This document shows, piece after piece, positions 1 to 64,000 of a DNA stretch of 64,000 nucleotides. How positions within the stretch are numbered: position 1 is the stretch's first letter; the number at the start of each line of letters is the position of its first letter. The notes beneath the pieces were generated by a model. The model saw only the letters and a list, made by a program, of their open reading frames with translations, was not told where the DNA came from and ran no database searches. Origin of the DNA: a virus (taxonomy: Duplodnaviria > Heunggongvirae > Uroviricota > Caudoviricetes > Crassvirales); IMG/VR virus record IMGVR_UViG_3300025288_000016, positions 431-64,430 of that record; one strand, written 5' to 3'. A program made the translations under genes and the position numbers.

Positions 1-779
1 GTTAATTCTGCATCTATTAAAGCTGTTGTTAAACTAGGTGCAGTAATTTCACCATTATATAAAATTTTAAAAGCATTACTTCTTGTTAATACTGTATAAT
101 TTATATCTGCATTTTGTATAGTACCATTACCAACTACAAATATTGGTTTTGTTGGAAATGCATTCCAATCTAAAAAACTTGTAGAAGCAACATCAGCAGC
201 TTGACCAATTACTGTTGCAGCCATTCCTGCAACAATTTGACCTACACCAAATACGGAATTTGCATATCCAGAAATAGTATTATTAATACCTATTGTAACA
301 CCGTCTAAAGAACTATTATCTAGTTTATAACCCATAGATATACTGGTAATACCACTAGATTTTACATCTATACCTAATGCAAAAGAAGATGCTCCTGTAG
401 CCCCATTAGTAGTTGAAGGAAAAAGAGATTTTGATAAATCTATAGCATTATTTCCTATATTTCCATAATTTAAAGGGTCTCGACCTATTAATCTCCATCC
501 TATACCATTACCTTCATCTATAGCTTCTAACCCTGTTGGTGCATTTGGAATAATTGGTAAATTATTTAAATCATTATAATCGTTACTAAATGCAGTAATA
601 CCTAATTCATCTGTTTCTACAAATGTACTAATACCATCTGAACCATTATTATTAAAATCAGATGTATTAACTTTTGCATATAATTCTGTAAAGTTAGCTT
701 CTGTTTTCACAAATGCATCTCTTACAAAATCACCATCTTCGTTATTAGGTGTACCTAAAATTAAATTTAATTGTGCCAT
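1..779 (-). CDS. Partial ORF: ATG at 779-777 and the frame stays open to window start; the C-terminus lies beyond position 1. Tail-fibre-like protein.
   Basis: Manual minus-strand translation from 779 gives MAQLNLILGTPNNEDGDF... It contains repetitive Gly/Ala/Ser-rich 'SFALGIDVKSSGITSISMGY..GVTIGINNTISGYANSVFGVGQ' segments typical of phage fibre or collar repeat proteins. It lies at the distal end of the structural module. Confidence 0.45.
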   Translation of the reverse strand, partial: MAQLNLILGTPNNEDGDFVRDAFVKTEANFTELYAKVNTSDFNNNGSDGISTFVETDELGITAFSNDYNDLNNLPIIPNAPTGLEAIDEGNGIGWRLIGRDPLNYGNIGNNAIDLSKSLFPSTTNGATGASSFALGIDVKSSGITSISMGYKLDNSSLDGVTIGINNTISGYANSVFGVGQIVAGMAATVIGQAADVASTSFLDWNAFPTKPIFVVGNGTIQNADINYTVLTRSNAFKILYNGEITAPSLTTALIDAEL

Positions 780-951
780 TTATATTATAAAATTCCAGAC
801 CATTGGTCTTCTGTTATTTGTAATTCACTTATTCTTAAAGTCATTGTATCTATATGGATGTTCATATTAGAAGTCATAAAACTTCTTTGTTCTATAGTAC
901 CTGGTAAATTTGTTATATTAAATAATGCCATAATCCATTTTATTAATTTTA

Positions 952-1971
952 TTAACCAATCCATATTCCTGAACCTTCATCTCTAATTTCAAATTCAAAT
1001 ACATCTGAACTAGCTGAATCAGTATTAGGTCCTGAATGAATAAATAAACCAGCTTCAATATCTTCTCTAGTAATTATTTGTCCTTCTATAATTGGAGTAC
1101 CATTTAAATAATAAATTCCTTGGTTTGCATTAGATATATCTACTATTCTAATAGCATCTATTAAATCACCTTCTGGGTCAGTATAAGGGTCAACTAATCC
1201 TGTAGTAAACATAGTCATAGTAAGAGTAGTATTTACTCTATTTGCTATATATAAAGTAATATCACCTATATTTTCAGGCGGTAAATTATTATTAGATGAT
1301 AATGCTCCAGATACTCCTAATGTATGTATTAAACTATATAAATAATTTGTATTACTATCTGATACTCTAAAATTAAACACATCTGGACCAAATGCTGTAA
1401 AATCTGTTCTATTATAATATAAATCAATAGAGGTAGAACTTGATAGTCCAAATATATTTATAATAATAGGAGAAGTAACTTCAACTGTATTATAAGTTGT
1501 TTTTAAATTACCATAAGTTGAAGATGTCAAAGGATATATTAATAAATATTTATATCCTTCATATTCAGAATCAAAATAATTTAATGTAAAATCTCCAACA
1601 GTAAATTGATAAGTTGTATCTGTATTTAAATTAACAGTATTATTATCTACAGTAGGTGCTGTATTTGTTAAAACAATAGGTGTTGTTATATTATCATTAG
1701 GTATTATAACTTTATAGTTACATAAATCTTTAGGATATTTATAAACTAATTTAGCAGCTTCATTTTTTAAATATACTATATAATCATCAAATTGAGTACT
1801 TCCTAAATCACTTTTTTCTTGAGCAAAATAAATACAATCATTATACAAACTATAAAGTTCAATAATGCTCATATCTAATTTACCATATATTTTAGCATTA
1901 GATATAGCTTTTGATATACTTGTGATATGTATTTGTTGGTTAACCATTTGAAGAATAATAATTTGTATCAA
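952..1971 (-). CDS. virion structural protein (hypothetical)
   Basis: 339-aa ORF in the structural gene block with an Asn/Thr/Ser-rich beta-like composition. Long ORFs are unlikely by chance in AT-rich DNA. Confidence 0.5.
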   Translation of the reverse strand: MIQIIILQMVNQQIHITSISKAISNAKIYGKLDMSIIELYSLYNDCIYFAQEKSDLGSTQFDDYIVYLKNEAAKLVYKYPKDLCNYKVIIPNDNITTPIVLTNTAPTVDNNTVNLNTDTTYQFTVGDFTLNYFDSEYEGYKYLLIYPLTSSTYGNLKTTYNTVEVTSPIIINIFGLSSSTSIDLYYNRTDFTAFGPDVFNFRVSDSNTNYLYSLIHTLGVSGALSSNNNLPPENIGDITLYIANRVNTTLTMTMFTTGLVDPYTDPEGDLIDAIRIVDISNANQGIYYLNGTPIIEGQIITREDIEAGLFIHSGPNTDSASSDVFEFEIRDEGSGIWIG

Positions 1972-2467
1972 TTACATTATCTCTACTCCCACATGAAGTA
2001 CATTCATTAGAGCAATATTTTTTTAAAGCTGATATTATAATAAGTATTTCATTTATAAAACCTTGTTCTATTGCATCTTCTAAACCTCTTAATAATCTAT
2101 TTGCATTAGTTAAACTTACAGATTCTTTTTTTAAACAATCTTCACATACAGAATATTCAAGTAATTTATTTAAAATACACTCTTTATATCTTGTTAAATC
2201 TTTTGTTATAGCAGATGATATTTCATCTGTATCTTCCGCTTCTAAAAAATAAACTCCATCAAAATAGGATAATCCGATATCTGATAGAGTTATTGTAATA
2301 TTTTCTGTAGCAGATGCAGTTAGTTTAGAAGTTAAATCAATTGCTAATGAATAATCTTTATAAGTTACTTCTGTCCAAAATTTTAAAGATGTGATACTAG
2401 CAGCATCTGTTATAATTACATTCATCTGCGTTCTATTAGCAGATATCTCAAAACTTGTTATTTGCAT
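1940..2467 (-). CDS. hypothetical protein (structural module)
   Basis: 175-aa ORF, co-directional and tightly packed with its neighbours. Confidence 0.45.
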   Translation of the reverse strand: MQITSFEISANRTQMNVIITDAASITSLKFWTEVTYKDYSLAIDLTSKLTASATENITITLSDIGLSYFDGVYFLEAEDTDEISSAITKDLTRYKECILNKLLEYSVCEDCLKKESVSLTNANRLLRGLEDAIEQGFINEILIIISALKKYCSNECTSCGSRDNVIDTNYYSSNG

Positions 2468-2540
2468 CTTTTTATAAAATAAAAAAGGAGAGAAGAGCTT
2501 TGAAACTCAACTCTCCAAGTATTAGTTATTTAAATATTTA

Positions 2541-3542
2541 TTATACTACTGCTAGGTTAGCTGGTACATTACCAGAACCTAAGATAGTACGTAAATCTAC
2601 TAGAACATTATTAGTATTAACATTACTAGCTAAGTTAGTTTTTACAACTAAAATAGTAAGAACTTTTGGTTGTTCTTCTACAGTAGGAGAAATTCTAGAC
2701 TCTTTATATTTAATATGAATTGCATTATATGTACTTCCAGAAGAAGCATAGAAAGGAGTTCTTTCTGTAAAATCTGCTGGATAACCATATTGTCTATAAA
2801 CATCATATTTATATCCTTTAGTAAACCATTCTAAATTTACAGCATACTTACCTGTTCCAGTTCCTGGAAAGTTTTCATTATTTACAACTACAGTAATAGC
2901 GTTAGTATTAACATGTGAAGTACCAGCTACATCAAAACTTTTACCTTGTACATCAAATTCAATTTGACGACCTGTAATTTTACCAGCTACAACTGCTTGA
3001 GCAGCACCAGTAATATCAATAGCATTTGTACTATTAGCAGCTACTACAAATTCACTACCGCCACGTTTTGTTAAGTTATAATTTAAAGAAGTTATTAACC
3101 CATCTCTAATTGCTTGAACAGTTCCAGCACTAGCACCTGTGGTATAACTACCAGTAATTGTTACAAAATTTTCTGGAGATAATGAACCTCCATCATTATA
3201 TAATCTGATATTTACTAAATAAGCTGTATTTGCAGATGCAGAACCTACTGTAGCAGTTACAGATTTATTAACCTCTGCACTATACTCTTTTAAGATTACC
3301 TTTTCTACTTTATCAGCTTTTATAATATCTGAAAATTCATAATTAAGTCCCTTAGAGGAACTACCTGCATTCTTTTGATAAACTTTAAAGTTTTCACCAC
3401 TGGCAGGAGCACTACCATCAGCTGATAGTACTTTGATTTCTTGGTCTGAAGCAGAAGCTATGAAAGTAGCTAATGTAGTTTCTGATGCTACAGCATTACC
3501 TATAATTAGTTCTTCTACTTGGTTTGGTCCAAATACACTCAT
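2541..3542 (-). CDS. virion structural protein (possible major tail or decoration protein)
   Basis: 333 aa, Ser/Thr/Gly/Ala/Val-rich beta-type composition. Lies downstream of the capsid gene. Confidence 0.45.
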   Translation of the reverse strand: MSVFGPNQVEELIIGNAVASETTLATFIASASDQEIKVLSADGSAPASGENFKVYQKNAGSSSKGLNYEFSDIIKADKVEKVILKEYSAEVNKSVTATVGSASANTAYLVNIRLYNDGGSLSPENFVTITGSYTTGASAGTVQAIRDGLITSLNYNLTKRGGSEFVVAANSTNAIDITGAAQAVVAGKITGRQIEFDVQGKSFDVAGTSHVNTNAITVVVNNENFPGTGTGKYAVNLEWFTKGYKYDVYRQYGYPADFTERTPFYASSGSTYNAIHIKYKESRISPTVEEQPKVLTILVVKTNLASNVNTNNVLVDLRTILGSGNVPANLAVV

Positions 3543-3562
3543 TGTATAAAATTAATTGTTAT

Positions 3563-4306
3563 TTATTCGTTTCTATTATTTATTTGAGTTTTTACTGCTA
3601 AATCTTGTGGATTATAATCTGCAGTGGCTAACTCGACAGCTCTATTTAAAATTTCTATATGAACACTTTCATTAAGTTTACAAGTTTGTTCTAATGAAAC
3701 ACCATTAATTGTTAATGTTTCAGATGGAAAAGCAGTTAATAAATTAGTTAAAATTATTGGTTCTGGAAAAAGAACATATCTCATTTTATATTCACTTAAA
3801 TTATAAGGAGATATTAATTCAACATTCTTATTATTTCCTGTTTGAGAATAATAATCCAATCTCCATATTAAATCTTTATCTGGTTTTTTGAATGGATTAT
3901 CTTCTTGTATATTAAATTCATCATGTGTTATTGGTTTTATTTTTACATAAGTTCCATTATTACATGAATTAACATCATTTATTAAAGCTTTTTCTTGTAT
4001 TATAATAAAAGTATTATTAGGTATTCTAAAAAATATAGAATTATCTGATATAGAATCATTTGATGTTACTACAGTTATACTTTTATAATTTCTGATTAAT
4101 TGACTTAAATCATTACGTCTTTTACTAGATTGCTCAAAACCTTTTTGATATTTATTACCTTTTGGTTCAAAATAATTTTTAACTATTTCTAGTTGAGCTT
4201 TTGTTAGATATACAGATTTTTCATATAAATCTATTGACGGAGCATTATTAGTAGCTATACTATTATAAAAAATATCAAATTGATTACTAAATTCAGCTGT
4301 AGTCAT
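3563..4306 (-). CDS. hypothetical protein (structural module)
   Basis: 247-aa ORF; no recognisable motif. Confidence 0.45.
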   Translation of the reverse strand: MTTAEFSNQFDIFYNSIATNNAPSIDLYEKSVYLTKAQLEIVKNYFEPKGNKYQKGFEQSSKRRNDLSQLIRNYKSITVVTSNDSISDNSIFFRIPNNTFIIIQEKALINDVNSCNNGTYVKIKPITHDEFNIQEDNPFKKPDKDLIWRLDYYSQTGNNKNVELISPYNLSEYKMRYVLFPEPIILTNLLTAFPSETLTINGVSLEQTCKLNESVHIEILNRAVELATADYNPQDLAVKTQINNRNE

Positions 4307-4308
4307 TA

Positions 4309-5166
4309 TTAAATAGCGTTATCTATTTTTGCTTCTATTAAGTCTCTAACATCTTGATGTTTAGGATTGTCTAAATACTTAACAGCATTATCAATTGTAG
4401 CCACTGAACCATTTTCACATAAGTCCAAACCATCTACTGTTGCATATTTATTACCATTTCTTTTAATAATACCAGTTTCAATTCCTTTATTAATTAAAGC
4501 TCTAGTTTCAAAACTTTCATCTTGAATAACTGATAAAAATTTACTAGGTGTTTTATCAACATATTCTTCAACTAAACCTTGAACCCATTTTAAAGTAGAT
4601 TGTGAACTAATTGGTTTATTAGTTAATAGTTTTAATATAGATATTAATTTATCTTTATTATCTTCTATTTTACCATATAATTTAAAAGCTTCTTTTTTAA
4701 CATCAAGTTTAGCTTTGTTATCATCAGTTACTTCTCCTGGTCTGGTTATTACAAATTGGTAAGTTGGTTTATTATCTCTTTCTACCCAAGAATGTGCAAT
4801 GTCATCTTCATATTTTTCTAATACTTTTAATGAAATATAACCCATTGGTGTACTTAAATCAAAAACATTACTTGCATCATCTTTACGAAGTTTAACTTTA
4901 AAAGTTTCCCAAAATTTACCATATACTGATAAATCTATTCCTGTTTCTTCTTCTAAAGTTTCTTTTTCTGCTTTAGTTAGAGCATTTACTAATCCTCCAC
5001 CTCTAATTTTTCTAGGTAACACAAATCCTCTTACAGAATTTGTTAACATACCTCCTGATATAACATGGTTGTCTCCAACATTAGCTGCCATACCTTTTTT
5101 TCTTGGAATAAATCTTACCGTAACTATTTCATTTGGTAAGACAAATTTTTTTTCTTCAATTGCCAT
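4309..5166 (-). CDS. hypothetical protein (structural module)
   Basis: 285-aa ORF immediately downstream of the putative major capsid protein (MCP). GGGAGA lies upstream of the start. Confidence 0.45.
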   Translation of the reverse strand: MAIEEKKFVLPNEIVTVRFIPRKKGMAANVGDNHVISGGMLTNSVRGFVLPRKIRGGGLVNALTKAEKETLEEETGIDLSVYGKFWETFKVKLRKDDASNVFDLSTPMGYISLKVLEKYEDDIAHSWVERDNKPTYQFVITRPGEVTDDNKAKLDVKKEAFKLYGKIEDNKDKLISILKLLTNKPISSQSTLKWVQGLVEEYVDKTPSKFLSVIQDESFETRALINKGIETGIIKRNGNKYATVDGLDLCENGSVATIDNAVKYLDNPKHQDVRDLIEAKIDNAI

Positions 5167-5179
5167 TATTTCTCCCGTT

Positions 5180-5218
5180 TAAATTATTAATAAAATAAAG
5201 GGTGTTAAGCACACCCTT
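5180..5218 (-). terminator. Rho-independent terminator after the capsid gene
   Basis: AAGGGTGT-taagc-ACACCCTT hairpin (5198-5218), followed on the minus strand by a U-rich tract. Confidence 0.55.
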
Positions 5219-5241
5219 CAAAGCTATATATATCATTACTA

Positions 5242-6750
5242 TTATGCTAGTAAGGCTGGTTTAAAAGTTGCAGTTCTAGAAGAATCTTTTACCATAGCTC
5301 CAGTGCCACACATTGCTGACATTGTTGCTGAATCTTCCATATGTTGCATAATTCCACCTCTACGTCCACTAAAAGGGTCTCTGATACCAGCTTTATATCC
5401 TCTCATTTCATCGTCACCTCTTACTTTGATTTTTTGGATATTAGGCTCTTCCATAGAACCAATATAAAGGATATCATAACGATAAGATTCTGCTACACCA
5501 CCATCTGGATGTAATATCTTATTACGTACTTTATCATCATACATTGGGTCAACTTCTAACATTACGTGAATATTATTAGGAGCTCTCCATTCAGTAAATT
5601 GGAAACCTGCACCGTAAGCATTATTATGGAACTTAGAACTAACTTTTTCAATAGCTTGAGTTCCTGTGTTATCAAATCCAACAGAAGTCCATCCAGATGC
5701 TAAAGCTGTTACAGCTCTATGGAACTGAGCAGCTCCTCTTTCACCTGTACGTAACATAAATTGACGTTCACCCCAATCTAATTTACCTTCTGATAATTCA
5801 GAAAGAATATCTTCCAACATTGCTATTGCAAAAACATTATAGGTTGAAGTATTACTTACTTCCATTTGTTCTCTAATACCAGAACCAGCTTTAATTTCAA
5901 TGTTAGAATTTCCTTTATTTAAGAATCTACCATTTTCATCTCTGTTTGTTTTACCAAACATTAATGTTCTAGCTTTAATACGAGAAATTGCTTTCTCAAA
6001 TTGCCAGTACACTTCTTGCATCCATGTAACTGACTTATGTGTTTTTCCTGTGTTAGGGTCTCTAGTTTCAATAGCTCCAAAATAAACTGGCTCTACTTTA
6101 ACATCAATCATTGCACCTGATACTTTATGTTCAAAACGAAGTGTAGATACACTATTTCTCATTAAGTAAGGAGATGTAAATTGAATTTCAGAACCTCTTG
6201 TGGAAAGTTCATCTTCAACATAAGAAGATTCAATACTGAATCTAACACCAGCAACTAAATCAGAACCTGGTACACCACCTAGAGTTTCTTGTCCACCCCA
6301 GATTTCAGCTTCATAAACATAATTTCCACCTTCTTCATAAGGCTCTTCTAACAATCTATATTGATAGTCATCTGGTTTATTACCAGCAATAACATGTACT
6401 TTAGAAAAGTATTTTTCTCCAAATACAAGTTCTAGTCTTGTACGACCAGCACCCACATTTGAATCACCAGAATTTACTACAGCTCCTGCATATCTAGCTT
6501 CTACTAAAGGAATGTTTCTTTCTTCACTTCCTACTACTTTCCATACAAAATCATCAGAGGTTTCTAGTACTTTCTCTGGGAATAATGAAAGAGTAGTATC
6601 TAGATTTTTCATCCCTGAGTTTTGTAGTAAAACAGTTGTAAGTGGAGAAACCAATTGAGGCTTCAATCCGAAGATAGCACCAATATGGTTTTTTAACGTT
6701 AATCCTGACCAAGATTTACCTTTGGTCATAACAAATTTACCTAAACTCAT
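5242..6750 (-). CDS. putative major capsid protein
   Basis: 502 aa. Sits directly downstream of the scaffold-like and portal-like genes. Followed by a strong terminator. Confidence 0.5.
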   Translation of the reverse strand: MSLGKFVMTKGKSWSGLTLKNHIGAIFGLKPQLVSPLTTVLLQNSGMKNLDTTLSLFPEKVLETSDDFVWKVVGSEERNIPLVEARYAGAVVNSGDSNVGAGRTRLELVFGEKYFSKVHVIAGNKPDDYQYRLLEEPYEEGGNYVYEAEIWGGQETLGGVPGSDLVAGVRFSIESSYVEDELSTRGSEIQFTSPYLMRNSVSTLRFEHKVSGAMIDVKVEPVYFGAIETRDPNTGKTHKSVTWMQEVYWQFEKAISRIKARTLMFGKTNRDENGRFLNKGNSNIEIKAGSGIREQMEVSNTSTYNVFAIAMLEDILSELSEGKLDWGERQFMLRTGERGAAQFHRAVTALASGWTSVGFDNTGTQAIEKVSSKFHNNAYGAGFQFTEWRAPNNIHVMLEVDPMYDDKVRNKILHPDGGVAESYRYDILYIGSMEEPNIQKIKVRGDDEMRGYKAGIRDPFSGRRGGIMQHMEDSATMSAMCGTGAMVKDSSRTATFKPALLA

Positions 6751-6860
6751 AATTAATTAATCTATTTATTTTTTTTTATTTTTATTATCATTGTTGAGAC
6801 TGTCCAGATATATTTGTCCTGTTTTTTTTAAAACTTCCTAGACTCAATCCTGTCTCTTAT

Positions 6861-8009
6861 TTATAAAACTAGTTCTGAACCAAATTCACTTCCTCCGTAA
6901 CTATTTGGGTCTCCTAAAAATGTTGGAGTATTTCCTTGTCCTTTAAAGTTTGTTTGGCGTAAAGTCTGTTCTAGTTTACTCACAGCTTTACTTTCTGATT
7001 TACTAATGAGTTTAGAAAAGTCTTTAAAACCATTAGTTAACTCGTATAGATAATAAAGTTTTGTATCAAAATTAATAGGGTCTTGCCTTCTATCTCTCAT
7101 CAGTTTGTTTTCCATAATTCCTGATGGGCTTTGACCTACAACCTTAGTAATACTTTGATATACTTTATCTTGTACAGCTTTATCTATTTTTAATCCTTCT
7201 ATAATTTCTTTAGATTTATAGATGGTATTTTTTAAATCATTATCTATTTTTTCTTGTTTTTCAACTTCTTTTTGATGTTCAGTTTGTCTTTCATCTTGTA
7301 ATTTTTGAAGTTGTACTGCTTGCATTTCTTTCAAACTTACTAATGATTCTTTAGCATCTTCAATAATTGATTCTTCTCCTAAATCAATTGTTTTTTTAAG
7401 TAGTTTAAGCGCTCTATCTTCAGTTATACCTTGGTTAATATAATCTTGTAAAATAATATTTTTACTAAGTTCTAAATCATTTGATAAATTATCATCTGTT
7501 ATTTTATCTAAAGTTTGAACAGTATTTACATGATTTTGATATTCAGCTAAAGTTATTCCTTTTTCTAAAGCTTCATATCCATCTTCACCTAATTTATTAA
7601 TAATATATTGTTTAGTTGTATTTTCAGATTCTATTTTGATTGCATCAATTAATCCGTCGGCATCTAAAATTTTATTATTTTTGAGGTCCAGAGAAGGTAA
7701 AAGTCCTCGTTCAACAAGAACGTCTGCAAAGGAAGAATAAATATTGGGAGAATCATCTTGACTATCACCCTCTTCTTGTTCCTCTTCCTCAACTACTTCC
7801 TCCGTTTGGTTTTCACCACCCTCATTGAGATTTATATTTTCTTCATCAGATGTATCATCATCATTATTATCATCAGAACTATCTGATGATTCATTATACT
7901 CCTCACCTAATAATTTTTTTATTTCATCTGGAGCATCATCTAAATTTAGCTCTAGACCTGGAATATCCATGTTCTTAAACATACTCATTCCAAATTCATT
8001 TTCTTCCAT
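6861..8009 (-). CDS. scaffolding-like protein
   Basis: Strongly acidic N-terminal third (DDNNDDDTSDEE..EEEEQEEGDSQDD) followed by a long coiled-coil-like region. Lies between the portal-like and capsid-like genes. Confidence 0.45.
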   Translation of the reverse strand: MEENEFGMSMFKNMDIPGLELNLDDAPDEIKKLLGEEYNESSDSSDDNNDDDTSDEENINLNEGGENQTEEVVEEEEQEEGDSQDDSPNIYSSFADVLVERGLLPSLDLKNNKILDADGLIDAIKIESENTTKQYIINKLGEDGYEALEKGITLAEYQNHVNTVQTLDKITDDNLSNDLELSKNIILQDYINQGITEDRALKLLKKTIDLGEESIIEDAKESLVSLKEMQAVQLQKLQDERQTEHQKEVEKQEKIDNDLKNTIYKSKEIIEGLKIDKAVQDKVYQSITKVVGQSPSGIMENKLMRDRRQDPINFDTKLYYLYELTNGFKDFSKLISKSESKAVSKLEQTLRQTNFKGQGNTPTFLGDPNSYGGSEFGSELVL

Positions 8010-8109
8010 AATATTTAATTTTCTCCCATTAATTTACAAATATACTATTTTTTTTATTAAATGTCAATAATAATTTAATATATTTTCATTTTATTTATTT
8101 TTACCATAG

Positions 8110-10515
8110 CTATTTCTTTACATTTTTATTTTGTCTAGCAACAGAAATTTTCTTATCTTCACGCTCCATTTTATCTTTATGTATTTTCATAGCATCATCT
8201 AATTTACGGATTTTATCTAATTTATCGTTTCTAACTTTTTCTTTATCTAACTCAAATTTTTGTTCGTCTAAAGGTTCTAAAATACCATCAGTTGTTTCTT
8301 CTTGATTATTTAATGATGCATTTAATTCAGCTATATAAATCTTAGTTTCATTATCACGTTGATTTATAATATCTTCTAATTGAAGTTTTGACTGTTCTAA
8401 TTGAAGAGCTTGTTCTTGACCTTGTTGAGCTATTTTATTAGCATCATCAGAAGCTTTAGCATTTCTTTGATTTATTTCATCTTCAGACTTTTCTAATTTA
8501 CGTCTCATATCAGACAAACTAGGACTAAAATAAATATCCATAATAGTACTCATTCCACCACCATTTTGCATAAATGCTTGTGCTGAACTTTTTAACATTT
8601 GTTCAAGTTCTTGTCCTTTTGATGAACTAGTAGCACCTAAACCATAATCACATTCAGCAAATTCATCACCTTCAATATTTAACATTTGAACAGTTTGGTC
8701 ATCCAAAATATATTGTACTTTCTTATTATTACCTTTTAATGCAATTTTAGCTGTTTCTAAAAAAGCTGTTAAAACTCTAAGTTTAACTTTTTCATGTGTA
8801 GCAAACCAATATTCAGTGATGTGTGATGATTGATTAACTGACCTTTCAACACCACCTACTGTTTCATTATTATTAATTTGTCCTTCTCTTTGTCTAGATA
8901 CACCAGCAATTTCAGACATTTCCATTTTAATGAATTCAAGTAATTGTACATGTTGTTGTATATAATTACCAGTTTCCATATCAATAGAGCGTCCTCCTTG
9001 AGTATTAAAACTACCAGCTAATTTACCAGTTGCTGCACCTTGATTACCTTCTTTAAATGAATCTACTACAGCAATTTTATTAACTATAGCAAAATGTAAC
9101 CATTTTTCTATTTCCCAATTATCAGGTACTTTAGCTAAATCTAATTCAAATATTTTACCATAATTTGTAGAAATAGCTTTATTAAGTCTATCCCATATAG
9201 CATCATACATATATTGATAGTTTTTCATTCTATCAATTAATGATACAGCTTTACCTTGATTAGTATTATAAATTTGACCTATAATTCCTGGATGACAATA
9301 AGAAGGATTATTCATTTTATTATATTGAACAGTACGAGGTATCATTTTTAAATAAATATCTTTACCTATTTTAGTACCTTCCCACCATTCATTAACCCAC
9401 ATAGATGTAGATTCTTCACCTAAATTATTGTCAGGAATATATTCTTCAGAACGTATTTTATATTCAATATCACCTTCTTCATTATAATATTTTATTTTTT
9501 GTATTTTTTTGAGAGATTTCCAATATACACGTAATACTCTTATATTACCATTTTCATCTGTATAATTAGAACCAAAATAATGTCCATTAATTTCAGCTAT
9601 TCCAAAAATACTATCATAAGCAGCAACATTTTCTGTACCAAAATTAGAATGTATTCCATCTCTAAATAAAGCATGATTGTTATTATCATCTACATATGAA
9701 TTAGCTGTTTTTTTAGAAGAATAATTTAATATATAATCAATATCAGCTTCTTTTAATTCATCATAAAAATAATCAACTATTTTACCAGGACTCCAATGGT
9801 CTTCTAAAATAATAAGTGAACTATCTTCAATTCTATCAGAATTACCACTACGAACTGAATGTACTTTTAAAGGATTTAATTTAGTTAATACTGGTTCATC
9901 ATGTATAGCATCAACTTGATAAATTTCTTCAGCAAGTATTAATGCATCTTTAAATCCAGAATTAAATATTAAACCAAATTCTTGTTCATTCCAATAATGT
10001 CTTAATATTTGATTAGCCATCTTTTCACGAATATCTTGCCAATCATATTTCATATAATCTTCAAGTTCCTTTAATTTAGCTTGAAGTTCATCTTCTTCAT
10101 AATTTGATTGAAGATATTCTTGAAGTTTTTCAAAATATAACTTCTTTTTAGAATTTTCTTTAGCAGTAACAGCATCTTGATTAGTAACCATTACTCTCCA
10201 ATCAAATCTTCTTTTTATTTCTTCTCCTACTAATAATTCTATTTTAGGAACAATAATAGGATGATGAGGTAAATTATCTGGTATAAAAGTAGCATCTAAT
10301 TGATATGGATTAACAGTATCAGTTAAATCTCTTATATCTACTATACCATTGTATAGATTAAGATTTATTACCTTATTTCTTAAACTTTTTCTAACAGACT
10401 CATTATTATAAAATGAGTGTTTATCAGCAAAATCAATATTATTCTTACGCCAAGTTTTAGTTTTCTTGGAATAAGATAATCTTTGAGGCGGTTGATTTAC
10501 ATTAATTATTGGCAT
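8110..10515 (-). CDS. putative portal protein with charged coiled-coil C-terminal extension
   Basis: 801 aa, positioned between the terminase-like gene and the scaffold. Confidence 0.45.
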   Translation of the reverse strand: MPIINVNQPPQRLSYSKKTKTWRKNNIDFADKHSFYNNESVRKSLRNKVINLNLYNGIVDIRDLTDTVNPYQLDATFIPDNLPHHPIIVPKIELLVGEEIKRRFDWRVMVTNQDAVTAKENSKKKLYFEKLQEYLQSNYEEDELQAKLKELEDYMKYDWQDIREKMANQILRHYWNEQEFGLIFNSGFKDALILAEEIYQVDAIHDEPVLTKLNPLKVHSVRSGNSDRIEDSSLIILEDHWSPGKIVDYFYDELKEADIDYILNYSSKKTANSYVDDNNNHALFRDGIHSNFGTENVAAYDSIFGIAEINGHYFGSNYTDENGNIRVLRVYWKSLKKIQKIKYYNEEGDIEYKIRSEEYIPDNNLGEESTSMWVNEWWEGTKIGKDIYLKMIPRTVQYNKMNNPSYCHPGIIGQIYNTNQGKAVSLIDRMKNYQYMYDAIWDRLNKAISTNYGKIFELDLAKVPDNWEIEKWLHFAIVNKIAVVDSFKEGNQGAATGKLAGSFNTQGGRSIDMETGNYIQQHVQLLEFIKMEMSEIAGVSRQREGQINNNETVGGVERSVNQSSHITEYWFATHEKVKLRVLTAFLETAKIALKGNNKKVQYILDDQTVQMLNIEGDEFAECDYGLGATSSSKGQELEQMLKSSAQAFMQNGGGMSTIMDIYFSPSLSDMRRKLEKSEDEINQRNAKASDDANKIAQQGQEQALQLEQSKLQLEDIINQRDNETKIYIAELNASLNNQEETTDGILEPLDEQKFELDKEKVRNDKLDKIRKLDDAMKIHKDKMEREDKKISVARQNKNVKK

Positions 10516-10616
10516 AGTATTTTTTATAACTTGTAAATATAGTTAATTTTTTTATAAAAGTCAAGTAATTTCTATTTTATTTTATATTTATTAAATAATC
10601 CTATAGCTATTAATAA

Positions 10617-12899
10617 TTATTCTTCATCAGAATACATTATTCTTTCATTAGTTTTATTACGATTTTTATAATTTTTATTAAAAAAAGAATCATTTGATAA
10701 ATTTTTAATTTTTTCTCCTTGTCTTGCTTTAACAGATTCACTTCGTTTAACTCTATCTTCTCTAAGTATAAATAACATTATACCTGCTGAAACCCTATCA
10801 AAGTTACCATCTGAGTTCCACTTAATACATTCTTCTATATAAGCTAAACCTCTTAATCTATGAAGATTTAATCTAGTATCTTCTTCATCACCATAAGCTT
10901 TACTTCTTTGCCAATCAGCTTGAAGTAATCTACCCCATGAATTTATTTGTGCATTTGCATGTGTACCTTTAGCATTATTACCATAAAGATTAGTAGCTTT
11001 CATAAAATTCATATCTTTAAGTATTTGTGGGTTATCTGCTAAATAATGTAAACTATTATGTTTATCAAAATAACTAAATAAACCTTTTAAGTTTTTTTCA
11101 TAATTTCCTTCTGCATTATAAAACTTTAATGTTCTTAAAGCTATTTCGTATGCTTCATTAGCTGTTCTAGGTCTACCAGAATATTCTGCTACAATTCTAT
11201 CAGTAAAAGTGTCCATTACTAATATACTAAATAAAGATTCACCTGTATCAGCATCAATAGGGTCAATTCCAGCAATATATCTACCTCTAGGAATATAACC
11301 TTCAGAATTCTTTTTAGGCATTTCAAATATTTCTAAAGCTCCTGATTTATCTGCACTAGCAGTATCATAACTTCTTAAAGGATGTCTATCAGAATTAGGT
11401 CTCCATACAATAGTTCCAGTAGTATCATATACTAATTCACCAACCATGTGTTCTGCAAGAAAGCTATCTTTTTTAACAGATATTTGTTCTAAATATTCTT
11501 TTAAATCTGCTACAGGAAATACAGTACCTTCAGTACGCATTACTGCTTCTTGTGGAGTTATAGGTTCTTCTGCTTTCTTTTGTGTAATAGCATTAGCATC
11601 AGATGAACTATATTTCACTTCATATCTATCTAAACATATTTCTAGTAAAGCTTTAATTATATCTGGTTCACCTGTATTTTCGTTATAACATTTATTTCTA
11701 TTTAAATATGCTCCCCAAAAGAATCCGCATTTTGTACTACCATCAGTATTTCTATCAAATACATTAGGAATACCATATATTTTATATGCTTTAGGTCTAT
11801 AAAATAATTTTTCAGAACCAGCAAATGACGCTCCCTCAACTCCACCAGTACCACCAGCAAGCATAAATCCAGAAGCTACACCACCATCTTCCACAGCTTT
11901 TCTATTTACGTTCCAAGCTTTTTCTAAATTAGGAAACAAACCGTCTTCTTCATAATGGATTAGAGGTCCTCTGATACCCCTTGCTTTATCTGGATTATCT
12001 TTCATTGATATACCAAATACAGAAGATAATAAACCTTTTCTTCCACCATATTCATCTTCATATCCTAACTGGAGTTCCATAGCTTTTTTACCATCTTGTA
12101 ATCTCATTCTAGGTAAAGGGGTATGCGCAGCTATAAAATCTAAATTATCTAAAATTTTACCCCATATACCTTTATCGCCAGTTAAAAATGTTTTTTCAGA
12201 AGCTAAATGAAAATTAGGGTTTTGTGACCCAGGTAATACATACATATTTCTAGGACTCCAAGATGCAGTTTTTAAACTAAATCCAACTCCCCTAGTTTTT
12301 AATAACTTTCCATGCTCTCCTTCTTCTTTAGCAGCATGAACATAATGATGAAATAAATAATCCCCTAACCATGGTTTAGGAAATTTTTTAACTCTTTCCA
12401 CACGTTTCTTACTACGTGTATTTTTATCTTTTTCTGTTAAAGGAATTTGTGTATAATTCCAATAAAAATATAATTCCCCTGGAATCCATTCACCATCTTC
12501 TCTTATTTGACCATATTTCCATTTATATAATTCTTCTTTCCAAAATTGTGCATATTCAGATTTAGGATTACCATTTGGTATTAAATTAGTATATTTTCCA
12601 TTTTTTTCAAAAAATATTGCTTTCTCTCTAAAAAAATCCATATTTTCTAAAATATGAGGATTAGTTATATCTATAACTTTTCTACCATCTTCATATTCTT
12701 TAATAGTATCGTCATCATCTTCATAAGTCATTACAGGTTTATCTTTAATAAAACCTCTTATTTCTTCTGGAGCAATTAAATTTTGAATGAATTTTACTTG
12801 TGATATATATTCTAATATATCATCCCAAACTTCTTTAGGAACAGAATCTCTAACTTCATCAGTTAAAGAACTCTGGTAACTATTCATTTTTATATCCAT
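10617..12899 (-). CDS. putative terminase large subunit (atypical, 760 aa)
   Basis: Lies immediately upstream of the portal gene. The C-terminal region carries an RNaseH-like nuclease signature (YIAGIDPIDADTGESLFSILVMD). No clean Walker A was found. Confidence 0.4.
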   Translation of the reverse strand: MDIKMNSYQSSLTDEVRDSVPKEVWDDILEYISQVKFIQNLIAPEEIRGFIKDKPVMTYEDDDDTIKEYEDGRKVIDITNPHILENMDFFREKAIFFEKNGKYTNLIPNGNPKSEYAQFWKEELYKWKYGQIREDGEWIPGELYFYWNYTQIPLTEKDKNTRSKKRVERVKKFPKPWLGDYLFHHYVHAAKEEGEHGKLLKTRGVGFSLKTASWSPRNMYVLPGSQNPNFHLASEKTFLTGDKGIWGKILDNLDFIAAHTPLPRMRLQDGKKAMELQLGYEDEYGGRKGLLSSVFGISMKDNPDKARGIRGPLIHYEEDGLFPNLEKAWNVNRKAVEDGGVASGFMLAGGTGGVEGASFAGSEKLFYRPKAYKIYGIPNVFDRNTDGSTKCGFFWGAYLNRNKCYNENTGEPDIIKALLEICLDRYEVKYSSSDANAITQKKAEEPITPQEAVMRTEGTVFPVADLKEYLEQISVKKDSFLAEHMVGELVYDTTGTIVWRPNSDRHPLRSYDTASADKSGALEIFEMPKKNSEGYIPRGRYIAGIDPIDADTGESLFSILVMDTFTDRIVAEYSGRPRTANEAYEIALRTLKFYNAEGNYEKNLKGLFSYFDKHNSLHYLADNPQILKDMNFMKATNLYGNNAKGTHANAQINSWGRLLQADWQRSKAYGDEEDTRLNLHRLRGLAYIEECIKWNSDGNFDRVSAGIMLFILREDRVKRSESVKARQGEKIKNLSNDSFFNKNYKNRNKTNERIMYSDEE

Positions 12900-14347
12900 A
12901 ATCTATTATTTATTACTACAGCTTTAGTAGATAATATTACTTTAGCTATTGATATAGCATTTTGTAAAGCTACTCTAGTTACTTTAGTTGGGTCAACGAT
13001 ACCAAGTTTAAATAAATTATTTCTAACTATTTTCATATCTCCTCCATTTTTAAAAATATTATCTATAGGTGCATGTAAACAATATTGAAATTTATTATTA
13101 ATATATAATTCTCCTATAAAAGATAACTCTTTACCAGCTCCTTGAATAATACCTTCTTCTAAAGCACAACTAACAGCAAGTACAGCATCATCAATTCTAT
13201 CTTTTCTTTCTTTCATTTCAAGTTCAGATTTACCACCTACTTTAATTACAGAAATACTACCAGATAAATTATCAATTCTTTGTTGTGTTAATTCTTTTTG
13301 TGTATCTGTTAAATCAGATAAGCTTTCTTTAAGTTTATTAGCTAATTCTAAAGCTTCTATTGGTATATCTTCTTTAGTTAGTAATATACTATCACTTGTA
13401 GCTTTTAAAGAGCTTATATGTCCAATTTTACCACCAGCAAATAATGTTATATCATTCATCAAATCTTTACGATGTGTAGCAAATCCTGGAGATTTAAGTA
13501 AAGCTATATTTAATAATCCTCTATTATAATTATCTCTTAAAATAGATATTACACTATCAGAGAAATGGTCTGCTATTATAGCTATACCTTTAGGATTTTG
13601 TTCGATAATTTTAGCATAAGGTTTTAAATCATCTAAATGTCCTTCTACTACTAATAGGGGAATATCATTATATTCAATTGATTGTTTAGATGGATTATTT
13701 ATAAATGCTTTATCAAAATATCCACTATTTAATCTCATACCTTTAAGAGTAATTAATTCATCATATTCTTTATTACCTTCTTCTACTTTAACAGTATTAG
13801 AATTATTAAAAGCTTGTTGAATTAATTCTCCTATAATATCATCATTATTAGCTGATATGGTTGCTACTTCATATATTTTTTCTTTATTTAATTTATTAGA
13901 ACATAATTTAAGTTCTTTTAATACATCTTTTTCTAAATTATCTAATTCTAATTTTATTTCATTATATGTTAAAGTTTCTTTTTTATTAAATAATTTTTGT
14001 ATAAAATTTCTATTATCTTTTTTTAATAATTCAAATCCTTTATTAATAAAAGCTTGAGCTAAACATATAGATGTAGTAGTACCATCACCTGCTTCTTTAA
14101 CAGTATTTTGAGCAGCTTGTTTTACTAAATTAGCAGCTATATTTTTAATAGGGTCTTCAAAAGTAATATAATTAGCCACAGATACACCATCTTTAGTTAC
14201 ATAAGGTTTACCATTACTATCAGCAATTATAACTGTACTACCATTAGGTCCGTATGTTAATAAAACAGTATCAGCTAATTCATTAATAGCTTCTAATAAT
14301 AATTTACTACAATTTTCTCCTGTTGTTATTTCTTTATTCATTTCCAA
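12890..14347 (-). CDS. groEL: GroEL-family (Cpn60) chaperonin
   Basis: Recognisable blocks: LTYGPNGSTV..VTKDGVSVA, AGDGTTTS.CLAQAF, ATISANNDDIIGELI, ALLKSPGF..RKDLMNDITLFAGGK, ISVIKVGG.SELEMKERKDRIDDA and LGIVDPTKVTRVALQNAISIA. The last block is near-identical to GroEL [21 protein letters not shown]. Confidence 0.9.
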   Translation of the reverse strand: MEMNKEITTGENCSKLLLEAINELADTVLLTYGPNGSTVIIADSNGKPYVTKDGVSVANYITFEDPIKNIAANLVKQAAQNTVKEAGDGTTTSICLAQAFINKGFELLKKDNRNFIQKLFNKKETLTYNEIKLELDNLEKDVLKELKLCSNKLNKEKIYEVATISANNDDIIGELIQQAFNNSNTVKVEEGNKEYDELITLKGMRLNSGYFDKAFINNPSKQSIEYNDIPLLVVEGHLDDLKPYAKIIEQNPKGIAIIADHFSDSVISILRDNYNRGLLNIALLKSPGFATHRKDLMNDITLFAGGKIGHISSLKATSDSILLTKEDIPIEALELANKLKESLSDLTDTQKELTQQRIDNLSGSISVIKVGGKSELEMKERKDRIDDAVLAVSCALEEGIIQGAGKELSFIGELYINNKFQYCLHAPIDNIFKNGGDMKIVRNNLFKLGIVDPTKVTRVALQNAISIAKVILSTKAVVINNRLWI

Positions 14348-14900
14348 AATCTAAATTATCTTCAAATAAATTAAATGATTTACTTCCTTTTTTCTTATTC
14401 TCTATATCTTCTTTTTCTTTAACTACTTCTTTATATGCTGACTTTAAATCTGTCATAAGTTTAGGTACTCTTTGAATAGCTGTTGTTATTTTACTAATAT
14501 CATTAACTGGATTACCTCTAACATCTCTTTCAGACAATAAAGTTTCAGCATTTTCAAGATAATCACCAATAGCTGCAACAGCTTTTAAAGTTTGTCTATA
14601 AAGTTTTTCAAGTACAGTATCATGTTTAACATATAAAGCAATAGCTTCTTCTATAACAGAATCAATAACCCAATTATCTGGTAAACCAATATCATGTTTA
14701 ATTTCATCTATTCTATCAGCTTCTTTCATAGCTAAATAATCAGACCTAATATCACAATAGAAATATAAAAAAAGCATTTCTTTCATTGCTTTTTCTTTCT
14801 CTTTTGATTTATCACGTTTAAGTATTTTATTAAATGGCAATAGTCCCCAAACTTCTTCGGAGACTACTAATTGCCAATTTTTTATTTCAAATAATTTCAT
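14334..14900 (-). CDS. hypothetical protein
   Basis: 188-aa ORF. Confidence 0.4.
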   Translation of the reverse strand: MKLFEIKNWQLVVSEEVWGLLPFNKILKRDKSKEKEKAMKEMLFLYFYCDIRSDYLAMKEADRIDEIKHDIGLPDNWVIDSVIEEAIALYVKHDTVLEKLYRQTLKAVAAIGDYLENAETLLSERDVRGNPVNDISKITTAIQRVPKLMTDLKSAYKEVVKEKEDIENKKKGSKSFNLFEDNLDFGNE

Positions 14901-15148
14901 TAGTTTTTAATATTACTAATTGCTTTTTCTATACTTTCTTTTGTATCTTTTTTTATAGATTTAGAAGATTCATTTAATGATTTATTAACTTTTTCAGAAT
15001 TAAGAGCTTCTGTTCTTTCAACATATTGTTGAACTTCTACTAAAGAATTATATAATAATGCTACATCTTCTGTTTTTTTAAATGCTCCATTTGATAGAGC
15101 TATATCTAAACCTTGTTTTAATATATTTACTGCTTCTTTTATTTTCAT
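14900..15148 (-). CDS. hypothetical small protein
   Basis: 82-aa ORF. Confidence 0.35.
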   Translation of the reverse strand: MKIKEAVNILKQGLDIALSNGAFKKTEDVALLYNSLVEVQQYVERTEALNSEKVNKSLNESSKSIKKDTKESIEKAISNIKN

Positions 15149-15160
15149 TATATTTATATT

Positions 15161-15523
15161 TTATCTTAAATCAATTGCATCGACAACATTGTCATTTATT
15201 AATCCATAAACTTTACCATTTACTAATACTGGTTTAATTTTAATTCTACCAATCTTTTCATATGAATTTTCAGGACTTTGATGATATTCCATCATTTTTT
15301 CTAAATCTAGTAATACTTTACCACCTGGTTTTATATCAGTAATATATGTTCCTACTGCTAATACATATTGTACTTCTGAAAATGAATTATCTGATAATAC
15401 TAATCCCCCATCTGGTTCTTCCATATTTAAAGTAATTATTAATCTTCTACCTAATGGTAAAATTGGGAAATCTTTTATTATATCTAATACATCATCATGT
15501 GTCATATTTTCTACTTCTTCCAT
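15161..15523 (-). CDS. GroES/T4 gp31-like co-chaperonin
   Basis: 120 aa; ILPLGRRLIITL..EEPDGGLVL...VLAVGT......GGKVLL pattern resembling the Cpn10 fold. Located two genes from the GroEL homologue. Confidence 0.5.
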   Translation of the reverse strand: MEEVENMTHDDVLDIIKDFPILPLGRRLIITLNMEEPDGGLVLSDNSFSEVQYVLAVGTYITDIKPGGKVLLDLEKMMEYHQSPENSYEKIGRIKIKPVLVNGKVYGLINDNVVDAIDLR

Positions 15524-15798
15524 TTATTTAAATTTAATTTATTATTATTTTTTAGTTTTTTTTCAAATGCTACAGGATTAATAAATATTTTTGCAAATCC
15601 TGTAAACATAAAATTTTTTTTTATTTTATCTAATTCTTCTAAATTGGTTATATCATCTAATTTTAAGTTTTTAATAATTAAAGCACTAAATTCATAAGGT
15701 GATTCAACTAATTCTTTTATATCACTATCTTTAAGTTGATATTTTAAACCTAATTTATGTATTAAAGTTTTTACTTTTAAACCATCAATATTACTCAT
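15511..15798 (-). CDS. hypothetical small protein
   Basis: 95-aa ORF. Confidence 0.35.
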   Translation of the reverse strand: MSNIDGLKVKTLIHKLGLKYQLKDSDIKELVESPYEFSALIIKNLKLDDITNLEELDKIKKNFMFTGFAKIFINPVAFEKKLKNNNKLNLNKWKK

Positions 15799-16165
15799 TT
15801 ATTAAATTAAAGTTAAAAATTATTTTAAATTGTTTGTCTTCTTTTTTTAATTCAGGAATAAATGAAGGTGTAATAACATTATCAATAATAATTTTCTTTT
15901 TTCTAAATTGAGTTAAAGTATTTTGTAATACTTGGTCTGTTATGTTTAATTCTTCTTTTATTTCTTTTTTAGTATCATAATCAAATAATATTTTCCATAG
16001 GATTTTGTTATTTGTTATATCTTGTTTTAATTTAAAATGATAATATAAAAATAAAGATAATATATCTTGTTGTTGTTTAGTGAGTCCATGATAAGGTTTA
16101 GTTATCTGTAACCACTTTTTAAATAAATCCTTCTGTAAAATATTTATATTTATTATTTTATTCAT
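15791..16165 (-). CDS. hypothetical protein
   Basis: 124-aa ORF. Confidence 0.4.
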   Translation of the reverse strand: MNKIININILQKDLFKKWLQITKPYHGLTKQQQDILSLFLYYHFKLKQDITNNKILWKILFDYDTKKEIKEELNITDQVLQNTLTQFRKKKIIIDNVITPSFIPELKKEDKQFKIIFNFNLINE

Positions 16166-16829
16166 CCTCTAAATAATTAATTATCTTAGTTAAGATAGGA
16201 TTTCTATGATTAGAAAGTAATGTTGTAAAACCTACTAATCCAGAGTTTTCTAATTTATTAATTTTATAATAACAAGAATTTTTAGATATTGATTTGTCTA
16301 TTTGTTCTTTACTACCACAAAATATAATTTTACTATTTCTACCTAATCTAGTTAATATAGTTCTAAAATCATTATAATCCATATCTTGAAATTCATCTAC
16401 TATAACAACAGAATCCATAAATGTAACACCTTTAGCTACTTCAATTGGCATAATTTGTAAATCACCATTTATTTGCATCTTAGTTGTGTTTTCTTTACCT
16501 TGACATACTTCTAAATTTTGTAATATAGGAAATACATAAGGAAACATCTTTTCTTCTAAAGTACCTGGTAAGGCTGCTAATCCATTTTTAAGCATTGGTC
16601 TAGTAATCCATATCTTATTAAATTGTTTCTTTCTAAAAGAAGATATCGCAGTATAAGTAGCTACTAAAGATTTACCACTTCCAAAATCTCCTAGAATAAA
16701 GTTTACATCATAATTATAAAATTTAGCTAAAACTTCTTTTTGTTCATCATTAAGACTTACTTTTAATTTTGGTTCATTTTTTAATACTCTTTTTTCTTTA
16801 TTCTTTATTTCCATATCTTTTAAATCCAC
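16158..16829 (-). CDS. phoH: PhoH-like P-loop ATPase
   Basis: Walker A GDFGSGKS and a VIVDEFQDMD Walker B/DEAQ-like box. Size and order are typical of phage PhoH. Confidence 0.6.
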   Translation of the reverse strand: MDLKDMEIKNKEKRVLKNEPKLKVSLNDEQKEVLAKFYNYDVNFILGDFGSGKSLVATYTAISSFRKKQFNKIWITRPMLKNGLAALPGTLEEKMFPYVFPILQNLEVCQGKENTTKMQINGDLQIMPIEVAKGVTFMDSVVIVDEFQDMDYNDFRTILTRLGRNSKIIFCGSKEQIDKSISKNSCYYKINKLENSGLVGFTTLLSNHRNPILTKIINYLEDE

Positions 16830-17100
16830 TTATTACTAATCTTGTATTTTTATTATAATTTTTAAGTTTATTGTCTAAAGTTTTGTAATTACCTACTACT
16901 TTTATCATTTCTCCATCATAATTAATATAAGATACATTTTTAAATATTTTTCCTTTACTGCTAATATAAGGTTGTATTAAATTTACGTTATCTGGTTCTA
17001 TAATTATAGGTAATGTTACATTTTTAATTGCTACTATATCAACTAAACCTTCTTGGGTTTCTATTGTTTTATAAATATCTGCATATCTAATAATTATCAT
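16798..17100 (-). CDS. hypothetical protein
   Basis: 100-aa ORF. Confidence 0.35.
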   Translation of the reverse strand: MIIIRYADIYKTIETQEGLVDIVAIKNVTLPIIIEPDNVNLIQPYISSKGKIFKNVSYINYDGEMIKVVGNYKTLDNKLKNYNKNTRLVISGFKRYGNKE

Positions 17101-17410
17101 TTTTTTTATTTATTAAATATAATTCATAATCATAATATGTTGGAAATATATTAATAGCATTAATTTCTCCACATTTAGTACAATAATCATTGTCAAACTC
17201 ATCTTGTATTAAACCTAATGAATCACAATATTTACATGCAGCTGTTGGTAATAAATCATAATTAATTTTTTCTTCTTGTTTCATTTTATCTAATTTATCT
17301 TTTATAACTTGCACATATTCTGTATCAAAAGGTGGAAAAGGTGACATTTTATTATGATACTCCATAAATTCCAATAATTCAGTTAGATATTGTAAGAGTG
17401 TTTTTTTCAT
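17087..17410 (-). CDS. hypothetical zinc-ribbon protein
   Basis: CKYCDS...CTKCGE Cys pairs. Confidence 0.4.
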   Translation of the reverse strand: MKKTLLQYLTELLEFMEYHNKMSPFPPFDTEYVQVIKDKLDKMKQEEKINYDLLPTAACKYCDSLGLIQDEFDNDYCTKCGEINAINIFPTYYDYELYLINKKNDNY

Positions 17411-17603
17411 CTCGTTTTATGTTAATTTCTGCTATATAAAGTTTACCTTTACTTATATCATCAGTTTCTGAATATATATCAATACCATAATTATATATAT
17501 TATTATACTTTTTATTAAATAAGTCCATTTTTGTTTTAAAAGAATCTATTTCATTAAGTAATACTATTATTTTGGTTTTCTTTATTATATAAGTGTTGTT
17601 CAT
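17379..17603 (-). CDS. hypothetical small protein
   Basis: 74-aa ORF. Confidence 0.3.
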   Translation of the reverse strand: MNNTYIIKKTKIIVLLNEIDSFKTKMDLFNKKYNNIYNYGIDIYSETDDISKGKLYIAEINIKRDEKNTLTISN

Positions 17604-17895
17604 TTATATTATTTTCTTTTTTGTATATTTCCCATTCTTCATTATTCATAATATTAGGAAATCTTTCTCCATTATTACAAGATTCATCTTGGAATACTTT
17701 TTTGTTTACAGGACATCCACATTCTTTACATTCACCAGTAACTACACAATCATCTTTACATTTATATAATCTCCAAAGCCTTTGTTCTCTTAAATACTGT
17801 GGTTCACCTATAAGTTTATCATAATAGAATTTAGCATTACCTTCTATAAAATGAGCTATATTTTTTATGTTAAGTATATCTTTAATTTTCATCAT
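17554..17895 (-). CDS. hypothetical Cys-rich protein
   Basis: CKDDCVVTGECKECGCP motif. Confidence 0.4.
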   Translation of the reverse strand: MMKIKDILNIKNIAHFIEGNAKFYYDKLIGEPQYLREQRLWRLYKCKDDCVVTGECKECGCPVNKKVFQDESCNNGERFPNIMNNEEWEIYKKENNINEQHLYNKENQNNSIT

Positions 17896-18124
17896 TATTT
17901 ATTAATCCAATATTATTTAATTCAATTAAAATTTCTTCTTTATTATCACCTTCTATTGTTATTATATTATTTTCATAATCAACTATAATATTAGAATTTT
18001 TGCATTTACAATTTATATAATCCTGAACTTGTTCTAATAGTTTATTTCTAGTTTTATTTATGATTTCAGGTTCTTTTAAATAAGATAAAATTTCTTTTAA
18101 TTCATCAATTTTCATATTTACCAA
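17882..18124 (-). CDS. hypothetical small protein
   Basis: 80-aa ORF. Confidence 0.3.
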   Translation of the reverse strand: MVNMKIDELKEILSYLKEPEIINKTRNKLLEQVQDYINCKCKNSNIIVDYENNIITIEGDNKEEILIELNNIGLINNDEN

Positions 18125-18353
18125 TTTTACCTAATAACAAAAATTTTTCCATACTTTCAATTTTTCTATCAGTATATTTAGTAGCTTCTTCAATTATATT
18201 ATCTTCATTAACTATAATACCGCTATCTTTAATCTTATCAGCTACTATATCTAATTCTCCTAATATCTTATAAAATTCTTTAGTTCTATGTTTAAGTTCT
18301 CTTTTATCTGCTATAGCTTTAGCTCTTTTTCCTCTTTTTAAAAAACTACTCAT
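18105..18353 (-). CDS. hypothetical small protein
   Basis: 82-aa ORF. Confidence 0.3.
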   Translation of the reverse strand: MSSFLKRGKRAKAIADKRELKHRTKEFYKILGELDIVADKIKDSGIIVNEDNIIEEATKYTDRKIESMEKFLLLGKIGKYEN

Positions 18354-18778
18354 AATATATTTAATTGTTTCATTAATTTTTTAAGTTCTGATTTATTTTT
18401 AATAATAAGTATATGTATTTGTTTATTATCCATTATATGTTTCATCATATAATCACTTTTAGAAGGGTCTATTGTGAACATTCCTAATTCATGTGTTTTA
18501 GGTCTATAATATAAGCATATATTATCTTTAAAAAATTTCCATTGTCCTTCATTACTAATTTTATCAAATTTCCAACCTAAACTTTCTATATCTTCTTTAT
18601 CAAGATATTTAACCCTAAATTCAGTAGGTACAGCATCATTTACATAAGAACTATAAAACCAATCATGTTCTTCTGATAAAACTACTTTAGTCCAATCTTT
18701 ACCAAATAACACATAATTACTTTCAAATTCAAATCCAAAATGAAATTCTTCTATTTCTGGTGTATAATATTTATTCAT
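18350..18778 (-). CDS. hypothetical protein, paralogue of 20768-21229
   Basis: Shares YYTP.IEEF..GFE.E, RVKYLDKEDIESLGW and KNKSELKKLM.QL.IL blocks with the ORF at 20768-21229. Confidence 0.5.
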   Translation of the reverse strand: MNKYYTPEIEEFHFGFEFESNYVLFGKDWTKVVLSEEHDWFYSSYVNDAVPTEFRVKYLDKEDIESLGWKFDKISNEGQWKFFKDNICLYYRPKTHELGMFTIDPSKSDYMMKHIMDNKQIHILIIKNKSELKKLMKQLNIL

Positions 18779-18970
18779 CTTTTATAGAACTTTGTTTACA
18801 TATTTTAATTTCATATTTTTTAACACCATTAGATTCATCTAAATAAGTTATAACATATTCCCCATCATTTATTTTTTGATGGATTAGTAAATAATCCTAT
18901 AAATTTATTAAATAATTTATCTTCATCTACAATATCATTTTTTAATATATAATCAATTATTCTCATTAAA

Positions 18971-19294
18971 TTATTCATGATTCATTAAATCTTTAGTTGT
19001 CATTATACTTTCTACAAACTTTTTAATATAATCAAATTCTCCTTTTTTAATAATTACAAAATCTGCTTCAAACTTTACATTTGTTATATCATTATAAGGA
19101 TAATCTTGTGTCTTACTAATCAATTCAGGAGCTAACCAGCTAGTTAAAATTTTTAAATATAATTCACGTTCTTTTTCTAGTTTTTCTTTGTTAAGAGTCC
19201 CACTTTGATTTATATTTATAGCTGTATAATATTCTCCTGTTATAGGAAATACATCTTCCTCTAATATTTCTAATACTTTTTCTTTATTCATCAC
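18971..19294 (-). CDS. hypothetical protein
   Basis: 107-aa ORF. Confidence 0.4.
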   Translation of the reverse strand: MMNKEKVLEILEEDVFPITGEYYTAININQSGTLNKEKLEKERELYLKILTSWLAPELISKTQDYPYNDITNVKFEADFVIIKKGEFDYIKKFVESIMTTKDLMNHE

Positions 19295-19565
19295 TTAAAT
19301 TACTTCTAATATCACTTTTAATTATCTCTTTACTATTAAAGATTAATTCATCTCTAATCCATTTTTTATTATTTTGTACAAAAATTAACAATATCTTATT
19401 ACCTTCTGAAGTTTCATTAACACCTACATTAATATTAGTATATTCATTTCCTCTATATTTATGAGTATAATAATGTTGTCTATTCCAAACTTCTTTAAGA
19501 TTATTAATTAAATCTTGTTTAATTTCTAAATATTTATTAAATATTGCTATTTCTGTTTTATTCAT
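19284..19565 (-). CDS. hypothetical protein
   Basis: 93-aa ORF. Confidence 0.35.
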   Translation of the reverse strand: MNKTEIAIFNKYLEIKQDLINNLKEVWNRQHYYTHKYRGNEYTNINVGVNETSEGNKILLIFVQNNKKWIRDELIFNSKEIIKSDIRSNLSDE

Positions 19566-19896
19566 AATGTGTTGTTAATTCATTTAAATTTATTACTGAT
19601 ATTTCAAATCCACTTTTTTCTAATACATCATTTAATTCATCTATCGTATTAACTTGAATATAATTAATATAGTATTCTTTAAATCTAATTGGATTATTAA
19701 AATAGTCTGAAATTGTTATATATCCATCTAAATCATAACTTAATAATAATACTTTATTAATTTCATTAGTATCACCTTTATGTTTAGTACCTATAGCTAA
19801 ATAATCATCTCTGTTAGGTCTATTGTTTGTAACAGATTGTTCACTAGTTCTCCAATAAGTAAACTTTTTATCTTCTATATTATTTTGTGTTAACAT
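19558..19896 (-). CDS. hypothetical protein
   Basis: 112-aa ORF. Confidence 0.4.
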   Translation of the reverse strand: MLTQNNIEDKKFTYWRTSEQSVTNNRPNRDDYLAIGTKHKGDTNEINKVLLLSYDLDGYITISDYFNNPIRFKEYYINYIQVNTIDELNDVLEKSGFEISVINLNELTTHYE

Positions 19897-19965
19897 ATTT
19901 CTTTTTTGTTACTTTTTTCTTTGTTGATACAAATGTACAAAATTTTTTTGACAATTCCTAATTTT

Positions 19966-20625
19966 TTAAAGATTATTTTCATATATTTTTAAATTCTTTT
20001 TAATTTTAAATCTAAATACATATCTTTTTCCAGTTCCTAAATGAATTTCTATCCAAAATTTATTATTAATTTTACCAGCAAAACTATATCTCCAATATAA
20101 AGTATTATCTATCTTATACCATAAATAAGATTTACCTAATATAGAATATTTTAAACTTAAATATTCACCTTTATTATCTTTATATTCACCTGACGAGTTA
20201 ACAAACTTTAATGTTGCAAATTCTTTTATATCTACTACTATTTTATTATTTCTATTTAAATCTAAAATTTTTATTTCTTCAAGTATTTCATGACCTTTTT
20301 TAGGAATTAAACTAGCTTGTAAATTCCATGCTGGATTTCTTAAAGCTAACCATTTATATGAGATTTTAAATTTACTCCACCAATCTGTTTTATTTCCATA
20401 CTTTAAACTATCTCTAAACCATTTAGTTCCATAAAATCCATCTTCATCATCAAAAAAATACCAAAATGGTTTTATATTATTTAATTTATTTCTAAAAGGA
20501 TATAAAAATGGATAAATTATTGGAGCAGATATAAATCCTAATAAATTTACTAACATTACTCCTATCCATTTAAAAATACTTATTGTTTTTTTTATTTTAA
20601 TCATTGTTTTTTTTATTTTAATCAT
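19966..20625 (-). CDS. hypothetical membrane protein
   Basis: N-terminal hydrophobic segment ISIFKWIGVMLVNLLGFISAPIIYPFLYPF. The start lies in a 21-bp tandem duplication (MIKIKKT x2). Confidence 0.45.
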   Translation of the reverse strand: MIKIKKTMIKIKKTISIFKWIGVMLVNLLGFISAPIIYPFLYPFRNKLNNIKPFWYFFDDEDGFYGTKWFRDSLKYGNKTDWWSKFKISYKWLALRNPAWNLQASLIPKKGHEILEEIKILDLNRNNKIVVDIKEFATLKFVNSSGEYKDNKGEYLSLKYSILGKSYLWYKIDNTLYWRYSFAGKINNKFWIEIHLGTGKRYVFRFKIKKNLKIYENNL

Positions 20626-20767
20626 TTTTTTCTTTTAATATATTCATCAACTAAAGCAATAACTCCAATCATAGCTAGACCTATTATAATAATCATTCCT
20701 ATTATATCATAATAACTTTCAAAAATACATCTACAGTTAGTCCATCTATATTCTTGTATTTGAGTTA

Positions 20768-21229
20768 TCATAATATATGTAATTGTTGCATTAATTTTTT
20801 AAGCTCTGATTTATTTTTAAGATTTCCTAGAAACATATCAAACTTAGCATCTATTTTTCCTTCTCTTGAATACCAACCTTCTATTCTAATACTAAATAAA
20901 TCGGGATTATTTGGACTAAACCATAATCTATAATTAAATTCTTTCTTAAATTTATAATTAAATTCTTTTGATATATCATTATAAATCCAACCTAAACTTT
21001 CAATATCTTCTTTATCTAGGTATTTAACTCTTATACTATCTCCTCCACTATATACGCAAGCTAATCTATTCGTTATATCCTCATTCCAAATATTATCTTT
21101 ATCTACAAATTGAAATATCTCTTTACTATATTTTTCTGGAGTATATGCTGAATTTACCCATCTTTCATATTCAAAACCTTGATAAAACTCTTCTATAGAA
21201 GGTGTATAATATTTATTGTTCATCTTCAT
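20768..21229 (-). CDS. hypothetical protein, paralogue of 18350-18778
   Basis: See 18350-18778. The DNA 3' ends are also near-identical over ~35 bp. Confidence 0.5.
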   Translation of the reverse strand: MKMNNKYYTPSIEEFYQGFEYERWVNSAYTPEKYSKEIFQFVDKDNIWNEDITNRLACVYSGGDSIRVKYLDKEDIESLGWIYNDISKEFNYKFKKEFNYRLWFSPNNPDLFSIRIEGWYSREGKIDAKFDMFLGNLKNKSELKKLMQQLHIL

Positions 21230-21678
21230 CCACTATTAAATAACTAGATTTACCTGTCTTAATATACTCTCTCATAGCTTTAGTATGAATATATTCTAAT
21301 TCTGCATCTGTAGTATCATCTGTTATTATTATCTTCTTAATTCTTTTAATTATCATATATTTCTTTCTTTTGGTACTTTTCTTTCTTTGTTAATAACATT
21401 GCAAAGGTACGAAATATTTTTGACATATGCAAGTTTTTTATTAATTATTTTTTATAACCATTCATAATATTCATAATGTAATATTTTTTTACATTCAGGA
21501 CAAGCTAAATTAGTTTCTATATAATTACAAAATTTTTTTAAATTTTTTTTAAATTTTTTTATTGTTAATGTGAGAGTGACTTAATCTAAGCATCACCCCC
21601 TACTCTTTTTTAATTTTGCGATGTACCCCTACTTAATTGTAAGGAAGTCCTAATATAAACAGTAAAAACAAGAAAAAA

Positions 21679-22128
21679 ATGAACACATTAAGAATTGAAA
21701 CAGTATCCTACAAGGGAGTAGAGCAAAAACAACTAATTGGAACTTGTAAATTAGCAAGTAAACTTAGTGAAAAAGAAATTGAGTACACCAATGCTAAAGG
21801 CGAGGTTAAAACTTATAGAATAGCCAACGTTAAAGGACAGTTACCTAATGGTAAAGTAATTGACATTACAGCAAGTGTACCACAGCGTAACCAAGAGCTT
21901 ATGGAAGAGAATGGTAGTGAGTTCACAGTAGGCGAGAGCTACTTAACCACTATAACAGCTCAACCTGATAAGAATGACCCAACAAAGCTTATCTTCTTTG
22001 CAAGAATGTCACACTTAACTAATGCAGGTACAGACAATGTAGCATTAGCAGAGGCATTTGGTGCAGAGTTTGGTATTGTTGATAATCCTGTAGTTAAAAC
22101 AGGTAAAGAAATAGAGGTAGAGGCATAG
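21679..22128 (+). CDS. hypothetical protein encoded in a compositionally atypical (GC-richer) segment
   Basis: 149-aa ORF with clearly higher G+C codon usage than all neighbours. Followed by a strong terminator. Confidence 0.5.
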   Translation: MNTLRIETVSYKGVEQKQLIGTCKLASKLSEKEIEYTNAKGEVKTYRIANVKGQLPNGKVIDITASVPQRNQELMEENGSEFTVGESYLTTITAQPDKNDPTKLIFFARMSHLTNAGTDNVALAEAFGAEFGIVDNPVVKTGKEIEVEA

Positions 22129-22136
22129 CAACTATT

Positions 22137-22160
22137 GAGGGTGTAACAGCCCTCTTTTAG
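22137..22160 (+). terminator. Rho-independent terminator
   Basis: GAGGG-tgtaacag-CCCTC followed by TTTT. Confidence 0.6.
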
Positions 22161-22959
22161 TTTCCTATAAATCTATTATCACAAATTTAAATCTATTATC
22201 ACAAACATAGGTTTTAAGTCTATTTAACTCTCTCTCACTTAGGTTAAAGTTTTAAATAGTTTAATTAGTGTTGTTAATTGGTTAAATTTAGTTAGTAGTA
22301 GGAGTGATATGTTTAATATCTATCTAGTTTTGAACTAGTTACAGTTTGTTTGTGGACTGATGTGAGCATGGTAATAAACCAATATCACTCTTTTACTCAA
22401 TTCAATAACAATAAAATCTATCAAATTAATTAATAATATAACTAAAACCACCAGTTTCTTTGATAAAGATAGAGTAAAACAAAAATGAGTTCTCAGCAAA
22501 TAATTAGATAGTAATGGGTAACCATTCAACCTGAAACGGCAATCAATTATATGACCCTACTCTTATTAAGCGACCAGACCTGCCTATAATTCTGGTGTGG
22601 GGTGTTAATAGGTAATAAGAAAGAGGGTGCTAATAAACAATGATAATGTTAGTTAATCGTTGTGTTTAGTTAAATCTAAACTTTATAGCTAACGGATAGG
22701 TTGAAATTCCTTGTAGTTGTAAGAAGTAAGAAAAGTCTAATTCTTTATAGTAACAGTCAAGCACTAATAAAAGACTAATGATGCAATGAGTTACTATACT
22801 TACAACTATTAAAATACTATCAATAGACAAACCTTCACGAGGTGATAGTGTTTAAACTAATTGTCTAATTAAAACTAAAAATATGATGGCTTTAGAAAAA
22901 CAAGTACGCAACATGAAAATAAAACTAAGAAAGTTTAATTACATTTTAAAAGAATTATT

Positions 22960-23643
22960 ATGAAACTACAAATAATTGAAACACAAGATTACATATTAAC
23001 TGTTTCAGATGAAGAGATTAAGCATAAAAATATCATATTGCACATACCTAGCAATTGTATTTTAGACGCTGATGAGTTTTATGAAATGAACGGAAATACT
23101 ACTATTCTATTTAACGATTTAAACAAACGTGAAGTTTTAGCTAAAGATTGCAAAAAAATAATAGCCTACCAAACAAAGAACAATGCACCTGAATTAAATG
23201 GATTACCATTGCTTCCAGAAATAGTTGTTGAAGATGATGTTGAGAACTTAGCTAAATTAAAATATCCAATAAATTCCGCTAAAGGTTCAATGGAAATGTT
23301 AAATAGAGACCAATTAAACAACTCTTTAAAACAAGAGGGATTTATTGAAGGTTATAAAGCAGCAACTAAAGTTTATAGTGAAGAGGATGTAATTGACTTT
23401 TCTATTTTTAGAACAACTACAAATACTAAAGAATTTCATAATTGTAAAAATGTTTATGAACAATTTAATCTTTGGAAATCTCTCAAACAATCTAAAACAC
23501 CTAAATGGTTTGTTGCTGAAATAGATTGTGATGAAGTTAGACAATGTATGTGTGAAACTAATGATGATTGTTTAAAACCAAAACTAAAAACCACAACAAT
23601 TAATGGTAAAACTTATTTAGCAGGAACTTACTTATACGAATAA
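22960..23643 (+). CDS. hypothetical protein
   Basis: 227-aa ORF. Confidence 0.45.
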   Translation: MKLQIIETQDYILTVSDEEIKHKNIILHIPSNCILDADEFYEMNGNTTILFNDLNKREVLAKDCKKIIAYQTKNNAPELNGLPLLPEIVVEDDVENLAKLKYPINSAKGSMEMLNRDQLNNSLKQEGFIEGYKAATKVYSEEDVIDFSIFRTTTNTKEFHNCKNVYEQFNLWKSLKQSKTPKWFVAEIDCDEVRQCMCETNDDCLKPKLKTTTINGKTYLAGTYLYE

Positions 23644-23645
23644 TT

Positions 23646-24509
23646 ATGAAAAATATACATGTATTACCAACAGATAAACCAAGTAGAATTTATAATATTT
23701 TAGGAAGTAAAAAAATTGGATTTACTTCAAATGACCCATTTTATACTGAAAATTGTGGTGGTGGTACTAAAAACCAAAACATCTACATCACTTCTGATAA
23801 AGAAATTAGTGGCTTTGAAAACAATATTTGGGTTATTAAAGGAGATAGAATTTTTTTATGGCAAAATACAATGGCATTAGTTTCTAATAATAAACCAAGA
23901 AAAATTATTTTGACTACAGACCAAGACTTAATCAATGATGGTGTACAAGAAATTAATTATGAGTTTTTAGAATGGTTTGTTAATAATCCAGGTTTTGAAA
24001 AGATTGAAGTTATAAAAACACATTTATGTACTCAAACTGGATTACCTTGTGGTATGCAATGTTTAAATGAAGAAACGTGTAATGAAAATATAACTTACAA
24101 AATCATAATTCCAAAAAAAGAACCTAAATGTTTATATGATACTCCAAGATCCTGTGAAAATAGTGAATGTCGAGTTTTAAACAAATGTAATGGAGATAGA
24201 GTTAAATCTAAACAAGAAACACTTGAAGAAGCTAAAATAAAGATTTATAAAGATTATTGGAATTTTGAACATACCCAATGGATAAAATCTAGTTTTTTTA
24301 ATGGTTTTGAAGCAGGTGCTAAATGGCAAGCTGAAAAAATGTATAGTGAGGAAGGTTTAAAAAATGCTTTTGATTCTGCAAGAGAGTTTAACTCTTTAGA
24401 TGGTGTAGTAGATGTACATATAGTATTATCTATGGGTGGCGATGTGTCAGACTTACAACCTTTATATTTTACATTTGAAGAATGGTTTGAACAATTTAAA
24501 AAGAAATAG
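23646..24509 (+). CDS. hypothetical protein
   Basis: 287-aa ORF, Cys-rich middle region. Confidence 0.45.
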   Translation: MKNIHVLPTDKPSRIYNILGSKKIGFTSNDPFYTENCGGGTKNQNIYITSDKEISGFENNIWVIKGDRIFLWQNTMALVSNNKPRKIILTTDQDLINDGVQEINYEFLEWFVNNPGFEKIEVIKTHLCTQTGLPCGMQCLNEETCNENITYKIIIPKKEPKCLYDTPRSCENSECRVLNKCNGDRVKSKQETLEEAKIKIYKDYWNFEHTQWIKSSFFNGFEAGAKWQAEKMYSEEGLKNAFDSAREFNSLDGVVDVHIVLSMGGDVSDLQPLYFTFEEWFEQFKKK

Positions 24510-24511
24510 CT

Positions 24512-24859
24512 ATGAAAAGACTAATTCAGTGGTTAACTAAACCTTTTAGAAAACATATTCATAATTATAATGCATCTATTATAGATATTGCTATGGAAAA
24601 CAATACTAACTATATTATCCTTCAATGTAAATGTGGACATGTAAAAGCAGATAGAGTTCATAGAGAAAGTGAAACATATAACTCTTTTGAATCTAAAAAA
24701 CTTAAAGAGGTTTTATATAAAAATACTGCTGATACTAATCATTTAGAATTTATTTACGATAGACTCATAAATGTTTATGGTGAAAATCCTAATTATGATT
24801 ATATGATAAAACTTAAAGAAATTTCTCAAACACGATGCTATTACATTATCAATGTTTAA
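24512..24859 (+). CDS. hypothetical protein
   Basis: 115-aa ORF. Confidence 0.4.
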   Translation: MKRLIQWLTKPFRKHIHNYNASIIDIAMENNTNYIILQCKCGHVKADRVHRESETYNSFESKKLKEVLYKNTADTNHLEFIYDRLINVYGENPNYDYMIKLKEISQTRCYYIINV

Positions 24860-24892
24860 AAAATAGTTTAAACAATTTAGAAAGAAATAATT

Positions 24893-25378
24893 ATGAAAGA
24901 ACAATTAGTAACATTTGATACAGCTAAACTAGCTAAAGAAAAAGGGTTTATACTACCCACTAAGATGTATTATGAAAATTCATTAATTGAACAAACACAT
25001 CATGAAGATGGTAAATCTGGTCCATTTGGTTGGGAAAAAGGAGAAATGAATTTACAATCTGGGTATTTCATCAATAATTGGAAGAATTCCGATTTTAGTA
25101 ATAAATCTTGGTATATGTGTTCTGCTCCAACACAATCATTACTTCAAAAATGGTTAAGAGAAGTTCATAATTGGAATATTATTGTTTTTAATGATGATGG
25201 AGATATTGAGTTTGGAAATTTAAGATACAATTTTGAATTAAGAAATGTAACAATATCTTTTAAAAAAAGGAACATTAAAAACATAGTAGGCACTTATGAA
25301 TTTAAAACCTATGAAGAAGCATTAGAAAAAGGATTACAAGAAGCACTTAAATTAATTAAACTAAAAACTACTTTATAA
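24893..25378 (+). CDS. hypothetical protein
   Basis: 161-aa ORF. Confidence 0.4.
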   Translation: MKEQLVTFDTAKLAKEKGFILPTKMYYENSLIEQTHHEDGKSGPFGWEKGEMNLQSGYFINNWKNSDFSNKSWYMCSAPTQSLLQKWLREVHNWNIIVFNDDGDIEFGNLRYNFELRNVTISFKKRNIKNIVGTYEFKTYEEALEKGLQEALKLIKLKTTL

Positions 25379-26154
25379 AATAATGAAAATAATATTAATG
25401 AATCACACAATTAATTTTCTTAATCAAAAACATCCAGATTATATATATAATTTAATACAAGATTATAAAATAGTAGAAAAAGAAAATTATTTCATATTAA
25501 ATAAATAAAAAATTAACTTAATAATATAATACTAGAAAAAATGAAAATAATAATGATAAGTTTATTAATATTACCTTTAATTGGAATATATTATTCTATT
25601 AAAGAGATGATTCAAAATCATAAAGAATATATTAAAGACCTAAATAATGATAAAAATGAATAAATCATTATTAAAATGGTTAAACCTTAAACCAAAAACA
25701 TTAATTGTTTAAAAAAAGATGATATATAAAAATTAAAATCATCCAAAATACCTTTGAGACGGCATGGAGAAGGATAATATTTTGAGGAGTTGCCAGCATG
25801 ACCATTAAATAAATGGTGCTAAACTTAATAAATTTAAAAACATGAAACCACAAACACAATCTGATATAACATTAAATATTATATCAAAACTAAATTTACA
25901 TAATGAAAATTTAGAAAAAGGAGAATTTTTAGAAAGATTTGACCCTGAAACTGAAGCTTAATAATTATTTAAAAACAATTAACAATGAAAACAAACAAAA
26001 CAATTGTATTTACTAGAAAAATAATAGCTTCTAGTAATAAAAAAAGAACTAACTTACGGGTTATGGTAACTAATAGTGATAGAAATATAATTAGTTTACA
26101 TAATAGAGCAATATTATCTAATATAATTATATAAATTAGTACTTATAATATATT

Positions 26155-26442
26155 ATGAAACCACAATTAAAAGTAAGTAAACCTTTTATATTAAAAAGTA
26201 ATACAAACGAAGGTGATAAATCAAAACAATATTGTGTTATAATGATTAGAGAAGGTTATGATGCTGGTTTATCTATTAAAAGATTAACTTTAACTAAACA
26301 CAGAAATAGTTATTTAAAATTAGGATTTAAAGTTATTAAGAAATACAAAGGTATGTATTTAATGCAACAATTATTTTCTGTTAAATTAAAATCTTTAAAT
26401 AAAATAATAAAATGGATGACAGGTAACAACAAAGAAAAGTAA
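26155..26442 (+). CDS. hypothetical small protein
   Basis: 95-aa ORF. Confidence 0.35.
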   Translation: MKPQLKVSKPFILKSNTNEGDKSKQYCVIMIREGYDAGLSIKRLTLTKHRNSYLKLGFKVIKKYKGMYLMQQLFSVKLKSLNKIIKWMTGNNKEK

Positions 26443-26835
26443 CAAAAGAAATATATATATATATATATTATATTATATTATATATTATTTATTTATATGA
26501 CTAAAACTTTGATTGACTTATTTAAGTATTATTTTATAAATCAATACTATTACCTAAACATGAGATTTAAGACTATTTAGATAGGTTCTAACGAACTTTT
26601 AAGTCTTTTACACATATTATATTTAATACAACTATTTAAGTGTCTTAAATCTCTTTATTTTAAATGAAAACAAAAACTACATTACTAGAAATATTAAATA
26701 TAATAGAATCTTGTAATAGTTTATTAGAAATTATTAGATTAAAAGAATCTATTACAGCATTATTAGAAAGTGAAGAATATAGTGCTTTTGAAAGAGTAAC
26801 TATAATAACTAATTTAAATATTAAAAAGAAAAACT

Positions 26836-27081
26836 ATGAATAAATTATTATTAATAATACTAATATTTTTCTTATTAATATCAATTGGTTATAGTATTGA
26901 ATACTATAACAAAATTAGTAAGAAAAAGAGAATGAAAGATTTGACTGGTATATATTCTCATACTAAAACACCAAAAGGAATTATATTTAGAGTACAATTT
27001 AAAGATAATAATAACCATTTAGATTTTAGAATAGCAACAGAAAAAGAAATAAAAGTTTTAAAACAATACAAATATTTATGA
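26836..27081 (+). CDS. small membrane protein
   Basis: N-terminal TM LLLIILIFFLLISIGY. Confidence 0.4.
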   Translation: MNKLLLIILIFFLLISIGYSIEYYNKISKKKRMKDLTGIYSHTKTPKGIIFRVQFKDNNNHLDFRIATEKEIKVLKQYKYL

Positions 27082-27350
27082 AACAAATTAGTCGTAAAAG
27101 AATATTTGTCTCATTGAGAAAAATATTTAAACTATTTTTTATTCCAGAAGAAGATTTTGAAAAAAAATATATGGAAACTAAGATTAGAGATATTGTCTCA
27201 GAATTAATGTTTATGTCTATAACTGAACGTTTTAAATTATTAGACACAATTAAAACTAGAGTTACTAATGAGACAATAAAAGAAAAAGAAAAACTAATAA
27301 TTAAATTAGATGAAATAACAAAAACATTAATAGATTATGAAAAGATATAA
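27078..27350 (+). CDS. hypothetical small protein
   Basis: 90-aa ORF with overlapping stop/start. Confidence 0.35.
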   Translation: MKQISRKRIFVSLRKIFKLFFIPEEDFEKKYMETKIRDIVSELMFMSITERFKLLDTIKTRVTNETIKEKEKLIIKLDEITKTLIDYEKI

Positions 27351-27454
27351 ATTAATTAAAGACTATCCTAACTGTCAATATCAGTTAAACCAAGAAATAG
27401 TAATTTAAAAACTAATCATGCTGTAACTTTAATAGAATTAGTAAAAAATAAATT

Positions 27455-27859
27455 ATGAGTATATTACAAGAAGATTTAATTAAAAAGTTATTACCAGGTA
27501 TAATTAAAAATTTATCTGTTTTTGCGATAGCTAATAAAACACAACTAAATATTGAAATATTATTAGTTGGTGAATTATATACATTAATTAGAAGACATTT
27601 ACCTCATTTATGTTTAACAAATATAAATTTTACTAAATATAATATTGAAAAAATTTATATTAATTATAGTACAGGTGAAATACTTTGGGTTAATTTTATT
27701 AAAGACCATAGATTTAGAGGTTGTTATAAAGAAGAAGTTATAGATTGTTTAAATAAAATATTAGAAGAAATTAATCCTAATTATTCTATTTTAAATCTAT
27801 CATGTCAATTAAATTCAATTACACAAAACTTAGAAAATTATAAACCATTTTCTGCTTAA
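27455..27859 (+). CDS. hypothetical protein
   Basis: 134-aa ORF. Confidence 0.4.
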   Translation: MSILQEDLIKKLLPGIIKNLSVFAIANKTQLNIEILLVGELYTLIRRHLPHLCLTNINFTKYNIEKIYINYSTGEILWVNFIKDHRFRGCYKEEVIDCLNKILEEINPNYSILNLSCQLNSITQNLENYKPFSA

Positions 27860-27878
27860 TAAATTAAATAATAAAATA

Positions 27879-28355
27879 ATGAAAAAAAACGAAAACAAAA
27901 ATGTATTAGAAGTAGAAGATTCTAAATTACCAGCTTTATTTTTTCCTTTAACAAAAGACCAACAAAAAATTGAAAATAAGTATAAAAATAACTTAGCTTC
28001 AGTATTTGCAATTTTAAAGGATAATAAATTTGAACCAAATAAAGGTGTTCCTGCATCTGAAATGGGTGAAGTTATTAATGAATTCTTTAAAGAAGAAATT
28101 GAATCAAAAAAACAAGAAGTAAAAGAAAAATTAAAACTTCTTTTAACTAAAAAAGTTCAATTTGATAAAACTATTGCAGAAGAAACTAGAAAATTTCAAT
28201 CTGTTATATTAAATAAAAAGAAAGAATTTAGTGATGAATTAGAATCTGTTTTAAGTTTAGTTCAAGGAATTGACCAACTTAGAATAGATTTTCTAAAATC
28301 TTTAGGTCAAGAAATTTCTAAAGAAATTATTGATAACAATGAAGAAGAAAACTAA
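27879..28355 (+). CDS. hypothetical protein (charged, coiled-coil-like)
   Basis: 158-aa ORF. Confidence 0.4.
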   Translation: MKKNENKNVLEVEDSKLPALFFPLTKDQQKIENKYKNNLASVFAILKDNKFEPNKGVPASEMGEVINEFFKEEIESKKQEVKEKLKLLLTKKVQFDKTIAEETRKFQSVILNKKKEFSDELESVLSLVQGIDQLRIDFLKSLGQEISKEIIDNNEEEN

Positions 28356-28364
28356 ATAATATTA

Positions 28365-28418
28365 GAATACTTACAGCAACATAAACTATATAAAATTGGA
28401 TTTATAAAAAAAGTATTC
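28365..28418 (+). other. Hairpin element of the repeated 'GAATACTTACAGCAA' family (copy 1)
   Basis: GAATACTT (28365-72) pairs with AAGTATTC (28411-18). The 5' arm is followed by ACAGCAAC-ATAAAC. Confidence 0.5.
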
Positions 28419-28425
28419 TGTAAAT

Positions 28426-28543
28426 GGGGGAGTAGCTCAGTTGGTAGAGCACTTAAAACTCTATTCTGTATAAGAATAGATACAGCAAAATAACTATGCA
28501 ATTTGAATGCAATGGTCATAGGTTCGATTCCTATACTCCCCCC
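28426..28543 (+). ncRNA. tRNA-like structured RNA, non-canonical (~118 nt): acceptor, D-arm and T-arm present, with ~66 nt in place of a normal anticodon arm. Candidate Y-RNA/YrlA-like RNA.
   Basis: GGGGGAG-TA-GCTC-AGTTGGTA-GAGC 5' end and ATAGG-TTCGATT-CCTAT-(A)-CTCCCCC 3' end. The interior contains an 8-bp hairpin TCTATTCT/AGAATAGA and no U33/anticodon loop. Confidence 0.55.
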
Positions 28544-28566
28544 TAATTAATTAACAACAATTTAAA

Positions 28567-29049
28567 ATGAAATTATATGTAACTTTTAAAAAACCAAAAA
28601 CAGTAATAGAATTTTTAAAACAATTTTATAATAATAATGTAATATCATATAATGCAGTTAAAGCTTATCCTCATAGTACTTATTATGATAAAAGGTGTAC
28701 TTTATTACAATCTAGACATACTAGAAGAAGTTTTGATGATTTATTTTCATTAATAACCACATATTATCCAAGTATAAGTGAAAAAAAACTATTACATTAT
28801 TTATTAATTCTAAAAATAGAAAATAAATATAAAAAAAAAGAATATTTTAAACCATATTTTGGATATTGTTTAGATTCTGGAATATTAAAATATATGCCTT
28901 ATAGTTATACACATATAACTTGTTATGGGGATATTTTATGTGATAAAAGATGTCAAAATTCTAAACATTCAATAAAAAGTTTAATGTTATTATTAAATAT
29001 AAAAACTAAAACTGAATTTTTAGAATATATTGCGAAACATACAAAATAA
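28567..29049 (+). CDS. hypothetical Cys/His-rich protein
   Basis: 160-aa ORF between two structured-RNA elements. Confidence 0.45.
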   Translation: MKLYVTFKKPKTVIEFLKQFYNNNVISYNAVKAYPHSTYYDKRCTLLQSRHTRRSFDDLFSLITTYYPSISEKKLLHYLLILKIENKYKKKEYFKPYFGYCLDSGILKYMPYSYTHITCYGDILCDKRCQNSKHSIKSLMLLLNIKTKTEFLEYIAKHTK

Positions 29050-29060
29050 TTAAAAATAAA

Positions 29061-29129
29061 AGAATACTTACAGCAAAATAACTTACAAATAAATTTTCTA
29101 GACATAAATTTAGTTATAAGTAGTATTCT
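29061..29129 (+). other. Hairpin element of the 'AGAATACTTACAGCAA' family (copy 2)
   Basis: AGAATACT (29061-68) pairs with AGTATTCT (29122-29). The 13-mer ACAGCAAAATAAC at 29071-83 is identical to 28485-97 inside the tRNA-like RNA. Confidence 0.5.
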
Positions 29130-29159
29130 GATAATAAACAATTTAAATCTTATAACAAA

Positions 29160-30635
29160 ATGAAAAAAAACACAATTAACAGACCAGGACAAAAACCTGT
29201 ACAACAATCACTTTTAGTAAATGCTGTAAGAAAAGAAAAAAAAGTATATACTAATAATGGTGCTAGAACAAATGCTACATCATTATATAAAGTATTAGAT
29301 TTATTTTTTATTGCTGGTGCATCACGTAATATGAATGATAAAAAAATCATTGAAATGTTTGATGCAGCATTAGCAGAAAATACTTTATTAGCATTAAAAT
29401 GTATATTTTGGGCTAGAGATATTAGAGGTGGTGCAGGTGAAAGAAGATTTTTTAGAATCTGTATGGAACATTTAAGAAAAGATTATAATGAAATTTATAA
29501 ATCTATGACTCAATATGTTCCTGAATATGGTCGTTGGGATGATTTATTTTTTTCAAATGCAACAGCTTTATCTAATTACAGAATGATTAGGACAAGTTTA
29601 AACAACAAAAATGGTTTATTAGCTAAATGGTTACCACGTAAAGGTAATATAGCTAAAATTATTAGAGATAAACTTGGATTATCACCTAGAATATATAGAA
29701 AAACTATTGTTAGATTATCACAAACAGTTGAACAACAAATGTGTGCTAAACAATGGAAACATATTAATTATTCTGGTGTACCATCTGTAGCTATTAATAA
29801 ATATAGAAAAGCTTTTTATCGTAATGATGAAGCTAGATTTACTCAATTTATAACATCTGTTACAAAAGGTACTAAAAAAATTAATGCTAAAGCTATATTT
29901 CCACATACACTTGTTAGAGCAATTTATCAAGGGGAAAATGAAAGAGCAGTTGAAGCACAATGGATGAATTTACCTAATTACATGGAAGGTTCAAAAGATA
30001 GAATTTTACCTATTTGTGATACTTCAGGTAGTATGTCAATAAATAGTAATATTCCTATGGATGTGTCTATAGCACTAGGTATATATATTTCAGAAAGAAA
30101 TAAAGGTCCATTTAAAAATGCTTTTATGACATTTTCAGCTAAACCTGAAATGCATGTTACTAATGGTACATTATCTCAAAGATTAAATCAAATTAGAAAT
30201 GCTCCTGCTGGTTATAATACTAATTTGGTAGCTTGTTTTAATCTTCTTTTAGAAACTGGTATTAAACATGATTTATCTAATAAAGATATGCCTACTAAAA
30301 TATTAGTTATTTCTGATATGGAATTTGATGGTACAGCAAGTAGTTATTATGTTAGTGCTAGAGAACAAGCCAAATCTTCTAGAGAATTTTTAAGTAATTA
30401 TGAAATTATTAAAAGAAATTATACAAACTCTGGTTATAATATGCCAAGTATTGTATTTTGGAATGTAAATGGTAGAGCTGAAAATGTACCTGCTACAAAA
30501 GATGATAGAGTAGGTTTAGTATCTGGATTTAGTCCTGCAATATTAACATCAATATTATCAGGTAAAATTTATAGTCCATCTCAATTAATGTTAAGAACTA
30601 TAGATTCTGATAGATATAGACAAATAAAATTATAA
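29160..30635 (+). CDS. von Willebrand factor A (MIDAS) domain protein with alpha-helical N-terminal domain; Ro60/TROVE-like or DUF2828-like architecture
   Basis: MIDAS motif DTSGSM at aa 287-292 begins a C-terminal vWA domain. A ~280-aa helical N-domain with ARDIRGGAGERRFF precedes it. 491 aa in total. Confidence 0.5.
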   Translation: MKKNTINRPGQKPVQQSLLVNAVRKEKKVYTNNGARTNATSLYKVLDLFFIAGASRNMNDKKIIEMFDAALAENTLLALKCIFWARDIRGGAGERRFFRICMEHLRKDYNEIYKSMTQYVPEYGRWDDLFFSNATALSNYRMIRTSLNNKNGLLAKWLPRKGNIAKIIRDKLGLSPRIYRKTIVRLSQTVEQQMCAKQWKHINYSGVPSVAINKYRKAFYRNDEARFTQFITSVTKGTKKINAKAIFPHTLVRAIYQGENERAVEAQWMNLPNYMEGSKDRILPICDTSGSMSINSNIPMDVSIALGIYISERNKGPFKNAFMTFSAKPEMHVTNGTLSQRLNQIRNAPAGYNTNLVACFNLLLETGIKHDLSNKDMPTKILVISDMEFDGTASSYYVSAREQAKSSREFLSNYEIIKRNYTNSGYNMPSIVFWNVNGRAENVPATKDDRVGLVSGFSPAILTSILSGKIYSPSQLMLRTIDSDRYRQIKL

Positions 30636-30882
30636 AATTAAAGATTACTAACAGGAAAATAATAAACACCAAACTTTTAATTTGACACGTTTATATGTAA
30701 TCTGAATAATATTAAAAATATGAAAAAATATATTAAACTTATTAAAAAATCTATTCTTGAAGAAATAGATGAAACTAGAGGTATTGAAGAATTAGAAATT
30801 AGATTTAGTATAGATGGTGCAGATAATCCTGAAGTACATTTAAAATTAAAGACTTATTCTAAAATATAATATTAAAAATATA

Positions 30883-39754: not shown

Positions 39755-39946
39755 GTTGATGAGATAGTCCGAACTATATGGTGACATATAGAATGTAGCA
39801 GAAATGACTACATCCCCAAGTAAAATAGGCAAGGGTTAGCCTCTTAACAACAACAGTAACCTTGCGTGAAAACAAGACCCGAAATATAAATAAATAGGTA
39901 TAACCTATTGATATATAAGTTAAAGCTGGTAACTGTTAAGAATATC
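39755..39946 (+). mobile_element. Intron-derived 3' element (P7-3'/P9-like) immediately upstream of the helicase 3' exon
   Basis: GAGATAGTCCGAACTATATGGTGACATATAGAATGTAGCAG resembles both the 5' hairpin (CTAGATGGTGACATCTAG) and the 3' end (GATATAGTCC...TATAG...TAGCAG) of element 37238-37451. A GCAAGGGTTA/TAACCTTGC hairpin follows. GC-richer than the flanks. Confidence 0.45.
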
Positions 39947-40897
39947 TTGGGAGTAACAAACTTGAAAACTCAAATAGCTGATTGGCTATTTTTGTATAAT
40001 ACTATTCAACAAGTTATTGATAATAATTTAAATATTCGTTTAAAAATATTCTATTTTACTTTAGAGATGTCTAAAGAGCAAAAAATGTTATCAGCATTTT
40101 CTAATATACTTTATGCAAAAGAAGGTATTAGAATAGCTCCTAAAGACCTTAGAAGTACTAAACAAGAATTAAGTGAAGAAAATTTAAAATTAATATCAAA
40201 ATATGAAGTCTATTTTAATAAAATAGAAGAAATTGTAGAATTTATAGATGACATAAGAAATCCTTTTGGTATTTATAAATTTATGAGAGATTATGCTTCA
40301 GTTAATGGAGTACAACATAAAAGAATTATTAAAACTAATGATAATAAAACTATTGAAGTTGATGATTATTATGAACCAAATGACCCTGATGAATATGTAA
40401 TGATGTTTATAGACCATATAGGTCTTATATCACCAGATTCAGAAAATGGAGAAAAACTTAATTTACATCAATCAATAGTTAAATTATCATCAGATTATTT
40501 ATTAAGACTTAGAAATAAATATAAATATATACCTGTTGTTATACAACAACAGGCTGCAGCTCAAGAATCTCTTGATAATTTTAAAGCTAACAAACTTAAA
40601 CCTAGTTCTGATGGATTAGGTGATTGTAAACTTACATATCGTGATGCTGATGTTATAATTGGATTATTTAGTCCTTTTAAATATGAAATTAGAGAATATA
40701 TGGGATATGATATTACTTTTTTTAAAGATAATATTAGATTTTTAGAGATTATTGGTGGTAGAGAAGGTGGCGGTGGTGAAATATGTCCATTATATTTTGA
40801 TGGTGCAGTTAATTATTTTAAAGAACTACCAAAGCCAGAAGATATACAAGGGCTTAAAAAAGTTTATGACTATATTAAATATGTAGTAAGAATATAA
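39947..40897 (+). CDS. DnaB-like replicative helicase, 3' exon (RecA-like core)
   Basis: Frame open from 39890. GVTNLKT (degenerate P-loop), FYFTLEMS (H1a), FIDHIGLI (Walker B-like) and SSDGLGDCKLTYRDADVIIGLFSP (DnaB lsDLreSG.iEqdADvv). The 5' boundary is uncertain; the ORF track starts at TTG 39908. Confidence 0.6.
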   Translation: MGVTNLKTQIADWLFLYNTIQQVIDNNLNIRLKIFYFTLEMSKEQKMLSAFSNILYAKEGIRIAPKDLRSTKQELSEENLKLISKYEVYFNKIEEIVEFIDDIRNPFGIYKFMRDYASVNGVQHKRIIKTNDNKTIEVDDYYEPNDPDEYVMMFIDHIGLISPDSENGEKLNLHQSIVKLSSDYLLRLRNKYKYIPVVIQQQAAAQESLDNFKANKLKPSSDGLGDCKLTYRDADVIIGLFSPFKYEIREYMGYDITFFKDNIRFLEIIGGREGGGGEICPLYFDGAVNYFKELPKPEDIQGLKKVYDYIKYVVRI

Positions 40898-41085
40898 AAA
40901 TAATAATAAACTCTTTGATTGAAGATAAACAATAGGTTAAGTATTACATACTATAAACTGTATTAGCAGTTATGTTTATTGTAAATTAATATCAAATGAA
41001 GAATGTTTTAAACAAGCGAGTCTATAACTCGGTAGGATATATCCACTAAAATTTGGACAAAGAGTTTATTTATTAAATTAATAAA

Positions 41086-41409
41086 ATGGAAAAAGGAGAA
41101 AGATTTAATGAAGGAAAATTAAAATGGAGTTTAGTTTCATGGAAAGCATTAGAACCAATGGTTCAAGTATTAATGTTTGGAGCTAAAAAATATGCACCTA
41201 ATAATTGGAAAAAAGGTGTAAGTTATACAGAAACTTGTGAAAGTTTACAAAGACATATAAATTCTTTTTTAGAAGGTGAAGATATTGATAAAGAAAGTAA
41301 AATTGTTCATATAGGACATATACTATGTAATGCAATGTTTTTATCATATATGTTTTTATTTAGAAAAGATATGGATAATAGATATATTGATGAAAATTTA
41401 AAAAAATGA
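41086..41409 (+). CDS. dATP/dGTP diphosphohydrolase N-terminal-like (DUF550/MazG-related) protein
   Basis: FGAKKYAPNNWKKG.......SLQRHINSFLEGE...H.GHILCNAMFL matches the GA.KYG..NW.KG...SR...S..RH pattern of mycobacteriophage-type dNTP diphosphohydrolases. Confidence 0.45.
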   Translation: MEKGERFNEGKLKWSLVSWKALEPMVQVLMFGAKKYAPNNWKKGVSYTETCESLQRHINSFLEGEDIDKESKIVHIGHILCNAMFLSYMFLFRKDMDNRYIDENLKK

Positions 41410-41864
41410 GAAAAAGCGATGTAAATAATTTAGAACAATTAGAATTATATTATAATAAAGCTAGAAAAATAAAATTTAATAAAGATTATAAAATAAAAAG
41501 TATAGATGATATAAGACAATTATTTTTTTGTGACTGTAAAAAAACTGTATATACAAGAAATGGTCATCATTGTGATAATAATAAATATAGAAGTTTTAAT
41601 GATTTTTTCTTAATATGTAAATATTATTTTCCTGAAAAAACTATTAGTGAAATATCTAAAGAATTTATAAATAAAGAAACTGAATTAGAAAAAGAAAAAA
41701 AACCTTCATTATATATGAGATATTGTCCTAATATTAAAAAAACAAATATAGCAGGATTATATCCTTATGGATATGATAAAACTAAAATTAAATATAAAAG
41801 TACTGCTAAAATAGAATTTGGTTTTCCAATTAGATTTTCTTTTGAAGAAATAATAGATAATTAA
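41406..41864 (+). CDS. hypothetical protein
   Basis: 152-aa ORF. Confidence 0.4.
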   Translation: MRKSDVNNLEQLELYYNKARKIKFNKDYKIKSIDDIRQLFFCDCKKTVYTRNGHHCDNNKYRSFNDFFLICKYYFPEKTISEISKEFINKETELEKEKKPSLYMRYCPNIKKTNIAGLYPYGYDKTKIKYKSTAKIEFGFPIRFSFEEIIDN

Positions 41865-41905
41865 ACAATAAATAATGTGGAGGTATATGGTCGGATGAAA
41901 ATGAA

Positions 41906-42673
41906 ATGATAGAATTACCAAATAATATTACAAAATCAGCACGTATAAACCCTAAAACTATGGTTATCTTTAGCCAGCCTAAAATGGGAAAAACTACTGT
42001 TGTAGCAGAATTAGAAAACTGTTTAATCATAGATTTAGAAGATGGTTCACAATTTGTGAATGCATTAAAATATGATGTTATTGGAGAGGCAAAAAAAGAA
42101 AATAAATTACCATTAGTTATATTAAAACAATTAATGGAAGCTATTAGTAAATCAAATGAATCTAGAAAAGGTTATACATATAAATATATAGCTATTGATA
42201 CTGTAACTGCATTAGAAGAGATTGTTTTACCTTTAGCAAATAAAATGTATAGAGATACTCCACAAGGTAGAAATTGGACAGGAAATGATGTTACAGAATT
42301 ACCACAAGGTGCAGGATATAGATTTACTAGAAAAGCTTTACAAATTATTTTAAATGAATTAGAAGAATTATGTGATACTTTAATTATTTTAGGTCACATA
42401 AAAGATAAACTCATTGAAAAAGATGGTGAAGAAATGAATGAAAGAGGATTAGATTTAGCTGGTAAAATGCCTGCAATCTTATGTTCAAAAGTAGATGCTA
42501 TAGGTTATCTATACAGAGATGAAAATGAAACAATTATAAATTTTAAACCTTCTGAAAAATTATTATGTGGTTCAAGAAGTGAACACTTAAAAGGTAAAAA
42601 AATAATTGTTGCTAAATCTGATGAAAATAATAAAATTTCAATAGATTGGTCTCAAATTTTTATAAATGAATAA
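41906..42673 (+). CDS. Sak4-like RecA-fold ATPase (AAA_24 family) recombination protein
   Basis: Walker A MVIFSQPKMGKTT at the N-terminus, then IAIDTVTALEE and LIILGHIKDK (Walker B region). Size 255 aa. Confidence 0.55.
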   Translation: MIELPNNITKSARINPKTMVIFSQPKMGKTTVVAELENCLIIDLEDGSQFVNALKYDVIGEAKKENKLPLVILKQLMEAISKSNESRKGYTYKYIAIDTVTALEEIVLPLANKMYRDTPQGRNWTGNDVTELPQGAGYRFTRKALQIILNELEELCDTLIILGHIKDKLIEKDGEEMNERGLDLAGKMPAILCSKVDAIGYLYRDENETIINFKPSEKLLCGSRSEHLKGKKIIVAKSDENNKISIDWSQIFINE

Positions 42674-42699
42674 ATGAATAATAAAATAAATAAATATAT

Positions 42700-43275
42700 A
42701 TGTTTGATTTAAACGGAAATGATTTTCAAGAAAGTACTATTTTTAATAATGGTAAAGCGGGATTAGTGAAAAATGTAAGTATCTCAATAGAGAAAAAACA
42801 AGGTGAAGGAAATACTCCAGATTATAAACTTATTGCAAAAGATGCATTAGGTACAATTAATGTTGGGTTTTATTATGTAACCCCTAATTCTTCTAAAACT
42901 GAAGAACAAAACAATCAATATGAAAAACAACAAGTTTCAAGAATTGTTCATATAGCTAGAGCAGTGCTAGGAAAAAGCTATCCTTTTCCAGCAGTAAGTT
43001 CGTCAAAAGAAGCGTATGATGTACTTTTTGATTTAATTATAAAAAACTGTAATGGTAGAAAATTCAATATTTTTACTACTTATGGTACAGCTAATAGACC
43101 TAGTAAATATCTATCTTTTAGATATTTTAGTTTTATTGAACCAGCTGAAAACGAAGTAACTACACTTTTTACTAAAGCAGGTGATTTACTTGAAAGAGTA
43201 GTGGAAGATTCAAATGATAATAAAGATGATTCTATGAATTTTAAAAACATGGATGCTTTAAATTTTAAATTATAA
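42700..43275 (+). CDS. hypothetical protein (possible ssDNA-binding partner of Sak4)
   Basis: 191-aa ORF. Placement only; no clear OB-fold motif. Confidence 0.35.
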   Translation: MFDLNGNDFQESTIFNNGKAGLVKNVSISIEKKQGEGNTPDYKLIAKDALGTINVGFYYVTPNSSKTEEQNNQYEKQQVSRIVHIARAVLGKSYPFPAVSSSKEAYDVLFDLIIKNCNGRKFNIFTTYGTANRPSKYLSFRYFSFIEPAENEVTTLFTKAGDLLERVVEDSNDNKDDSMNFKNMDALNFKL

Positions 43276-43286
43276 AATAACTGATA

Positions 43287-43315
43287 AAGGGGGTATAAAA
43301 ACCCCCTTATATCTT
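43287..43315 (+). terminator. Rho-independent terminator
   Basis: AAGGGGGT-ataaaa-ACCCCCTT then a T-rich tail. Confidence 0.55.
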
Positions 43316-43331
43316 TAAATTAAAAAAAAAG

Positions 43332-44414
43332 ATGACAATAAATTTAAACAAAAAACTAGTTACAAAAGAATTATTATTAAAACATGTGCTAGATATAGAA
43401 ATATATCTTCATTATAGTAAACAAAATGTTGTTATAAAAAAACCTATGTTGTCACCTTTAAGAACAGAATTAACACCTTCATTTGGTTATTTTATGGGTG
43501 AATCAGGAGAAATATGTTTTAATGATTTTAAATTAGGTAAAGGAGATTGTATAAAATTTGTACAAATCATGTTTGATTTAAATTACTTTGAAGCTTTAAG
43601 TAAAATTGTAATAGATTTTAAATTAACTGATAAATTTTATTATAAAAATTTACAATCTAATCATAATAAACCTATAACTAAAATAGATTATTCTTTTAGA
43701 GAAAGTATTATTAAAAAAAATCATAATATTAAATTAGGAAAAAAAAAGAGAGATTGGAAACTTTATGATTTAGTATATTGGCAACAATATGGTATTAATT
43801 TAGATATATTAAACAAATATAAAGTTGAACCTATAGAATATATTTTTATAAATGATAAACCTATTTTAGCAGATAAATATACTTATTGTTTTACTGAATT
43901 TAAAGATGGTAATAAAACATATAAAATATATCAACCTTTTAATAAAGAATTTAAATGGTTAAATAATCATGATTCTTCTGTGTGGCAAGGATGGAAACAA
44001 CTTCCTGAAAAAGGAGATGAATTAATTATAACTAAATCTTTAAAAGATGTAATGTCAATTGATTCTATTTTAGGAATACCAGCTGTATCATTACAATCAG
44101 AAGGTACAAAACCTAAACCACATATTATACAAGAATTAAAAAATAGATTTAAAACAATTTATTTATTATATGATAATGATTTTGATAAAGAAAAAAATTG
44201 GGGACAAATATTTGCTAAAGAATTATATAAAGAATTTGATATGATTAATTTAATGATACCCAGTGAATTTGAATCAAAAGATTTTAGTGATTTAGTAAAA
44301 AATGTTGATAATTTTGAAATTGGTATTTTAACAACAGATGAAATTGCTAAGAAAAAAACATTAAAAGAAAAAATAACATTAATATGGCAATGTAATATAC
44401 AAATGCCTTTTTAA
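43332..44414 (+). CDS. Toprim-domain DNA primase-like protein
   Basis: LLYDNDFD (DxD) and the upstream ELIITKS acidic motif. Confidence 0.45.
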   Translation: MTINLNKKLVTKELLLKHVLDIEIYLHYSKQNVVIKKPMLSPLRTELTPSFGYFMGESGEICFNDFKLGKGDCIKFVQIMFDLNYFEALSKIVIDFKLTDKFYYKNLQSNHNKPITKIDYSFRESIIKKNHNIKLGKKKRDWKLYDLVYWQQYGINLDILNKYKVEPIEYIFINDKPILADKYTYCFTEFKDGNKTYKIYQPFNKEFKWLNNHDSSVWQGWKQLPEKGDELIITKSLKDVMSIDSILGIPAVSLQSEGTKPKPHIIQELKNRFKTIYLLYDNDFDKEKNWGQIFAKELYKEFDMINLMIPSEFESKDFSDLVKNVDNFEIGILTTDEIAKKKTLKEKITLIWQCNIQMPF

Positions 44415-44437
44415 AATGAAATAAAAACAAAAAAAAT

Positions 44438-44830
44438 ATGAGAGTAGCGGTATATGGTACATTAAGAAAAGAAGGTAGAAATCATGGACTTATAAGTGGT
44501 TTAAAATATTTAGGTTCTTTTGAAAGTAATCCTGAATATGAAATGCGTTCAATAGGAGTATTTCCTGGGATAAAAAAATATGGAAATACTTCAATATATC
44601 TTGAAGTTTTTGAAGTAGATATGAATACATTAAAAAGATTAGATGAATTAGAAGGATATAAAGGTTATAATAATGAACGTAATTACTTCGATAGACAAAT
44701 TATAATTACTCCTTGGGGAAGAACATTAATTTATTTTTTTAAACCTGAATTTAAAACAGCAAATCCAATTATAAAATCTGGTAATTGGATAGAATATCTT
44801 AAAACAAAAAATATTGAAAACTATGCTTAG
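44438..44830 (+). CDS. gamma-glutamyl cyclotransferase-like (AIG2/GGCT fold) protein
   Basis: VAVYGTLRKEGRNHGL (YGTL motif) and a downstream LDELEGY catalytic-Glu region. 130 aa. Confidence 0.6.
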   Translation: MRVAVYGTLRKEGRNHGLISGLKYLGSFESNPEYEMRSIGVFPGIKKYGNTSIYLEVFEVDMNTLKRLDELEGYKGYNNERNYFDRQIIITPWGRTLIYFFKPEFKTANPIIKSGNWIEYLKTKNIENYA

Positions 44831-45740
44831 TCACTTTAGACCTAAAATTTTAAGTAGACATCCTTCACACGATGTTCTAAGAAAAAAATTATCATTTCCC
44901 TTGTTTCCTTTTAAATCAGTAATAAGATTAGGTTCTTTTACTAAATTAGAAGATACTTTAAGTGAAAATGGTAATAGAATTGAATTAAATACAGTTGAAG
45001 CTATTAATAATTCAGCTGATAAACTATTAATGAAACAATGTTTTACTAAAGATAAAGTTAAAACAGCTGATTGGTTTACTATAGAATCTTCAGATAGGTA
45101 TATTTATTATAAAAATGGAGATATTAATATTGGTTCATCTGATGATAATGAAAATCCATTACCTTTCCCTCTAATAGCTAAACACAGATTAGGTAGTAAA
45201 GGAAGAGGTAATTATAAATTAGATTCATTAGAAGAGCTTAAAACATGGTTAAATAAAAGATTAGATAGACTAGATGAATATATTTTTGAAAAATTTTATA
45301 ATTATGTAAAAGAATATAGACTTCATATTACAGAAGATGGTTGTTTTTATACTTGTAGAAAAATGTTAAAATCTGATACACCAGATAAAGATAAGTGGTA
45401 TAGAAATGATGAACATTGTGTTTGGATTATGGAACAAAATGAAGCTTTTGATAAACCTGATTCTTGGGATAATATATTATATAATTCAATAAAAGCATTA
45501 AAATCTACTGGTTTAGATTTTGGAGCTGTTGATGTTAAAGTTCAGAGTTCTACTAATAAAAAAGGGGAAAAAAGAAACAATGCAGATTTTATTATTATTG
45601 AAATAAACTCAGCACCTTCTTTTGGTAAAGTAACAGAGGAGAAATATCTTTATATATTACCTCAATTATTGTTAAATAAATATTATAAAATAATTAAACA
45701 AAATGATACAACAGAAAAAAACATTGAGAGTACTTGTTGA
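44814..45740 (+). CDS. ATP-grasp ligase (RimK/glutathione-synthetase-like)
   Basis: PLIAKHRLGSKGRGNYKL (ATP-grasp Gly-rich loop), EYRLHIT and GLDFGAVDV...ADFIIIEINSAPSF (Mg/ATP site). The real start is probably internal. Confidence 0.55.
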   Translation: MKTMLSHFRPKILSRHPSHDVLRKKLSFPLFPFKSVIRLGSFTKLEDTLSENGNRIELNTVEAINNSADKLLMKQCFTKDKVKTADWFTIESSDRYIYYKNGDINIGSSDDNENPLPFPLIAKHRLGSKGRGNYKLDSLEELKTWLNKRLDRLDEYIFEKFYNYVKEYRLHITEDGCFYTCRKMLKSDTPDKDKWYRNDEHCVWIMEQNEAFDKPDSWDNILYNSIKALKSTGLDFGAVDVKVQSSTNKKGEKRNNADFIIIEINSAPSFGKVTEEKYLYILPQLLLNKYYKIIKQNDTTEKNIESTC

Positions 45741-46443
45741 TAGAGGATTTAGTTCTGAATATGAAGAATTTCTTTCTAGAAGATTTAATGCAGAATTTAT
45801 AGTTTTTGGTAAAGATAAAGATGGTAAATTTCCTAAAAATATAGATTTATTATTATTTACAGGTGGGGCAGATGTTAGTCCTAATTTTTATGGTGAAAAT
45901 AAAGGTAACCAGACATCTACTAATATAGCAAGAGATGAAGAAGAAAATATAATGTTTAATACATATAATTATCTTCCAAAATTAGGTATATGTAGAGGTT
46001 CACAATTTTTAACTGTTATGTGTGGTGGTAAATTAATACAACATGTTAACGGACATTTAGGAAATCATAAAATTCATATAAAAAATAATGATATTTATGA
46101 TGAAAGGTTGCCATTTTCTGAATATGAAATTACTTCTACACATCATCAAATGATGTACCCATTTTTATTACAAAAAGAATCTTATGAAATAATAGGTTGG
46201 TCTAAAAAATTTTTAAGTAATACATACTTAAATGGTAATAATACTGAAATAGAATTAACTTCTGATTTTTTAGAACCAGAAATAGTATATTATAAAGAAG
46301 GTACAGCATTATGTGTTCAAGGACATCCAGAAATGAATAGTTGTCCAAAAGTTACTTCTGATAAAATATTAAATTTAATTTACCAAATATTAATAAAAAA
46401 AAATAGTTATAATAATCAATATGAAAAACAACCATGCGAGTGA
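45703..46443 (+). CDS. Class I glutamine amidotransferase-like / peptidase C26 (gamma-glutamyl hydrolase type)
   Basis: LFTGGADVSPNFYG, nucleophile elbow LGICRGSQFL and His in VQGHPE. Confidence 0.65.
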   Translation: MIQQKKTLRVLVDRGFSSEYEEFLSRRFNAEFIVFGKDKDGKFPKNIDLLLFTGGADVSPNFYGENKGNQTSTNIARDEEENIMFNTYNYLPKLGICRGSQFLTVMCGGKLIQHVNGHLGNHKIHIKNNDIYDERLPFSEYEITSTHHQMMYPFLLQKESYEIIGWSKKFLSNTYLNGNNTEIELTSDFLEPEIVYYKEGTALCVQGHPEMNSCPKVTSDKILNLIYQILIKKNSYNNQYEKQPCE

Positions 46444-47246
46444 TAAAACAAATTAAAATAGGTACAGACCCAGAACTATTTTTGAAAAAAGATGGTGAAA
46501 TTATTTCTGCTGAAGGTCTAATAGGAGGTACTAAAGAATTACCTCTAAAAATTTCTAAACAAGGTCATGCTATTCAAGAAGATAATGTTATGATTGAATT
46601 TAATATTCCTGCTTGTACTAATAGTGAATCTTTTGTAAAAGAAATAAATTTTGTAAAAGAATATTTAGAACAATTAGCAAAAATATATGATTGTACATTA
46701 GATTATTCTGCTTCTGCAATATTAAATAAAAAATATTTAGATACACCTCAAGCAAAAAGATTTGGTTGTGACCCTGATTTAAATGTTTATTTAAAATCAA
46801 TAAATGAATCACCTAATTCAAACACTAATATGAGAACTTGTGGTGGTCATATTCATATAGGATATAAAAATCCTTCTTTAGAAACAAGTGAATCAATTAT
46901 CTATGCCATGGATATTATGTTAGGACTTGAATCTTTAATACTTGATAAAGATACAGAAAGAAGAAAAATGTATGGTAATGCAGGTTGTTTTAGATTTAAA
47001 GATTATGGTGTAGAATATAGAACTTTATCTAATTTTTGGATTACATCTGATGAATTAATAAAATGGGCATTTGATAATACATTAAAAGCTATTGAATTAG
47101 TAAATTCAGGATTAATACCAGAGTTAATAACTGAATTTGGTAATGAAATTAAAAATGCAATTGACAATAATAATAAAAATGAAGGTCAAACATTATTAAA
47201 GAAAATAAAAGAAAAAATAAAAGAAAAGAAATGTGTGGAATTGTAG
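46434..47246 (+). CDS. GCS2-like carboxylate-amine ligase (amidoligase), short paralogue
   Basis: IGTDPELFL (lG.E.Ef.lvd-like), CGGHIHIG (compare YbdK GQHVHVG) and VEYRTLS. Confidence 0.5.
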   Translation: MRVIKQIKIGTDPELFLKKDGEIISAEGLIGGTKELPLKISKQGHAIQEDNVMIEFNIPACTNSESFVKEINFVKEYLEQLAKIYDCTLDYSASAILNKKYLDTPQAKRFGCDPDLNVYLKSINESPNSNTNMRTCGGHIHIGYKNPSLETSESIIYAMDIMLGLESLILDKDTERRKMYGNAGCFRFKDYGVEYRTLSNFWITSDELIKWAFDNTLKAIELVNSGLIPELITEFGNEIKNAIDNNNKNEGQTLLKKIKEKIKEKKCVEL

Positions 47247-49192
47247 CTTGGGCAGGTAAAACACCTAAAAAATTTAACAAAGCAAAGTTTGATTTAGTAG
47301 CTTCTTATAATGAAGAAAGAGGTACAGATTCATGTGGTGTAGCAACTGATGGATTTATATCTTTAGGAGTTCATAACAATAAAGTTTATAGAGATTTTAT
47401 TGTTAATGTAAAATATGAAATTCCAGAAATTATTCCAGCTGTTATAGGACATACTAGAAAAAGTACTTTTGGTGAACATAATGAAGATAATGCTCATCCA
47501 TTTGGTTTTGGAGAAATAGAAGGTGGTAGATTTGAATTTATAGGTGTTCATAATGGGAGCTTATTAAATCATAAAATACTTGCTAAAAAATTTAATATTA
47601 ATTCAACAGAATATATAACGACTAATAAAAAGAAAAATAAAGTTTCAAAAAGTAGAGAAAAAATTGATAGTGAAATATTATTAGAATGTATTTATAAAAA
47701 TAAAAATTTTAAAGTACTTAGTTCATATCTTGGTGCAGCAGCATTAGTTTTTCAAGATTTAAATACTCCAAATATAATTTATTGTTGGCATGGTGCATCT
47801 AAAAAATATGTAAATGATAATGATGGTAAAATATATGAAGAAAGACCTTTATACTATTATAAAGAAACTAGAAATAGTATTTATATATCTTCAATGGAAA
47901 ATTCATTAGAAGCTATCGGTGGAATTAAAGATGAAACTATATTTGAATTTAAACATAATGTTGTATATAAAATAACAGATGGTAATATAGAAAAAGCTGA
48001 ATTATTTCCTTTAAGTAGAAAAGAATGTCATTACATGAGGTCTTATGGTCAAGATTATGAAAATATTAATCCTGTAAATAATAATCAAACTAACGCTTAT
48101 AAAAAAACAGCTAATTATGGTTTACAAATTGATTTTTATAATGATGAAGATTTTTTAAAACATCAAGGTTGTTGTAATATTGATACAAGTAAAAAAATTT
48201 TAGCTCTTCCTTTTTCTCAAAATATAAAAGATATAGATTCTGTTAATAATAATCTTTATTCCCAAAAAGGTATAATGATTTCTCATAATATTTATAATGA
48301 AATAAAACCTGAAACAGAATATAAAACTAGTTGTTATTTTTGGAAACTTAGATATTGGAAAGATACAAGTTTATTACAAGGATGTTATACTTTTATTGAA
48401 AATTTTGGTTTTTATTATCTTGGTAAAAATATTAAAACTGCAAATGACCAATTTTGGTTTTTAACAAACAAAGAATTTTTTCAAGGAGATTTCTGTTTTG
48501 TAAACCAAAATTTAACTAAAGAAGATGGTGCATTTATACCTTTTTTACAAGTAGGTGGAGAAGATGAAATTATTGAACCACCATTATATTATTTCTATAA
48601 AGGAATTAGAGTATTAGAAGTTACTGATTATATCCATTGTTTAGAAATGGAAGAGAATAAAAAAACATTTACTTGGGAGAATATGACTCATTGTTCTGCT
48701 CACCCAATTATAGATATAGGTTATTCTCAAAAAAGTATTTCTACTCAAGGAATTAAACTTAAAGATAGATTAGTTACTGACATTATTTGTCCATTAGGTT
48801 CTAATAGAATTTATACAATTGAAAATGGTAATTGTATAAAAATTGAAGACAAAATGATTATAGATAGTGATGATAAATCTAAAGATAAAAATGATTCTAA
48901 AACAAAAACTGTAGATACAGTTGATACTATAGTTGAACTTCTAGAGGATTTTGAAAATGATATTCAAAAAAATGAAGCATCTAAAAATAATATAGATAAT
49001 ACTAGAGATTATGATTTAGTAGAAAAAACTTTAGAAGAAATTTTTAAGATACCTTTTGGAAAATTTCCATTAGATATAGCAAGATTACAAAAATATTCTA
49101 ATTTAGAAAAGGTTAATGACGCAATTATTATTTTAGAAACATTTTTAACAGATACTAGAAAATTAATTGAAATTGAACCAAAAGAACAATAA
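47231..49192 (+). CDS. N-terminal nucleophile (class II) glutamine amidotransferase domain protein with long uncharacterised C-terminal region
   Basis: Begins MCGIVAW (Cys2 nucleophile), then ..GTDSCGVAT.., IGHTRKSTFG and GVHNGSLLNH. No PP-loop SGGxDS was seen. Confidence 0.65.
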   Translation: MCGIVAWAGKTPKKFNKAKFDLVASYNEERGTDSCGVATDGFISLGVHNNKVYRDFIVNVKYEIPEIIPAVIGHTRKSTFGEHNEDNAHPFGFGEIEGGRFEFIGVHNGSLLNHKILAKKFNINSTEYITTNKKKNKVSKSREKIDSEILLECIYKNKNFKVLSSYLGAAALVFQDLNTPNIIYCWHGASKKYVNDNDGKIYEERPLYYYKETRNSIYISSMENSLEAIGGIKDETIFEFKHNVVYKITDGNIEKAELFPLSRKECHYMRSYGQDYENINPVNNNQTNAYKKTANYGLQIDFYNDEDFLKHQGCCNIDTSKKILALPFSQNIKDIDSVNNNLYSQKGIMISHNIYNEIKPETEYKTSCYFWKLRYWKDTSLLQGCYTFIENFGFYYLGKNIKTANDQFWFLTNKEFFQGDFCFVNQNLTKEDGAFIPFLQVGGEDEIIEPPLYYFYKGIRVLEVTDYIHCLEMEENKKTFTWENMTHCSAHPIIDIGYSQKSISTQGIKLKDRLVTDIICPLGSNRIYTIENGNCIKIEDKMIIDSDDKSKDKNDSKTKTVDTVDTIVELLEDFENDIQKNEASKNNIDNTRDYDLVEKTLEEIFKIPFGKFPLDIARLQKYSNLEKVNDAIIILETFLTDTRKLIEIEPKEQ

Positions 49193-49197
49193 AATTT

Positions 49198-50919
49198 ATG
49201 GAAACAAATATGGTAACCACAGTAGATGGTAGAATAGAAGAGAAGATAAATTGTAGAAAAATGAATGGTTTATATTATGTTAAAGGCGATATAAATATTG
49301 AAAATTCTGGTGAATGTTACTTAATTGATGATAAATATTATAAATATAATACTGGATATATAATTTTTGATAACAGTGTACATAAATATGTATTAAAAAG
49401 TACACTTAAAGATAAATTTTATGTAGAAAAAGGTATTATAGATTTTAAAAATGGTAATGAGCCAATATTTGGTAGTTATTCTTTAGAAAAAAATAATGAT
49501 ATTTATGTTTTAATTATAAATAATAAATATTCTTGTATTAATGAAGATATTTTAAAAAATAATATACATTTTTTAGAAAATTTAGAAGATGGAATATATT
49601 ATGAAAGAAACAAATTAGATTCTTATAAATATGTTTTTCCTACAAAATGTAGTAGAGATTTTAAATATTCTTTGTCTTACGATTCTAGAGGATTAACTGA
49701 AAAAGCAGAAAAAAAATATATTGAATCTTATAAACCAGAATTATATCATATTGGTTTAGAATCAGGTAAAAGTGATATTACAAAAGGTTTAAGTTTTGGT
49801 CTTGAATTTGAAACTTCATTAGGAATAGTTCCGTTAAGAATATGTTCTAATTTAGGATTAATACCTTTAAGAGATGGAAGTATAGATGGATTAGAATATG
49901 TAACAATACCATTAAAAGGTAAAAATGGTATGCAAACAGTGTTAGATACTTTAAAAGTATTAAAAAGAAGAACAGTTTATAATAATGATTGTTCATTACA
50001 TTTGCATATTGGTAATATTCCAAGAACTGAAGAATTCTTTTTAGCATTGTTTAAAATATTATTTATATTACAAGATGATATGTATTCAATGTTTCCATTT
50101 CATAAAAAAGAAAATTATGAAGTAAAAAGAAAACATTATACAAAACCACTTCCTTTAAAAGAAACAATGTTATTATTTGATTCAAAAATTAAAACTAAAG
50201 AAGATATTAAAAGAAATTTTGATATTTTATATAGATTTTTATCAATGAACCAAAGTTATGATGCTGCTGGAGGAAAACTTTCTAATATTAAATCTCATCC
50301 TTCTGACCCAGGAGGTAATAGTAAATGGAATATTAAAACTCGTTATTATTGGGTTAATTTAATTCCATTATTATTTGGAAATAAACAAACTGTAGAGTTT
50401 AGAATTCATACTCCTACTTATGATAGTAATAAAGTAATTAATTATATGTTAACTTGTTTTTCTATAATTGATTATGTTATTAAAAATGAAACTTCTATAT
50501 TAAGTAATTTTCAACAACATGTTAATATTAATTTAAATCATGTTGTATTTGAAAGTTATTATAAAGATTTTTCAAATATTAGAATTGTAGAAGAACTTCA
50601 ACGTTATTTTGATTGTAGAAAAAGACATTTCTTTTTTAAAACTAAAAAAGGTGATTTTTTAGCAAATGAAGATGAATTTTCTTATACTCCTAAATATTTG
50701 AATTGGGAATCTACAAATAATAAATTAAATAACTCTTTCAAGTTTAGTTCTAATTTAAGTGTACCTGCTTATGATAATATAGGTTTAGATATACAACTTA
50801 ACGACGCAATAAGGCGCGTTGCTGCTAGAATAGATGATAATATTAGGATAGTTAATCCTGCATTTGAAGAAAATGATTTATTTATAAATAATGAACCTGA
50901 ACAAGAACTACCAATATGA
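49198..50919 (+). CDS. GCS2-like carboxylate-amine ligase (amidoligase), long paralogue
   Basis: GLSFGLEFETSLGIVPL, DGSIDGLEYVTIPL, CSLHLHIG and TVEFRIHTPT. Same motif order as 46434-47246. Confidence 0.5.
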   Translation: METNMVTTVDGRIEEKINCRKMNGLYYVKGDINIENSGECYLIDDKYYKYNTGYIIFDNSVHKYVLKSTLKDKFYVEKGIIDFKNGNEPIFGSYSLEKNNDIYVLIINNKYSCINEDILKNNIHFLENLEDGIYYERNKLDSYKYVFPTKCSRDFKYSLSYDSRGLTEKAEKKYIESYKPELYHIGLESGKSDITKGLSFGLEFETSLGIVPLRICSNLGLIPLRDGSIDGLEYVTIPLKGKNGMQTVLDTLKVLKRRTVYNNDCSLHLHIGNIPRTEEFFLALFKILFILQDDMYSMFPFHKKENYEVKRKHYTKPLPLKETMLLFDSKIKTKEDIKRNFDILYRFLSMNQSYDAAGGKLSNIKSHPSDPGGNSKWNIKTRYYWVNLIPLLFGNKQTVEFRIHTPTYDSNKVINYMLTCFSIIDYVIKNETSILSNFQQHVNINLNHVVFESYYKDFSNIRIVEELQRYFDCRKRHFFFKTKKGDFLANEDEFSYTPKYLNWESTNNKLNNSFKFSSNLSVPAYDNIGLDIQLNDAIRRVAARIDDNIRIVNPAFEENDLFINNEPEQELPI

Positions 50920-51659
50920 GAAGAGCAATTTTAAAACGTCCATTAAATTTAGATTATACTGAACTTTTTGGAAAAAGTTGGATAGATGTATTAACACCAT
51001 TACTTGCTTCTTCATATATGTTTAATTTAATGGCACTTATAAATGAAATTTATAGTTTGTTACCTAATCAAATATTAGGACAAGGATTTGTATATCCTTA
51101 TAAAAGTAGACTATTTACAAATTTTAGAGCTTGTGATTGGATTAATTTAAAAGTAGTAATAGTAGGAAGAGAACCTTACCAATCACATAGAGCAATAGGT
51201 GTTCCTTTTGCCACACATGTTAATAATAATAATGTTATTTTAGAAGATGATTTAATATTAATTGAAAGATGTATTCGTAAAAATATATATAATAATTCAA
51301 CACAATATGTATTTGATGAATCTCTAAGTACATGGGGGATGCAAGGTGTATTTCTTATTGATGCTGCTTCTACATCAGAAGAAACTAGTAAAAATGCACA
51401 TTCTATAATATGGAAAAATTTTACTAGAGAAGTAATAAAAATAATAAGTTCAAAAAAAACAAATATTATTTTTTTATTATGGGGTGCAGAAGCTAAATAT
51501 TTTAGTAGATATATTGATAGAGAAAAACATCATGTATTAGTTTATGACCATCCTAGTGATGCAAAAACTCGTAATACAGATTGGAATTGTACACATTTTA
51601 AAAGTGTTAATGACATTTTATTAAGAACTACAGAAAATAATGAAGAAATAGATTGGTAA
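50916..51659 (+). CDS. Uracil-DNA-glycosylase-superfamily fold protein (divergent)
   Basis: VVIVGREPYQSHRAIGVPFA (compare family-1 GQDPYHGPNQAHGLAFS) and a C-terminal VYDHPSD (compare HPSPLS). Confidence 0.45.
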   Translation: MRRAILKRPLNLDYTELFGKSWIDVLTPLLASSYMFNLMALINEIYSLLPNQILGQGFVYPYKSRLFTNFRACDWINLKVVIVGREPYQSHRAIGVPFATHVNNNNVILEDDLILIERCIRKNIYNNSTQYVFDESLSTWGMQGVFLIDAASTSEETSKNAHSIIWKNFTREVIKIISSKKTNIIFLLWGAEAKYFSRYIDREKHHVLVYDHPSDAKTRNTDWNCTHFKSVNDILLRTTENNEEIDW

Positions 51660-51671
51660 AAAAAATAAAAG

Positions 51672-52139
51672 ATGATTTTTATAAAAGGAAATGTTCCATC
51701 TTTAAAAAATAGTAAAGTAAAAACAGGGAGAGGTATTTTTGCCTCTCCCACTGTTACTAAATATTTAAGAAGTTTAGGAATACAAAATTTTAACTCTAGA
51801 AAAAAAGAAGTTAAAGGTTATATTGACAAAAATAAACCAAATGTTATTGAAAATTTTAGAGAAGAAATAGAAAAAATGAAAATAGGAAAAGATAATCCAT
51901 TATTTATAGGTTATCATCATGTAAGAAATAGTAAAAGAGCATTTGATTTTAGTAATAGTGTTGAAATAATTCAAGATTTATTTACAGCTCATAATATTAT
52001 AGAAGATGATAATATTAATTATGTATTTCCTATTCCTATGACAATTAATGGAGAAATACCAACTTTAGATAATTTAAGAACTGAAAAGTGGTATAGTATA
52101 AATAAAGAAAATCCAGGAGTATGGATAAAAATATTTTAA
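51672..52139 (+). CDS. RusA-like Holliday junction resolvase
   Basis: PSLKNSK (compare RusA PPSNNRY) and RAFDFSNSVEIIQDLFTAHNIIEDDNI (compare [26 protein letters not shown]). Confidence 0.5.
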   Translation: MIFIKGNVPSLKNSKVKTGRGIFASPTVTKYLRSLGIQNFNSRKKEVKGYIDKNKPNVIENFREEIEKMKIGKDNPLFIGYHHVRNSKRAFDFSNSVEIIQDLFTAHNIIEDDNINYVFPIPMTINGEIPTLDNLRTEKWYSINKENPGVWIKIF

Positions 52140-52142
52140 AAT

Positions 52143-52358
52143 ATGTTAGGTATATTTAAAAAAAGAAATAGTAAATCAAAAAGAAGTAATACTGGTTATA
52201 AAGGTATTCATTTTGATAAAGATAAGGGTAAATTTGAAGCTCAAATTGCTCATCGTTCTAGTGAAAGAAAAATAACAAAAGTATTTTATGTAGGGTTATA
52301 TACTACATTAAAAGAAGCTATTGAGGCTAGAGAAAACTTTATTAATAATTTATATTAA
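52143..52358 (+). CDS. AP2-domain DNA-binding protein
   Basis: YKGIHFDKDKGKFEAQIAHRSSERKITKVFYVGLYTTLKEAIEARE fits the AP2 pattern YRGV...GKW.A.I.......LG.F.t.eeAa.AYd. Confidence 0.5.
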   Translation: MLGIFKKRNSKSKRSNTGYKGIHFDKDKGKFEAQIAHRSSERKITKVFYVGLYTTLKEAIEARENFINNLY

Positions 52359-52361
52359 TAT

Positions 52362-53384
52362 ATGAAAGAAGATGAATTTGAAGGACTATTTGGTCCAAAT
52401 GATAGAAAAGATAAAATAAAATTAAGTTATAGTAGAATATCAGATTTTGATAGAAATGGTGCTAAAGCATTAATAGATAGAACAATTGTAGATACTGATG
52501 GAGCTAAAATAGGTTTATTAACAGATGATTTATTAAATGATATTATTAATAAAACTAGACTTTTTAAAGAAAAATATTATATATTTAATGGTGATAAACC
52601 AACAGCTACTTTAGGTAAATTAAGTGATATAATTTTAAAGAATTATACAAAAATACCAAATGATAAAGAATTATTAAAAATAGCAGAAACTAATAAGTTT
52701 TGGAAAAGTCAAAAAGATGAAACAAAACTTACTAATATTGATGTTCCTGAATTTAAAGATTATATAAATGCTCAATTTATGTCTAAACAAAAAATACTTG
52801 TTACTACAAGTGAAGTTGATTTAGCACAAGATTTAGTAGATACTTTATTAATACATAATAATTCTAAATATATATTTAATTCTAATAATGAACTTATAAA
52901 TCAAATTAAATTTGAATTTGAATATAAAGATTTTTTATTAAGAGGAATTTTAGATATACTTTCAATAAATCATAAAAATAAAACTATACAAATGATAGAT
53001 TTAAAAACAGGAACTAATCCTATTTCAGAATTTATAAATAGTTTTTTAAAATGGAGATATTATATCCAAGAAGCAATATATACAAAAGCTTCAGATGTAA
53101 TAACTAAACAATTTGGATTAGAAGGATATAAACTCCTTCCTTTTCAATTTCTTTTCATATCTAGATATGAAAAAACCCCTTTTATATATGAAATAGGAGA
53201 TAAATGGCATGAAGCAGCTTTAAAAGGTTTCAAAACGTCATTAGGATGGGAATATAAAGGATTAGAAGAACTTTTAGAAAATATAAAATGGCATGTAGAC
53301 AATAAAATATTTGATACTACAAAAGAAATTTATAATTCTAAAGGAATTATGAACTTAAACGATGAGTTTATAACAATAAAATAA
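52362..53384 (+). CDS. PD-(D/E)XK nuclease (RecB/Cas4-like exonuclease family)
   Basis: GILDILS...IQMIDLKTG (D...D.K) followed by QEAIY. Confidence 0.45.
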   Translation: MKEDEFEGLFGPNDRKDKIKLSYSRISDFDRNGAKALIDRTIVDTDGAKIGLLTDDLLNDIINKTRLFKEKYYIFNGDKPTATLGKLSDIILKNYTKIPNDKELLKIAETNKFWKSQKDETKLTNIDVPEFKDYINAQFMSKQKILVTTSEVDLAQDLVDTLLIHNNSKYIFNSNNELINQIKFEFEYKDFLLRGILDILSINHKNKTIQMIDLKTGTNPISEFINSFLKWRYYIQEAIYTKASDVITKQFGLEGYKLLPFQFLFISRYEKTPFIYEIGDKWHEAALKGFKTSLGWEYKGLEELLENIKWHVDNKIFDTTKEIYNSKGIMNLNDEFITIK

Positions 53385-53393
53385 TGGTTAATT

Positions 53394-54005
53394 ATGAGTA
53401 AAATTAGATATAATAAATCTAAAACTTACTTATTACCATTATTATCAGAAATAGTTGGATTTGATAAAAGATTTTTTAAACATTTAATAAATGTATATAT
53501 GTTTGAAGATACAAATGCTTACAAAGATTGTCTATGTATTTTACATGATTTTTCTTTTAAAGCACCTGAATTTACAGCATATGAACATAACATAATAAAT
53601 AATGATTTATTTGTAGATTTAATAGATATAAACGATAAAGTTTTATATATATTTAAATTTCCAGATGAGTATATGTATGAATATGAATGTTTAAAAAAAG
53701 GTAAATATTCTGAATTTAAATTAGATGCAAAAGAATTAATTTTAGATTTTTTTACAGATGTTTACAAAGGAAATCCAAACGCAGTACCTTTTTTAATTAA
53801 GGTAAAGCAAGTATTATTTAAAGACGAAAAATTAAGAAAAGAAATAGAGAATGAGTTAAATGTTCAACTAGATAGAAGTGCTGAATTAACAGACCCTATA
53901 AATATAGAAGATGAAACATTTAATTTATCACAATATATAAAAAAAAATGAAAATAAAAATAAAGAAATTACACCCTCAAGCGAAGATTCCTTTGAAATTA
54001 ACTAA
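53394..54005 (+). CDS. hypothetical protein
   Basis: 203-aa ORF. Confidence 0.4.
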   Translation: MSKIRYNKSKTYLLPLLSEIVGFDKRFFKHLINVYMFEDTNAYKDCLCILHDFSFKAPEFTAYEHNIINNDLFVDLIDINDKVLYIFKFPDEYMYEYECLKKGKYSEFKLDAKELILDFFTDVYKGNPNAVPFLIKVKQVLFKDEKLRKEIENELNVQLDRSAELTDPINIEDETFNLSQYIKKNENKNKEITPSSEDSFEIN

Positions 54006-54414
54006 AGAAGCTGCTTGTGCTGATGTATATGCTACTGAAATAATAAAACAAGATAGTTATAAAGTAACTATTAAATTAGGTTTTTCTACAGAAATTCCTA
54101 CAGGTTATAAAGGTATTATAGTACCAAGAAGTAGTTTTACACAAAAAGGTTGGGTTATGCAAAATAGTCCAGCTCAAATAGACTCTGATTATAGAGGAGA
54201 ATGGATAATAAAATTTGAAGCTATACCTATAGATGCTAAATCATCAATGGGAGGACTTCTTATAGATATTTTACCAAATGATTTTCCTTATAAAGTAGGA
54301 GATAGAGTAGCACAAATATTCTTTGAAAAAATAGTAGAATATGAATTTGAAGAAGTAGAAGAATTAGTAGAAACAGAAAGAGCTGAAGGAGGATTTGGTA
54401 GTACAGGAGTGTAA
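53947..54414 (+). CDS. dut: dUTP diphosphatase (trimeric dUTPase)
   Basis: All five dUTPase motifs: AACADVYA, IVPRSS, GWVMQNSPAQIDSDYRGE, VGDRVAQIFF and RAEGGFGSTGV. Confidence 0.9.
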   Translation: MKIKIKKLHPQAKIPLKLTKEAACADVYATEIIKQDSYKVTIKLGFSTEIPTGYKGIIVPRSSFTQKGWVMQNSPAQIDSDYRGEWIIKFEAIPIDAKSSMGGLLIDILPNDFPYKVGDRVAQIFFEKIVEYEFEEVEELVETERAEGGFGSTGV

Positions 54415-54459
54415 AATAATATTTTCTGATTATAGTGAGTAGTAATGATAAATAAATAA

Positions 54460-56319
54460 ATGGATAAAGGAATAGAATTACTTTCAAATATAGTGGTATA
54501 TAATAAATACGCAAAATATATACCTAGATTAAAAAGAAGAGAAACTTGGGATGATATAATTACCAGATACTTAGGTATGATGGTAAAAAAATATCCAGAT
54601 TTAACACAAGATATTATGGTCAATGGACAATATCTTTATAATAAACAAGTTTTACCTTCTATGAGAGCTGCTCAATTTGCGGGTGCAGCTATTGAAAAAA
54701 ATGAAGCAAGAATTTATAATTGTGGCTATATGCCAATGACAGATTATAGGTCATTCAGTGAACTTATGTTTTTGTTGTTAGGTGGTACTGGTATAGGTTA
54801 TTCTGTACAGTACCACCATATTGAGCATTTACCACCTATACAAAAACCACAAAGAGAAGCTAAATTTTTAGTTGGAGATAGTATAGAAGGTTGGGCAGAT
54901 GCTGTTAAACAATTAATGAAATCTTATTTTGGTAAAACTGCAGTAAAACCAAGATTTGATTTTACAGATATTAGACAAAAAGGTTCAAGATTAATAACAG
55001 CAGGTGGTAAAGCACCTGGTCCAGAACCTTTAAAAATATGTTTAACAAAAATAGAAGCATTATTAAATAATAAACAAAATGGTGAACAATTAACACCATT
55101 TGAAGTACATAGAATTAACTGTTTAATTGCTGATGCTGTTTTAGCAGGAGGTATTAGACGAGCAGCCTTAATTTCTTTATTTTCTATGGATGATAAAGAA
55201 ATGGCAACATGTAAGCATGGTAATTGGTGGGAATTATATCCTGAACTTGGAAGAGCAAATAATTCTGCTGTAATTCTACGAAATAGAATAATTAAAAAAG
55301 ATTTTAATAATCTTTGGCAAATTACAGTAGATTCAAACTCTGGAGAACCAGGAATATATTTTACTAATGACCCTGAGTATGGTACAAATCCGTGTTGTGA
55401 AATATCACTTAGACCTTTTACATTTTGTAATCTTACAGAAATTAATGCTGGAGTAGTTAATAGTCAAGAAGATTTTAATAAATTTTCTGAGATTGCAGCC
55501 TTTTTTGGTACACTACAAGCAGGATTTACAGATTTTCATTATTTAAGAAGTGTATGGAAAACTAATACAAAAAAAGATGCTTTAATAGGAGTTGGAATCA
55601 CAGGTATAGCAAATGGTACATTATCTACTTTAAATTTAACTACAGCTTGTAATGTAGCAATTAAAGAAAATAGTAGAATAGCAGAAATTATTGGAATAAA
55701 TAAAGCTGCTAGAGTAACAACTGTTAAACCAAGTGGTACAACCTCATGTGTTGTAGGCACATCATCAGGAATACATGCATGGCATTCTAAATATTATATT
55801 AGAAATATACAATGCACTGTAGGAGATGATTTATATAAATTCTTTAGTAAATATCATCCAAAACTTATAAAAGTTATGGATTATCAACCTAAAGATGCAG
55901 TAATTGGGATTCCTCAAAAATCTCCTGAAACCTCAATATTAAGAGAAAATGAAACTGCTCTAGAATTATTAAATAGAGTAAAAAAGTTTAACATCGAATG
56001 GGTACAGAAAGGACATCATAGAGGACCTAATAGTAATAATGTATCAGCAACAATATCTTGTAAACCACATGAGTGGAAAGATGTTGGAGAATGGATGTGG
56101 GATAACAAGAATAACTTTAACGGTCTTTCTGTATTACCATATGATGGAGGAACATATAAAGATGCTCCATTTATACCTTGCACTAAAGAACATTATGAAG
56201 AACTAATTGGTTATATCAATAATAATCCTGTTAATTTAACAAAAATTATTGAAGAAAATGATAATACTGATTTATCTGGAGAGATTGCTTGCGGTCCTGA
56301 AGGGTGTGAAGTATTATAA
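54460..56319 (+). CDS. nrdJ: Ribonucleotide reductase, class II (adenosylcobalamin-dependent, NrdJ-like)
   Basis: N-terminal RRETWDDIITRY and active-site NPCCEISL...FCNLTEIN (compare NPCGEI / N.C.E motifs). 619 aa, monomeric class II size. Confidence 0.7.
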   Translation: MDKGIELLSNIVVYNKYAKYIPRLKRRETWDDIITRYLGMMVKKYPDLTQDIMVNGQYLYNKQVLPSMRAAQFAGAAIEKNEARIYNCGYMPMTDYRSFSELMFLLLGGTGIGYSVQYHHIEHLPPIQKPQREAKFLVGDSIEGWADAVKQLMKSYFGKTAVKPRFDFTDIRQKGSRLITAGGKAPGPEPLKICLTKIEALLNNKQNGEQLTPFEVHRINCLIADAVLAGGIRRAALISLFSMDDKEMATCKHGNWWELYPELGRANNSAVILRNRIIKKDFNNLWQITVDSNSGEPGIYFTNDPEYGTNPCCEISLRPFTFCNLTEINAGVVNSQEDFNKFSEIAAFFGTLQAGFTDFHYLRSVWKTNTKKDALIGVGITGIANGTLSTLNLTTACNVAIKENSRIAEIIGINKAARVTTVKPSGTTSCVVGTSSGIHAWHSKYYIRNIQCTVGDDLYKFFSKYHPKLIKVMDYQPKDAVIGIPQKSPETSILRENETALELLNRVKKFNIEWVQKGHHRGPNSNNVSATISCKPHEWKDVGEWMWDNKNNFNGLSVLPYDGGTYKDAPFIPCTKEHYEELIGYINNNPVNLTKIIEENDNTDLSGEIACGPEGCEVL

Positions 56320-56326
56320 AAATTTA

Positions 56327-56375
56327 AAGGTAGAGACAATGGAGAGTCCCGTGGGTTCGAGTCCCACCTACCTTT
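56327..56375 (+). other. tRNA 3'-half / minihelix-like element (duplicate of the tRNA-Met T-arm and 3' acceptor)
   Basis: AAGGTAG...GTGGG-TTCGAGT-CCCAC-CTACCTT. The 21 nt GTGGGTTCGAGTCCCACCTAC are identical to 32661-32681 of the tRNA-Met. No D-arm or anticodon arm. Confidence 0.55.
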
Positions 56376-56412
56376 TCTAAGAAAAAATAAAATAATTTAA
56401 AATAACAAAAAC

Positions 56413-56625
56413 ATGAGTAGACTTGTTAATATATTATCAGGAATTTCAACAAATTATATTAGTAAAAGAGAAAGAATTAGATTTGGTTTTATTCCTACAC
56501 CTATTATATATAATAATAAAAAAGTAAAAAAAAGTTTAAATAATAAAAAAAAAAATAAAAAAAAAAGATATGGACCAATCTATAAACACAAATACTGTAA
56601 CTTATATGGATTATGCTCCTTATAA
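56413..56625 (+). CDS. hypothetical small basic protein
   Basis: 70-aa ORF; Lys-rich, low-complexity C-terminus. Overlaps the next ORF, so coding status is uncertain. Confidence 0.25.
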   Translation: MSRLVNILSGISTNYISKRERIRFGFIPTPIIYNNKKVKKSLNNKKKNKKKRYGPIYKHKYCNLYGLCSL

Positions 56626-57082
56626 TGATACAAGTATACATTCTTTATTATATAATCATAGTACAACAAACAAATCTGAAAATATTATAAAAATTAAAGA
56701 ATCTAATATTAAAATACGTTGTTTTAATAATAATGATTTTGATAAAATAATTCATTTTCAAGATATAAATGGTTATAGTAATAGTGTTAGTATATATAAA
56801 TATCCAACTTATAATTGTCAACTTTCTAGTTTAGCAGATGCAAAAAACTTACTTTATTGCAGACACTCTGATATTAATAAATTAATGATTTATATTAATA
56901 GTTATACAAATCCATTATTATTAGTAGATATTAATGCAAAATTTAAAAAAGACTTTGAAGAACTTATTTCAAATTATTTAACTATAAATCATTTTTATCC
57001 TTATATTAGTACTAATAAAAGTAATATGATATTATATATGTTAGAATGGAATTCTATTCAAGAAAAAGAAATAGATATATGA
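56570..57082 (+). CDS. hypothetical protein
   Basis: 170-aa ORF. Confidence 0.4.
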   Translation: MDQSINTNTVTYMDYAPYNDTSIHSLLYNHSTTNKSENIIKIKESNIKIRCFNNNDFDKIIHFQDINGYSNSVSIYKYPTYNCQLSSLADAKNLLYCRHSDINKLMIYINSYTNPLLLVDINAKFKKDFEELISNYLTINHFYPYISTNKSNMILYMLEWNSIQEKEIDI

Positions 57083-57107
57083 TATTTAAATTTTTAAAAT
57101 ATAAATT

Positions 57108-58010
57108 ATGTTAGTAATAGGAGATTTAGCTTTAAAACAATTTAGAAAAGACCATAAAGTTGATAATATTGAAATTATAGGTTTTAAAGATTACGAAATA
57201 TATATTGAAAACACATTAAATGCATCAAAAACTAGTACATTATTATCAAATATTTGTAAATTATATGATTTAAAAGAAAATAGAAAATTATTATATTTTT
57301 CTGCAAATGAAAATTTTTTGTTAAGAAATTTATTAGATGAAACATTTTCTAAAGATTTATCTTTTAAATATGCTTCACCACAATTATTATATATTTTAGA
57401 ATCAATAAAAATTACAGAAAGATTTCATAATATAATAAATTGGGAAGAATCTATTTTTAAGTTTAATTATTTATTAAGAACACATATATTACCACTTAGA
57501 GAATATGAACCTAAAATATTAAAATTATTAGAGATAAAAAGTATAGAATATCATGATATAGCAGTTACATCAAATTTATTAGATAAAACTAAATTTAAAT
57601 ATAGAAATTTTGATATATTTAAAGAAGATGATATACATAATATATTTACTCTAAGTATTAGAAATACATATAATAATGTATCATTTGGAAAAGAAAAATG
57701 TTTGTTACAAGAATCAGTTTGGAAAACATATAACCATAATGAAAAAATATTAACTGTATTAGAAAGAGCTTATGTAATAGCAATAAATGAGTTTGTAATT
57801 CCACATTGGTTAGAAAAAAAGAAAATGCCTATTAATGCAGAAAGTTTATTAAAAAAAGCATTAATGATTATAACCTCTACAACTAATTCAACTTGGTTTG
57901 CAACATTTATAGCTTATAATTATACTGAAATATTACAAAACTTTAATCCTCAGTATATTAATATATTTAATAATGCTATAAAATATAACGATTTAGAAGA
58001 AATAAAATAA
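57108..58010 (+). CDS. hypothetical protein
   Basis: 300-aa ORF. Confidence 0.45.
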   Translation: MLVIGDLALKQFRKDHKVDNIEIIGFKDYEIYIENTLNASKTSTLLSNICKLYDLKENRKLLYFSANENFLLRNLLDETFSKDLSFKYASPQLLYILESIKITERFHNIINWEESIFKFNYLLRTHILPLREYEPKILKLLEIKSIEYHDIAVTSNLLDKTKFKYRNFDIFKEDDIHNIFTLSIRNTYNNVSFGKEKCLLQESVWKTYNHNEKILTVLERAYVIAINEFVIPHWLEKKKMPINAESLLKKALMIITSTTNSTWFATFIAYNYTEILQNFNPQYINIFNNAIKYNDLEEIK

Positions 58011-58047
58011 TAAATAATAAATATAACCCAACTAATATTTATATACT

Positions 58048-58725
58048 ATGAAAATAATATGTATATCAGATACTCATGAAGAACATAGAGAAATTCATGA
58101 TATAATTAAAAATATAGAAGCTGATGTTATTATTCATGCTGGTGATGGAGCAAATTCAAAAATACCTGCTATAAATAATAATCCTTTAAGAGATTGTTTA
58201 ACTTGGTTAGATAGTTTTGACCATATAAAACATAAAATATATGTTCCAGGAAATCATGATTCAGCATTAGCTTCTGGATTAATAAAAAAAAAAGATTATC
58301 CAAATATTAATTTCTTAATAAATGAAGAAATAATAATAGATGGAATTAAATTTTATGGAAGTCCAATTACACCTACTTTTGGACAATGGTCTTATATGTG
58401 TAAAAGAAGTAAAATTGATAAATATTGGAAACAAATACCAAATGATACATGTATTTTAATTACACACGGACCACCTCATACAATATTAGATTGTACTATA
58501 GATTTTGATAAACAAATAAAAATGGTAGGTTGTAAAAATCTTTTAAATAGAGTATTAGAAAAACAACCATTATATCATATATTTGGACATGTTCATGATG
58601 AAAATGGAATTCATAATCATGGTGTTAGAACTATTGGTAATAAATGTAAAACTACATTTGTAAATGCTTCATTAATGAATCTAAAATACCAAATAGTTAA
58701 TAAACCAATAATAATTGAAATATGA
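58048..58725 (+). CDS. Calcineurin-like metallophosphoesterase
   Basis: CISDTHEEH, IIHAGDGAN, VPGNHD, ITHGPPH and GHVHDENG. Confidence 0.65.
   Translation: MKIICISDTHEEHREIHDIIKNIEADVIIHAGDGANSKIPAINNNPLRDCLTWLDSFDHIKHKIYVPGNHDSALASGLIKKKDYPNINFLINEEIIIDGIKFYGSPITPTFGQWSYMCKRSKIDKYWKQIPNDTCILITHGPPHTILDCTIDFDKQIKMVGCKNLLNRVLEKQPLYHIFGHVHDENGIHNHGVRTIGNKCKTTFVNASLMNLKYQIVNKPIIIEI

Positions 58726-64000: not shown

Follow-up and report, generated by a model that had tools for sequence, protein, structure and literature searches.

The chaperonin-bearing region of the 64,000-nucleotide stretch of viral DNA analysed here (the window) was read, with moderate confidence, as the upstream end of a crAss-like head-gene operon encoding the phage's own two-component system of the group I chaperonin type, which serves a virion protein. 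Its components are a phage group I chaperonin (GroEL/Cpn60 homologue; 12890..14347) and a divergent Cpn10/GroES-like co-chaperonin candidate of 120 aa and 13.5 kDa (15161..15523). Both genes lie on the minus strand, as do all features described below.

The phage and its head-gene string

The chaperonin pair is carried by a ~100-kb crAss-like (Steigviridae-like) podophage and not by a jumbo phage; the nearest annotated relatives are Steigviridae. The Crassvirales head module, with the crAss-type major capsid protein (MCP), portal and large terminase subunit (TerL) in conserved order, was recovered through PHROG matches for all three: TerL (760 aa; 10617..12899; phrog_6681, 1.4e-98), the portal protein (8110..10515; phrog_6547, 7.4e-164) and the MCP (502 aa, computed mass 55.8 kDa; 5242..6750; phrog_11589, 9.6e-140). 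The Pfam Crass_capsid assignment of the MCP comes from gene tables of identical contigs; the tables of identical or related contigs contain Crass_capsid, CrAss_Ring_3_4 and crAss_AuxCP.

TerL lies directly downstream of GroEL, and its start is overlapped by the GroEL stop over 10 nt. On the other side, the GroEL start overlaps the stop of a 188-aa gene conserved in crAss-like phages (14334..14900; phrog_16390, unknown function, 1.2e-4). This gene aligns at 27-37% identity with genes upstream of TerL in phi14:2, cr108_1 and cr116_1, and its type adjoins TerL on the upstream side in relatives without a GroEL at that spot. Between it and the Cpn10-like gene, an 82-aa ORF (14900..15148) has no family match in Pfam, PHROG or NCBIfam and is supported by positional conservation, its slot being filled by an ORF of 57-82 aa in five of five clade loci. 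The first-pass annotation had set the GroEL between the terminase and a GroES-like gene; this stands for the terminase side, but the 82-aa and 188-aa ORFs intervene before the GroES-like ORF. No terminator-like site was found on the minus strand between 8000 and 22500. The order Cpn10-like gene, small ORF, ~185-aa gene, GroEL, TerL, portal, ~380-aa gene and MCP is kept in five divergent ~100-kb contigs, whose GroELs are just 40-52% identical to that of the window.

The phage GroEL

The larger ORF, which had been called a 485-aa GroEL homologue, is virtually certain to be one. It scores 122.1 bits (E 3.5e-35) with Pfam Cpn60_TCP1 (PF00118), whose cut-off is 34.3, and matches phrog_5725 "chaperonin groEL" at 1.3e-97 and GroEL/Hsp60 chains of the PDB at ~1e-64. 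Its AF2 model (pLDDT 90.7) contains equatorial, intermediate and apical domains, and Foldseek searches with the model returned mtHsp60/GroEL at E 5e-40, with a whole-chain TM up to 0.87. The protein measures 485 aa from a TTG at 14347 and 483 aa (53.5 kDa) from an ATG at 14341; the latter, called by gene callers in at least six independent assemblies, is most likely the true start. All NCBIfam GroEL cut-offs were missed (best 287 bits versus 352; TIGR02348 274.7 versus 582.1), and by its sequence the protein belongs to a divergent viral branch rather than being an orthologue of cellular GroEL.

The two motifs reported earlier were found by translation: the nucleotide-binding motif AGDGTTT at residues 86-92 (14072..14092), equivalent to E. 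coli G86-T91 with the catalytic D87, and the equatorial motif DPTKVTR at residues 452-458 (12974..12994), equivalent to D495-R501. Alignment to E. coli GroEL shows D87, T89-T91, D52, D398 and D495 to be invariant and the ATP-site positions T30, G32, P33, G35, K51-G53, D87-T91, D155, D398, G414, G416 and D495 to be conserved; at the position of E. coli G415, the window protein and about half of its clade have A. From these residues the ATPase site appears intact.

The protein had been described as ~60 aa shorter than bacterial GroEL, which agrees with a difference of 63 aa (485 versus 548 in E. coli). Part of it lies in a shortened equatorial segment (12995..13135), with 47 residues from the GxG (G405) to D452 against 79 in E. 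coli (G416-D495). The helix carrying the inter-ring contacts E461, S463 and V464 is missing, R452 is replaced by D, K105 by E and A109 by K, so that the inter-ring contacts of bacterial GroEL (R452, E461, S463, V464; K105/A109) are not retained. All crAss-like GroELs examined lack these ~32 equatorial residues, E461, S463 and V464 being deleted in 16 of 16 crAss-like sequences in the per-site table; the deletion is absent from the GroELs of phi38:1, ctfjg026 and Vibrio Va1. Right after the helix of the inter-ring residues K105/A109, the window protein carries a 14-aa insertion, NRNFIQKLFNKKET (residues 112-125; 13973..14014), which is the least confident part of the AF2 model (pLDDT 61). As the alignments show it missing in the 82-85%-identical P0026 and in 37 of 38 other clade members, it seems essentially specific to the window phage. 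A loss of the C-terminal GGM repeats, proposed as a check, was borne out by alignment and translation: the tail is replaced by a short C-terminus, INNRLWI* (12890..12913), the protein ending in ...VINNRLWI, 34 residues after the D495 equivalent versus 54 in E. coli. A (N/D)xRLW-type ending is kept in most clade members.

From the missing E461/S463/V464 helix, the replaced R452 and the lost GGM tail, a single heptameric ring was predicted for the crAss-type GroEL, a state whose chance we put a little below even. The engineered E. coli single-ring mutant SR1 (R452E/E461A/S463A/V464A) is altered at the same positions, which in the window GroEL are replaced (R452D) or deleted (E461, S463, V464); SR1 retains the equatorial domain at full length and differs by point mutations, whereas the window protein naturally lacks whole helices. 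The single-ring and ATP states of mtHsp60 give the best whole-chain superpositions on the model (TM 0.84-0.87). Mitochondrial Hsp60, whose rings can stack through other contacts, speaks against reading the ring number from missing contact residues.

In the apical groove, Y199, F204, L237 (as I) and L259 (as I) are kept, while Y203 and L234 are replaced by A, V263 by R and V264 by D. Members of the window clade have K/R at 263, D/E at 264 and A at 203, whereas phi14:2 and cr108_1 keep V/I and Y. The altered groove (K/R for V263, D/E for V264, A for Y203 and L234), together with a shortened mobile loop in the co-chaperonin candidate, may weaken lid binding, which is what a single ring would need for cycling; in the works cited in PMC9598537, single-ring systems are described as requiring moderate lid affinity. 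The replacements at V263, V264, Y203 and L234 could equally mean that lid binding has been lost.

The best matches of the window GroEL in the phage databases are the GroELs of the Cellulophaga phage phi14:2 (g105) and of the uncultured cr108_1 (Steigviridae, Asinivirinae), which are 33-36% identical to it along 98% of the length. Both phages share with the window the TerL, portal and crAss MCP genome type, the absence of a GGM tail and a shortened G416-D495 segment (47 and 56 residues versus 79). Both also have, two genes upstream of TerL, an ORF homologous to the 120-aa one. They differ in the position of GroEL, which lies 2-3 kb further upstream with 8-10 small genes before TerL, whereas in the window its immediate neighbours are the conserved ~185-aa gene and TerL.

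The Cpn10/GroES-like protein

By itself the 120-aa ORF has no match in Pfam (the threshold of Cpn10, PF00166, is not reached), PHROG or NCBIfam, and its single-sequence match to GroES is weak; its GroES nature emerges only from family profiles and from the structure model. The proposed Cpn10 profile check gave no direct Pfam match, and homology and fold came from the family profiles and the model. The expanded family comprised 145 clusters, of which a 67-member profile was used in the comparisons. With hhalign this profile matches E. coli GroES (residues 1-95) at a probability of 91% and E 9.8e-7; hmmsearch against the PDB ranked M. tuberculosis Cpn10 first for the family (residues 2-95 at E 1.7e-4), with the proteins of T. 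thermophilus and M. leprae and human Hsp10 next. Pfam Cpn10 is matched by 7/22 and 5/67 family members (best E 1.7e-11). The predicted structure has the GroES beta-barrel fold, and the protein is very probably a Cpn10 homologue. Neither of the two outcomes named beforehand as speaking against the annotation, a missing Cpn60 match and a small ORF without a Cpn10 fold, was found.

The predicted mobile loop, EPDGGLVLSDNSFSE (residues 36-50; 15374..15418), contains the G-hydrophobic tripeptide stretch GGLVL, which aligns to GGIVL of the GroES mobile loop. Of 67 family members, 58 have a hydrophobic residue at loop position 41 and 53 have one at position 43, and residues 38-45 form the sole segment of the model with pLDDT below 50 (disordered). 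The protein has N-terminal and internal additions, and the roof beta-hairpin is absent, with a 9-residue gap opposite GroES RILENGEVKP. By analogy, roof loss does not exclude a co-chaperonin function, being shared by T4 gp31, the phi38:1 Cpn10 and many virioplankton GroES; viral GroES are often without a roof hairpin and frequently carry a polar amino acid within the tripeptide of the mobile loop (PMC5649160).

The likeness to the roofless T4 gp31 is one of fold, no sequence similarity between the two proteins having been detected. The gp31 mobile loop is longer than that of GroES, whereas that of the window protein is ~4 residues shorter. T4 gp31 and RB49 CocO are co-chaperonins for the host GroEL; the window phage additionally encodes its own. 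The Cellulophaga phage phi38:1 resembles the window in its canonical order of Cpn10 (gp007), ORF and GroEL (gp005), with intervening short ORF(s), and in a Cpn10 without the roof hairpin. Its Cpn10 is recognised by Pfam and its 521-aa GroEL has a full equatorial domain (76 residues between the anchors), whereas the window GroEL is ~40 aa shorter and its co-chaperonin candidate falls below every library threshold. The window pair lies in a packaging/head operon, the phi38:1 pair among replication genes.

Proposed partnership and client of the two proteins

Whether the phage GroEL and the Cpn10-like protein act together is evenly balanced. They would be made, along with the terminase, portal and capsid protein, from a single string of overlapping genes that run in one direction, and a Cpn10-like heptamer would cap the phage GroEL ring via its mobile loop. 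The Cpn10-like gene is, however, older and more widespread than GroEL in crAss-like phages. It also lies upstream of TerL in crAss-like genomes without any GroEL: the whole genome of cr116_1 yielded none (best tblastn E 2.1), and L021 and L022 keep the Cpn10-like gene without a GroEL, the L021 layout being Cpn10-like gene, 184-aa gene and TerL. In these phages the protein presumably works with the host GroEL, which could therefore be its partner in the window phage as well. The Cpn10-like protein would then be an ancestral lid of the gp31/CocO type for the host GroEL, and the phage GroEL a later, lid-free addition, an alternative we consider rather unlikely. The conserved place of the Cpn10-like gene in GroEL-less genomes, the replacement of the GroES-contact residues V263/V264/Y203/L234 in the phage GroEL and the fact that the three biochemically studied phage chaperonins, EL gp146, OBP gp246 and AR9 gp228, all work without a co-chaperonin, OBP gp246 and AR9 gp228 as single heptameric rings (PMC9598537), are in line with such a separation. 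Against it, the window GroEL matches cellular group I chaperonins (1e-64) far better than it does EL gp146 (3e-24) or OBP gp246 (7e-16), so that by sequence it is closer to the co-chaperonin-dependent proteins than to the co-chaperonin-independent ones of jumbo phages. Model and alignments revealed no extra apical element usable as a built-in lid, and the gene neighbourhood is strictly kept over deep divergence. The spacing of the two genes, which do not adjoin each other in the window and are 2-3 kb apart in phi14:2 and cr108_1, counts against the pairing. Most aquatic viral GroELs are moreover accompanied by their own GroES (Marine et al., PMC5649160).

The EL-like jumbo phages, offered earlier as a parallel, are apt in that phage chaperonins are known there, but they are not the closest relatives (E 3e-24 versus 1e-64 for cellular proteins), and the carrier is crAss-like. 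EL gp146, OBP gp246 and AR9 gp228 are, like the window protein, phage Cpn60-family ATPases, with the single ring predicted here realised in OBP and AR9; they come from >200-kb myophages encoding no co-chaperonin, in contrast to a ~100-kb crAss-like podophage. The description of phage chaperonins as rare was overstated, since a homologue occurs in 288 phage records of the collection, and marine viromes commonly contain viral GroELs as well as GroEL plus GroES pairs (Marine et al. 2017, PMC5649160).

Gene position suggests a capsid-folding role, and the MCP is tentatively proposed, by analogy, as the main client of the pair. T4 gp23 needs the roofless gp31 lid, and the crAss MCP (55.8 kDa) is in the same size class as gp23. 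A chaperonin for general proteostasis or host takeover, acting on large phage enzymes such as the endolysin and polymerases, or at low temperature, and lying beside TerL incidentally, is judged unlikely. Endolysins are the sole demonstrated substrates of phage chaperonins (PMC9598537), and the GroEL position differs among related phages, which makes it an unreliable guide to role: phi14:2 and cr108_1 have the gene 2-3 kb upstream, phi38:1 has it among genes for DNA replication and Vibrio Va1 between those for sheath and tube. Such a general role sits poorly with the translational coupling of GroEL to TerL, with its conserved place heading the TerL, portal and MCP string in five divergent genomes, and with a roofless lid and 55.8-kDa MCP that mirror T4 gp31/gp23.

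It is very unlikely that the 120-aa protein is a small beta-barrel of GroES-like fold with another job (scaffold, decoration, DNA-binding) and no co-chaperonin activity. The phi14:2 record marks the portal as detected by virion MS/MS and gives no such mark to GroEL or the Cpn10-like g096, which weakly favours a non-structural role of the chaperonin genes; the Cpn10-like genes of phi14:2 and cr108_1 are annotated merely as hypothetical proteins. That the gene is a truncated pseudogene, or a piece of cellular groEL brought into a phage contig by mis-assembly, has the reduced length as its sole support and is effectively refuted: the same 483-aa gene and context recur in six or more independent assemblies of differing origin, over 100 homologues (461-501 aa) lie on ~100-kb contigs, the catalytic residues are intact and the GC content is uniformly low throughout.

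Phage GroEL and phage GroES-like genes are both already known types, and the find is solid rather than surprising. In the favoured reading of a phage-owned two-component system, the pair would fold a large virion protein of the crAss-like phage, most plausibly its MCP.

Gene order and conservation of the chaperonin interval

The chaperonin genes lie within a long co-directional run of minus-strand genes, in a window that is very AT-rich (GC 20-31%). In transcription order, a PhoH-like ATPase comes first (16829-16158, -; Pfam PhoH, 5e-40), followed on the same strand by ORFs of 124 and 95 aa, the 120-aa ORF encoding the Cpn10-like protein (15523-15161, -), an 82-aa ORF (15148-14900, -), a 188-aa ORF (14900-14334, -), the 485-aa ORF of the GroEL homologue (14347-12890, -), the large terminase TerL (760 aa; 12899-10617, -; phrog_6681, 1.4e-98), the portal (801 aa; 10515-8110, -; phrog_6547, 7e-164), a 382-aa ORF, and the crAss-type major capsid protein MCP (502 aa; 6750-5242, -; phrog_11589, 1e-139).

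The GroEL ORF measures 485 aa from a TTG start and 483 aa from an ATG two codons on (14341), which is the start chosen by gene callers in six independent assemblies. This ATG overlaps the stop of the 188-aa gene (ATGAATAA), and the TerL start and the GroEL stop share 10 nt (ATGGATATAA). An intrinsic terminator scan of positions 8000-22500 returned no terminator-like site on the minus strand. Because of these start/stop overlaps and the lack of such a site in that interval, the chaperonin and head genes look like a single operon with translational coupling, in which they would be co-expressed. Over the same 8000-22500 interval, the combined sigma-70 promoter and intrinsic terminator scan gave no more sites than shuffled sequence, the sigma-70 model being uninformative on crAss/Bacteroidota promoters.

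The best annotated relatives of the window belong to the Steigviridae (Crassvirales): uncultured phage cr108_1 and Cellulophaga phage phi14:2. A 99,929-bp contig and dozens of further assemblies contain the window's own proteins, and four more contigs of ~100 kb, some from Tara Oceans, encode GroELs 40-52% identical to that of the window. The gene order in these four contigs is ~125 aa, ~97 aa, Cpn10-like (proteins of ~120 aa, 47-61% identical to the window ORF), 57-82 aa, ~185 aa, GroEL, TerL, portal, ~380 aa and MCP.

The Cpn10-like gene is commoner than GroEL in crAss-like phages. In cr116_1 it lies three genes upstream of TerL under the annotation "putative 10kDa chaperonin [phiCrAss001]", and tblastn detected no GroEL in this complete genome (best E 2.1). 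In two other crAss-like contigs GroEL is missing from this place, and the order is Cpn10-like, ~185-194 aa, (54 aa), TerL. Both phi14:2 and cr108_1 do have a GroEL, found 2-3 kb upstream, and their Cpn10-like gene stays near TerL. Homologues of the 188-aa gene in relatives (L002:8156-8743 in the phi14:2 locus, L001:9420-10010 in that of cr108_1, L003:1191-1739 in that of cr116_1, and L021:10549-11103 in a GroEL-less crAss-like locus) are directly upstream of TerL, and GroEL is inserted between the two in the window's clade. In the simplest history suggested by these arrangements, the lid gene (that of the Cpn10-like protein) would be an old part of the crAss-like head module and GroEL an accessory gene, which in the window's clade would have come to lie after the conserved ~185-aa gene and ahead of TerL (alignment A6, of the 188-aa gene).

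The 188-aa gene is itself conserved among crAss-like phages, with only a weak match to phrog_16390 (labelled unknown function); its product has a basic KKKGSK tail, and its invariant residues include W77, Y90 and E124. Its candidacy as small terminase was set aside, the PHROG match being weak and TerS being annotated on another cr116_1 gene; a packaging role, perhaps small terminase-like, is no more than a guess. The PhoH-like ATPase, ~1 kb upstream of the Cpn10-like gene, is kept in four of the related crAss-like contigs examined (L011, L013, L021 and L022) and missing from two (L012 and L014), and is thus a frequent neighbour of the pre-terminase gene string, whether GroEL is present or not.

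Several features elsewhere in the window were also recorded. A third Rfam tRNA match at 28427-28542 (+) scores 35.5 bits (gathering score 29) over 116 nt for a 71-position model, and ARAGORN called no tRNA there; this may be a tRNA interrupted by an intron or in some other way, or else a tRNA-like element. It flanks, together with tRNA-Gln (30907-30980), a gene for a 491-aa protein (29160-30635, +) with DUF2828 and DUF7788 domains (phrog_850 "RNA-binding protein", 2e-139); DUF2828 proteins are presumably related to Ro/TROVE-type RNA-binding proteins. Three consecutive genes at 47231-51659 (+) encode a 653-aa protein with an N-terminal GATase_6 glutamine amidotransferase domain, a 573-aa Amidoligase_2 protein and a 247-aa UDG-superfamily protein, possibly a nucleotide/DNA-base or peptide modification module in the crAss-like replication region. 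A 1231-aa ORF (59857-63552, -) without PHROG or Pfam family lies at the second strand switch; the GC skew reverses near 22 kb and 60 kb.

A shortened GroEL homologue

The ORF at 12890-14347 matched Pfam Cpn60_TCP1 with 122 bits (cut-off 34), the PHROG "chaperonin groEL" over its full length (1.3e-97) and solved GroEL/Hsp60 chains at about 1e-64. Its AlphaFold2 model, built with 39 family members, has a mean pLDDT of 90.7, and all three of its domains superpose on mtHsp60/GroEL chains (Foldseek E 5e-40, TM up to 0.87). The two motifs quoted in the first-pass annotation were located at residues 86-92 (AGDGTTT) and 452-458 (DPTKVTR). When aligned with E. coli GroEL from MG1655, the protein keeps the nucleotide-pocket residues T30, G32, P33, G35, K51, D52, G53, D87, T89-T91, D155, D398, G414, G416 and D495, the sole exception among the positions checked being G415, replaced by Ala. 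It is a GroEL homologue, yet no orthologue of cellular GroEL: it is 33% identical to the E. coli protein, and it passes none of the curated NCBIfam GroEL cut-offs, its best score being 287 bits versus 352. Cellular contamination or a pseudogene as the origin of this short GroEL was rejected given the many assemblies, the many homologues and the intact catalytic residues.

The missing residues were located by counting between invariant anchors relative to E. coli. The D87-D155 interval is 13 residues longer, with a 14-aa insertion, NRNFIQKLFNKKET (13973-14014, -), directly after or at the tip of the K105/A109 equatorial helix, that of the "left" inter-ring contact of E. coli GroEL. This insertion is missing from P0026, a clade GroEL 82-85% identical to that of the window, and from 37 of the 38 other clade members, so that one further member among the 39 has an insertion at the site. 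P279-G318 is 17 residues shorter, a difference that varies within the clade. Between G416 and D495, 32 residues are lost. This equatorial loss extends over the whole clade: the interval counts 42-65 residues in the 39 clade members (median 47) versus 79 in E. coli, and its shortening is common to the crAss-like phages cr108_1 (47) and phi14:2 (56) but not to the GroELs of Cellulophaga phage phi38:1 (76), podovirus ctfjg026 (81) and Vibrio phage Va1 (81). The C-terminus is 20 residues shorter and ends INNRLWI: it has no GGM repeats, whose loss had been proposed for checking, and in most clade GroELs the tail is replaced by ...N(E/N)RLW(K/N/I) (12890-12913, -; GroEL alignment A5). We know of no described counterpart of a conserved terminal Leu-Trp at the cavity floor.

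The equatorial loss takes out the E461/S463/V464 stretch, and R452 is replaced by D. These are the four positions mutated in the single-ring GroEL SR1. The left-hand ring contact is altered as well (K105 to E; A109 to K, just ahead of the insertion). Among the apical residues, Y199, F204, L237 (as I) and L259 (as I) are retained; Y203 and L234 are both replaced by A, V263 by R (K/R across the clade) and V264 by D (D/E across the clade). We read these substitutions and deletions as a remodelled ring bottom and a lid/substrate groove that is probably less hydrophobic. Since the inter-ring contacts are lost, a single ring is suggested for this chaperonin.

A divergent Cpn10-like protein

The 120-aa protein taken alone had no match in Pfam, PHROGs or NCBIfam, and a phmmer search of the PDB ranked GroES third only (E 0.67). 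The top match of that search, a polysaccharide deacetylase (E 0.04), was gone once family profiles were used. A first search yielded 24 close relatives; searching exhaustively with a profile enlarged the family to 145 clusters at 50% identity. The contig of one distant member, P0216, is 593 bp long and was uninformative. A family profile of 22 sequences brought GroES to the top of the PDB matches (E 0.013), and 7 of these 22 sequences touched Pfam Cpn10. A larger profile, of 67 sequences, matched M. tuberculosis Cpn10 over residues 2-95 (E 1.7e-4), four other Cpn10/Hsp10 entries ranking next, and five members matched Pfam Cpn10 outright (best E 1.7e-11). Comparison of the family with E. coli GroES by hhalign gave a probability of 91% (E 9.8e-7, GroES residues 1-95). 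Judging from these profiles, the protein is a Cpn10/GroES homologue, only just detectable as such.

The sole disordered segment of its model, residues 38-45, is aligned to the GroES mobile loop, where DGGLVLSD corresponds to AGGIVLTG in GroES. Of the 67 family members, 58 have a hydrophobic residue at the first loop position and 53 at the third; at the middle one, about half have a hydrophobic residue and 20 an acidic one. Virioplankton GroES proteins show the same pattern at these positions (Marine et al., PMC5649160). Unlike GroES, the protein has no roof hairpin, an element missing too in gp31, in phi38:1 Cpn10 and in many viral GroES; its mobile loop is about four residues shorter, a 19-aa N-terminal extension contains a helix, and about 16-20 residues are inserted after strand KVLLD.

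The homologues in phi14:2 (g096) and cr108_1 (gp084) are annotated "hypothetical protein", and the gp084 gene model appears to start downstream of the N-terminal region of its relatives.

Proposed function and significance

The feature is real, and its first interpretation, a phage GroEL with a GroES/gp31-like co-chaperonin in the morphogenesis block, was correct. The best explanation overall, to which we give somewhat better than even weight, is that the phage would produce its own group I chaperonin and lid alongside its head proteins and use them for folding a large virion protein. The lid would dock on the phage GroEL via its GGLVL loop, and the client would most plausibly be the 55.8-kDa MCP. 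In T4, folding of gp23, which is of the same size as this MCP, requires the roofless gp31 lid on GroEL. According to literature cited in PMC9598537, a single ring can cycle only with a lid that it binds with moderate affinity; such an affinity could come from the charged apical groove and the shorter loop.

The main rival, which we consider unlikely, assigns the lid to the host GroEL, the phage GroEL being lid-free like the chaperonins of EL, OBP and AR9. It gains from the relatives without GroEL, whose lid must presumably serve host GroEL, and from the replacement of V263 and V264; against it, the phage GroEL is much nearer to lid-dependent chaperonins and has no built-in lid element, and the synteny is tight and conserved. 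Less likely still are a chaperonin for general proteostasis instead of capsid folding, a small barrel protein with a non-chaperone job and an assembly artefact.

A narrower form of the capsid-folding explanation, possible if rather doubtful, is that the group I chaperonin of crAss-like phages is naturally minimised and works only as a single ring (inter-ring helix and GGM tail lost, conserved ...RLW C-terminus, charged apical groove), having co-evolved with a roofless, short-looped, N-terminally extended Cpn10. The two would form a self-contained 7+7 folding cage, translationally coupled to TerL and dedicated to the ~56-kDa crAss capsid protein. If true, dependence on a phage lid would be shown for a phage GroEL for the first time, and the engineered SR1 systems would have a compact counterpart in nature.

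To our knowledge, the biochemically studied phage chaperonins (EL, OBP, AR9) are all lid-independent and come from jumbo phages, and the far commoner marine viral GroEL and GroES pairs have never been characterised. The statement that phage chaperonins are rare was not borne out: 288 phage records in the collection carry a GroEL homologue, including Vibrio, Flavobacterium, Aeromonas, Cellulophaga and Bacteroides phages. Marine et al. (2017, PMC5649160) described GroEL on hundreds of viral contigs; 40% of these contigs had GroES too, the two genes standing in either order. The same study described roofless viral GroES and loop variants. The gene order is Cpn10, ORF, GroEL in phi38:1, and GroEL lies between the tail sheath and tube genes in Vibrio phage Va1. 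In GenBank, GroEL is already the label of the cr108_1 and phi14:2 genes, and "putative 10kDa chaperonin" that of the crAss001 and cr116_1 genes; no paper on chaperonins of crAss-like phages was found in the open-access collection searched, whose coverage is incomplete. The increments over known phage chaperonins are modest: a cryptic Cpn10 homologue is also encoded by GroEL-bearing crAss-like phages, GroEL insertion directly before TerL is clade-specific, and inter-ring helix loss occurs together with a charged apical groove in a crAss-specific manner.

In this clade the pair is compact and well conserved, with a 53.5-kDa GroEL that has lost the inter-ring contacts and a 13.5-kDa roofless lid, in an order (Crassvirales) for which cultured members and solved capsid structures exist. 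In practice, genes left as "hypothetical" ahead of TerL, in phi14:2 and cr108_1 as well as in many crAss-like contigs, are Cpn10 homologues missed by standard annotation. The GroEL-lid pair could reveal the way in which a lid takes part in the cycle of a single ring, and could explain a special folding need of the T4-gp23-sized crAss capsid protein.

What the first reader, a model, noticed from the sequence alone, without database searches (positions are those of the whole stretch)
22160..22960. 800-bp non-coding, GC-enriched region with iteron-like direct repeats and a candidate terminated small RNA
No ORF of 60 aa or more on the gene strand for ~800 bp. The region contains a tandem AATCTATTATCACAAA x2 (22170-22205). 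A candidate structured RNA has GGAGTGATAT (22301-10) pairing with ATATCACTC (22381-89) followed by TTTTAC, with an internal CTAGTT-ttga-AACTAG hairpin. A TATAAT-containing segment lies at 22583. It sits at the start of the early (plus) block next to the strand switch. It could be an origin of replication, an early-promoter cluster or an sRNA locus.
Basis: seen in the sequence. Interest (0 to 1): 0.5.

Follow-up and report, generated by a model that had tools for sequence, protein, structure and literature searches.

The report
Large structured phage RNA gene
The 800 gene-free bases mostly encode a large folded non-coding RNA from a widespread, unnamed family of phage RNAs, which is abundantly made by a related laboratory phage and often sits beside transfer-RNA and tmRNA genes, but whose job is unknown.

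Summary
The window comes from a crAss-like phage whose capsid protein is 61% identical to that of Cellulophaga phage phi14:2.

Three things lie between a probable SSB gene (21679-22128) and the next gene (22960):
- the SSB terminator
- an exact tandem repeat with a 20-nt period
- a structured RNA locus of about 430-640 nt (22240/22440-22866, + strand)

The RNA's core (22484-22633) carries sequence blocks that are identical in more than 100 uncultivated viral contigs and in phi14:2. A covariance model built without the window hits only this site (56 bits, E about 3e-11).

The family structure shows strong covariation. In 75 distinct sequences, 92% of cells are paired against 74% in shuffles, and 44 of 47 pairs have compensatory changes.

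The family is absent from Rfam 15. Only 5 contigs in 185,579 species genomes carry it, all in MAGs of inconsistent taxonomy. Among GenBank phages only phi14:2 has it.

In phi14:2 the element lies in the intergenic region published as an abundant, persistent "long non-coding RNA" of unknown function. Family members often directly adjoin phage tRNA and tmRNA genes.

An origin of replication or a promoter cluster is not supported. The function remains inferred.

The parts
21679..22128 (+). Upstream gene A (149 aa). A probable phage single-stranded-DNA-binding protein (OB fold with a disordered acidic tail). It is context, not part of the RNA.
   Evidence: No Pfam or PHROG hit. AF2 model has pLDDT 66.8. 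All top 50 Foldseek PDB matches are SSB, PriB or RPA OB folds, best E 4e-3. Homologs at 60-80% identity were found.
22137..22159 (+). Intrinsic terminator of gene A (GAGGGTGTAACAGCCCTC followed by TTTT).
   Evidence: It is the only terminator-like site in 21000-23400. It is conserved, with a changed stem sequence, in L014, L157, L159 and L018.
22168..22205 (.). Exact tandem repeat, 2 x TAAATCTATTATCACAAA with a 20-nt period. A conserved DNA element of unknown role (candidate protein-binding site or promoter element).
   Evidence: TRF score 76. Unique in the window. TAAATCTATTATCA x2 is nearly invariant directly after the gene A terminator in five lineages whose gene A is only 60-80% identical.
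22240..22472 (+). Probable 5' part of the RNA. CUUUGA (22458-63) is followed by UAAAGAUAG (22464-72), which resembles the family junction CAUAAAGAUAC.
   Evidence: Folds. L014 has a homologous long hairpin with changed stem sequence. Assigning this stretch to the RNA is inference. The model's 5' domain is not matched here.
22484..22498 (+). Conserved junction block B2, AAUGAGUUCUCAGCA.
   Evidence: Exact match to the family block. The block stays conserved in members found through an independent anchor.
22500..22550 (+). Helix P7 (AUAAUU 22500-05 pairs with AAUUAU 22545-50), enclosing a variable hairpin.
   Evidence: The window has compensatory changes relative to the family's GUAGUUA/UAACUAC. 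The helix covaries across the family.
22555..22633 (+). Helix P8: CCCUACUCUUAUUA pairs with UAAUAAGAAAGAGGGU, with a conserved AC/AAG internal loop and a variable apical hairpin that contains the 'TATAAT'. It is followed by the tail GCUAA.
   Evidence: Exact pattern match shared with 18 IMG/VR contigs, including phi14:2. CM alignment.
22438..22636 (+). Extent of the covariance-model match (family core).
   Evidence: R1 gives 56.2 bits, E 2.9e-11, and it is the only real hit in 64 kb on both strands. It ranks 55th of 77 hits when searched together with member loci.
22698..22864 (+). 3' extension shared with phi14:2 and L069. It comprises AGGUUGAAAUUCC (22698-710), a long hairpin (22713-22808), a terminal hairpin (22812-50) and UUUAAACUAAUUGU (22851-64).
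   Evidence: including compensatory changes in the terminal hairpin. Folds (z -2.8).
22883..22963 (+). 26-codon ORF whose stop overlaps the start of gene B (ATGA). It is either a real short gene or noise, and it bounds the RNA on the 3' side.
   Evidence: No conservation was tested.

Best explanation
Most of the gene-free stretch is a gene for a large, highly structured non-coding RNA read from the + strand. It runs from 22240 at the earliest, and certainly from 22440, to about 22866.

It is a divergent member of a widespread phage-specific RNA family that is absent from Rfam. That family's member in Cellulophaga phage phi14:2 is the abundant, persistently present intergenic transcript reported there.

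What is shown:
- Sequence and structure homology of the window's core to the family (junction B2, helices P7 and P8, the GCUAA tail and a 3' extension shared with phi14:2).
- Strong covariation of the family structure.
- Restriction of the family to viral contigs.
- Frequent direct adjacency of family members to phage tRNA and tmRNA genes.

What is inferred:
- The RNA is transcribed early, downstream of the SSB terminator, and folds into a compact multi-helix core held by conserved junctions. A loop-to-junction pseudoknot is possible.
- It accumulates as a stable trans-acting RNA and acts on a conserved host component, most likely of the translation or tRNA/tmRNA apparatus. Binding or sequestration, or an RNA-only assembly as in GOLLD and ROOL, are the likeliest modes.
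- The tandem repeat upstream is a separate conserved DNA element tied to the end of the SSB gene. It may be a regulator-binding or promoter element.
For: Homology of the window copy:
- The pattern CCCTACTCTTATTA-N(30-60)-TAATAAGAAAGAGGGT from the window occurs exactly in 18 IMG/VR contigs, including phi14:2.
- An independent 5' anchor gives 69 loci.
- Model R1, built from 22 other members, hits the window once, at 22438-22636, with 56.2 bits and E 2.9e-11. It gives 77 hits in 98 sources.
- The 3' extension is shared with phi14:2 and L069 and shows compensatory changes.

Covariation:
- 22 sequences: 93.8% of cells paired against 84.8% in shuffles, 24 pairs with changes on both sides against 12.9, 0 of 500 shuffles as high. 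Slid controls give 40-49% paired.
- 75 distinct sequences: 91.9% against 74.1%, and 44 of 47 pairs with changes on both sides. The covariation score is 0.282, against 0.03-0.05 in the slid controls.
- Many G-U pairs fix the strand as +.

Distribution and context:
- No Rfam family matches, even at E up to 10.
- Only 5 contigs in 185,579 species genomes carry it, all in MAGs of inconsistent taxonomy.
- Among 50,697 GenBank phage records, only phi14:2 has it.
- The window's capsid protein is 61% identical to that of phi14:2.
- The phi14:2 copy (genome 3068-3362) lies in a 1.7-kb ORF-free stretch. That stretch was reported as transcribed rightward above most genes, early and not declining, with function 'to be determined' (bioRxiv 10.1101/2020.03.07.982082).
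- A tmRNA gene lies downstream on the same strand: within about 25-150 nt in L027, L086, L134 and L147, and about 670-780 nt in phi14:2 and L061. tRNAs or tRNA 3' halves lie directly upstream in several loci.
Against: - There are no transcript data for this phage, and the RNA's 5' and 3' ends are unmapped.
- The window copy lacks the family's canonical 5' domain: 63 model positions are replaced by 3 nt. It may therefore be a reduced or partly decayed member.
- Members were collected with exact-match anchors, so conservation of those anchor blocks is inflated.
- The seed alignment was spliced: variable arms were cut out. A9 was fitted to the model, and the model's E-values are rough.
- The pseudoknot rests on invariant bases plus one compensatory case.
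- Nothing tested here shows what the RNA does. In this window it is not next to a tRNA or tmRNA gene; the nearest tRNA is about 8 kb away.
Confidence: 0.8

Rival explanations
1. Cis-acting leader or riboswitch-like element. The structured RNA would be the 5' untranslated region of the downstream genes (22883/22960 onward) and would control their translation or termination.
For: - The most recurrent neighbours of family members lie downstream on the same strand. They are relatives of the window's genes at 23646-24509 (14 of 75 loci) and of a domain of 22960-23643 (9 of 75).
- The 3' strand of P8 (AAGAAAGAGGGUG) looks Shine-Dalgarno-like and is sequestered by pairing (read from the sequence).
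- In some members an ATG follows within 10-30 nt.
Against: - The downstream element differs widely: tmRNA or tRNA genes in several loci, unrelated ORFs in others.
- In the window, phi14:2 and L069, about 230-260 nt of further conserved structured RNA separate P8 from the next ORF.
- The phi14:2 transcript stays abundant while other early mRNAs fall.
- Bacteroidota generally make little use of Shine-Dalgarno pairing (general knowledge).
Confidence: 0.12
2. Origin of replication. The tandem repeat would act as iterons for an initiator, and the structured and repeated DNA nearby as the unwinding or priming zone. The transcript might be a structured primer RNA.
For: - The exact tandem repeat has a period of about two helical turns and is conserved in five lineages.
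- Relatives carry other short tandem repeats just downstream: GTTATCTYR x4 in L157 and L159, and GATGATAGTAAT repeats in L018.
- The region lies next to the putative SSB gene and at the cumulative GC-skew minimum.
Against: - There are only two copies, and no AT-rich stretch. The region is GC-richer than the genome.
- The skew minimum coincides with the switch of coding strand at 21356/21679, so it is uninformative.
- Abundant G-U pairs in the covarying helices point to RNA on one strand, not to DNA structure.
- The RNA family occurs in very different phages, often inside tRNA islands.
Confidence: 0.07
3. An independent small RNA of about 95 nt (22294-22397), ended by its own hairpin and T-run, and separate from the downstream large RNA.
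For: - The hairpin is stable (z -3.0) and is followed by TTTT.
- Its flank GTTGTTAATTGGTTA and the 3' half of the hairpin are conserved in L014.
Against: - It is not scored as a terminator.
- In L014 the stem is followed by CATATAC, with no T-run.
- In both phages it is the apex of a much longer hairpin.
- Only two sequences are available, so covariation cannot be judged.
- It sits where family members have a variable arm.
Confidence: 0.1
4. Decayed coding sequence or other functionless spacer.
For: The window copy has lost the family's 5' domain. The region is variable among relatives, and several contigs end inside it.
Against: - Blocks of 14-17 nt are identical across many unrelated viral contigs, and helices keep their pairing through compensatory changes.
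- There is no ORF remnant in any frame or under stop-codon recoding.
Confidence: 0.02

Closest known systems
The 'long non-coding RNA' of the g004-g005 intergenic region of Cellulophaga phage phi14:2 (Drobysheva et al., bioRxiv 10.1101/2020.03.07.982082)
   Same: It is homologous. The core blocks are identical, helices P7 and P8 are the same, and the 3' extension is shared. The genomic position is syntenic, about 16-18 kb from the capsid gene at the start of the early block. The phages are related (capsid 61% identical).
   Different: phi14:2 has the complete 5' domain (H1, P2-P6), which the window copy lacks or has replaced by a long hairpin. phi14:2 has no tandem repeat upstream and has a tmRNA gene about 670 nt downstream. 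The paper reports only abundance and timing, with no structure, family or function.
GOLLD and ROOL RNAs (large ornate phage/prophage RNAs; Rfam; Kretsch et al. 2025, PMC12286853)
   Same: - All are large, multi-helix RNAs with pseudoknot potential and unknown function.
- All are encoded by phages, often beside tRNA islands.
- GOLLD also has a conserved 3' region and a variable 5' region, and one GOLLD was found downstream of tRNA-Met in a marine sample.
- They are highly expressed where tested.
   Different: - No match to either Rfam model at any threshold tried.
- This family is shorter, about 300-450 nt for the core.
- GOLLD and ROOL also occur in prophages and bacterial genomes, whereas this family is almost absent from cellular genomes.
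- Its only cultured carrier infects a flavobacterium (Cellulophaga).
- Oligomeric cage formation has not been tested for this family.
Phage-encoded tmRNA
   Same: It is a stable structured RNA of phages and is found directly next to this RNA in at least six loci, including phi14:2.
   Different: The window element has no tRNA-like domain or tag reading frame. ARAGORN and Rfam find no tmRNA in the window.
Stable 'species 1 and 2' RNAs in the tRNA gene cluster of phage T4 (from my own knowledge, not checked here)
   Same: They are phage-encoded stable RNAs of unknown function, co-located and co-processed with phage tRNAs.
   Different: They are much smaller (about 120-140 nt), infect an unrelated host, and show no sequence relation.

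Membership tests
Unnamed phage RNA family (model R1; includes the phi14:2 g004-g005 RNA) | Score against a covariance model built without the window | tested here: met
   56.2 bits, E 2.9e-11 in 64 kb, and E 4e-10 in 0.9 Mb. It is the only real hit in the window.
Unnamed phage RNA family (model R1; includes the phi14:2 g004-g005 RNA) | Conserved junction AAUGAGUUCUCAGCA followed by helix P7 | tested here: met
   The block is exact at 22484-98. P7 is kept through compensatory changes: AUAAUU/AAUUAU in place of GUAGUU/AACUAC.
Unnamed phage RNA family (model R1; includes the phi14:2 g004-g005 RNA) | Helix P8 with the AC/AAG internal loop and the GCUAA tail | tested here: met
   Exact at 22555-68, 22613-28 and 22629-33.
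Unnamed phage RNA family (model R1; includes the phi14:2 g004-g005 RNA) | 5' domain: hairpin H1 (loop UAAACAUUGAAU), P2, GNRA hairpin P3, P4 enclosing P5 (loop CUUGAGAAA) | tested here: not met
   Model positions 43-105 are deleted, and the rest of the 5' part is aligned poorly. Only remnants exist: AGGTTAAAG at 22241-49 and UAAAGAUAG at 22464-72. Some other members also score low for the same reason (for example L018, 39.5 bits). The window copy is therefore a reduced or divergent member.
Unnamed phage RNA family (model R1; includes the phi14:2 g004-g005 RNA) | Made as a discrete, stable RNA | not testable with these tools
   Only the phi14:2 RNA-seq statement is available.
GOLLD / ROOL (Rfam) | Match to the family covariance model | tested here: not met
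   No hit at gathering score or at E up to 10, in the window or in six canonical members.
GOLLD / ROOL (Rfam) | Phage-encoded, near tRNA islands | tested here: inconclusive
   This holds for many family members, but the window copy is about 8 kb from the nearest tRNA.
Iteron-type replication origin | An array of several (usually at least 3-4) direct repeats plus an adjacent AT-rich unwinding element | tested here: not met
   There are two copies only. The region is GC-richer than the genome.
Iteron-type replication origin | GC-skew inflection that coding-strand bias does not explain | tested here: inconclusive
   The cumulative skew minimum at about 21-22 kb coincides with the strand switch at 21356/21679.
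Rho-independent-terminated small RNA | A GC-rich terminal hairpin followed by a conserved U-run | tested here: not met
   It is not detected by the terminator scan. The T-run is absent in the L014 homolog.
Sigma-70-type promoter cluster | Two hexamers with proper spacing on the gene strand | tested here: not met
   There is no + strand site within 22160-22960. The count for the whole stretch scanned (21000-23400) is below the shuffle expectation, 10 against 14.1. The scan does not cover Bacteroidota-type or phage-polymerase promoters.
tmRNA / tRNA | A tRNA-like domain detected by ARAGORN or Rfam | tested here: not met
   None is found in 21200-23200.

The most novel reading that the evidence does not exclude
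This would be a new class of large, ornate phage RNA. It would be specific to virulent aquatic phages (the only cultured carrier infects a flavobacterium), including crAss-like ones, and functionally coupled to the tRNA/tmRNA (trans-translation) machinery. It might be a ribozyme, a decoy for a host translation or defence factor, or a self-assembling RNA-only particle in the manner of GOLLD and ROOL. The window would carry a minimal version that defines the essential 3' core.
Probability: 0.35. Interest if true: 0.85.

Novelty: new variant of a known kind. Interest (0 to 1): 0.7.

Why it matters
- It gives a structure, a family and more than 100 relatives to an abundant RNA that the phi14:2 study reported but left unexplained. 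phi14:2 is the experimental model for crAss-like phages.
- It shows that the second such phi14:2 RNA is a tmRNA.
- Large, intricately folded RNAs with conserved junctions are rare, and most that were followed up turned out to be ribozymes, riboswitches or unusual assemblies.
- This family has a culturable host-phage system, a natural "minimal" variant in this window, and a recurrent link to tRNA and tmRNA genes. Its function is therefore directly testable.
- For annotation, the 0.8-1.7-kb "gene deserts" at the start of the early block of these phages should be read as RNA genes. They should not be filled with small hypothetical ORFs; RefSeq has already removed 11 such ORFs from phi14:2.

Tried and rejected
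- Hidden gene under stop-codon recoding, as seen in some crAss-like phages: rejected, because TAA stops occur in all six frames.
- DNA similarity of the region to GenBank phages: no match for the window region. Only phi14:2 matches, and only with a canonical member as query.
- Relatives through gene B (22960-23643): only a shared domain in non-syntenic loci. Through gene A in IMG/VR: none.
- Contigs carrying the identical gene A (L008-L013) are 99.9-100% identical over the region, so they are useless for covariation.
- Sliding-window folding z-scores alone were unremarkable, at best about -2.3. The signal came from comparative data.
- The tandem-repeat pattern was absent from IMG/VR. In the metagenome collection it gave 103 hits, but these are heterogeneous: AT-rich micro-satellite arrays, a repeat inside a coding sequence, and an unrelated recurrent element. 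This was a dead end, and it spent the single metagenome scan.
- Neighbouring proteins have no informative Pfam or PHROG annotation.
- Resemblances recalled from memory to RNase P RNA, group I intron core elements, T-box, K-turn and hammerhead were considered. None is supported by Rfam scans, and none is claimed.
- Five literature searches found no description of the family. No supplementary tables of the phi14:2 paper are held.
Full report
**Observation**

- No + strand ORF of 60 aa or more lies between 22128 and 22960. Gene callers on identical public contigs leave the same 831-nt gap empty.
- The tandem repeat is 2 x TAAATCTATTATCACAAA at 22168-85 and 22188-205. TRF gives period 20, 100% identity, score 76. 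The motif is unique in the window.
- The hairpin GGAGTGATAT...ATATCACTC plus TTTTAC folds at -30.4 kcal/mol, z -3.0.
- GC enrichment is modest, 0.27-0.34 against about 0.24. The local GC peak is the upstream gene.
- Reading through TAG or TGA does not open a frame.

**Context**

The window is a crAss-like phage.
- The major head protein, portal and large terminase lie on the minus strand at 5-13 kb.
- The head protein is 60.9% identical to g091 of Cellulophaga phage phi14:2, the closest cultured relative.
- An identical contig is 99.9 kb long.
- The coding strand switches at 21356/21679.
- The first + strand gene (21679-22128, 149 aa) has no family hit. It is predicted as an OB fold with a disordered acidic tail. 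All 50 best PDB matches are SSB, PriB or RPA, but the scores are weak (E 4e-3, pLDDT 67). I treat it as a probable SSB.
- Its terminator (22137-54) is the only terminator-like site in the 2.4 kb scanned (21000-23400).

**What the region is**

Homologs of gene A led to contigs of relatives. Sensitive blastn showed islands of conservation inside the "empty" region.

One island (22545-22635) consists of two complementary blocks flanking a variable insert. A search of IMG/VR for CCCTACTCTTATTA-N(30-60)-TAATAAGAAAGAGGGT gave 18 exact matches, one of them phi14:2. Of the 111 hits, 84 carry further family blocks. A 5' anchor that shares nothing with these gave 69 loci, about 38 of them new.

Full-length members share this architecture:
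- hairpin H1, with conserved 12-nt loop UAAACAUUGAAU
- helix P2 around a variable arm
- junction CAUAAAGAUAC
- GNRA hairpin P3
- helix P4, enclosing hairpin P5 (conserved loop CUUGAGAAA) and a variable hairpin
- junction AAAUGAGUUCUCAGCAA
- helix P7 around a variable arm
- GUGA
- helix P8, with a conserved AC/AAG internal loop and a variable tip
- tail UGCUAA

**Structure is conserved, not just sequence**

| Alignment | Cells paired | Shuffled | Pairs changed on both sides | Slid controls |
|---|---|---|---|---|
| 22 full-length members, variable arms cut out to keep register (A6) | 93.8% | 84.8% | 24 observed, 12.9 in shuffles | 40-49% paired |
| 75 distinct sequences aligned to the model (A9) | 91.9% | 74.1% | 44 of 47 pairs | covariation score 0.03-0.05 |

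In A6, no shuffle out of 500 reached the observed values. In A9 the covariation score is 0.282.

The highest mutual-information column pairs are the proposed base pairs. P4 switches wholesale between GUGUUG/CAACAC and CGUGAG/CUCACG. Frequent G-U pairs fix the RNA strand as the + strand of the window.

A pseudoknot between the P5 loop (UUGAGAA) and UUCUCAG in the junction is possible. It rests on invariant bases, one compensatory case and several wobble-compatible changes, with a few exceptions.

Caveats:
- Members were found with exact anchors.
- A6 is spliced, and A9 is fitted to the model.
- The model's E-values are rough.

**The window's copy**

Model R1, built without the window, hits it once, at 22438-22636, with 56.2 bits and E 2.9e-11.
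- The junction block is exact (22484-98).
- P7 is kept through compensatory changes (22500-05 with 22545-50).
- P8 and the tail are exact (22555-22633).
- The canonical 5' domain is missing: 63 model positions are replaced by 3 nt.

Upstream there are only remnants, AGGTTAAAG at 22241-49 and UAAAGAUAG at 22464-72.

Relative L014 has a homologous long hairpin with different stem sequence and no T-run after it. I therefore read the hairpin as a lineage-specific arm of the large RNA, in the position where other members have the variable P2 arm. This is inference from two sequences.

Downstream of P8, the window shares a 3' extension with phi14:2 and L069. It comprises AGGUUGAAAUUCC (22698-710), a long hairpin (22713-22808), a terminal hairpin (22812-50) with compensatory changes, and UUUAAACUAAUUGU (22851-64). 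A 26-codon ORF (22883-963) and gene B follow.

**Experimental anchor**

In phi14:2 the core lies at genome 3068-3362. That falls inside a 1.7-kb stretch (2904-4602) from which RefSeq curators removed all small ORFs.

[quoted passage not shown] They are present from the earliest time point and, unlike other early transcripts, do not decline. [quoted passage not shown]

The first region contains this RNA. The second (genome 4031-4502) is a tmRNA. Rfam gives 46.0 bits against a gathering score of 47, E 2e-15. ARAGORN predicts a tag peptide GSSVQKLAMVA.

**Distribution and neighbours**
- No Rfam 15 family matches the window region or canonical members, even at E up to 10.
- In one genome for each of 185,579 bacterial and archaeal species, a specific two-block pattern occurs five times. 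All five are in MAG contigs of mutually inconsistent taxonomy, which are probably mis-binned phage contigs.
- Among 50,697 GenBank phage records, only phi14:2 has it.
- Carrier contigs range from 4 to 373 kb, so the RNA is not confined to crAss-like phages.
- A tmRNA gene lies downstream on the same strand. It is within about 25-150 nt in L027, L086, L134 and L147, and about 670-780 nt away in phi14:2 and L061.
- tRNA genes or tRNA 3' halves end about 10 nt upstream in L036, L071, L116 and L150. Some copies sit inside tRNA arrays.
- The most recurrent protein neighbours are relatives of the window's own downstream genes (14 and 9 of 75 loci). They have no annotation.

**The tandem repeat**

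The terminator hairpin plus TAAATCTATTATCA x2, at 19-20-nt spacing, is nearly invariant directly after gene A in five lineages. These are the window, L014/15, L157/158, L159 and L018-21. Their gene A proteins are only 60-80% identical, and their downstream sequences differ.

In L018 the RNA core lies 1.8 kb further on. The repeat therefore belongs with the end of gene A rather than with the RNA.

Such conservation indicates a functional DNA (or transcript) element. A binding site for a dimeric or tandem-binding regulator, or part of a non-canonical promoter, are the obvious options. Neither could be tested.

The repeat is absent upstream of the phi14:2 RNA. The core motif alone is too simple to trace in metagenomes.

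**Rival readings**
- Origin of replication. There are two repeats only and no AT-rich element. The skew minimum cannot be separated from the strand switch. The RNA-type covariation argues for a transcript. I give this about 0.07.
- Promoter cluster. There is no + strand consensus site. The TATAAT lies in the tip of P8.
- Independent terminated sRNA. About 0.1, for the reasons given above.
- Cis-regulatory leader. About 0.12. The Shine-Dalgarno-like 3' strand of P8 and the recurrent downstream genes are in favour. The varied downstream partners (tmRNA, tRNA, unrelated ORFs), the long conserved 3' extension and the persistence of the phi14:2 transcript are against.

**How it most likely works**

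Shown: a conserved, covarying, phage-specific RNA structure, and abundant, persistent transcription of the homologous phi14:2 region.

Inferred: it is transcribed early and released as a stable RNA, co-processed with tRNAs or tmRNA where these are adjacent. It folds into a compact core whose invariant loops and junctions contact a conserved partner.

The same blocks are kept in unrelated phages, and cellular genomes lack the RNA. The partner is therefore more likely a host component than a phage protein. The tRNA/tmRNA neighbourhood points to the translation or RNA-processing apparatus.

Binding or sequestration, or an RNA-only assembly as found for GOLLD and ROOL (which are likewise phage-borne and tRNA-adjacent), are the most plausible modes. 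Catalysis cannot be excluded. The window's copy, which keeps only the 3' core plus the extension, suggests that this part carries the essential activity.

**Verdict**

The finding is real and more interesting than proposed. It is a reduced member of an apparently undescribed, widespread family of large structured phage RNAs, preceded by a separately conserved tandem DNA motif.
- Confidence that the core is such an RNA gene: about 0.8.
- Confidence in any particular function: low.

Noticed in passing
window 28427-28542 (+), with ORF 29160-30635 (+): A tRNA-like RNA has a perfect acceptor stem, D arm and T arm, but its anticodon arm is replaced by a 57-nt two-hairpin insert. Rfam tRNA scores it 35.5 bits, ARAGORN does not call it, and its fold has z -3.9. 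It lies about 600 nt upstream of a 491-aa protein that PHROGs annotates as 'RNA-binding protein' (phrog_850, E 2e-139) and Pfam assigns DUF2828 + DUF7788. The pair looks like a Ro60-type protein with a YrlA-like Y RNA.
   Followed up: partly
L032 2893-3364 = Cellulophaga phage phi14:2 genome 4031-4502: The second 'long non-coding RNA' region of phi14:2 (g005-g006) is a tmRNA gene. Rfam gives 46.0 bits against a gathering score of 47, E 2e-15. ARAGORN predicts the tag peptide GSSVQKLAMVA. It is not annotated in the RefSeq record.
   Followed up: partly
L027 3463-3817, L086 1367-1698, L134 11670-12003, L147 5602-5927, L061 8755-9020: Phage tmRNA genes, some of them permuted, lie downstream of the new RNA on the same strand. 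They are within about 25-150 nt in L027, L086, L134 and L147, and about 780 nt away in L061. This is a recurrent two-RNA module.
   Followed up: partly
window 21679-22128 (+): The first gene of the + strand block is unusually GC-rich (0.36-0.40 against 0.24). It is predicted as an SSB-like OB fold with an acidic tail, and no family library recognises it.
   Followed up: partly
L018 4551-4632; L157 about 1075-1115: In relatives, the same intergenic zone after gene A contains a hammerhead-like core (CUGAUGAG...CGAAAC). L018 scores 33.1 bits against the RAGATH-1 hammerhead model, below the gathering score of 56.3 (E 0.034). L157 has CUGAAGA, a 5-bp stem II and GAAAC. The window has no counterpart.
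   Followed up: partly
L157 about 925-965, L159 about 765-805, L018 about 4275-4320: Just downstream of the conserved tandem motif, relatives carry different short tandem repeats: GTTATCTYR x3-4, and GATGATAGTAAT-type. Several contigs of relatives end inside this zone, which suggests a hypervariable or assembly-breaking stretch.
   Followed up: no
window 21597-21613, 21626-21642 and 22554-22570: The motif (C/A)CCCTACT occurs twice in the divergent intergenic region upstream of gene A and once as the 5' strand of P8. CCCTACTC has 2 matches against 0.28 expected. Its meaning is unknown.
   Followed up: no
L084 5769-6047 (-): A group I intron (Rfam 90.9 bits) lies in a contig that also carries the new RNA.
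   Followed up: no
L023 1-94 and 176-381; L025 3859-4004 and 4364-4578 (a third copy with exact blocks spans about 4175-4357); L111 3523-3797 and 4266-4457: Some phages carry two or three tandem copies of the RNA core.
   Followed up: no

Follow-up and report, generated by a model that had tools for sequence, protein, structure and literature searches.

A further copy of a known phage glutamate and amide-bond enzyme cassette in a marine crAss-like phage

Background

The module context that names Pfam family PF14395 (in full, "Phage phiEco32-like COOH.NH2 ligase-type 2") is found in the PaP3/LUZ24 phages (Bruynoghevirus, ORF42-48) and the phiEco32-like phages (Gordonclarkvirinae), unrelated podoviruses of Proteobacteria. 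Both share a COOH-NH2 ligase, an Amidoligase_2, an Ntn GATase-II, an ATP-grasp enzyme and a GGCT, encoded on one strand beside primase/helicase. In PaP3, ORF32-48 belong to the middle phase and are expressed together with primase/helicase and polymerase (PMC4707531). Full-text literature searches aimed at the module found no biochemical characterization, as a sequence-only reading of the present locus had said. The comparative work to which that reading alluded does discuss the gene set, in PMC11945000 with a peptidoglycan proposal and in PMC8989533 with domains near thymidine-hypermodification genes. Among crAss-like phages, Cellulophaga phage phi14:2 (Crassvirales, Steigviridae, Akihdevirus) has the cassette already annotated in its record as g037-g042.

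Like families are also paired in the PuuA/PuuD system of gamma-glutamyl polyamine catabolism in E. coli, where a GS-fold ligase glutamylates an amine and a C26 hydrolase removes the gamma-glutamyl group; the Pseudomonas Pau/Spu enzymes are related. For butirosin, BtrJ is an ATP-grasp gamma-glutamyl ligase and BtrG an AIG2-like cyclotransferase removing the gamma-glutamyl protecting group. Thymidine hypermodification systems (5-hmdU, 5-HMUDK, aGPT-Pplase; PMC8989533) likewise sit in the phage replication/nucleotide module.

Results

We analyzed a window of 64,000 nucleotides from the ~100-kb genome of a marine crAss-like phage, kin of phi14:2, and found that six of its genes are a further copy of the known phage glutamate/amide-bond enzyme cassette. 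In the ORF list of the window, seven consecutive ORFs lie on the + strand, the six-gene cassette at 44438-50919 and a seventh ORF at 50916-51659, with overlaps of 4-38 nt at the junctions except for one 5-nt gap. The features are as follows.

43332..44414, + strand: DNA primase, borders the cassette slot upstream (context, outside the cassette)
44438..44830, + strand: AIG2/GGACT-like gamma-glutamyl(amine) cyclotransferase, 130 aa; YGTL motif (Y6-L9), catalytic Glu72
44823..45740, + strand: RimK-like ATP-grasp ligase, 305 aa; PHROG and family-profile matches
45703..46443, + strand: class-I glutamine-amidotransferase-fold / peptidase C26 hydrolase, 246 aa; triad Cys97-His208-Glu210
46434..47246, + strand: phiEco32-type COOH-NH2 ligase type 2 (GCS2/GS superfamily), 270 aa; Pfam, PHROG
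47231..49192, + strand: Ntn (class II) glutamine amidotransferase, 653 aa; MCGI motif, Pfam GATase_6
49198..50919, + strand: Amidoligase_2 (GS/GCL-fold carboxylate-amine ligase), 573 aa; Pfam PF12224, 1.1e-10
50916..51659, + strand: family-1 UNG-fold protein, 247 aa; altered active site, flanks the cassette

The sequence-only reading had described six co-oriented genes for making or breaking amide and gamma-glutamyl bonds, followed by a seventh, and the ORF list bears this out. All seven family assignments hold, that of the ATP-grasp enzyme via PHROG 2599 and a profile and the others by Pfam, and every motif named was found: YGTL, LGICRG...GHPE in the C26 protein, GGHIHIG and SLHLHIG in the two GCS2-type ligases, and MCGI. 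The replication and nucleotide-metabolism setting was equally well described, with a MazG/MazZ-like protein at 41086, a dUTPase at 53947 and a class II RNR at 54460.

The cyclotransferase matches Pfam GGACT at 2.4e-14 and phrog_2520 at 2.3e-18, and its family profile matches E. coli YtfP (3.2e-25) and human GGACT (1.3e-6); all 21 homologues share Y6, G7 and G73, and nearly all of them E72. For the ATP-grasp ligase the ORF list gives a TTG start at 44814, but ATG at 44823 is likelier, as in metagenome gene calls. Its single-sequence Pfam match (0.084) was the sole sub-threshold family call among the seven ORFs, and the assignment is nevertheless secure, given the match to phrog_2599 (2.1e-29) and a profile of 25 homologues that matches RimK-type ligases, in PDB the Pseudomonas alpha-L-glutamate ligase 7qyr (4.5e-11). 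The profile also matches cyanophycin synthetase, RimK and Ddl; NCBIfam rimK_fam is matched at 1.5e-6, far below the family cut-off, and MptN is among the nearest characterized relatives. Residues K70, E167, R169, K183, D240 and E263 are invariant, N265 nearly so.

The C26 protein (Pfam Peptidase_C26, 7.7e-20) has profile matches to Lin1909 (1.1e-22), 7d4r ("probable glutamine amidotransferase"; 4.4e-14) and PuuD (7.7e-12), and its triad is invariant in 22 homologues. The COOH-NH2 ligase matches PF14395 at 1.3e-11 and phrog_3815 at 1.2e-77; nine divergent homologues share D12, E14, E55, R134, H139, H141, E194 and R196 without exception, and a profile search of PDB found no relative. In the Ntn amidotransferase the GATase_6 match (2.8e-6) covers the N-terminal part only. 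The protein consists of a glutaminase domain (aa 1-270; nearest characterized relatives PurF, GlmS and EgtC), a low-confidence, possibly disordered linker (274-349; pLDDT<50), a lineage-specific "domain X" (aa 350-545) and a helical tail (564-647). Amidoligase_2 combines a crAss-lineage-specific beta-rich N-terminal domain (aa 1-~140) with a catalytic core (aa ~195-485) whose nearest characterized relatives are GCL, YbdK, PafA/Dop and GS. Comparison of domain X and the Amidoligase_2 N-terminal domain gave no known match, which makes the acceptor-binding parts uninterpretable. All six enzymes retain their catalytic residues and, judged from sequence, look active.

The cassette occupies a slot between the primase and UDG-like genes, the primase being 42% identical to the phi14:2 g036 DNA primase and 36% to the cr108_1 primase. 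Between primase and UDG gene no cassette gene was found in crAss001 or Fpv2: in Fpv2 the two directly adjoin, and in crAss001 the slot holds a different cassette, ThiF/JAB, which supports the cassette nature of the six genes. The UNG-fold gene, taken by the sequence-only reading as an associate of the cassette, is instead part of the backbone of the crAss-like replication module, with homologues in crAss001, PhiCrAssBcn and the Flavobacterium Fpv phages. It matches Pfam UDG (7.5e-9), human UNG in PDB (7.6e-24) and NCBIfam UNG models (up to 4e-38, yet under their cut-offs). The alignment shows GREPYQ for GQDPYH, FLID for LLLN and HPSDAK for HPSPLS, that is, active-site changes D->E, N->D and L->A in the window copy. 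The catalytic Asp is missing in 20/20 marine-clade copies and likewise in the phi14:2 protein, whereas gut-clade relatives with the module retain a canonical UDG.

Gene order and flanks are shared with phi14:2 (primase, GGCT, ATP-grasp, COOH-NH2 ligase, GATase-II, Amidoligase_2, UDG-like, RusA, exonuclease). The phi14:2 GATase-II (638 aa) also has domain X, and its Amidoligase_2 the same N-terminal domain. However, protein identities are just 31-54%, phi14:2 has no C26 gene, and its ThyA/ThyX-annotated upstream gene is replaced in the window by the MazZ-like gene and a 152-aa ORF. The COOH-NH2 ligases of the PaP3/LUZ24 and phiEco32-like phages are 33-41% identical to that of the window. Those phages differ in gene order (L-x-M-N-A-G), in having three further proteins, one of ~200 aa between the ligases and two of ~320 aa upstream, that lack counterparts in the window, and in their shorter GATase-II and Amidoligase_2, which have neither domain X nor the N-terminal beta domain.

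The four-enzyme core, consisting of COOH-NH2 ligase type 2, Amidoligase_2, Ntn glutamine amidotransferase and RimK-like ATP-grasp, is a phage-restricted module: the COOH-NH2 ligase matches 318 phage records (tblastn; taken as the core's occurrence in sequenced phages) and at least 530 IMG/VR loci, whereas a search of 185,579 species genomes gave only 9 contigs (MAG or small). The novelty that the sequence-only reading implied is thus lost, both to these phages and to the phi14:2 annotation. The four core genes stay together in widely differing carriers, among them PaP3/LUZ24, phiEco32-like, PA11, Vibrio and gut crAss phages. The gene set is syntenic in 89 analyzed loci, an association far beyond chance, with ATP-grasp present in 81/89, GATase-II in 85/89, Amidoligase_2 in 82/89, C26-like genes in 70/89 and GGCT in 39/89. 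There are two conserved layouts, each adjoining primase, helicase or polymerase, and replisome genes adjoin the module in every locus with identified neighbors. Accessory proteins vary from lineage to lineage and show no recognizable homology to one another.

Discussion

We consider the chances about even that this copy of the widespread phiEco32/PaP3-type amidoligase module performs ATP-driven glutamyl/glutaminyl ligation and trimming on a non-DNA acceptor. The nearest characterized relatives of the cassette enzymes all handle glutamyl amides, and together they could form a short ATP-dependent non-ribosomal pathway around glutamate and glutamine. The two GS/GCL-fold ligases would make the acyl phosphate of a carboxylate, most likely the gamma-carboxylate of glutamate, and couple it to an amine, and the RimK-like enzyme would attach an alpha-linked glutamate or other amino acid. 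The Ntn amidotransferase would hydrolyze glutamine and pass ammonia to an activated carboxylate via its own lineage-specific acceptor domain, or else cut a gamma-glutamyl amide as EgtC does. The PuuD-like hydrolase and the GGACT-like cyclotransferase would then strip gamma-glutamyl groups, for trimming or for deprotection as by BtrG, leaving as the product a small amide conjugate or tag of glutamyl/glutaminyl type. Beyond "ATP-dependent amide ligase" and "glutaminase or gamma-glutamyl hydrolase", these steps rest on analogy. By analogy with BtrJ/BtrG, ligases and an AIG2/GGACT-fold enzyme in one operon may make sense of an otherwise seemingly futile cycle, although the cassette encodes neither a carrier protein nor a PLP enzyme or acyltransferase. 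Its similarity to PuuA/PuuD is at the superfamily level only; it has three ligases instead of one, an extra Ntn amidotransferase and a cyclotransferase, and no oxidase/dehydrogenase steps. In a rough division we tentatively favor a small amine or peptide metabolite, such as a polyamine, as acceptor; a protein is a somewhat unlikely one, DNA or a nucleotide is less likely again and on a par with some other acceptor, and a peptidoglycan precursor comes last.

GGACT breaks down epsilon-(gamma-glutamyl)-lysine, as would suit tagging of a host or phage protein by glutamylation or gamma-glutamyl-lysine linkage (compare RimK on S6, or PafA/Dop with Pup) with the C26 and GGCT enzymes as erasers. The RimK-type ligases closest to the ATP-grasp enzyme are consistent with such tagging, the large lineage-specific accessory domains could recognize a macromolecule, and a ThiF(E1-like)/JAB cassette, as in the crAss001 slot, is a hallmark of ubiquitin-like conjugation. 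We nevertheless hold it unlikely: the ORF list of the window contains no precursor-peptide or tag gene in or beside the cassette, which leaves a peptide or protein target without a candidate, and structural matches of Amidoligase_2 to GCL and GS equal or better those to PafA/Dop. Moreover, the Prok-JAB match in crAss001 is sub-threshold (4.9e-4), and accessory proteins without homology between lineages are unexpected for one conserved protein target.

The amino-acid-decorated DNA base suggested by the sequence-only reading fared worse, and we regard it as distinctly improbable that the ligases couple a base or nucleotide to glutamate, glutamine or some other amino acid, with the amidotransferases and cyclotransferase maturing the adduct and the phage DNA thereby shielded from host nucleases. 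The constant replisome linkage, in unrelated phage lineages and with middle expression in PaP3, would also be expected of a DNA- or nucleotide-directed system, and the altered base pocket of the adjoining UNG-fold protein fits as well. The NCBIfam model that the C26 protein matches best, gamma-glutamyl-CDP-amidate hydrolase (7.6e-8, below cut-off), acts on nucleotide-linked glutamine, and in some metagenomic contigs amidoligase and amidotransferase Pfam domains adjoin 5-HMUDK/aGPT-Pplase genes (Lee et al., PMC8989533). However, the thymidine pathways in that study all begin with 5-hmdU, and among 47 ORFs scanned within the window (37 by Pfam, 10 by PHROGs) we detected no ThyA-like hydroxymethylase, 5-hmdU kinase, aGPT-Pplase, TET/JBP or transglycosylase. 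The unexplained RM resistance of module-bearing Gordonclarkvirinae (Kuraviruses) counts for hypermodification and sustains it as a minority view, but the BASEL authors ascribe that resistance to a dCTP deaminase and a nucleotidyltransferase (PMC11990801). DNA of the module-bearing LUZ24-like phage U17 was cut by 11/16 restriction enzymes, the most sensitive of 4 phages tested (PMC11945000). The full core is present in 45-kb PaP3/LUZ24 phages that have no such hypermodification genes, and the dUTPase in the window, together with the canonical UDG of gut-clade relatives, speaks for ordinary thymine DNA.

Amidation of stem peptides by Ntn and class-I amidotransferases is known from some bacteria (LtsA/AsnB1, GatD/MurT), and the ATP-grasp profile also matches D-Ala-D-Ala ligases, both of which count for peptidoglycan modification, with the three ligases making unusual stem-peptide links that block superinfection or ready the wall for lysis. 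This is the least probable of the alternatives: the "putative peptidoglycan modification module" of PMC11945000, which sums up the argument, is a prediction only, no Mur-ligase, transpeptidase, flippase or wall-binding domain turned up in the cassette or its conserved neighbors, the ATP-grasp enzyme is closer to RimK-type ligases than to Ddl, and the module is expressed alongside replication genes, not lysis genes.

The cassette is a copy of a widespread phage module

Seven plus-strand open reading frames (ORFs) were found where the sequence-only reading had placed them, tightly packed with six overlaps of 4 to 38 nt and a single 5-nt gap, and all the motifs that it had named were located in them. 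The first six, hereafter the cassette, are co-oriented, contiguous and overlapping, and lie beside replisome genes, between the primase gene and a UDG-like gene:

43332-44414, plus strand, primase
44438-50919, plus strand, the cassette: GGCT, ATP-grasp, C26, COOH-NH2 ligase type 2, Ntn class-II glutamine amidotransferase, Amidoligase_2
50916-51659, plus strand, UNG-fold (UDG-like) protein

The families proposed for these ORFs held up, six of the seven passing the Pfam gathering score and the ATP-grasp, which falls below it, being secured by PHROGs and a profile search. The GGCT protein is a GGACT/AIG2-like cyclotransferase (Pfam GGACT, 2.4e-14, 54.3 bits against a cut-off of 22.8) with YtfP and GGACT as its nearest relatives, and it keeps the YGxL motif and the catalytic Glu, Y6 and G7 being invariant and E72 nearly so. 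The C26 protein has both the Pfam match (Peptidase_C26, 7.7e-20, 72 bits against a cut-off of 20.5) and the invariant triad (Cys97-His208-Glu210) of the C26/PuuD-like gamma-glutamyl hydrolases. It is nearest to Lin1909, "probable glutamine amidotransferase" (7d4r) and PuuD, but scores 22 bits versus 266 with the PuuD equivalog, and the same substrate as PuuD is therefore not implied. The COOH-NH2 ligase type 2 matches PF14395 (1.3e-11, 44.7 bits against a cut-off of 25) and phrog_3815 (1.2e-77), and retains D12, E14, E55, R134, H139, H141, E194 and R196 over 32 to 73% identity; its profile found nothing in the PDB at E ≤ 1 and thus no solved relative. The same operon contains the Amidoligase_2 (PF12224, 1.1e-10) and an Ntn class-II glutamine amidotransferase with an N-terminal Cys (GATase_6, 2.8e-6). 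As a single sequence, the ATP-grasp protein reaches only 13 bits against a Pfam cut-off of 27 (E = 0.084), but it matches PHROGs at 2.1e-29, and a profile of 25 homologues, among which the catalytic residues are invariant, finds a RimK-type alpha-L-glutamate ligase in the PDB (4.5e-11), followed by cyanophycin synthetase, RimK and Ddl. With 27.8 bits against the cut-off of 143.4 for the RimK family alpha-L-glutamate ligases (TIGR00768), it is RimK-like and not a RimK orthologue. Because the catalytic residues are conserved in each, all six enzymes look catalytically competent, and their characterized relatives all make or break an amide at glutamate or glutamine.

The combination of PF14395, PF12224, an Ntn GATase-II and an ATP-grasp, co-oriented beside replisome genes, is that of the phiEco32/PaP3-type amidoligase module, and the cassette is a copy of this known, widespread and phage-restricted module. 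The record of Cellulophaga phage phi14:2 already annotates it, and there are Pfam families that take their names from it. By tblastn, the COOH-NH2 ligase was found in 318 phage records, including Bruynoghevirus (PaP3/LUZ24), the phiEco32-like Gordonclarkvirinae, PA11/TC6, the gut crAss-like cr108_1, phages of Vibrio, Aeromonas, Proteus and Salmonella, and one jumbo Vibrio phage; a degenerate-pattern scan of IMG/VR gave at least 530 loci. In one genome each of 185,579 species, the family turned up on only nine contigs, all of them MAG contigs or tiny scaffolds and several of phage size, and cellular homologues were dropped as a source of context for that reason.

With HMMs made from the proteins of the window, we scored every ORF in 89 loci. 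The Ntn amidotransferase was present in 85, the Amidoligase_2 in 82, the ATP-grasp in 81, the C26-like protein in 70 and the GGCT in 39; truncated contigs account for many of the absences. The crAss-like layout, one of two that recur, runs primase, GGCT, ATP-grasp, C26, COOH-NH2 ligase, Ntn amidotransferase, Amidoligase_2 and UDG. The podovirus type starts with an optional C26, followed by the COOH-NH2 ligase, a protein of about 200 aa, Amidoligase_2, Ntn amidotransferase, ATP-grasp and an optional GGCT, and then Toprim primase, DnaB helicase and PolA. The module adjoins replisome genes across the analysed loci. Two variants were seen besides: one sub-clade of marine crAss-like loci from IMG/VR (L018-L027) carries an enlarged cassette in which the GGCT-like and C26-like genes are each present twice (order GGCT, GGCT, C26, ATP-grasp, C26, COOH-NH2 ligase, Ntn amidotransferase, Amidoligase_2, UDG-like), and five other compared loci (L033, L036, L038, L061 and L067) have a second Ntn amidotransferase after the Amidoligase_2.

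The cassette occupies a variable slot beside a degenerate UNG-fold gene

The seventh ORF has the UNG fold (Pfam UDG, 7.5e-9, 36.2 bits against a cut-off of 24.3; human UNG, 7.6e-24), while its 131 bits with the NCBIfam equivalog models stay under the 162-bit cut-off. Aligned with human UNG, it departs from the active site of the family-1 enzymes, reading GREPYQ for GQDPY, FLID for LLLN and HPSDAK for HPSPLS. Glu thus stands at the catalytic Asp145, Asp at the uracil-specifying Asn204 and Ala at the Leu272 finger; His268, Tyr147 and Phe158 are retained. In the marine clade (among loci L001-L034), the catalytic Asp is absent from all 20 copies and the His is kept in 5 and missing from 15, and the ORF stays in place despite these losses. 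Asp, Asn and the HPA motif are retained in 10 gut-clade copies (GQDPYP in nine, AQDPYP in one), in crAss001 and in Fpv2, and the loss of Asp does not track the presence of the cassette. The residue pattern suggests a non-glycosylase role for the marine-clade protein, which could be a pseudo-glycosylase or an enzyme of altered specificity. A precedent for such a role is poxvirus D4, a UDG that acts as a polymerase processivity subunit.

The UNG-fold protein has homologues in crAss001, in PhiCrAssBcn phages and in Fpv phages of Flavobacterium. The region spanning primase and UDG has no cassette gene in crAss001 or in Fpv2, and the summary of the 318 phage records with the ligase names no Bacteroides or Flavobacterium phage. 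In Fpv2 (5009-6789 of locus L091), the slot between the two genes is empty and primase and UDG genes overlap; in crAss001 (1732-6954 of locus L090), a different cassette of five genes occupies it, among them one for a ThiF/E1-like enzyme (8e-16) and one with a weak Prok-JAB match (4.9e-4). The UNG-fold gene is therefore part of the crAss backbone, and the six genes are a swappable insert in a slot between primase and UDG that varies among crAss-like and related phages.

The catalytic core is conserved and the presumed acceptor side is not

Two regions of the cassette proteins are specific to lineages. Residues 350-545 of the amidotransferase form a domain, here called domain X, that is modelled with pLDDT above 90, carries invariant residues and has no match in the PDB. 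It is confined to this amidotransferase architecture, being present in 24 of the 89 loci and in 126 clusters among 1.84 billion representatives. The N-terminal ~140 residues of the Amidoligase_2 are beta-rich, occur only in the crAss-like copies (38 loci) and gave no fold match. Other lineages have extra stand-alone proteins instead of these domains; Pfam assigned no families to the accessory proteins of PaP3, Bas91 and cr108_1, and PaP3 ORF49/50, searched by BLASTP only, had no match. An origin of either domain by fusion or fission was rejected, since hhalign gave at most 0.5% probability in all eight comparisons with the stand-alone proteins (a ~200-aa family, c8, and a ~320-aa family, c20) and short-type C-termini. 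The catalytic core is thus conserved and the presumed acceptor-recognition parts are not.

A possible reaction scheme and its acceptor

By analogy with characterized relatives, the two GS/GCL-fold ligases would form acyl-phosphates, most plausibly of the gamma-carboxylate of glutamate, and couple them to an amine, and the RimK-like ATP-grasp would add an alpha-linked residue. The Ntn enzyme would take ammonia from glutamine and deliver it through domain X to an activated carboxylate or, alternatively, cleave a gamma-glutamyl amide in the manner of EgtC, and the PuuD-like C26 and GGACT-like enzymes would strip gamma-glutamyl groups again. Makers and breakers in one operon need not be futile, because the gamma-glutamyl could be a transient protecting or activating group, as it is in Puu/Pau polyamine catabolism, in ergothioneine synthesis (EgtA/EgtC) and in butirosin (BtrJ/BtrG).

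In a rough split of the acceptors, a small amine or peptide metabolite comes first as a tentative choice and a protein second as a more doubtful one; DNA or a nucleotide is unlikely, as is, to the same degree, any acceptor other than these and a peptidoglycan precursor. The cassette contains no precursor-peptide ORF. The module genes are listed repeatedly in the phage genome literature, where the set has been termed a "putative peptidoglycan modification module" (PMC11945000); a peptidoglycan precursor is the least probable of the acceptors that we considered. The sequence-only reading took the gene set to be biochemically uncharacterized, and literature searches aimed at this found no characterization. 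Among the multi-enzyme cassettes that tailed phages carry and whose product is not known, the module is one of the most widespread. Therapy candidates of the LUZ24/PaP3 and phiEco32 groups are among its 318 sequenced carriers, and crAss-like phages of gut and marine origin have it too. The constraints that the window provides are the restriction to phages, the swappable slot, the conserved catalytic centres and the lineage-specific acceptor-side domains. What this analysis adds is modest: the phage restriction, the variability of the slot (which E1/JAB genes fill in crAss001), the acceptor-side domains and the degenerate UNG-fold of the marine clade. A product, if found, would define a new infection-phase chemistry, with a metabolite or a protein tag as its outcome or, with lower probability, an adduct on DNA. 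The question is directly testable in the culturable phi14:2, PaP3 and BASEL Kuraviruses, and the window is no privileged entry point to it.

DNA hypermodification is an unlikely function

The sequence-only reading suggested that the cassette could specify an amino-acid-decorated DNA base or a nucleotide-derived metabolite; a modification of DNA or nucleotides is one that we consider improbable. It had proposed to look for a dUMP hydroxymethylase, a 5-hmdU kinase and aGPT-Pplase: no ThyA-like dUMP hydroxymethylase, TET/JBP dioxygenase, 5-hmdU DNA kinase or aGPT-Pplase was matched among 47 scanned ORFs of the window (37 by Pfam, 10 by PHROGs). The 5-hmdU DNA kinase and aGPT-Pplase families have Pfam models. 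The enzymes that define the known routes of thymidine hypermodification (PMC8989533) were thus not detected in these ORFs of a window that covers about two thirds of the genome, and the 45-kb PaP3/LUZ24 genomes have the four-enzyme core (both ligases, the Ntn amidotransferase and the ATP-grasp) without them. In U17, a LUZ24-like phage with the module according to its authors (PMC11945000), the genomic DNA was sensitive to 11 of 16 restriction enzymes, more so than that of the three other phages tested, and the window has a dUTPase gene, which likewise speaks against the reading. In its favour, replisome genes are linked to the module wherever neighbours were identified, and PaP3 ORF32-48, with the module, are expressed in the middle phase and peak with primase/helicase and polymerase (PMC4707531). 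Lee et al. note amidoligase and amidotransferase domains beside hypermodification genes (PMC8989533). Module-bearing Kuraviruses also show an unexplained resistance to restriction-modification (RM), for which the suspected causes named by the authors are a dCTP deaminase and a nucleotidyltransferase (PMC11990801).

A joint action of the cassette and the UNG-fold protein on nucleic acid seems more remote still. With the latter as a base-flipping reader or scaffold, a glutamyl or glutaminyl adduct would be placed by the ligases on a DNA base or deoxynucleotide; in human UNG, the same Asn-to-Asp change (N204D) opens the pocket to cytosine. If true, this would be a 5-hmdU-independent path to amino-acid-decorated DNA and would account for the RM resistance of the module-bearing Kuraviruses.

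The window genome and other features

G+C content varies from 20 to 31% along the window, and the coding strand switches near 21.5 kb. The minus-strand arm codes for the portal, large terminase, major head protein and a GroEL-like chaperonin. The plus-strand arm is a replication block with DnaB-like, MazZ-like NTP pyrophosphatase, Sak4-like ATPase, primase, cassette and UDG-like genes, and further holds RusA-like, PD-(D/E)XK exonuclease, dUTPase, class II RNR and two metallophosphoesterase genes. The nearest isolate is Cellulophaga phage phi14:2 (Crassvirales, Steigviridae), whose gene order matches that of the window at a patchy nucleotide identity of only ~68%. Eleven metagenome contigs carry the same phage and, as the 653-aa amidotransferase is present on a contig of 99,929 bp, the window spans roughly two thirds of a crAss-like genome of ~100 kb. 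Individual features of the two arms are:

12890-14347, minus strand, GroEL-like chaperonin (phrog_5725, 1.3e-97), adjoining the large terminase, portal and major head genes
28427-28542, plus strand, 116-nt tRNA-like match (35.5 bits, Rfam only)
29160-30635, plus strand, 491-aa DUF7788/DUF2828 protein (7.4e-48 and 2.2e-32)
30907-30980, tRNA-Gln(TTG), called by both ARAGORN and Rfam
31457-32560, plus strand, 367-aa SPFH/Band-7 protein (1.1e-20)
32613-32686, tRNA-Met(CAT), called by both ARAGORN and Rfam
32841-33782, plus strand, 313-aa exonuclease-like ORF (weak PolB-exo match)
34414-35202, plus strand, 262-aa ORF (DNA polymerase PHROG, 6e-68)
41086-41409, plus strand, 107-aa MazZ-like protein, matching the N-terminal domain of dATP/dGTP diphosphohydrolase over its full length (PF18909, 1.7e-31)
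43287-43308, plus strand, G+C-rich hairpin AAGGGGGT...ACCCCCTT with a T-rich tail
56351-56367, plus strand, hairpin GTGGGTTCGAGTCCCAC that includes a perfect tRNA T-arm sequence

The MazZ-like gene was rejected as a partner of the module or a hint of a Z-genome, as its family is not tied to the cassette (PF18909 occurs in 807 phage records, mainly of Propionibacterium, Arthrobacter and Klebsiella phages without the module) and no PurZ-like or PurZ-sized gene was seen within the window. The DUF7788/DUF2828 and SPFH/Band-7 proteins belong to the early plus-strand arm and are unrelated to the cassette. The DNA polymerase appears to be in pieces, with the tRNA-Met directly upstream of them, and its gene may be split or interrupted. 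The 116-nt element may be a tRNA that has an intron or is atypical in another way. The hairpin at 56351-56367, directly after the RNR gene, was rejected as a tRNA, being called by neither ARAGORN nor Rfam and having as its sole match 18 nt of a tmRNA T-arm, and may instead be a terminator or the remains of a tRNA. A scan for sigma-70 promoters was uninformative in this sequence of 24% GC, the counts equalling the shuffled expectation. The hairpin at 43287-43308, immediately 5' of the primase gene, is the sole strong terminator-like site on the plus strand between 42.7 and 45.8 kb and may mark the start of a primase-cassette-UDG transcription unit.
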